In this document: piece by piece, positions 1 to 28,022 of the stretch
How positions within the stretch are numbered: position 1 is the stretch's first letter
How the letters are laid out: each line of letters begins with the position of its first letter
Assembly: GCA_964430095.1 (NCBI GenBank)
Contig: CAYSGP010000216.1
Coordinates: forward strand, 1-28,022
DNA: 28,022 nucleotides
DNA from: an uncultured Ignavibacteriaceae bacterium
GTDB lineage: Bacteria; Bacteroidota; Ignavibacteria; Ignavibacteriales; Ignavibacteriaceae
Direction: 5' to 3'
The notes under the pieces: generated by a model
Told to the model about the DNA's origin: nothing
What the model saw: only the letters and a program-made list of their open reading frames with translations
Database searches by the model: none
Program-made: the position numbers and the translations under genes

Positions 1-394
1 CGACCTCTTTCTCATCAATTATTTCTTTTACCACATCACCGATTGAAACTAGGCCTGCAAGGCGTTCATTATCAAAAACAGGCAGGTGCCTAATTCTTTT
101 ATTAATCATTAGAACCATGCAGTCTTCTACGCTAGTTGAAGGCTTTACATAAATGACTTTTTCGGACATGATATCTTTTACCGGTGCATCTTTGGACGAT
201 TTTCCTTTTAGCACCACTTTCCTTGCATAGTCACGTTCCGAAATAATACCTACAACTTTTTCTTTGTCCTGGACAAGCAATGCTCCAATTTCTTTTTCAG
301 CCATTAATTTTAATGCTTCAAAAACTGTAGAGTGGGGCGGTATAGTCCAGATTTCATTTCCCTTTCTGTCTAATATATGCTGAACAATCTTCAT
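1..394 (-). CDS. CBS domain-containing protein (3' end runs off the window)
   Basis: Not in the ORF track; translated by hand. ATG at 394 with GGAGG SD upstream. MKIVQHILDRKGNEIWTIPPHSTVFEALKLMAEKEIGALLV...GIISERDYARKV...IRHLPV...GLVSIGDVVK is a tandem CBS pair. Confidence 0.9.
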   Translation of the reverse strand, partial: MKIVQHILDRKGNEIWTIPPHSTVFEALKLMAEKEIGALLVQDKEKVVGIISERDYARKVVLKGKSSKDAPVKDIMSEKVIYVKPSTSVEDCMVLMINKRIRHLPVFDNERLAGLVSIGDVVKEIIDEKEV

Positions 395-592
395 CTGGTA
401 ATCCTCCAAATAGTAAGTTAATATCAATTTTTTATTTGCAGAATGGAGAACGAAAAAAAAGAAGGAATTAATGAAAAGCTAATAACAAAAGACTGTAAAA
501 TCAATAAATCGGAAGATTCATTATTTTATTTTGTGTTTGTAATCAGCATTACTTGATACTCAAATTCAAAACACCGGTCAACCATTAATTTG

Positions 593-619
593 ACCCCCGG
601 TTAAAAATATACCGGGGGT
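593..619 (-). terminator. GC-rich stem-loop just after the Yip1 stop, probable terminator or stabiliser
   Basis: Perfect 9-bp inverted repeat ACCCCCGGT (593-601) / ACCGGGGGT (611-619) with a 9-nt loop, 12 nt past the stop at 632. No clear U-tract on the minus strand. Confidence 0.5.
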
Positions 620-631
620 TTATAAAATCCC

Positions 632-1222
632 TTAGAATTCCGACAAATAATAGCCGCTAAATACTACTCCATTTATTATTACTCCAATTATAATATAAAC
701 AACGATTGCTACAATAAGTGTTACAATAAAATAAGCAACCATTTTATCTTTGGGTACGCTTTTTACTCTCTCTAAACCCATATACAATAAGATAAGCGAA
801 TAAATACTTGCTAAAAGAACTATAATGCTAAGTACAGGGAAAAGATTGAATACCCCAAATACCCATGCCGGAGTATAGCAAAATACGGCTATTTTTAAGG
901 CAGCATTTAAGTCTTTTGTACAGCCGAAGGTTGGAGCAAGCGCATCAATTATGAATGCTAATACGTACACTCCCCCTAAGGTGAGAATATAATGCAGAAT
1001 AGCCCATGTAATACTGCTGCCTATAGAGAGTTTGTAAGAAAATAAACCGTAGGAAATATTAAAAAGGCTGTATCCAATGAATCCGCAAACTGCAGGAATA
1101 GCCGCAAGGATTAAAGCATATTTGGTGAATAAATCCGAGTTGGAAATGGTTTCCATTTTTATTACTTCCCATTCTTTAGATGGGTTTAAGATGATGTTTT
1201 TAGCCCGGTCAACTAAATTCAT
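632..1222 (-). CDS. Yip1 family membrane protein
   Basis: MNLVDRAKNIILNPSKEWEVIK N-terminus and about 5 hydrophobic segments are typical of bacterial Yip1 proteins. Start moved from 1288 to ATG 1222, which has an AGGAG SD and avoids overlap with the upstream gene. Confidence 0.85.
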   Translation of the reverse strand: MNLVDRAKNIILNPSKEWEVIKMETISNSDLFTKYALILAAIPAVCGFIGYSLFNISYGLFSYKLSIGSSITWAILHYILTLGGVYVLAFIIDALAPTFGCTKDLNAALKIAVFCYTPAWVFGVFNLFPVLSIIVLLASIYSLILLYMGLERVKSVPKDKMVAYFIVTLIVAIVVYIIIGVIINGVVFSGYYLSEF

Positions 1223-1271
1223 ATTGAACTCCTCTATTATTTTTGGGAATTTGTAGATGAACTTACCTAAT

Positions 1272-2405
1272 TCAAATATCTCTTTCAATATGCTTAAGTT
1301 TAATATTTCTTGCGGCTAAATGGTTCATAATCTCCTCAAAACAATTTTCATTCTCCCCGATATATTCCGGCGGACAAATTCCTTTTTTCAAAAATTTTTC
1401 TTCTAAAATCAATTTTGCTGCTCCTGTGCAGGTATAGCCGGTAGCTCTTGCCATTGAAGTTGTCCCAGTTTTTTTGTCATATCTATCAAATAATTCATAA
1501 ATATGTTCTTTCGGCTTTCCCTTTTCTTTCCCTCTTATAATTATTTTCATAAATGTAAATTCATCCTGGTTTTTCTCCTGTTGCCAAATTGGCAATAAAA
1601 TTTTAGCAGTAAAATCAATTGGACGTAAGGAATTTCCGTTAATTTTAATTGATTCCGAATTGAAGAATCCGCAGTCAGTTAAAAATTTTATTTTATTTAT
1701 ATGCCCGGGATATCTTAAAGTTTTTTCCTTCATATTCGGTATCAGCATAGTTTTTAAAATCGTTCTTAATCCGTCTGTATTAAAACATTCCAGAGTTCCA
1801 ATAGGTTCTATTTCTAAATTCTCTAACTCGGATAAAGCAGGTTTAATAACTATTTTCCCATTTTCCATTAATCTTGCCGGACGGGTGTATTCCTCGATAA
1901 CATCAATAGGTGAAAATGAAGCGCTGTATTCAAAAGGTAAACTACGTTTGAAAGGAAGTCCGCCTACTAAACATTCATAAAATTCTACTTTCATTTTTTT
2001 ATTATGATAACCGAGGATAAGATTGCTTAGACCGGGGGAAACTCCGCAATCAACTACTGCTGTTAAATTTTTTCTTTCTGCCAGCTCATTAAGCTGAAAC
2101 GGATTTTCACTAAAAAAAGAGATATCGACTATATTCTTTCCGGCTTTAATAGCATTCTTGAGTACTTTAAATCCTATATAGCCTGGCACTGCCCCGATTA
2201 CTAAATCAGCATCTTTTATTAAAAGGGGGATTAGCTTAAAATCAGTCAAATCAGCAATGGTAGTTTTAATATTTAGCTGCTTAAAACGACTGCTGAGCTT
2301 CTTATTCTCTGTCAAATCAATTACTTCAACCGCATAATTTGTACTTAAATCAATTGCTATAGCTGATCCCATCATTCCGCCGCCTAAAACCGCTATTTTT
2401 TTCAT
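1272..2405 (-). CDS. Saccharopine dehydrogenase family protein (lysine 6-dehydrogenase-like)
   Basis: N-terminal Rossmann motif VLGGGMMG, plus DCGVSPGLSN, FSPIDVIEEY, FNTDGLRT and EKTLRYPGH family motifs. Confidence 0.85.
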   Translation of the reverse strand: MKKIAVLGGGMMGSAIAIDLSTNYAVEVIDLTENKKLSSRFKQLNIKTTIADLTDFKLIPLLIKDADLVIGAVPGYIGFKVLKNAIKAGKNIVDISFFSENPFQLNELAERKNLTAVVDCGVSPGLSNLILGYHNKKMKVEFYECLVGGLPFKRSLPFEYSASFSPIDVIEEYTRPARLMENGKIVIKPALSELENLEIEPIGTLECFNTDGLRTILKTMLIPNMKEKTLRYPGHINKIKFLTDCGFFNSESIKINGNSLRPIDFTAKILLPIWQQEKNQDEFTFMKIIIRGKEKGKPKEHIYELFDRYDKKTGTTSMARATGYTCTGAAKLILEEKFLKKGICPPEYIGENENCFEEIMNHLAARNIKLKHIERDI

Positions 2406-2609
2406 AAATTTCTCAACTCTTATTTTTTTTATGTTTCAGGGGAAAAAATTCCTTATTTTAAATATAACATTTTAATAAGCGACTTAAATAGACTTATCCC
2501 AACAAACGATTTGTACATGAACTCCTGAAAGACTTAATGCAGTATGTTCACTTACAGGGAAAAATAGTTTTTGGATTCATGTATGAGAAAAAAATAAGGT
2601 GAGGTTTTT

Positions 2610-3878
2610 ATGAAATCAATTTTAATTATACTAATATGTTTTTCAATTTCGATAGGTTATGCTCAGTTTGATATTCTTGACAAAGTTAAAGATAAAGTTG
2701 AAGAAAAAGCCGAGGAAGAGACCGATGAGGCGATTGATAAAACAATAGACGAAGCCACGGAAAATCAAGATGAAGAAAAAAAGGAGGAAAATAGTGCCGA
2801 AGAAGAAAGCAATGATGAAGGAAATGTTTCTAAGAATTCATCCTCAACCGTGAAAGAAGAAGAACTTAAGTCATTTTCAAAATATGATTTCATTCCTGGA
2901 GATCAAGTGTTGTTTTATGAAGATTTTTCACAGGATAATATCGGTGACTTTCCGGCTTTATGGAATACAAACAGCAGCGGAGAGGTTGTTACACTCAATA
3001 ACTATCCCAGTCACTGGTTCCAGGTTGGGAATGGGGGAACATTTATGCCCGATATGAAAGGTTCTTTCGGCGAAAATTTTACTCTTGAATATGATTTAGT
3101 TTATGCCCCTGCATCCCCAACAAATGAGACTCAATATAATATCGAATTTATTTCGGGCAAAGGTGAAGATGAAGGTATCGATGCATTAGTGCCGGGAAAC
3201 GGCGGCTGCTCTTTTGCAATAAATGGCGGCAGTGTTTCTATTTCAGGCTGGAAGGATCAGAATTATGGGAATGTAAACAATACGAAGGATGTAAATATTT
3301 TAAGTAATAGCAAAAACGAAAAAGTTCGTGTATCGTTTTCATTCCAAAAACAAAGAGTCCGGTTCTGGTTAAACGAAGAAAAAATTTATGACCTGCCCAA
3401 GCTGCTAGGTTCAGATTTGGTAATAGACCATATAAGATTCAGCACAGGACAAACTGATGATCAAAAACCTTTTTTATATATAACAAATCTGCGTATTGCC
3501 ACCGGCAAACCGGATATGCGGAGTAAACTTTTAACTGAAGGAAAACTTGTTACACACGGAATTTTGTTTGATGTAAATTCAGATAAAATTAAACCTGAGT
3601 CTTATGGAACATTAAAAGAAATAGCCAATGTCTTAAAGGAAAATTCTTCAGTTAAAGTGAAAATTGTAGGACATACAGACAGCGACGGGGACGATGCATC
3701 TAATTTAGATCTTTCCAAACGACGTGCTGCTTCTGTTAAAAATACGTTGAATTCAGAGTTCGGGATTGATGGCTCAAGAATAGAAACAGACGGCAAAGGT
3801 GAATCGCAGCCGGTCACGGATAATAATTCACAGGAAGGAAAAGCTAATAATAGAAGAGTAGAACTAATCAAATTATAA
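2610..3878 (+). CDS. OmpA family protein (signal peptide, acidic linker, central beta-rich domain, C-terminal OmpA-like peptidoglycan-binding domain)
   Basis: Signal peptide; YDFIPGDQVLFYEDFSQDNIGDFP; C-terminal ILFDVNSDKIK...IVGHTDSDG...NLDLSKRRA...GKGESQP...NRRVE. Confidence 0.9.
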   Translation: MKSILIILICFSISIGYAQFDILDKVKDKVEEKAEEETDEAIDKTIDEATENQDEEKKEENSAEEESNDEGNVSKNSSSTVKEEELKSFSKYDFIPGDQVLFYEDFSQDNIGDFPALWNTNSSGEVVTLNNYPSHWFQVGNGGTFMPDMKGSFGENFTLEYDLVYAPASPTNETQYNIEFISGKGEDEGIDALVPGNGGCSFAINGGSVSISGWKDQNYGNVNNTKDVNILSNSKNEKVRVSFSFQKQRVRFWLNEEKIYDLPKLLGSDLVIDHIRFSTGQTDDQKPFLYITNLRIATGKPDMRSKLLTEGKLVTHGILFDVNSDKIKPESYGTLKEIANVLKENSSVKVKIVGHTDSDGDDASNLDLSKRRAASVKNTLNSEFGIDGSRIETDGKGESQPVTDNNSQEGKANNRRVELIKL

Positions 3879-3937
3879 TACCTGGTAAAAAATAGATTTA
3901 TAATAAAATCTGAAGTTTTTTATAATCTTTTACAACC

Positions 3938-3969
3938 GGAATTTGAGCAATCGAATTCCTGTTTTATTT
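3938..3969 (+). terminator. Possible intrinsic terminator after ompA
   Basis: GGAATTTG-agcaat-CGAATTCC stem (one G-U pair) followed by TGTTTTATTT. Confidence 0.4.
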
Positions 3970-4234
3970 TCATTTCATAATCCCTGCTTCATCTAAATTA
4001 TCAAAAAACAAAAAATATTTTCCACAAGATATGGAAGAAGATCGCTTGCTTTACAGCGCTTTCCCAAAATCCGACCTGTAAATTTTTACTCATTAGAAAA
4101 AAGATTCCGAATATCAAAAAATATACTGCACTGTTAAGATAATTGGTACTGTAATTCATTTTCCACTGCTTTCCTCTGCCTTTCATTATAGGTAAATTAA
4201 AGTTATTTTTCTGCATGAATTTCAAATTTTTCTA

Positions 4235-5017
4235 ATGGAAAAAATCTCTATAATTGTTATAACGAAAGATGAAGAAGATTCAATTACGGACTGCTTGAGG
4301 AGTGTCGATTGGGCAGATGAAATTATTTTGGTTGATTCGGAAAGCAGGGATCAAACTGTAAAGCTGGCTAAAAAATTTACTTCAAAAATATTTGTTAAAG
4401 CTTGGGAAGGTTTTTTCGCGCAGAAGAAATATGCTCTAAGCCTAACAAGTAATGAATGGATATTAAATATCGATGCCGACGAAAGGGTTTCTGAACCTTT
4501 AATGAATGAAATCTTTAATTTGGAATTCTCTTCGTCAGATGGTTTTTACATTCCGCGTGAAAATTATTTCATGAATAAAAAAATTACCACCTGCGGATGG
4601 AATAAAGATAATCAGCTGAGGTTATTTAAAAAATCTAAAACAAAACTGACGGATAAATTAGTTCATGAAGGATTTGTAGTGGACGGTAAAGTGAATTATT
4701 TAATAAATCCGCTGATTCATTATACGTTTAAAACTATATCCGGCACCCTGTCGAAGATTAACTATTACTCCACTCTTCGGGCTTTGGAAACCTTCAAGGA
4801 AAAAGGGAAGATAAATGCATTTACAATTATTTTGCACTCCTTTTCGGCCTTTTTCAGATTCTTCTTCTCATTAAAAGGTTATAAAGACGGTATATACGGC
4901 TTTTTAATCTCAATCTTCAATTCCTTTACAACCCTGCTTGTATATTCTAAAACCTGGGAGCTCCAGAAAAATTCCTCATTGAATGAAAAGAACTTAGCAG
5001 AGAACGGACAAACTTAA
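4235..5017 (+). CDS. Glycosyltransferase family 2 (LPS core beta-glucosyltransferase, KdtX/WaaE-like)
   Basis: ISIIVITKDEE, VDSESRDQT, DADE DxD motif, VHEGF; first gene of an LPS-related operon. Confidence 0.9.
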   Translation: MEKISIIVITKDEEDSITDCLRSVDWADEIILVDSESRDQTVKLAKKFTSKIFVKAWEGFFAQKKYALSLTSNEWILNIDADERVSEPLMNEIFNLEFSSSDGFYIPRENYFMNKKITTCGWNKDNQLRLFKKSKTKLTDKLVHEGFVVDGKVNYLINPLIHYTFKTISGTLSKINYYSTLRALETFKEKGKINAFTIILHSFSAFFRFFFSLKGYKDGIYGFLISIFNSFTTLLVYSKTWELQKNSSLNEKNLAENGQT

Positions 5018-5031
5018 AATTATTTTTCTTA

Positions 5032-6879
5032 ATGAAGACGTACTTCAGGATCTTAAAATATGTAAAACCTTACTGGAAACATCTCCTTATATCTGTTGTA
5101 TGCACAATTTTATTTGCGACACTAAACGGCGCCTCGGTATATCTTACAATTCCCCTTCTAGATACATTGTTCCAGGAAACTGTTCACCACGAAGCTTCTT
5201 CCCAAACAGATAAAACAGCGGGTATTTTGCCGGATTGGATATATAATCTTGGGAAAGAAATATCCGATTCATTCAACAAATTTGTTTTCAGCGGCAATAA
5301 TATTGAAGCTTTAATTAAGATATGTTTATTAGTCCTTCTTACATTTTTGGGAAAAAATGTTTTCGGCTATCTGCAGGCATATTATCTTACTTATGTAGAA
5401 TACGGTGCAATGAAAAACTTACGGGATGAAACCTATGAACATCTGCATCAGCTGCCGATGAGCTATTTTAAAAAAGAACGGGTAGGAAATTTAATTTCAC
5501 GCTTTATAAACGATGTAAGTGTTATTCAATCCAGCATCTCAGCAACATTTCTAAATTTAATCCGGGAACCGCTTACAATACTGGTGTTCTTTATTATAGC
5601 TTTAAGTATCAGCTGGCAATTGACCCTTGTTGCTTTTATTATTCTTCCATTCTCAATGCTGATTATTACTTGGATAGGAATTAAACTGAAGAAATACAGT
5701 ATTGCGGTGCAGGCAAAAATGGCCGATATTACAAGTATACTCCAGGAAACCATTTCCGGAGTTAAAATTGTCAAAGCATTCGGGATGGAATCTTATGAGA
5801 ATAAAAAATTTAAAAGAGAAACTTTTAATTACTTAAAAATGATTCTTCGAATTGTAAGAGTAAGAAATGCTGCTTCCCCAGTTACTGAATTTTTAAGTGT
5901 TATAGTAGGCGTAATTATTATTTACTACGGCGGAGTTCTTGTACTTCAAAATTACACCCTAAAGGCGAGTGAATTTTTAGGTTTCCTGTTTGCAATTTTT
6001 CAAATGATGCCGCCGATTAAAGAATTAAGCAGTGTAAACAGCCGGATACAGGAAGCAAGCGGAGCTGCCGAAAGAGTTTTTGAAATTCTGGATACTAAAC
6101 CGGATATTAAAAATGCCGATGTTCCCATAGTAATTAATTCTTTTAATCATTCGATAACTTTTGAAAATGTTTCTTTTTCATATAATGATTCGGAAGAACC
6201 GGTGCTTAAAAATATCGTGTTCACTGTAAAAAAAGGAGAAGTGCTTGCTTTGGTGGGTCCAAGCGGCGGGGGCAAATCAACTTTAGTAGACCTGATCCCC
6301 CGGTTTTATGATCCTATTCATGGAAGAATACTGCTGGATGAAATTGATATAAGAAATATTTCCCTTCAAAGCCTTAGATCCCTTATGGGAATAGTAACTC
6401 AAGAAACCTTTCTTTTCAATGAGTCAGTAAGAAATAATATTGCTTACGGTCTGAATGAGTACCCGATTGAAAAAATAATTGAGGCTTCAAAAGCCGCAAA
6501 TGCCCATAACTTTATAGAAGAAATGCCCGACGGATACAATACAATTATCGGCGAAAGAGGGATTAGACTTTCAGGCGGCCAGCGGCAAAGACTGTCAATC
6601 GCCAGGGCTATCTTAAAAAATCCGTCAATTATGATCTTCGACGAGGCTACTTCTGCACTCGACAACGAATCAGAAATTCTAGTACAGGAAGCAATTGAAA
6701 GAATGATGGAAAATAGGACAACCATTGTCATTGCTCATCGGCTCAGCACCATAAGAAATGCTACAAGAATTCTTGTCCTTGATAAGGGAAATATCATCCA
6801 AGCCGGCAGGCATGACGAGTTGATAGAAATTTCAAACGGACTTTATAAAAAATTTTATGAAATGCAGTTTAGAGATTGA
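5032..6879 (+). CDS. msbA: ABC exporter, fused TMD-NBD, MsbA-like lipid A/LPS flippase
   Basis: Transmembrane domain followed by Walker A GPSGGGKST, signature LSGGQRQR, Walker B IMIFDEATSALD and IAHRLST. It lies between a GT2 and an O-antigen ligase. The ABC call is firm; the substrate is inferred. Confidence 0.8.
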   Translation: MKTYFRILKYVKPYWKHLLISVVCTILFATLNGASVYLTIPLLDTLFQETVHHEASSQTDKTAGILPDWIYNLGKEISDSFNKFVFSGNNIEALIKICLLVLLTFLGKNVFGYLQAYYLTYVEYGAMKNLRDETYEHLHQLPMSYFKKERVGNLISRFINDVSVIQSSISATFLNLIREPLTILVFFIIALSISWQLTLVAFIILPFSMLIITWIGIKLKKYSIAVQAKMADITSILQETISGVKIVKAFGMESYENKKFKRETFNYLKMILRIVRVRNAASPVTEFLSVIVGVIIIYYGGVLVLQNYTLKASEFLGFLFAIFQMMPPIKELSSVNSRIQEASGAAERVFEILDTKPDIKNADVPIVINSFNHSITFENVSFSYNDSEEPVLKNIVFTVKKGEVLALVGPSGGGKSTLVDLIPRFYDPIHGRILLDEIDIRNISLQSLRSLMGIVTQETFLFNESVRNNIAYGLNEYPIEKIIEASKAANAHNFIEEMPDGYNTIIGERGIRLSGGQRQRLSIARAILKNPSIMIFDEATSALDNESEILVQEAIERMMENRTTIVIAHRLSTIRNATRILVLDKGNIIQAGRHDELIEISNGLYKKFYEMQFRD

Positions 6880-8105
6880 TTTTAAAAAAATGGACAATGA
6901 TTACAAGCAGATTTAATTCAAGGCTGCCGTTTTTTATTTTAATCTGTTTTGCGTGCAGTTTTTTAATATCTCTGTTTCTAGTTCAACTATTTGGAGTGCT
7001 TCTTACATTTATTTGGATTCTTGAAAAATTCAGTGAAAAGCGGAAAGCATTTGACATTTTCTCCCTGTTAATTCTCACCTATGGATCAGTGAGATTAATT
7101 TCAATTATATTTGCCGATTTTCCCGAAGAAAGCATTCAATCCTTATATAAAGAAGCTCTTTTTTATTTTGCTTTTTTTTCGATCAGCTTTTATTTAAAAA
7201 TTTTCGACCGGAATTATCTGACTAAAATTGTATCTGGATTTGCTGCCGCCTCAGCTGCTGTAGCTGTAATCGGTATTATTAAATTCAATTTAGATTTTGA
7301 TTATAGGGCAAGCTCTTTTAGTTCCGGGTATATGACCTTTTCTACTTATCTGCTGGCAGCTTTGCCTGTTCTAATCTTCAGCCTTCCGCTCCATAACGTT
7401 TCATTAAACTGGCTGATAAGATCATTTGGAATTTCTTTCATTTTATCAGGGGTCATTACTTCTCTAGGGAGGGTAAATATAGCTATAGCTGTTTTAATTT
7501 TTTTAACCGGTTTGGTTCTAAAAAAAATCAATCTAAAAGAAGTCATTGCAATAATTGCACTTACATTTTTTTTATGTTCAATTTCTTTTTATAATAACAG
7601 TTTTGGATTATTCGGATACAGAGTAAGCAACCCTTCACTCTTATCCGACAGAGATATACTTATAAAAGGGGCTGAGGATGTTTTTTTGATATTCAAGAAT
7701 CCTTTATTGGGTTACGGACCAAGAAGTTTTCACCTGATTTTCCCATATATGAATGAGTTAAGCGACCCGAGGATAAACAGCTGGCATAATGATTTTTTAC
7801 AGCTTTATTTTGAAAGCGGATTCTTAGGATTCTTATCCTTGTGCCTCTTGATTTTTTTCCCTCTTTTCTCTGGAATTAAATATTTGTTGAAGAAGAAAGC
7901 AAGCAATCCTTCTTTTAAAGAATTAATACTAGGAATATCTGTTTCAATTATAGCACTCATGATTTCGGCATTATTCTCTGTGTTTATAAATTCACCTGTC
8001 CTATCTTTAGTGTTCGCCTTTTTATTAGCTCTTGAATCGGCGGTCTTCTATAAAGAAGGAATCTATAAAGAATTAAACCTTTCTAAATTAAAAACTGGAG
8101 CTTAA
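6876..8105 (+). CDS. O-antigen ligase (WaaL/Wzy_C) family protein
   Basis: Many hydrophobic segments; GYGP...HNDFLQLYFESGFLG motif; TTG start overlapping the msbA stop. Confidence 0.8.
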   Translation: MILKKWTMITSRFNSRLPFFILICFACSFLISLFLVQLFGVLLTFIWILEKFSEKRKAFDIFSLLILTYGSVRLISIIFADFPEESIQSLYKEALFYFAFFSISFYLKIFDRNYLTKIVSGFAAASAAVAVIGIIKFNLDFDYRASSFSSGYMTFSTYLLAALPVLIFSLPLHNVSLNWLIRSFGISFILSGVITSLGRVNIAIAVLIFLTGLVLKKINLKEVIAIIALTFFLCSISFYNNSFGLFGYRVSNPSLLSDRDILIKGAEDVFLIFKNPLLGYGPRSFHLIFPYMNELSDPRINSWHNDFLQLYFESGFLGFLSLCLLIFFPLFSGIKYLLKKKASNPSFKELILGISVSIIALMISALFSVFINSPVLSLVFAFLLALESAVFYKEGIYKELNLSKLKTGA

Positions 8106-8106
8106 A

Positions 8107-9609
8107 GTGGAAGTAAAAGAAACAAATCATGTTTATGAATTGGCTGAACAGTTTTCTTCCGGGTTCAACAGCAATGTAAATGAAACAGCAATAATTCTTG
8201 CCGCCGGGCACGGCAAAAGAATAAAATCTCAAAGATCAAAAATGCTGCATAAAATTTGGGAAGTTCCCACTGTCGAGCGGGTTTATAATGCATGTAAAGA
8301 AGGAATAAAAGATTTAAATATCATTATTGTAGTCGGTATAAAAGCTAAGGATGTAATCGAATTAATAGGAAAACGGGAATCCACCATATTTGCTTACCAG
8401 GAATTTCAGAACGGAACCGGACATGCAGTACAGGTCGCTTTAGGCAGAATAGAAAATAAAGTTTCCGATGGAATTGTTTATGTCCTTCCGGGGGATATGG
8501 GGCTTATCGATAAGGAAACGATGAAATTATTCCGGGAAGAATTTATGAAAACCGGTTCAGATATGACGGTCTTGACCGGTTTGTTTGAGGGAAACCCCAA
8601 AGATAATTCTTATGGAAGAATAATCCGTGTTAAGGAAAAAGATGAAAAAGGGAAGTCTTCCGCCGATAAAGGAAAAGTTATTGAGATTATGGAATACAAA
8701 GATATTCTGTCTCTTCCGGAGGATAAACCATACAAAGTTGCATTCAACGAAAGAACTTATTCCTTTTCAAGGAGGGAGTTAATTGAAAACCCTGAATTTA
8801 ATTCCGGTGTGTATGCATTTAAGTATAAAAAACTATCAGAGCTTGTCAGCCGGTTGTCCAACGAAAATGTTCAGAAAGAAATTTATATAACTGATCTTAT
8901 CAGCTTATTTAATAAAAAGAACTACACTGTAATGGCAATCAGCCCCGTTGAGCAGTATGTTGTAATGGGTTTTAATAATAAATCTGTGCTGAAGGAGATG
9001 GAAGATGTTGCGCGAAGCAAAGTTTATGATAAGCTTAAAGATATTATAGATATTAAAGATCCGGATGATTTTTTTATTCATGAATCTGTAGTTGATGAAA
9101 TAATTGAAATGGATAAGAAAAATATTCCGCTGGATATTACGGTTGGAAAGGGGGTTTATCTTGGGAAAGGAATCAAATTAAATTATAACCTGGAATTTAA
9201 AAAAAATGCTTTTGTTACCTCTAATGTTCAATTTGGTCAGAATGTAGTTATCTGGCAGAATGTTCATCTTTCCTGCCTTGCGCATCAGAAGATTTTAATC
9301 GGCAACAATGTTGAAATTCTCTGGGGTGATATAATTAAGGGGAATATTGTTATTGGAGATAACTGCAGAATAGAATCTAGTGTTAATATGACTGGAAGCG
9401 ATGAACATCCCCTAAAAATCGGGAAGAATGTGCTGATAAAAGGGACAAGCTATATTTTCGGATCAATAATTGAAGATGATATTCAAATTGAACACAGCGT
9501 TTTAATCAAAAAGAAAGTTGAAAAACTCATCAAAAGAAATGGCGGCGTGCAAAAAATAAGATATTATCTTCCTATGCCGGAGGGGATCGACGCAGTAGAA
9601 GATCTTTAA
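8107..9609 (+). CDS. glmU: GlmU-like sugar-phosphate nucleotidyltransferase with a shortened left-handed beta-helix
   Basis: LAAGHGKRIKSQRSKMLHKI, QNGTGHAV, GDMGLI, YGRIIR, FNSGVY, IYITDLI and GFN correspond to the GlmU N-terminal domain, followed by hexapeptide repeats. GTG start. The acetyltransferase half looks degenerate (see findings). Confidence 0.75.
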   Translation: MEVKETNHVYELAEQFSSGFNSNVNETAIILAAGHGKRIKSQRSKMLHKIWEVPTVERVYNACKEGIKDLNIIIVVGIKAKDVIELIGKRESTIFAYQEFQNGTGHAVQVALGRIENKVSDGIVYVLPGDMGLIDKETMKLFREEFMKTGSDMTVLTGLFEGNPKDNSYGRIIRVKEKDEKGKSSADKGKVIEIMEYKDILSLPEDKPYKVAFNERTYSFSRRELIENPEFNSGVYAFKYKKLSELVSRLSNENVQKEIYITDLISLFNKKNYTVMAISPVEQYVVMGFNNKSVLKEMEDVARSKVYDKLKDIIDIKDPDDFFIHESVVDEIIEMDKKNIPLDITVGKGVYLGKGIKLNYNLEFKKNAFVTSNVQFGQNVVIWQNVHLSCLAHQKILIGNNVEILWGDIIKGNIVIGDNCRIESSVNMTGSDEHPLKIGKNVLIKGTSYIFGSIIEDDIQIEHSVLIKKKVEKLIKRNGGVQKIRYYLPMPEGIDAVEDL

Positions 9610-9650
9610 TTACATAAAATATTTCTTAATAAATATTTTTTCTTCATTTA

Positions 9651-10280
9651 CTATTTGCTTAAGATCATTTTTTTTACTTCGGAAAAATTTCCGGCCTGTA
9701 ATCTGTAAAAGTATACTCCGCTTGCCAATTCATTTGCATTGAATGATGCTTTGAAAAACCCCGCAGGTTTTATTTCACTTACAAGTGTGGTTATTTCGGT
9801 TCCAATAATATTATATATTTTTAATAATACAAATGAGTGTTCTGCAATGTAATATTCTATTGTGGTGGAAGGATTAAACGGATTAGGATAATTCTGAAAA
9901 AGCTGAAATGATAAAGGAGTATTTGTTTTTCCATAAACAGAAGTGGTACTCAAAACTGTAATTGTACCGGCCATTCCTACACCGCCTGGACTGCCATGAG
10001 GGACGCAATAATATCTATGTAATCCTTCATTTGAAATAACTTTTGAGAAGACGCGAATAGTACTTGTAATAGGAGAGTTCCAGGAATCAATTCCTGAAGT
10101 AACGTCAGATGTAGTTGTGTGAATCCCGTTCTGCCACTGCCATTCAACTGTATCACCGGCTGCAATATTTATATCTTTTGGATCGAATTCAAAGTCTCTT
10201 ACAAAAATAATATGTTTGGTTTGTCCAAGGCTGATTGCAAGACTGCCAGATAATAACAAAAGAAAAAAACAATTTTTCAT
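9651..10280 (-). CDS. Plastocyanin/azurin-family cupredoxin with a T9SS (Por) C-terminal sorting domain
   Basis: Signal peptide; FEFDPKDINIAAGDTVEW; type-1 copper ligands GIHTTTS and YYCVPHGSPGGVGMAG; CTD FQLFQNYPNPFNPSTTIEY...SGVYFYRLQAG...KKMILSK. Confidence 0.9.
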   Translation of the reverse strand: MKNCFFLLLLSGSLAISLGQTKHIIFVRDFEFDPKDINIAAGDTVEWQWQNGIHTTTSDVTSGIDSWNSPITSTIRVFSKVISNEGLHRYYCVPHGSPGGVGMAGTITVLSTTSVYGKTNTPLSFQLFQNYPNPFNPSTTIEYYIAEHSFVLLKIYNIIGTEITTLVSEIKPAGFFKASFNANELASGVYFYRLQAGNFSEVKKMILSK

Positions 10281-10420
10281 ATAATCCTAATAAAATTTAA
10301 TTTCTCTTAAAGTAATTTATAGTATCATGTAGTAGGAAAAGGTGACAAGATTGCTATGTTCTGAATTACACTCTTTCGGCTGAAATTTTAAAATTAACAC
10401 CGTTTTTAAATAATTTGTAC

Positions 10421-10774
10421 CTAATTTTCATTTTCAAATAGATTTTCTTTATCCAGTTTGTTGTTTGTTTTAGGTTCCCAGTGTAATCCATCGCACGGGA
10501 TGTAATTAATTGAGGGATGGCGGTCATGTTTTAAACAAAGAACGGCGCTCTTATCAAAATTTCTGCAGGTTGAGCACAGAGATGATTCAATTACTTCTTT
10601 ATTTTTTTCTTCAAAAAGCTTGTAATGAACAATTGCCGGATGGATTATAATTACATAAATGCCCATTGCTGAAATAATCCACCAAAATCCAAAATCAATA
10701 TAACTTCTCAAAATCCAGAGAACAGGGATTAGCAAAACTATTCTGAACAATGTCCAAAAAACAATTTCTCCCAT
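10421..10774 (-). CDS. Hypothetical membrane protein with a C-terminal four-Cys motif
   Basis: Two hydrophobic helices, then Cx2Cx9Cx13C (CSTCRNFDKSAVLCLKHDRHPSINYIPC); no competing ORF. Confidence 0.7.
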   Translation of the reverse strand: MGEIVFWTLFRIVLLIPVLWILRSYIDFGFWWIISAMGIYVIIIHPAIVHYKLFEEKNKEVIESSLCSTCRNFDKSAVLCLKHDRHPSINYIPCDGLHWEPKTNNKLDKENLFENEN

Positions 10775-10963
10775 CTAAAAACTCATTTTTTTTATAAAAT
10801 ATCAGAATTTGAGCTATAATCAAATTTAGTAATCCAATTTCAATAAAATAAAACAGAAAACCATTATTTAGATTATTTTATTAATTGTATATTATAACTA
10901 AATTTAGGAAAGTAACTTTTACCAATGAGTAATTGAAGGTAAAAATAAGTGGGGTTTATATAG

Positions 10964-11035
10964 TGAGCGCGGGTGGTATCGAACCACCGACCCTCTGCTT
11001 AAAAGGCAGATGCTCTACCACTGAGCTACGCGCCC
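10964..11035 (-). tRNA. trnK: tRNA-Lys (anticodon UUU)
   Basis: Reverse complement GGGCGCG TA GCTC AGTGGTA GAGC A TCTGC CTTTTAA GCAGA GGGTC GGTGG TTCGATA CCACC CGCGCTC A folds as a full cloverleaf; CCA is not encoded. Confidence 0.97.
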
Positions 11036-11117
11036 CTTTTTAGGAGCCCGAAATATAAAAAATAGAACTTTTTTATCCAAGTAAACAAGTTATTTTTAAT
11101 ATAAATACAAATTAAAT

Positions 11118-12485
11118 ATGAGCAGCAAAAATTCAAAAATATTAGTCTGTGATGATGATGAAACTCTGTGTTATCTATTAAAAGAGCAGCTTCTGGAAGA
11201 AGGTTTTTCGGTTGATACTGTTTATGATGGAAGTTATGCAATTGATGCTATTAAAAGAAAACCTTCATATGATGTTCTTTTACTGGATCTTGAAATGCAG
11301 AATGTACCGGGTGAAGAGGTATTAAAATTTGCAAACGATTATTGTACGTCAATCCAGGTGATTGTACTTACTGCTAAATCTGAAATTAAAAAAGCAATTG
11401 AATGTATTAAGCTGGGAGCCTACCACTATATTACCAAACCATATGATTTTGACGAGCTGCTTCTGGATATAAACAAAGCAATTGAGCATAAAGAACTATT
11501 TGTTAAAAGCACTATACTTGCAGACCAGCTAAATAAAAAACACCCCAATAAAATTTTAGGCAGCAGCTCAGAGCTTCATAAGACACTTCATTTGGCTAAC
11601 AAAGCAGCTCAATCCGATTCCAATATTTTAATTGAAGGAGAAACCGGTACGGGTAAAGAATTATTTGCCGAGTATATACATAAACGTTCCGCAAGAGTCG
11701 AAAAACCGTTTGTAGTTGTAAACTGTGCCTCACTGCCGGATCAGCTTATTGAAAGCGAATTATTCGGACATGAAAGAGGTGCATTTACAGATGCAAAATC
11801 TACTAAGCAGGGTTTAGTTGAAATAGCTCATGGGGGTTCCCTTTTTCTCGATGAAATAGGCGAGTTATCTCTTTCGCTTCAGCCTAAATTACTGCGCTTC
11901 CTGGAAAATGGAGAATATCGAAGAATCGGTGGAGTAACCAATTTAACCTCAAACGTCCGTGTAATCGGAGCTACAAACAGAAATCTTCTTGAAGAAGCAG
12001 ATATTAAAAATTTTAGAAGAGATCTTTTGTTCCGGTTAAACGTAATTACCCTTACCATTCCTCCTTTAAGAGAAAGAAAGGAAGATATTCTACTCCTGGC
12101 AAATCATTTTCTCACTTCTAAATCTTCCATTAGAGCTCCTAAAAAGTTAACTCCTAAAGCAGAAGCTACTTTGGTTACATATGATTTCCCTGGAAATGTA
12201 AGAGAACTTGAACATATAATTGAACGAGCAATAATCTTCGCAGAGGGAGAATATATAAACGTGGAAGATTTGAATCTGCCAGCTTCTTCCAGAAAACTGA
12301 CAACAATTGATGAGGATAACGGCAAGTCAGAAGAAATTCTAAGTATTGAGGAAATGGAAAAAAGGCATATAGCAAAAGTGCTTAGGCATAACAGATGGGA
12401 CAGAACCCGAACTGCCAGTATTTTAGGCATCAGTCCAAAAACACTTTACACCAAGATTAAGAAATATGAAATTAAACAAGAATAA
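11118..12485 (+). CDS. Sigma54-dependent Fis/NtrC-family response regulator (REC-AAA+-HTH)
   Basis: REC (DDD, LLD, KPY); Walker A GETGTGKE; ESELFGHERGAFTDA; LFLDEIGEL; FRRDLLFRLNV; FPGNVRELE; HTH RTRTASILGISPKTLY. Confidence 0.95.
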   Translation: MSSKNSKILVCDDDETLCYLLKEQLLEEGFSVDTVYDGSYAIDAIKRKPSYDVLLLDLEMQNVPGEEVLKFANDYCTSIQVIVLTAKSEIKKAIECIKLGAYHYITKPYDFDELLLDINKAIEHKELFVKSTILADQLNKKHPNKILGSSSELHKTLHLANKAAQSDSNILIEGETGTGKELFAEYIHKRSARVEKPFVVVNCASLPDQLIESELFGHERGAFTDAKSTKQGLVEIAHGGSLFLDEIGELSLSLQPKLLRFLENGEYRRIGGVTNLTSNVRVIGATNRNLLEEADIKNFRRDLLFRLNVITLTIPPLRERKEDILLLANHFLTSKSSIRAPKKLTPKAEATLVTYDFPGNVRELEHIIERAIIFAEGEYINVEDLNLPASSRKLTTIDEDNGKSEEILSIEEMEKRHIAKVLRHNRWDRTRTASILGISPKTLYTKIKKYEIKQE

Positions 12486-12488
12486 TGA

Positions 12489-14477
12489 ATGCTCTCTAAA
12501 ATTGTTACTAAATACGCACTGAAAGATCTCTTAGAAACAGAGAGTGGTCTGGCAATTGCTGACGCAAATAAAAAAATAATTTGGTATAATAAAAGCTTTA
12601 AGGAAACTGCCGGATTAAAAAAAATTAAGGGAAGAAAATTTGAGGATCTTTTCCCTAATGCAAATTGGAAAAAACAGGATTCAGGGAAGAAGAAAAAAAA
12701 TTCCGTTGAAACACTAATTTCACCCGAGCATCAAAAACTTGAGATAGCGTCGCTCAAGAATGGAACTGCAACCGAGTACTTTACTTTAAAAATAAAAACG
12801 GTAGCTCAGGAAAAAATCACAACCCATCTTGATGCGGAATTACTGAATCGAGATCTTTCTTTTCAAAATGTACTTAAAGAAGTCCTTTCGTTTTTAACTA
12901 CAGAAAAATCAATAACCTTCGTATCGGAAGAGCTACTTAAAAGATGTGTAGCAGTTTGCAGAGGGAATTTCGGTATAACCGTCATCTTTAAAAAGGATAA
13001 AAAAGTTGAATATATATATTTTGATCAGTATCAGCATTTAAAGAATAAAAAAGATGCTGAGAAAGAGATTAAAGCCAGCTTTTCTTTTTTAAAGAAATGG
13101 TTTGAAGTAAATAAGCATACCCTTATGGCTTTAAATGAACATGGAAATATTGCCTACAATCTGACGCGAGCTCTTCAAAGCCAAACCTTATTAGCTTCCC
13201 CTTGTTTTTATAATGGGGAACTTCTGGCAGTAATAATTATTGGAAAGGGGAAAGGAATTTTTTCCTCACTAGACGTTAATTACCTCGAAAAATTTGCAGA
13301 TCTTTTGGCGCTTGCAATTAATAGTGCTTACAATGAAGAATTAAATAATGCGCTTGAGACAAGACTTCAGCAGGCTCAAAAGCTGGAAACTATAGGAAAA
13401 TTAACAAGCGGAATGGCTCACGATTTTAATAATCTTCTTTCCAGTATTTTCGGAAGTCTTAACCTTCTCAAAAAAAGGGTTCCTGAAAATGAAAATACGT
13501 TCCGGCTGATTGATAATATTGAAAATTGTTCTATAAGAGCTAAAGATTTGACTAAGGGATTATTAACATTCGGGAAACCTACCCAGAAAAGGAAAGAAAT
13601 TATTAAACCGAATGTTCTTTTAACTGAAATTAGTAAAGTAGTGACTCAAACCTTTCCAAGGACTATCAAATTTGAAATGGATTCAGAAGACCGTCTCCAT
13701 AATTTATTGGGAAACAGCACTGAAATATATCAGGTTCTCCTGAATTTATGCGTAAATGCAAAGGAAGCTATCGAAAAGGAAGGAAAAATTGTTTTATCAG
13801 CCAGAAATATCCAAGTCAATGAACATAATTTAATAAAATATCCGCACCTTAGTAAAAATAATTATGTTTTATTCTCTGTAAAAGATAATGGCTCAGGAAT
13901 ATCCGAGGAAAACATCCAAAAAATATTTGAACCTTATTTCTCAACTAAAGAGAAAGAGACAGGATCTGGTCTGGGGCTGTACATTACTTACGGTATAATA
14001 AAAGCTCACGACGGTTATATTGAGGTAATCAGCAAATTAAATAAAGGCACAGAGTTTAACATTTATCTTCCCTCCTACGAACCCGTAAAAGCAGAAGAAA
14101 AAGCTGCTCCCCATGCTTCGGAAAAAATAATTCTGCTGGCAGATGACGAAATGATGTTGCGGGATTTGCTTGCAGAACTTCTGGAATCACAAGGTTATAA
14201 TGTTATAAGAGTCGCCACCGGTAAAGAGGTTCTGACAGTGCTTACGGAAGAATTAAAGGTTGATTTAATAATTATTGATTATAATATGCCTGAAATGAAC
14301 GGTTTGGAATGTATCAGGAGAATAAAAGAACTCGATTTTAAAATGCCGATTATACTTTCTACCGGAAGTTTATCTGTTGAAGAAAAAGTAGGCTCAGATA
14401 CTGACGGGATAAGCAGCGTGTTGACGAAACCATATGAATTCGATACGATGCTTAATACAATTCAAAAATTAATCTGA
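12489..14477 (+). CDS. Cytoplasmic hybrid histidine kinase (PAS-like, GAF, HisKA, HATPase, REC; CckA-type H-box)
   Basis: GMAHDFNNLL H-box; QVLLNLCVNAKEA; DNGSGIS; IFEPYFSTK; GSGLGL; C-terminal REC (ADDE, IID, KPY). No obvious TM helix. Starts 3 nt after the activator stop. Confidence 0.93.
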   Translation: MLSKIVTKYALKDLLETESGLAIADANKKIIWYNKSFKETAGLKKIKGRKFEDLFPNANWKKQDSGKKKKNSVETLISPEHQKLEIASLKNGTATEYFTLKIKTVAQEKITTHLDAELLNRDLSFQNVLKEVLSFLTTEKSITFVSEELLKRCVAVCRGNFGITVIFKKDKKVEYIYFDQYQHLKNKKDAEKEIKASFSFLKKWFEVNKHTLMALNEHGNIAYNLTRALQSQTLLASPCFYNGELLAVIIIGKGKGIFSSLDVNYLEKFADLLALAINSAYNEELNNALETRLQQAQKLETIGKLTSGMAHDFNNLLSSIFGSLNLLKKRVPENENTFRLIDNIENCSIRAKDLTKGLLTFGKPTQKRKEIIKPNVLLTEISKVVTQTFPRTIKFEMDSEDRLHNLLGNSTEIYQVLLNLCVNAKEAIEKEGKIVLSARNIQVNEHNLIKYPHLSKNNYVLFSVKDNGSGISEENIQKIFEPYFSTKEKETGSGLGLYITYGIIKAHDGYIEVISKLNKGTEFNIYLPSYEPVKAEEKAAPHASEKIILLADDEMMLRDLLAELLESQGYNVIRVATGKEVLTVLTEELKVDLIIIDYNMPEMNGLECIRRIKELDFKMPIILSTGSLSVEEKVGSDTDGISSVLTKPYEFDTMLNTIQKLI

Positions 14478-15146
14478 TTTATTTTCTTTCTTATCCACTT
14501 CGATCATTTTTATATTCTTAATGTATTCCGAGAATATCGGTTTCTTTATAGAATTAAGCTGATTTAATACATCATTTATTTCCATAATGCCGGATTCAAT
14601 ATAGCTCAGCCGTTTTTGAATATTTTCTTTTGATATTTCATCCTTGCTCAGCTCTCTTTTTATAGCTGCCAGGGAAAGGCTCATTAATGTTAAAGGCTGT
14701 TTAATTTTGTGGTTTGCAGTCACAACAGTTGCAGCAAAAGTATTTCTCTTCTCGGAGTCCACAAGCCGTTTGGTGGCTTCAGATAATTTTAATGCTGAAT
14801 TAACTCTTGCTAATAGCTCTATCCTGTTAAAAGGTTTTTTAACATAGTCATAAGCTCCGGCTTCCAAACCTTCTTTGGTATCTTCAGCACCCGCTTTGGC
14901 TGTAACCAGAATTATTGGAATATTAGAAGTAGCAGGATTTGAGACTAATGTTGTGCAAACCTCAAGCCCTGTTAATCCGGGCATCATTACGTCAAGAAGC
15001 ACCAAATCGGGTAAATCGCTCAAAGCTTTGTCAATGCCCGATTTTCCGTCATAAGCCGTAATTACTTCATAACCTTCGTTTTCAAGCCGGTCTTGCAGCA
15101 TAAAAACATTTTCAGGAAGGTCATCTATAACAAGAATTTTTTTCAT
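14469..15146 (-). CDS. Response regulator receiver fused to a HisKA/DHp-like domain without a HATPase domain
   Basis: REC (IDD, LLDVMMP, VTA, KP) followed by TANHKIKQPLT and a second helix, ending without N/G1/F/G2 boxes. Confidence 0.85.
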   Translation of the reverse strand: MKKILVIDDLPENVFMLQDRLENEGYEVITAYDGKSGIDKALSDLPDLVLLDVMMPGLTGLEVCTTLVSNPATSNIPIILVTAKAGAEDTKEGLEAGAYDYVKKPFNRIELLARVNSALKLSEATKRLVDSEKRNTFAATVVTANHKIKQPLTLMSLSLAAIKRELSKDEISKENIQKRLSYIESGIMEINDVLNQLNSIKKPIFSEYIKNIKMIEVDKKENKSD

Positions 15147-18100
15147 TTCACAACAGGTTTAGTTTTAGCGAACAGTTTTTCTATTTTAAATGCAAGCACT
15201 CCGGCGTTTACAGGTTTTGAAATATAATCATCAAAACCGTGCTTGAGTATTATTTTTTTATCTTCCAGCATTGCCTTAGCAGTTACGGCAAATACTGGTA
15301 TATTAGTCCAATTAGCAGTTTCTTTTATTTTTTTTATTGTTTGAAATCCATCCATAACAGGCATCATTATATCAAGAAGAATTAAATCCGGTATTGAAGC
15401 TTCTAATATCTGCATGCATTCAATTCCGTTCTTTGCCAATATGGTTTTGCAATTGCATGCTTGTATCATTTCGTTTAGAGTAAATAATGTATCTGCATCA
15501 TCATCTACAATCAAAACCTCCCCAAGGACAATTTTGGGTTTTTCTTGTTCCTTAATAGGAAATTCTTCTCTAGTATCGCTATTTAATTCTTCGGCATTTT
15601 CCATAAGCTCTTCCATATCAAACTGCATTCCATTCTTAAGGGAATCATTTTCTGCTGTTTCTTCCATTAGTTTAATCCTATCGCGGACAGTTTTTAAAAC
15701 ATCAATAGGATGTCCTTTAGATTTTACCGCAATTTCTTCTACTATATTGTTTAAAGATTCCTTTTCATCAGGAGATAAATCTTTGGCCGTGCTTATTATA
15801 ATAGGGATATTTTTTGTCTCCGTATTAGATTTAATCATATGAGAAAGAGTAATTCCGTCAATATTTGGCATCAGCAAATCAATTATTATTAAATCAGGCT
15901 GGATTTCTGCTATCTTATTAAGAGCAATTCTGCTGTCCTGGATATAATGAAATTTTACAGGTACAGTTTTAAAGGCAGCGTTAAATTTTTCAAATTCAAT
16001 TTCATCATCATCAACTATTACTATTTTTTCAATTCTTTTTTTAGCAATATTTTCCAGCTTCTCGAATGCTGAAAAAAGCTGTTCATGCGAGATTGGTTTT
16101 ACGAAATATTCAAATGCACCAAGACCATATCCAACTTTTTTATCACCAATAATTGAAATTAAAATAACAGGAATATCTCTCGTTAAAGAACTTTCCTTCA
16201 ACTCCTTTAAAACAGTCCAGCCATCCTTTTTGGGAAGCATTACATCCAATGTAATAGCAAACGGCTGCTTTTCAATAGCTTCTTTTATTCCTGTTTCACC
16301 ATCTTCCGCATAAATTACTTCATAGCCTCTAGAAATTAAGTATTGCCCTATAGTAAACCGGGCTTCTTTATCATCATCAATTACTAGGATAGGATTTCTT
16401 AGATTTTTTCTTAATACAGCGGCATTTACAACAAGCTCTGTTTTTTGATCTTTAATTTGAATTGATTTTAAAGGTATTTTGAAAATAAATTTCGACCCGC
16501 TGCCGAATTCGCTTTCAACAGACAAAGTACCGTTAAGAAATTCGGAAATACGTTTGCAGATTGCCAGACCCAGTCCTGTTCCGTTATATCTTTTCGTACT
16601 TGTTCCGTCTAATTGCCTGAATTCCTCAAAAATAATTTTTTGATGTTCTTTTGAAATCCCGATACCTGAATCGCATATTTCAAACTTCAAAAAATTACCG
16701 GAAGAATTAAATGATAATTTCTGATCCGTCAATTTTTTTTCTGTGCTGACATTTAGTTTTATAAAACCTTTTTCCGTAAACTTAATTGCATTGCCAAGTA
16801 AATTGATTAAGACTTGTGTTACTTTTCCCTTGTCGGTATGAACTAATATCTTAGTCTCCAAGTTTCTTTTTATTTCAAAATCAATATTTTTTTCCTGAAC
16901 AAGAGGCATGAAAGATTCCTGAATCTCATTAAGTAAATCATCAAGCAGGAAATCCTCTTCTTTCAAGTCAACTTTACTCGCTTCAATTTTTGAAAGATCT
17001 AGAATATCATTAATTAAGTTCATCAGCCTTTTACCGCTGTTATTAACCACCTGCAGTCTTTCCTTATTTTTTCCTTTCAAACTAGAATCTTCCAGCATCA
17101 ATTCCGTTAGCCCAAGAATTGAATTCATAGGAGTTCTAAGTTCATGAGACATGGAGGCAAGAAATTGGGATTTTAATTTTGTCGATTCTTCAGCCTTTTC
17201 CTTTTGAATCTCTAATTCTCCGGCTTTTTCCTTTACTTCATTATGAAGTTTTACCAGTTTCTCATTTTGATGTATAATTTGGATATTCTGTTTTTGATAC
17301 TCTTCATTAAGTTTTTTTAATTCAGAAACGAGGTTTTCCATTTGTATGAAAGCAACTGCATTGGTTATTCCTATTGCCAGCTGTTCCTGTATCTTTGCCA
17401 GGTATTCTTTTGCTTCTTCCGAAGGAGGATCTACCGAACCAAGTTCAAGAATTGCAATTATCTTATTGTTATAAACTACCGGCTGTATAAGAAGGTATTT
17501 TATTTGCAGCTTTAATATTCCGGCAGAAATAGTGGGATAATTTTCTTCAAAATTTATTTCGACTAATTCACGATCCTTTACAAGTGTATTGAAATAATTT
17601 ATTTCTTCTGTTAAAGAATAGCCATCGGGCAACCCGAAAGATGAGGTTAAGGTGATTTTATCATTTACAATGGAATAAAGGGCACCAATTGTGAATTTCC
17701 CGGTTTTTATGATTTTCTTTAATGCTGCATCTGCGGCTTCTTTTAAAGTCGGATTTTTATTAATTAATGTTATGAATTCTGAATATTCATTTTTTGCTTT
17801 AAGGTTTTTTTCCAGAACATCCAGCATTTTATTAAATGCTTCCGCTAATTTTCCAAGTTCATCGGTGCTTTCTACTTTTATCTTGTTCTTAAAATTTTCA
17901 TCAACAATTGTTTCGGTAGCCCTGGCCATCTGAGTAATTTGTTTTCTCATTTTCCCGGTAAACAAATATGTCAATATCAATGAAAGCACTATTCCTGCAA
18001 AACCAATAACAATTGAAATATATTTTAGACTGCTCCTGATTTCGACTCCTTCACCATGAGAAACAAAGATTAAGAACTTCAGTCCGGGTTCCTGATCATA

Positions 18101-18751
18101 AGATTCCGTGTAGCATAAAGACGCTAAGATATCTCCCTCGTCCGTTTCCTTTGAATAAATATTAAAGTCGTTTCTTTTGTTGAGCGCTGAATATGCTTCT
18201 ACTAAATATGGGATATATTTATTATTTATAGATTCATTCGAAAATAATAAGGGAATTCCGTTGGAGACTACCGCAATATCGGCTTTAATCTTCTTTGATA
18301 TGGAAGTTAAAAGAGATGGGGAAATCATCTTGCCGTAATAAAAAATCTTGTCTCCAAAGATGATTTTTCTAACTATCAATCCTGGATTATTGGCAATCAA
18401 ACTTTTCAGGGTAATTTCTTTAGGGATATTAAAGAAGTTGGTCCAGTATATCAATTGATTAAAACCATTGTCGCTTTTCAAAATAAAATCAATATTTTCG
18501 TTAATTAATGATTTATTCAGCTCAACGATGCCCGACGATTCATTCAACTTCAACTTAAAAAAAATTTCATCAATGTTTTCAAGTTCGTCGCGGTATGCGT
18601 ATAAAAAATCGTTGCTGGAGTTAATCAGGTATTTTGATTGCTGATTGGTAAGAATGCTTGATATTACCGAATAAAAAGCTAAAGCCGAACTGCCAATTAT
18701 TACCAAAACGATGGCAAAATTGATGAACAGAATCCGGTAACTTATTTTCAT
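15143..18751 (-). CDS. Membrane hybrid histidine kinase: periplasmic sensor-HAMP-GAF-HisKA-HATPase-3xREC
   Basis: Two TM helices; HAMP (STDELGKLAEAFNKM); GAF; MSHELRTPMN; NLLGNAIKFT; DSGIGIS; GTGLGLAI; three receivers with intact Asp (ITLD, IIID, ILLD). Confidence 0.93.
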   Translation of the reverse strand: MKISYRILFINFAIVLVIIGSSALAFYSVISSILTNQQSKYLINSSNDFLYAYRDELENIDEIFFKLKLNESSGIVELNKSLINENIDFILKSDNGFNQLIYWTNFFNIPKEITLKSLIANNPGLIVRKIIFGDKIFYYGKMISPSLLTSISKKIKADIAVVSNGIPLLFSNESINNKYIPYLVEAYSALNKRNDFNIYSKETDEGDILASLCYTESYDQEPGLKFLIFVSHGEGVEIRSSLKYISIVIGFAGIVLSLILTYLFTGKMRKQITQMARATETIVDENFKNKIKVESTDELGKLAEAFNKMLDVLEKNLKAKNEYSEFITLINKNPTLKEAADAALKKIIKTGKFTIGALYSIVNDKITLTSSFGLPDGYSLTEEINYFNTLVKDRELVEINFEENYPTISAGILKLQIKYLLIQPVVYNNKIIAILELGSVDPPSEEAKEYLAKIQEQLAIGITNAVAFIQMENLVSELKKLNEEYQKQNIQIIHQNEKLVKLHNEVKEKAGELEIQKEKAEESTKLKSQFLASMSHELRTPMNSILGLTELMLEDSSLKGKNKERLQVVNNSGKRLMNLINDILDLSKIEASKVDLKEEDFLLDDLLNEIQESFMPLVQEKNIDFEIKRNLETKILVHTDKGKVTQVLINLLGNAIKFTEKGFIKLNVSTEKKLTDQKLSFNSSGNFLKFEICDSGIGISKEHQKIIFEEFRQLDGTSTKRYNGTGLGLAICKRISEFLNGTLSVESEFGSGSKFIFKIPLKSIQIKDQKTELVVNAAVLRKNLRNPILVIDDDKEARFTIGQYLISRGYEVIYAEDGETGIKEAIEKQPFAITLDVMLPKKDGWTVLKELKESSLTRDIPVILISIIGDKKVGYGLGAFEYFVKPISHEQLFSAFEKLENIAKKRIEKIVIVDDDEIEFEKFNAAFKTVPVKFHYIQDSRIALNKIAEIQPDLIIIDLLMPNIDGITLSHMIKSNTETKNIPIIISTAKDLSPDEKESLNNIVEEIAVKSKGHPIDVLKTVRDRIKLMEETAENDSLKNGMQFDMEELMENAEELNSDTREEFPIKEQEKPKIVLGEVLIVDDDADTLFTLNEMIQACNCKTILAKNGIECMQILEASIPDLILLDIMMPVMDGFQTIKKIKETANWTNIPVFAVTAKAMLEDKKIILKHGFDDYISKPVNAGVLAFKIEKLFAKTKPVVK

Positions 18752-19116
18752 TATGAATCTCTTTGTAAGACTTTCCTTATTGTAATTAGAAGTTCGTCAA
18801 AGTCATAAGGTTTGCTAATAAAGTCACCGGCTCCCATCTTAGCAGAATCTATTGCGCTTTTTACATCGGCGTAAGCGGTTAAGACTATAACTTTAGATTT
18901 GATTTTTTTTGTTTCAAGCTCTTTTAATACTTCGAATCCATCCTTCTCCGGCATTTTCAGATCAAGAAGAATTAAGTCAACTGAACGCTTTGCAAGGAAA
19001 GTAAAGGCATCATCACCCTTGCTTACATAATCAGCATCATAGCCGACTTCACTTAATTCCTCCTTCAAAGCAGAACAGAGGCTTAGATCATCATCAACAA
19101 TAAGTATGGATTCCAT
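18751..19116 (-). CDS. Single-domain response regulator
   Basis: 121 aa REC: IVDDD, LLDLKMP, VLTA, KPYDFDELL; stop overlaps the kinase start (TAATG). Confidence 0.93.
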   Translation of the reverse strand: MESILIVDDDLSLCSALKEELSEVGYDADYVSKGDDAFTFLAKRSVDLILLDLKMPEKDGFEVLKELETKKIKSKVIVLTAYADVKSAIDSAKMGAGDFISKPYDFDELLITIRKVLQRDS

Positions 19117-19132
19117 AAATATTTAATGCTCG

Positions 19133-20356
19133 CTATTCCTGATTAAACTTATAATATTTAATCTGCTCACGATGCTTGTTTACTTCATCTTTTATCGGAG
19201 TATTAGAATGTGCACCTGCAACTCTCTCCTTAAGAGTTGGAACTAATTCACATTTGAGAAGAATTATCAATTCTTTCCTGTTAATCGTAATTTCCTCGCT
19301 TCCAAATAAATATCTCAAACCGAAAAACCACCATGGAAGATCCTTAAGTATGGGGATTCCTCTTCGGGAGGTGGTTTCATCATTAATGAATAATCCACCT
19401 ACTATAACTTCTTCACCATTAAGCATAAGCACCTGAGTAGTTGCCGAAGTTTTTTGAATCTGAGTTACTACAGGATCTGGTATATAAGAACTTCTTTCGG
19501 CTTTAATTTCAAGCACAGTATATTCAACCTCATCTTCTGTGTACACATGAGGAGTAACTTCAATGATGGTACCTGTTGAATAGAAATTTTCAATTATATT
19601 TCCTGAAAAATCTCTCTGTTTAATTCCTATATCAACTCCAACTTGAATTCTCCCTATTTGATTATCTCTAACAGTTACATTCGGGCTTGCAATAATTTGT
19701 CCAAGCTGTTCTTTTTCAAAAAATTTGAATATCGCAGTTGCTTCGCCGAAAAAACCACCCAGATCAAAACTTCCAGTGCCTTTAAGTTTGAAATCAGGGG
19801 CTTGCTGTTGATTACCTTGCTCAGAGGTTTCTGTCTTTGTCTCAGGCTCATTAAATAATTCTCCGTTAACATTCAATCCTTGTTTCGAAAAAAGAAACTG
19901 CCAGTCGACCCCTCTTTTTTTGGCTTCATTATCATCCATCTCGAAAAATACTGCTGACAATTTGACTTCCCTGCTGTTAATATCCGCATAAGTTTTTGCG
20001 GTTCTATCTATTTCAATATCATCCTTTTTCTTAACAATTATTACATCTTCTTTCTCTTCATACATCATCCCCTGCATTTGAACCAGGATCAATAAAGCCT
20101 TATCATAAGCCATGTTTTTTATTTCAATCCCTACCGGACTTTCCGAATCAACAGTCGTAACTATTCTTTTCCCGGTTATGCTTTCGCTTACCTTGCTCAA
20201 TAAAGCTATAGCCTGATTGAATGGAAGATTAGGTGACATTGATACCAGTTCATCGGGTCGTGTATATCCTCTCAGGGTTTTTTCGAGTAAATCCTGAGAA
20301 TGAACTGACAGCGTAAAGCTTAATAATAAAATAACGGTTGTTAAGAGTTTTTTCAT
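19133..20356 (-). CDS. pilQ: Type IV pilus secretin (short form)
   Basis: Signal peptide; N0-like domain; secretin core from REVKLSAVFFEM...GVDW; IIASPNVTVRDNQ; GTIIEVTPHV; VLMLNGEEVIVGGL; RGIPILKDLP...LF...RKELIILL. Confidence 0.9.
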   Translation of the reverse strand: MKKLLTTVILLLSFTLSVHSQDLLEKTLRGYTRPDELVSMSPNLPFNQAIALLSKVSESITGKRIVTTVDSESPVGIEIKNMAYDKALLILVQMQGMMYEEKEDVIIVKKKDDIEIDRTAKTYADINSREVKLSAVFFEMDDNEAKKRGVDWQFLFSKQGLNVNGELFNEPETKTETSEQGNQQQAPDFKLKGTGSFDLGGFFGEATAIFKFFEKEQLGQIIASPNVTVRDNQIGRIQVGVDIGIKQRDFSGNIIENFYSTGTIIEVTPHVYTEDEVEYTVLEIKAERSSYIPDPVVTQIQKTSATTQVLMLNGEEVIVGGLFINDETTSRRGIPILKDLPWWFFGLRYLFGSEEITINRKELIILLKCELVPTLKERVAGAHSNTPIKDEVNKHREQIKYYKFNQE

Positions 20357-20371
20357 TTTAAATTCTCACAA

Positions 20372-21259
20372 TTATTTTTTCTTAATATTTTCTTTTTCCA
20401 GGACTAAATCAATTTTTTCAACAATACCGCCCTTATTGATAATAAAGTTCACTTTATTATGATCATAATCAATATTGGTTAGATAACCAAGATAAACAGG
20501 TTCACCTTCCCAAAGCAGGTATGTATTTCCTTTTATATCAGAGAGGAAGGCGCCTTCAGGTATAAGTGCAAGCAATTTACCTCCTTGAACATCAAACAAC
20601 TCATCAACATTCGGAGGTATTTCATTTCTAAGCAGCGGATAAAATGCATCATACATTGTCCTTGTACTTAAATCATTTTCAATAAATTCCGCAGTCGAGA
20701 ACCTATCATCTGATGAATAATAAACATGTACCTCCATACTGAAACCCACTAAGAAATTGGGAATCCCCATTTCATCTGTCGCTACCTGGTTTGATAAGCT
20801 AAATGAGGTAATTTTTTTAAGTTCTTTACTTTGTTCGATTGCATAAATAAATTGATAAAGCTCATTATAAGTTGCAGAACCTGTAATTTTATAATTAAAA
20901 TAAAAAAAGTCTTTATCAGGTTTTTGTTCAATATATTCGACGTCTATTTTAGAGGTGGAAGAGAACCCCGCAGTGATATTATTTACGAAATCATAAAATT
21001 TAATAGAGGAAAGATTCTGAGGTATGTTGAATTTTCGCGCTGCTAGAACTGAGTCCAACTCAGAAGCTTTTACTAACAAATTATCATACTGCTGCTTTAA
21101 TTGGGAGGTATTATAATCATTAGCTTTCAATTCTTTTAACTTATCTTGTTTTTCAGACAACTTACCCCTTTGAATAATAAAGGTGTATGCGCCTCCGGTA
21201 AGCAGAATGAAAATTAATAAGCTCAGAAGAGCAAACGTATTTTTTAATTTTCTATTCAT
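20372..21259 (-). CDS. pilO: PilO-like alignment protein with a C-terminal PilP-like domain
   Basis: N-terminal TM, coiled coil, and ferredoxin-like PilO core (ITGSATYNELYQFIYAIE); lies between pilMN and pilQ; about 90 extra C-terminal residues resemble PilP. Confidence 0.7.
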   Translation of the reverse strand: MNRKLKNTFALLSLLIFILLTGGAYTFIIQRGKLSEKQDKLKELKANDYNTSQLKQQYDNLLVKASELDSVLAARKFNIPQNLSSIKFYDFVNNITAGFSSTSKIDVEYIEQKPDKDFFYFNYKITGSATYNELYQFIYAIEQSKELKKITSFSLSNQVATDEMGIPNFLVGFSMEVHVYYSSDDRFSTAEFIENDLSTRTMYDAFYPLLRNEIPPNVDELFDVQGGKLLALIPEGAFLSDIKGNTYLLWEGEPVYLGYLTNIDYDHNKVNFIINKGGIVEKIDLVLEKENIKKK

Positions 21260-22796
21260 CCTTGTCTTTCAAATAACTTGATAAATTATATTGTAAATTA
21301 AACCTGTAAATATTTTTATCTCTAAGATCCTCGGAGAAAATTCCCTTCAATTCAGATACATTGATCGAATACGCAAATTGTGTTAATACACTTTTACTCA
21401 GAGAATATCCTTCAAGATTTACATTTCTATTATCACTGGAAGTTAATCTCGTTGACCATATATTTCCTTTACCTGCAAAGAAATCTGATATATGTGCCAG
21501 ATTTCTAGACCAAACACCAGTGCCCTTTGAAGCAGAGTCTAAAATTGCTTGAGTCTGTCCAAAGCTGCTTATTTTATTTTCCACTGAGGAAATTTTTCCC
21601 AATAATTCCTGATTTTGCCTTAGAAGACCTGAATACTTTATAACTTCCTGGTCCAATGCACTCAGTTTTTTATTATTTAATAGAGCTTGAGTGGTGATAA
21701 AGAATGTAGCAGCAAATAATAACGGTACAATTGCATACCCATGCCAGGCAAATTGAAATGATTTTTGATCTTCCTTTACATACCTGGGAAGAAGATTGAT
21801 CCCTTTATATTCTTCGGCAATTTCCTCGAAGTATTCATTAGCAACTGCAATCGGAATACTAAAAGCAGAAAATGTTTCTTTAATATCACTCCCCAAAGAA
21901 CTTAAATCAAGGTCATCGAATTCTAAGCGGGAAACATTTGCCTCAGGAAAAGTTCCGTAGAAAGAAAGAATCAAATTTTCCGAATCATCTTCACCGCAAA
22001 CTATGATGTTATCCAGCTGTGAGACTCCCCCATTTTCCATTTCAAGCAGAATCTTTGAAAAATAAACATCATAAGTATTTAAATTTATTGTTCCGATATC
22101 CAGGGTTGAACCGATATGCTTGAGTTTTCTTCCGTGAAGAAATATTAATTTACTATATTCTTTACCGATGTAAACAATTAAAGATTGATCATCCGGGAAG
22201 AATTTTTTTCTTTTGGCTACATAATAGGCTAAAGAAATTTCCGCACTTTTGACAGTAGGAATTTTATAATTCCGTTTTCCGTTCAGCTGGGCTAGGGAAT
22301 TAATTAATCTAAAACAGCCGACATCATTACTGAGGAAAACAGATAGAATTGATTTATCTGCTAATTCTATATAGCCAAGACTTTCTTTGTCAACTGAAAT
22401 ATTTTTTGTCTGATATATATCATCAGCAATTTCTTGCGTTAGCTTAACTGATTTACTCTTCTTGGATCCTTCATAAATATGATAAATAATGGAAGGTTCA
22501 GTTAATGCTGGGATAAAGAAAGCTTTATTTAATACGATTCCTCTTAAAGAGGAATTAATTACATTCAAACCGGAAGTATTTACACTCTGTGTCAAGGAAG
22601 CTTGTTTATCGAGTCCTTCGAGCGTTAATTCTTCCCCTTCAATTTTTAATTCCCCAATTCCGTCATCAACCTCCAAGGCAGGCTGAAGAACATCGAAAGA
22701 TATGGTTTTAAGGACTTTTATTTTATCCTTTACTTTTTCTACTGCGGCAATTTTGGTATCATTGCCTTCGCAGTAAACACAAATCAGCTGTCTCAC
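21252..22796 (-). CDS. pilM: PilM-PilN fusion protein
   Basis: Actin-like N-terminal domain, then the PilN signature INLLP (aa 333-337, nt 21786-21800), a TM helix, a coiled coil and a PilN-like C-terminus (VNLEGYSLS). GTG start. Confidence 0.75.
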   Translation of the reverse strand: MRQLICVYCEGNDTKIAAVEKVKDKIKVLKTISFDVLQPALEVDDGIGELKIEGEELTLEGLDKQASLTQSVNTSGLNVINSSLRGIVLNKAFFIPALTEPSIIYHIYEGSKKSKSVKLTQEIADDIYQTKNISVDKESLGYIELADKSILSVFLSNDVGCFRLINSLAQLNGKRNYKIPTVKSAEISLAYYVAKRKKFFPDDQSLIVYIGKEYSKLIFLHGRKLKHIGSTLDIGTINLNTYDVYFSKILLEMENGGVSQLDNIIVCGEDDSENLILSFYGTFPEANVSRLEFDDLDLSSLGSDIKETFSAFSIPIAVANEYFEEIAEEYKGINLLPRYVKEDQKSFQFAWHGYAIVPLLFAATFFITTQALLNNKKLSALDQEVIKYSGLLRQNQELLGKISSVENKISSFGQTQAILDSASKGTGVWSRNLAHISDFFAGKGNIWSTRLTSSDNRNVNLEGYSLSKSVLTQFAYSINVSELKGIFSEDLRDKNIYRFNLQYNLSSYLKDKDE

Positions 22797-24068
22797 TTAT
22801 ACCGCCGATAATAGTTGTTGAATTCTTGTTTTATTATTTGCAAATGCAACAGCATTTTCTAATGTCACTTTTTTATTTAAGTATAGTCTCTTCAAATCCT
22901 GTTCCATTGTAATCATTCCCATCTGTCCGCCTTGATTCATCATCATGTATATTTCGCTTGTAGTATTGTTTTTTATGGCTGCTTTTACACTAGGGGTGAC
23001 TACTAAAACTTCTTTAGCGAGAATTATTTTTCCGTCTACCCCTGGAACTAATTTCTGTGATACAATAGAAATCAAAACATCTGCCAAGCGGTTTCTTACT
23101 CTTTCCTGCTCGTTGGGATGAACTTCAGCTACAATCCTATCTATTGATTCTACAGCGGATGATGTATGCAATGTAGAAAATACTTTATGACCGGTATCTG
23201 TTACCTCTAATGCAGCCATAATTGTATCAGGATCTCTCATTTCACCAATAACAATAACATCCGGATCCTGTCGTAAAGCTTGTACAATTCCGTCTTTAAA
23301 TGAGAGAACATCTTTCCCTACTTCTCTATGCTTTATTATGCATTTATTGGATTTATGAACATATTCAATCGGGGAAGCTATTATTACAACATGAGCGGGA
23401 TCCACTTTATTATGCGCATCAATTATTGCATCGAGCGTTGTTGATTTTCCCGAACCAGTTATACCTGTTATTAAAGAGAGTCCGAATTTGATGTACATAT
23501 GGCTCATGGCTCTTATGACATTTTGATGAAAGTCGTATGATTCTAAAGTGCGAACACCTTGATTAATAGCTCTCATGTTAAGTGCAAGTGTATCCAGATC
23601 ATAGTATGCGTCTGCTCTGAAACGAATATCAATTTTTTTCCTTTCATATAAAAAAGAATAGCTGAAATCAAGATTTCTTGTAACTGTTAGATATTTTCTC
23701 TGGTTGGCATTTAAAAGATTTATTAACACTACTGCAGATTCATCTTCCGAAAATTGCGGCAGGTCGTAAGCCCTTTCTTTTTTTCCATAAATTCTGAACC
23801 AAACAAAGCCTCCATTTCCGTGTCCGCCTATTTCAATATCAGAAGCTTCTCTTTCAACCATGCTGGTGAGCAGTCTATTGAAATAATTTTTAAGAAGAAT
23901 TCTTTCATCTGCTTTCAACTTCTCTATATTTTCAATAATAAAGGAGATACGTTCGGGACCATAATAAAATTTTGGAATTGTATTCACAAAATTCTGGAGA
24001 GTAGTTTTTACATCATTAATGGATATAGTTTCCTTCTGCTGAATAGGTTTCACACTTGGAGTCGCCAC
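22797..24068 (-). CDS. pilT: PilT/PilU family type IV pilus retraction ATPase
   Basis: Walker A GITGSGKST; SPIEYVH; HREVGKD; ALRQDPDVIVIGEMRD; TGHKVFSTLH; ISIVSQKL; GMITMEQDL. PilT versus PilU is not resolved. Confidence 0.85.
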   Translation of the reverse strand: MATPSVKPIQQKETISINDVKTTLQNFVNTIPKFYYGPERISFIIENIEKLKADERILLKNYFNRLLTSMVEREASDIEIGGHGNGGFVWFRIYGKKERAYDLPQFSEDESAVVLINLLNANQRKYLTVTRNLDFSYSFLYERKKIDIRFRADAYYDLDTLALNMRAINQGVRTLESYDFHQNVIRAMSHMYIKFGLSLITGITGSGKSTTLDAIIDAHNKVDPAHVVIIASPIEYVHKSNKCIIKHREVGKDVLSFKDGIVQALRQDPDVIVIGEMRDPDTIMAALEVTDTGHKVFSTLHTSSAVESIDRIVAEVHPNEQERVRNRLADVLISIVSQKLVPGVDGKIILAKEVLVVTPSVKAAIKNNTTSEIYMMMNQGGQMGMITMEQDLKRLYLNKKVTLENAVAFANNKTRIQQLLSAV

Positions 24069-24100
24069 TTTTTCCCTTTCTTATTTCTTACTTAATTCTA

Positions 24101-24116
24101 TGCTATAAGTATGCCA
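24101..24116 (-). promoter_or_regulatory. Candidate sigma54 (-24/-12) promoter upstream of pilT
   Basis: Minus strand TGGCATACTTATAGCA: GG-N10-GC spacing, perfect TGGCA, and TAGCA versus consensus TTGCA. The predicted +1 near 24090 is about 22 nt before the GTG start at 24068. Confidence 0.6.
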
Positions 24117-24305
24117 ATTTTTAGTAAAAATGAATGAACAAATAGCAAATTTTAACTTTTATTTAAGATTGTTTTGAGGGAAATAGAAGGAAAAAATTAA
24201 GGTATATAGTGATTAGAAAATCAATAACAATTGATAATCTTAAACACTAAATACCTTTTCAATTTTCAAACAAACAGGTACTGTGGTTAAATGTATTTTT
24301 ATTTC

Positions 24306-25562
24306 TTATTCATACCATGAAAGAATTTCAAACTTGTTTGTACCAGGGAAATATGGAGGAGAGATGGTCATAAATCTTTCATCGTATATATATCTTTTTG
24401 AATACCCATGCACCATTTGCTGTGTAGAACTGTTAAACTGACCAACAGGCTTTCGCTCATGCTGGATTAATCCTCCGAATAGATTAATTGCACCGCAAGA
24501 TGATGGTGACCTGTCATCATAATCTTCAGCAGTAAATCCTTTTTCTGTATAAATTGAACCATGTATATTAATGTTTTTAGTTGCTGTAGAATTCGTAATA
24601 GTTACATCCCCCTTTGCTACAATTCCCAGCATGTCTTGCGTTTTATCATTGTATACTATATCGTCATCAATCCAAACACCCGCAGTTGTTCCGATAGAAT
24701 AATCTCCTTTTAGAGTACCTTTTAATCTAACATCTATAGGCGTTCCATATCTATCTGTGGCATCAACAAAAATAACTCCGTTGGAACTTAAATCTGATGT
24801 TTTTACAGTTGCTTCTGTAACCCTATCATACCATGTATTGCTGACCTTTTCTCTCCAGTTATATTTATAATACACAGAATCTTGCTTAAATGTCAAATAA
24901 AATGTTTCATAACGAGTGGTGCTATTCGATTGTAAATTAAAAAGCTTACCGCCATTATTTACTGCATCCTCTCTTAGGTTACTTACCCCATCGGTTGGCA
25001 TAGGGCAATCTCCTAAATCATAACCCCCTAAAAACTGAGGATTGTCAGATGGTGATTTCTTTACTACACCCAGTTTAGTAGTAACTCTACCAAAGAAAAC
25101 CGGTTTACCACTTACATATAATTTATCCTGCGTATGAAATGGTCCCCAGCAGGTATCTTTTGACATCCAGTAAATTGTACCATTTTTATCTTCATCTTCA
25201 CAAAAATATGCATACTTAGAAAACTTACTTGGTGCAATTATCATCTGAACTCTGCTTGTACATGAATCATATCTTCCAATAGTTGTTACTATTTTGCGTT
25301 CACCGTCCTGTTCAACTGTTGTTTCAAATGTCCCACCATTATATGACGTTTCCACGAATCCGGAATCCCACTCCGGATTAAATGATATTTTTGCTGCAGC
25401 CAAGTTTGCAGCACTTACTGCTATCTCATGAGAAACTGTGTTGGTGTAATACCTTACAGAATTCTGAACAGATCTTGTTGAAACATCCCCAAGATTTCTC
25501 CCCATGATTAGGAAGATAACACTAAATGACATTACTAAGAAAAGAATGGCTTTCCCGCTCAT
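24306..25562 (-). CDS. PilX-like minor pilin with a large C-terminal domain (DUF4900-like)
   Basis: GGAGG SD; N-terminal hydrophobic helix followed by SHEIAVSAANLA; FSKYAYF, GPFHTQD, LGIVAKGDV, NLFGGLIQ and GYSKRYIYDERF...PPYFP are typical of PilX-like proteins in pilus clusters. Confidence 0.65.
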   Translation of the reverse strand: MSGKAILFLVMSFSVIFLIMGRNLGDVSTRSVQNSVRYYTNTVSHEIAVSAANLAAAKISFNPEWDSGFVETSYNGGTFETTVEQDGERKIVTTIGRYDSCTSRVQMIIAPSKFSKYAYFCEDEDKNGTIYWMSKDTCWGPFHTQDKLYVSGKPVFFGRVTTKLGVVKKSPSDNPQFLGGYDLGDCPMPTDGVSNLREDAVNNGGKLFNLQSNSTTRYETFYLTFKQDSVYYKYNWREKVSNTWYDRVTEATVKTSDLSSNGVIFVDATDRYGTPIDVRLKGTLKGDYSIGTTAGVWIDDDIVYNDKTQDMLGIVAKGDVTITNSTATKNINIHGSIYTEKGFTAEDYDDRSPSSCGAINLFGGLIQHERKPVGQFNSSTQQMVHGYSKRYIYDERFMTISPPYFPGTNKFEILSWYE

Positions 25563-25574
25563 TTTTTTTCCTCC

Positions 25575-26189
25575 TTATCTTTTTAAATTTTGCACCGATA
25601 GGCGTATCTGCCTCCAGAAAACTTGGGATTGGGTACTATCATAATGCTCCGGATCGTAAGCGTATACATTTTCAACCGCAACATCTATCATCATTCTTTG
25701 AGCACCTTCAACCGGATAATCAGTTAATTCGGTGCCGAGTCCGTCAAAGTAACGAAGACGGAAATGCGTAACCCCGAGATTAATACGGACTGGGGTTTCA
25801 TTATTTATTACACGATACAAATATTTATCTCTGGGATTCGGAGTACTCAATAGTTCAGATGTAGGCCCCGTATAGTAATCTACTGTTTCCCATCCAAAAT
25901 CTTCATCAATATCTGCTTTAAATCTAATATGAGTTGAATCTGCCAGCAGTATTATATCAGAAAGTTTAGTTACTGTAGCGATCTGATCCAGGTCGCTGGA
26001 ATAGCCGATTTTTCTAAAATCATATTCAATAACAGACACGACGGCAGCAATGTTTTCCTGTGCAATTAATTCGCCCGTATTGTTATAAACATTTTCAGTT
26101 CCTGCATCATTGAGACGGAATAACAATAACATTACTATTCCTCCAATTATCATGGAACCGATTACATCAATTAATGTAGTGAATCCCAT
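25575..26189 (-). CDS. PilW/GspJ-like minor pilin
   Basis: Start reassigned to ATG 26189 (GGAGG SD): MGFTTLIDVIGSMIIGGIVMLLLF pilin-like helix; IEYDFRKIGY resembles the 'l..DlR.aGy' segment of PilW-type pilins. Confidence 0.65.
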   Translation of the reverse strand: MGFTTLIDVIGSMIIGGIVMLLLFRLNDAGTENVYNNTGELIAQENIAAVVSVIEYDFRKIGYSSDLDQIATVTKLSDIILLADSTHIRFKADIDEDFGWETVDYYTGPTSELLSTPNPRDKYLYRVINNETPVRINLGVTHFRLRYFDGLGTELTDYPVEGAQRMMIDVAVENVYAYDPEHYDSTQSQVFWRQIRLSVQNLKR

Positions 26190-26197
26190 TATTCCTC

Positions 26198-26701
26198 CTA
26201 CCTTAAAAACCAATAACTGAAAATTGAGCTTAATTGTATGACATCTCTCATATAATCACTAGTTATGGTAACAGTAATCATTTTATTAAATGTTTTACCG
26301 GAAGCAGGTATTGTTGGATTATTTTCATTAACATAAACAACTCTGCAGGTAACGTTAAAAACGGCAGAAGGAAGAGTTTTAACAGTATCATGCCATCCGT
26401 TATAATCATCAAAATCATCAAAAGTATAAGCCGAATCCGGGTTTTCACCGTCGTCATAACCAATAGTGGAAAATAAATCCTTATTTTTAATTTCTCCGAT
26501 TGTAGAATCTGTTGTTATCTTATCAAATTTTAAATTTCTCGCTTCCTGGATTACTGATGTTGCAATTGAGGTAGCTAAGAATATATACTTTGATTGATCC
26601 AATACTTCATCGGAGGCCATAAAAGTACTATTTACTCTCATAACTATGGTTGAAAGTAAAATCATAGCTCCAATGGCTAAAATCATCTGACCCGTATTCA
26701 T
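26198..26701 (-). CDS. PilV/GspI-like minor pilin
   Basis: MNTGQMILAIGAMILLSTIVM hydrophobic N-terminus; ATSIATSVIQEARNLKFD; KMITVTIT near the C-terminus; first of three pilin-like genes after pilB. Confidence 0.6.
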   Translation of the reverse strand: MNTGQMILAIGAMILLSTIVMRVNSTFMASDEVLDQSKYIFLATSIATSVIQEARNLKFDKITTDSTIGEIKNKDLFSTIGYDDGENPDSAYTFDDFDDYNGWHDTVKTLPSAVFNVTCRVVYVNENNPTIPASGKTFNKMITVTITSDYMRDVIQLSSIFSYWFLR

Positions 26702-26811
26702 AACAATAGTTCCCTTCTATATGTTAGAATTATAATAACCATTTCGTTTTTATTGTGATTATTCTTTCCAAAATTTATATTCTAAAGCAGATGTCTTTGT
26801 ACACATATTCC

Positions 26812-28022
26812 TTATTCATCAGTCGTACCGGACAATACTTCTTCAATAGAGGTTAAACCGAGTTTGACCTTTTCTAATCCTGATTCTCTTAAGTTTAGTG
26901 TCCCATCCTTTTTTGCCTGTATTCTTATCTTTTCTTCATCAACTTCTACTCCGGAACGGACAATTAATTGCCTTATTTCTTTTGTAAAATACAAAGATTC
27001 ATGAATAGCCATGCGTCCTTTATAACCGGACCCGCTGCACTTATCACATCCATGCGCTTTATATATTGTAACATTTCTCCATTGGTTCATATCCATTCCC
27101 GCTGCTGTCATCAATCCTTCATCCATTTCAGTTACTTTTCTTTTACATTCGCAAAGTCTTCGAATGAGCCTTTGTGCTACAATTATATTGATTGCATAAG
27201 CAATTAAAAATGGTTCAATACCCATTTTGTAAAGTCTTGCTACCGCACTGGGTGCATCATTAGTATGAAGTGTGGAAAATGTTAAGTGGCCTGTATTGGC
27301 AAGCTTAATAGCAACTTCCGCCGTTTCTTTATCTCTCATTTCACCTACTAGGACTATATCAGGATCGTGACGAAGGATGGATCTGATGGCCTGCTCGAAA
27401 TTCATCTTATGTCCTATCTTTAACTGCCTGGCGCCTTCTATTACATATTCAACCGGATCTTCAACCGTAAGTACATTTACTGTCGGGTCAATTACCTGAT
27501 GAAGAGCTGCAACAAGAGTCGTACTTTTTCCGGAACCAGTTGGCCCGGTAAGGATAACCATGCCCTGAGGCTGAGAGATAGCTTTTTGGAATGCCTGTTT
27601 AGCATAACCCGTTAAACCTAGTTTATCCAGATCTTTTACAACTTTTCTGTCATCCAGAATTCTTATCACAACACTTTCAAATTTATTTTTTAACTCTGTT
27701 CCAACCATCGGCAAAACAGATACTCTGAATCGTATTAAATAGCCATCAATTTCACGCTGTATAAAACCATCTTGAGCTCTCTCACGTTCAAACCTATCCA
27801 TACCTTTAGATCTATCCTTAACTACTGCTATTACAGCTTCAGGCAAAGTATTATCCTGAACGTGCCAAGGCTGGAGATTACCATCAATTCTTATAAGAAT
27901 TTCTGTCTTATTCCCAGATTTCGGGATGAAATGAATATCGCTGGCTCCTTTTCTTACTCCATCAACAAGTGCACCTTCAACTAGATTAATTAATGCGCTT
28001 TTATTGATTTCAGATTCTAGTT
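26812..28022 (-). CDS. pilB: Type IV pilus assembly ATPase PilB/GspE (5' end outside the window)
   Basis: The frame stays open to the window edge (...GASDIHFIP...IRIDG...); QDG; FRVSVLP; ESVVIRILD; Walker A GPTGSGKST; TVEDPVE; LRHDPDIVLVGEMRD; TGHLTFSTLH; GYKGR. The track's start at 27846 is internal. Confidence 0.93.
   Translation of the reverse strand, partial: LESEINKSALINLVEGALVDGVRKGASDIHFIPKSGNKTEILIRIDGNLQPWHVQDNTLPEAVIAVVKDRSKGMDRFERERAQDGFIQREIDGYLIRFRVSVLPMVGTELKNKFESVVIRILDDRKVVKDLDKLGLTGYAKQAFQKAISQPQGMVILTGPTGSGKSTTLVAALHQVIDPTVNVLTVEDPVEYVIEGARQLKIGHKMNFEQAIRSILRHDPDIVLVGEMRDKETAEVAIKLANTGHLTFSTLHTNDAPSAVARLYKMGIEPFLIAYAINIIVAQRLIRRLCECKRKVTEMDEGLMTAAGMDMNQWRNVTIYKAHGCDKCSGSGYKGRMAIHESLYFTKEIRQLIVRSGVEVDEEKIRIQAKKDGTLNLRESGLEKVKLGLTSIEEVLSGTTDE

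Follow-up and report, generated by a model that had tools for sequence, protein, structure and literature searches.

A gene block conserved in Ignavibacteriaceae joins a type IVa pilus machine operon to signalling genes and a convergent NtrC-class activator

The stretch of DNA analysed here (28,022 nucleotides from an uncultured Ignavibacteriaceae bacterium; hereafter the window) is the downstream two thirds of a gene block conserved in Ignavibacteriaceae. In this block, a type IVa pilus machine operon (pilC-pilB-pilT-pilMN-pilO-pilQ) runs gapless into three signalling genes, and opposite this pilus-relay run, in convergent orientation, lie the genes of an NtrC-class sigma-54 activator and a soluble hybrid kinase. 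The signalling content of about 8.0 kb amounts to five proteins with seven receiver (REC) domains, two full kinases and one kinase-less HisKA (DHp) domain; our domain calls confirm this gene set, which a preliminary description had listed with an orphan DHp. We also found correctly spaced sigma-54-type elements to be enriched in the upstream regions of pilus genes. Based on these observations, we propose with roughly even confidence a mechanism in which a PilR-like activator serves a sigma-54 pilus regulon and receives phosphate by a relay via the kinase-less His domain, with feedback from the operon itself.

Gene order and machine components

To examine linkage, we compared the closest 80 of 362 matching genomes, taken at species level. 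The order pilC-pilB-pilT-pilMN-pilO-pilQ-REC-kinase-REC/DHp, facing kinase-activator, is kept in these 80 relatives, with PilMN identities of 58-95% across the loci. The activator was found in 61 of the 80 loci, its pair with the kinase adjoins the pilus-plus-relay run wherever a relative's contig extends far enough, and in no locus are the two separated, so the linkage of activator and pilus genes assumed earlier holds in relatives. Along the window's run the junctions measure 0, -8, +15, +16, -1 and -4 nt (gaps positive, overlaps negative), in line with the abutting or overlapping packing previously noted, and they are likewise tight in L081, L085, L087 and L089; where the two convergent units meet, their 3' ends share 9 nt. 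Both flanks are variable: pilin genes are shifted upstream of pilC in relatives, and on the other side neighbours differ in every relative compared (L087-L089) past a 117-aa ORF (10421..10774, minus strand). This small Cys-rich membrane protein, the block's last conserved member, is 66% identical to the same-position gene in L085, and a gene of 110-114 aa occupies the equivalent position in L087-L089. A tRNA-Lys(UUU) (10963..11035, minus strand), kept in L085 and L086, also belongs to the block.

We assigned the machine genes, all on the minus strand, using Pfam, NCBIfam/TIGRFAM models with their cut-offs, and fold matches against the PDB. The 3' two thirds of pilB, encoding the assembly ATPase (26812..28022; T2SSE, E 3.3e-94), lie in the window, with the frame open to base 28020 and continuing past the window end; in the window's closest relative (L001) the orthologue has 595 aa with pilC directly before it, and pilC, known from relatives only, would sit just past the window end. 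The unit had been called self-contained, which is wrong: its first genes are pilC and pilB, so that it begins outside the window, and the run does not begin at pilT, which has pilB and three pilin-like genes upstream of it on the same strand. The PilT/PilU-family ATPase (22797..24068; 423 aa, of which about 60 form an N-terminal extension) just reaches its family cut-off (TIGR01420, 320.5 bits against 319.1), and its GTG start and upstream GAAAGG are both kept in L001 and L083. The type IVa PilB/PilC/PilT set is complete when PilC is taken from relatives.

For the alignment complex and secretin, the evidence differs by component. The 514-aa product of 21252..22796 has no Pfam match itself; its PilM part is recognized by predicted fold (best PDB matches 5EOY and 2YCH, both PilM) and its PilN part through homologues, 17 of 21 of which match PF05137, so that the PilM-PilN fusion named previously is supported. 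A PilO-like protein (20372..21259; 295 aa), also without a Pfam match, has weak best fold matches to PilO (5UVR, 3JC8_O and 2RJZ; E ~3e-3); of the PilO-PilP assignment made before, the PilO half is weakly supported, and the C-terminal beta domain carries no PilP assignment. The last component is a short PilQ-like secretin (19133..20356; 407 aa; PF00263, E 3.6e-25) for which the GspD and PilQ models give equal scores, both below cut-off.

Activator, kinases and receivers

The activator (11118..12485, plus strand; 455 aa) is a REC-AAA+-HTH_8 protein (PF00072; PF00158, E 6.5e-65; PF02954); its receiver has the acceptor Asp, with the motifs DDD, LLDLEM and TKP in the sequence. Across 61 orthologues, which are 75-97% identical, the GAFTDA loop (a variant of GAFTGA) is invariant and the Walker A motif GETGTGKE is found in all save one (GDTGTGKE). 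The sigma-54 interaction domain is intact, and in D. vulgaris, where the regulator DVU2106 carries it, GAFTDA is ranked with the loop variants that should still be active (PMC4641369). We rejected assignment to a named regulator (AtoC, NtrC, ZraR, FlgR and others): the best-scoring NCBIfam equivalog, AtoC, gives 393.6 bits where its cut-off demands 714, and all others are also below cut-off. Starting 3 nt past the activator gene, the adjacent kinase (12489..14477, plus strand; 662 aa) has the architecture PAS/GAF-HisKA-HATPase_c-REC. Its PAS/GAF match is weak, its sequence contains no hydrophobic N-terminal segments and it ends in a REC domain, and we therefore rejected a PilS type for it.

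Three further signalling proteins are encoded on the minus strand after pilQ: a single-domain receiver of 121 aa (18751..19116; REC only), a membrane sensor hybrid kinase of 1202 aa (15143..18751; HAMP-GAF-HisKA-HATPase_c-REC-REC-REC by Pfam), and a 225-aa protein (14469..15146) combining a REC domain with a weakly matching, kinase-less HisKA (DHp). The single receiver shares 46% identity with the activator's REC, compared with 18-37% for other REC pairs, and KPYDFDELL is common to both receivers across the family; the single receiver is a paralogue of the activator's receiver, and this closeness suggests a shared phosphodonor. In the REC-DHp protein, the His motif NHxIKQPLT is shared without change by 67 orthologues. 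Among its wider relatives, HisKA is found in 23 of 26 and HATPase_c is absent from the 25 most frequent of 54 families, and the domain family, which forms 188 clusters, places the domain nearly always at the C-terminal end. Domain searches of the window found no HPt domain and no CheA, CheW, receptor, CheB or CheR genes, the latter confirming the previously claimed absence of a Chp/Che-like gene.

These proteins could also be divided between two functions, a reading we consider unlikely though worth serious weight. The activator and soluble kinase would then be a plain PilR-like pair acting on pilin, minor-pilin and pilC promoters, with the three operon signalling genes acting post-translationally on the motor or the alignment complex, like PilG/PilH in Pseudomonas, on an envelope signal received through the membrane kinase and without transcriptional feedback. 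The gene arrangement fits, with the membrane kinase and its partners in the machine operon and the activator's own kinase 3 nt downstream, as is usual for cognate pairs. Protein contact is a common mode of action of single-domain receivers, and, in keeping with the PilR paradigm, it is pilin and pilC genes that the conserved elements precede. Against such a division, the single receiver is nearest to the activator's receiver, pointing to a common phosphodonor, and both kinases are hybrids, from which phosphate would get to a terminal receiver only by way of a His-transfer step; the sole candidate for this step is encoded in the machine operon.

Sigma-54-type elements and the inserted pilin-like genes

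We surveyed the loci for -24/-12-type elements. The form conserved across the family, TGGAAY-N5-WTTG, sits some 50 nt ahead of pilC and is found 46-67 nt before the gene in 37 of 65 loci, L001 included (AGGCATTAAACTTGCA), with ends varying between TTGA, TTGT and TTGC; a position matrix built from these sites has almost no other matches above 20 bits. Minor-pilin operons are preceded by AGGCACAATTCTTGCA, AGGAACGATATTTGCA and TGGCTTAATATTTGT. As a spacing control, we counted 60 intergenic matches with N5, compared with 14 for N4, 14 for N6 and 9 for N7, and 42, 2, 7 and 0 matches, respectively, 25-120 nt upstream of a start, many of these sites being orthologous to each other and not independent events. 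Between genes, TGGCAY is most frequent 40-70 nt ahead of start codons, and many relatives have it 47-64 nt upstream of pilin-like genes but without the -12 GC, most of these pilin-proximal sites having a T-run at -12. The canonical TGGCAY-N5-TTGC does not occur in 1.45 Mb of loci.

In the window's own lineage, pilB and pilT are separated by three pilin-like genes and a strong hairpin, all on the minus strand. The genes encode a 167-aa protein with a hydrophobic N-terminal helix (26198..26701), whose homologues in most relatives sit elsewhere on the opposite strand; a 212-aa protein with a GFTTLID-type N-terminus (25575..26213); and a large protein of 418 aa (24306..25562). The first two are recognized from their translations and match no Pfam family, and the third, syntenic with them, has a weak DUF4900 match (25.5 bits, below cut-off). 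The terminator-like element that follows (24189..24257) is a long hairpin with a U-run (dG -21.8 kcal/mol, z -6.3; a fold matched by 0 of 200 shuffles), whose outer arms are kept in L001 with a different inner stem sequence.

Beyond this hairpin, 34 nt before the pilT GTG, sits the -24/-12-type element TGGCATACTTATAGC (24102..24116, minus strand; predicted start ~24090), with its GG (24115-24114) and GC (24103-24102) doublets 10 nt apart upstream of a gene, the geometry of sigma-54 promoters. It is the window's single match to TGGCAY-N5-TWGC (0.10 expected) and a 20-nt identical island in a spacer otherwise diverged from L001. L083 and L084 retain TTGGCATACTT, with the GC changed to GA, and the pilT-proximal motif is confined to the window's lineage (~95% identity) and missing in about 70 other relatives, five of which have a similar pilin insertion and bear a TATATTTT-type box instead. 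The sigma-54-like promoter described earlier before pilT is thus upheld as a motif at this position and not as a family-wide feature, a role that falls to the element before pilC. A Bacteroidetes-type TAnnTTTG box, a consensus taken from PMC9723704, appears to drive the nearby tRNA-Lys, and we additionally observed an AAAATTTG 7-of-8 match about 30 nt upstream of the motif.

It is possible, though we think it doubtful, that the 24102-24116 motif is no sigma-54 promoter. Transcription from pilT onward would then come from a housekeeping-type promoter or pilB read-through, or the TGGCAY and GGAAY motifs would be another factor's sites, with the activator controlling other genes and its placement reflecting inherited gene order. 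The loss of the motif outside the ~95% lineage and of its GC in L083 and L084, the general lack of the -12 GC at the family's TGGCAY sites, and the TAnnTTTG box and AAAATTTG match all favour this reading, and the conserved block also holds a tRNA and an unrelated small ORF, so that part of the linkage is plain synteny. On the other side, the motif is a unique match in the window and a conserved island, the upstream hairpin with its U-run argues against read-through, and the spacing-specific enrichment fits sigma-54 geometry. GGAA-type -24 boxes are the norm in Campylobacter sigma-54 promoters, and an activator kept beside pil genes at 75-97% identity despite flank rearrangement needs a nearby target.

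That the machine is instead a secretion or DNA-uptake apparatus of the same parts, with signalling controlling secretion or competence, is very improbable: the window's pilin-like ORFs contain no prepilin N-methylation domain (Pfam), the window shows no prepilin peptidase (pilA and pilD are likewise not found in the M. roseus genome; PMC3534657) and the short secretin does not separate GspD from PilQ, but the PilT/PilU-family ATPase reaches its cut-off and PilM, PilN and PilO, marks of a type IVa pilus machine, are present.

Proposed circuit, precedents and implications

In the mechanism we favour, the activator would be a PilR analogue whose phosphorylated form opens sigma-54 promoters of a pilus regulon. 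The TGGAAY-N5-WTTG element before pilC would start the machine operon in most species, with related elements serving the genes of pilins and minor pilins. The window's lineage has three pilin-like genes and a terminator-like hairpin inserted between pilB and pilT, and here the second element TGGCATACTTATAGC would restart transcription from pilT through the relay genes. The kinase-less His domain is the probable route of phosphate from both hybrid kinases to the activator and to the single receiver, and the latter may act as a competitor or sink. Since it would be made from the activated operon, such a role would constitute feedback. Weighing against this mechanism, the -12 GC is not conserved, the pilT-proximal motif is missing in about 70 relatives, the window has no HPt domain, no enhancer site common to the window lineage's three promoters was found, and the RpoN box had no match in 1.6 Mb of DNA; nor do the papers searched mention rpoN together with Ignavibacteria.

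The layout looks like an elaborated form of PilR/sigma-54 pilus control and not a new kind of circuit. As in the PilS-PilR/sigma-54 systems of Pseudomonas aeruginosa, Myxococcus xanthus and Geobacter, an NtrC-class REC-AAA+-HTH activator lies beside pilus genes and -24/-12-type elements precede pilin-like genes, whereas here the kinase is a soluble PAS/GAF hybrid (PilS is a multi-pass membrane protein and not hybrid), the best conserved element precedes the machine operon at pilC and not the pilin gene only, and the activator reaches no named NCBIfam equivalog. The preliminary description knew of no type IV pilus circuit with such a layout, yet there are precedents, the two closest of them in M. 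xanthus. Its pil locus embeds sigma-54 two-component signalling in a type IVa pilus cluster, with two pairs, pilSR and pilS2R2, in a largely co-transcribed cluster (PMC6060248); both are given as needed for pilus-dependent motility in that paper's citation of Bretl et al. 2016 (PMC6060248). The present block, from another phylum, differs in having one activator, two hybrid kinases, a single receiver and a REC-DHp protein, with signalling genes after pilQ and a convergent activator unit. NmpRSTU, a self-regulating system comprising a kinase, a receiver-only possible sink, a hybrid receiver-kinase and an NtrC-like output, acts on a sigma-54 site of the pil locus and in this way modulates motility that depends on pili (PMC6211767). 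It resembles our case as a multi-component relay with a possible sink and an NtrC-like output, but its genes lie away from the pil locus and include neither a kinase-less His domain nor a triple-receiver kinase, and its phosphate flow was measured, whereas the one proposed here is a prediction.

Likenesses in wiring, though not in membership, are also found outside pilus control. In CckA-ChpT-CtrA/CpdR, a hybrid kinase feeds a DHp-type His-transfer protein that serves a transcription factor and a single-domain receiver, and KinA-Spo0F-Spo0B-Spo0A likewise contains a DHp-type transfer step (Spo0B). CckA is the soluble kinase's second-best NCBIfam match and the single receiver weakly matches CpdR, both far below cut-off. 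Unlike in ChpT and Spo0B, the His domain here is fused to its own receiver and has no degenerate ATPase-like domain, and the output is a sigma-54 activator. The Pil-Chp system (PilG/PilH, ChpA) shares single-domain receivers associated with pilus genes and differs by the Che-type genes that the window lacks.

A stronger version of the favoured mechanism, which we hold only tentatively and think rather unlikely, is that the machine operon carries its own relay, in which the receiver-fused kinase-less HisKA performs His-transfer from two hybrid kinases to the activator and a decoy receiver, and a self-limiting His-Asp-His-Asp loop sets machine synthesis. If true, this would be a new relay design and the first function for a rare kinase-less HisKA family, with one kinase sensing the envelope and the other cytoplasmic. 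If the ordinary reading is right, the block is another PilR-type system with extra kinases.

What is known of type IV pilus control comes almost entirely from Proteobacteria and Myxococcus. Sediments, aquifers and wastewater reactors are common habitats of Ignavibacteriota. So far, the pili of this phylum have been recorded only as a gene list (PMC3534657). Our findings touch on how far the -12 element of sigma-54 promoters can drift in AT-rich lineages and on the role of kinase-less HisKA proteins, and the conserved compact block, with its candidate activator, candidate promoters and five signalling proteins, offers a testable regulon for the phylum.

Gene content and conservation of the pilus block

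The co-oriented minus-strand run begins with pilB, whose frame is open up to the window end, and continues with three pilin-like genes without a Pfam family (167, 212 and 418 aa), a gap of 237 nt, a PilT/PilU-family ATPase gene (TIGR01420 320.5 bits, cut-off 319.1), a 514-aa ORF (21252-22796) and a 295-aa ORF without Pfam match, a secretin gene, a single receiver (18751-19116), a HAMP-GAF-HisKA-HATPase kinase with three receivers, and finally a receiver with a weak HisKA match (the REC-DHp protein; 14469-15146, 225 aa). Plus-strand genes for a REC-AAA+-HTH_8 sigma-54 activator (11118-12485) and a PAS/GAF hybrid kinase (12489-14477) converge on this run and overlap it by 9 nt. Gene junctions measure 0, -8, +15, +16, -1 and -4 nt, and the acceptor Asp, judged by eye, is kept in 7/7 receivers. 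These features confirm the gene-level observations of the preliminary description, including its counts of receivers (seven), full kinases (two) and kinase-less His domains (one) and its statement that no Che/Chp gene is present. The rest of the window, likewise without a Che/Chp gene, encodes Yip1, saccharopine dehydrogenase, OmpA, a glycosyltransferase, an ABC exporter, a Wzy-like protein, a nucleotidyltransferase and a small cupredoxin of the plastocyanin/azurin family (9651-10280 (-)), the last probably exported to the cell surface because it carries a T9SS C-terminal sorting domain. Window G+C is ~34%, and the nearest relatives of its proteins come from metagenome-assembled genomes of Ignavibacteriaceae.

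An AlphaFold model of the 514-aa protein, based on 21 homologues (moderate quality, pLDDT 60), gave Pseudomonas aeruginosa PilM and the Thermus PilM-PilN complex as best PDB matches, and PilN was found in the C-terminal half of 17/21 homologues, so that on model and homologues together we read it as a PilM-PilN fusion (PilMN). The top match of the 295-aa model (pLDDT 60) is PilO, weakly (E ~3e-3), and its C-terminal beta domain may resemble PilP. The usual prepilin N-methylation domain is missing from every pilin-like protein of the locus (24306-26701 (-) in the window; 2081-2485 in its closest relative, L001; 1603-2541 in L083, of the same lineage), and most of these proteins have no Glu at position 5 (e.g., MGQQQLLLIVLG, MNTGQMILAIGA). 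No prepilin peptidase was seen at the locus, and this family may process its pilins in another way. The one genome paper located, on M. roseus, lists pilT, pilQ, pilB and pilC, with pilA and pilD missing (PMC3534657).

Scanning one genome per GTDB species, we found a PilMN relative in 362 genomes and kept the best 80 of these 362 loci, across which PilMN identity ranges from 58 to 95%. Tblastn recovered the order pilC-pilB-pilT-pilMN-pilO-pilQ-REC-kinase-REC/DHp, followed by kinase and activator in reverse orientation, throughout the best 80 of 362 loci, with the activator present in 61; among these loci none separates the activator from the pilus run, and those in which no activator was found seem to end short of that point. 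Two loci hold an additional 1.6-1.7 kb between the convergent units. Past the activator, the block runs on through tRNA-Lys and a small Cys-rich ORF, beyond which the neighbours in the window, L087, L088 and L089 are unlike one another, and upstream of pilC the loci differ in how many pilin genes they have, where these lie and on which strand. With a constant core order and differing flanks, the block has therefore stayed intact while both flanks were rearranged, bearing out the linkage that the preliminary description had claimed and for which it had proposed a synteny survey. The conserved block itself is near certain.

Its last conserved member, the product of the Cys-rich ORF (10421-10774 (-)), is 117 aa long and has two hydrophobic segments, a Cys-rich tail (CSTC...C...C) and no Pfam family; it is 66% identical to the product of the gene in equal position in L085, and in L087-L089 this position is taken by a gene of 110-114 aa. 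Within the long-read assemblies L086 and L088, pilC, pilMN, secretin and large kinase genes are split into short ORFs, which looks like assembly frameshift error, not gene decay; the soluble kinase is likewise broken in L085 and L087.

At the other end, pilB adjoins pilT in most relatives (gap 0-170 nt), and three pilin-like genes lie between them only in the window's own lineage (L001, L083, L084; ~95% identity) and in a second group (L037, L046, L054, L061, L062). This minor-pilin cassette has moved among L001-L080, lying upstream on the opposite strand in most genomes, and the promoter-like sequence ahead of pilT is not of one kind in the two insertion groups. In L001 the genes run pilin, pilC, pilB, three pilin-like genes, gap, pilT; because pilC and pilB stand ahead there, the operon head lies beyond base 28022, outside the window, and the circuit was wrongly described as self-contained.

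Sigma-54-type elements upstream of pilus genes

Across the family, a TTTGGAAY-N5-WTTG(A/C/T) element is conserved 46-67 nt before the pilC ATG in 37/65 loci (AGGCATTAAACTTGCA at -46 in L001), and searching 1.45 Mb of related loci with a matrix from the pilC sites turned up almost no further sequence scoring over 20 bits. Opposite-strand minor-pilin operons are preceded by AGGCACAATTCTTGCA, AGGAACGATATTTGCA, TGGCTTAATATTTGT and similar sequences. Intergenic TGGCAY shows a sharp peak 40-70 nt before start codons, mainly of pilin-like genes, with the consensus TGGCAYA-N-TTTTT, lacking GC at -12; one subclass, TGGCATA-N4-TAG(C/T), agrees in form with the site before pilT in the window. The pattern GG[CA]A[CT]-N5-TTG has 60 intergenic matches, of which 42 lie 25-120 nt before a start, vs. 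14/2, 14/7 and 9/0 (intergenic matches/those 25-120 nt upstream of a start) for control spacings N4, N6 and N7, and its density in coding DNA is 0.06-0.10 per kb at all four spacings, a far smaller difference than the intergenic one. Such an element occurs within 1.2 kb upstream of pilC in at least 41/62 loci, and canonical TGGCAY-N5-TTGC has no match in 1.45 Mb of related loci. Because matches concentrate at N5 spacing upstream of starts, the element geometry fits sigma-54, with the last base of the -12 element loose in this family. We found no RpoN box in the 1.6 Mb of DNA fetched and no mention of rpoN in Ignavibacteria in the literature searched, and a 2025 sigma-54 regulon survey leaves Ignavibacteria unmentioned (PMC12316311). 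We regard sigma-54-type promoters on the family's pilus genes as moderately probable. The sigma-54 regulon proposed in the preliminary description is probable, but its main promoter was misplaced: the family-wide element stands before pilC, and the pilT-proximal one is lineage-restricted.

This pilT-proximal site, TGGCATACTTATAGC at 24102-24116, has GG and GC at sigma-54 spacing and is the sole TGGCAY-N5-TWGC match in the window, with 0.10 expected, an optimistic figure because the pattern was chosen after seeing the site. Compared with L001 the spacer is strongly diverged, except for an identical island of 20 nt around the motif; L083 and L084 keep TTGGCATACTT, but with GA in place of the expected GC. 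About 70 nt upstream of the motif, the pilin-like genes are closed by a hairpin (-21.8 kcal/mol, z -6.3) with a U-run behind it; in L001 its outer arms are kept and its inner stem differs in sequence yet pairs. The simplest reading of this arrangement is a terminator and then a promoter. TGG-type GG-N10-GC before pilT occurs in none of ~70 other loci, and the second insertion group has instead a conserved AT-rich segment containing TATATTTT. The chances that 24102-24116 is a working promoter appear evenly balanced.

Two further matches were rejected. One, ATGGAACAGGATTTG at 22893-22905 in the pilT 3' end, 109 nt before pilMN and present in many relatives, encodes MEQDLK; its Leu codon is free (TTG 15, TTA 22, CTN 15) and Met is replaced by Leu in many orthologues, so we see no DNA-level constraint there. 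The other, GG-N10-GC at 11006-11020 (-) upstream of the 117-aa ORF, lies inside tRNA-Lys. A simple sigma-70 scan gave 82 promoter-like matches vs. 68.8 in shuffles (sd 5.8), a modest and uninformative excess, and a simple terminator scan gave 9 vs. 9.7 shuffled, missing the long hairpin.

In 20/37 loci the pilC element is preceded, at a distance of ~50 nt, by a conserved GTAAWTCTTTCWAAA element, which stands 50-110 nt ahead of it in L006, L008, L013-L015, L019, L077 and others, in one clade with an ATTTAC-N12-GTAAAT inverted repeat; one-mismatch copies are too frequent for mapping elsewhere. The pilin gene of L001 and L083 has the palindrome ATTACATGTAAT upstream of it, and this palindrome and the GTAAWTCTTTCWAAA element are candidate activator binding sites. 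Across the regions ahead of pilin, pilC and pilT in the window's lineage, we found no convincing common enhancer site.

The tRNA-Lys(UUU) gene (10963-11035 (-)), which lies on the strand opposite the activator gene and 82 nt upstream of it, offers a housekeeping comparison; an Rfam search returned tRNA only. The sequence cTTG-N20-TATATTTc (11050-11080 (-); TATATTTG in L085 and L086) ends 14 nt before the tRNA 5' end and agrees with the TAnnTTTG box reported in flavobacteria (PMC9723704). By its form this is a Bacteroidetes-type -33/-7 promoter, suggesting that the Ignavibacteriaceae housekeeping promoter is of Bacteroidetes type, and the pilus elements belong to a different class.

The activator, its putative relay and known pilus systems

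Activator orthologues are 75-97% identical, exceeding PilMN in conservation, and carry GAFTDA in 61/61 cases, a variant among those expected to keep activity and also carried by the D. vulgaris regulator DVU2106 (PMC4641369); the activator reached no named equivalog. Its receiver is 46% identical to the single receiver, compared with 18-37% for other receiver pairs, and the two have in common an alpha-1 pattern (xxLCxxLKExL) and a KPYDFDELL segment, the latter family-wide, which we take to point to a common phosphodonor.

Both kinases are hybrid and no HPt domain is present, therefore the kinase-less HisKA domain of the REC-DHp protein (14469-14780 (-)) is the only visible His-transfer candidate. 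Its NHxIKQPLT motif is invariant in 67 orthologues, and the C-terminal 103 residues, searched against 1.84 billion representatives, returned only 188 clusters (50% identity). In this family the domain is almost always at the very C-terminus, behind REC, TPR or GAF; HisKA matched in 23/26 such proteins, and HATPase_c does not figure in the top 25, by frequency, of the 54 families detected in these 26. Invariant motif, C-terminal placement and HisKA without listed HATPase_c argue for a member of a small kinase-less HisKA family, not a broken kinase. A PDB sequence search with the DHp domain gave chance coiled-coil matches only.

Control of pilin genes by sigma-54 and PilR is established. The link of sigma-54 with pili in general is well known (PMC3162934), and within the M. 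xanthus pil cluster lie two sigma-54 two-component pairs, each of them required for pilus function (PMC6060248), while the four-component, self-regulating NmpRSTU relay of M. xanthus ends at a sigma-54 site in that cluster (PMC6211767). Because these systems exist, the suggestion that no similar layout had been described was too strong. The predicted wiring also resembles CckA-ChpT-CtrA/CpdR, as a design comparison only. The Ignavibacteriaceae block differs from known pil systems in its phylum, in the signalling genes placed after pilQ within the machine operon, in its triple-receiver kinase, REC-DHp protein and receiver paralogue, and in the sigma-54-type element at the machine operon head. 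Taken as a whole, with activator, sigma-54 promoters, putative relay and possible feedback, the model has in our judgement an even chance of describing how this family would control its pilus machine.
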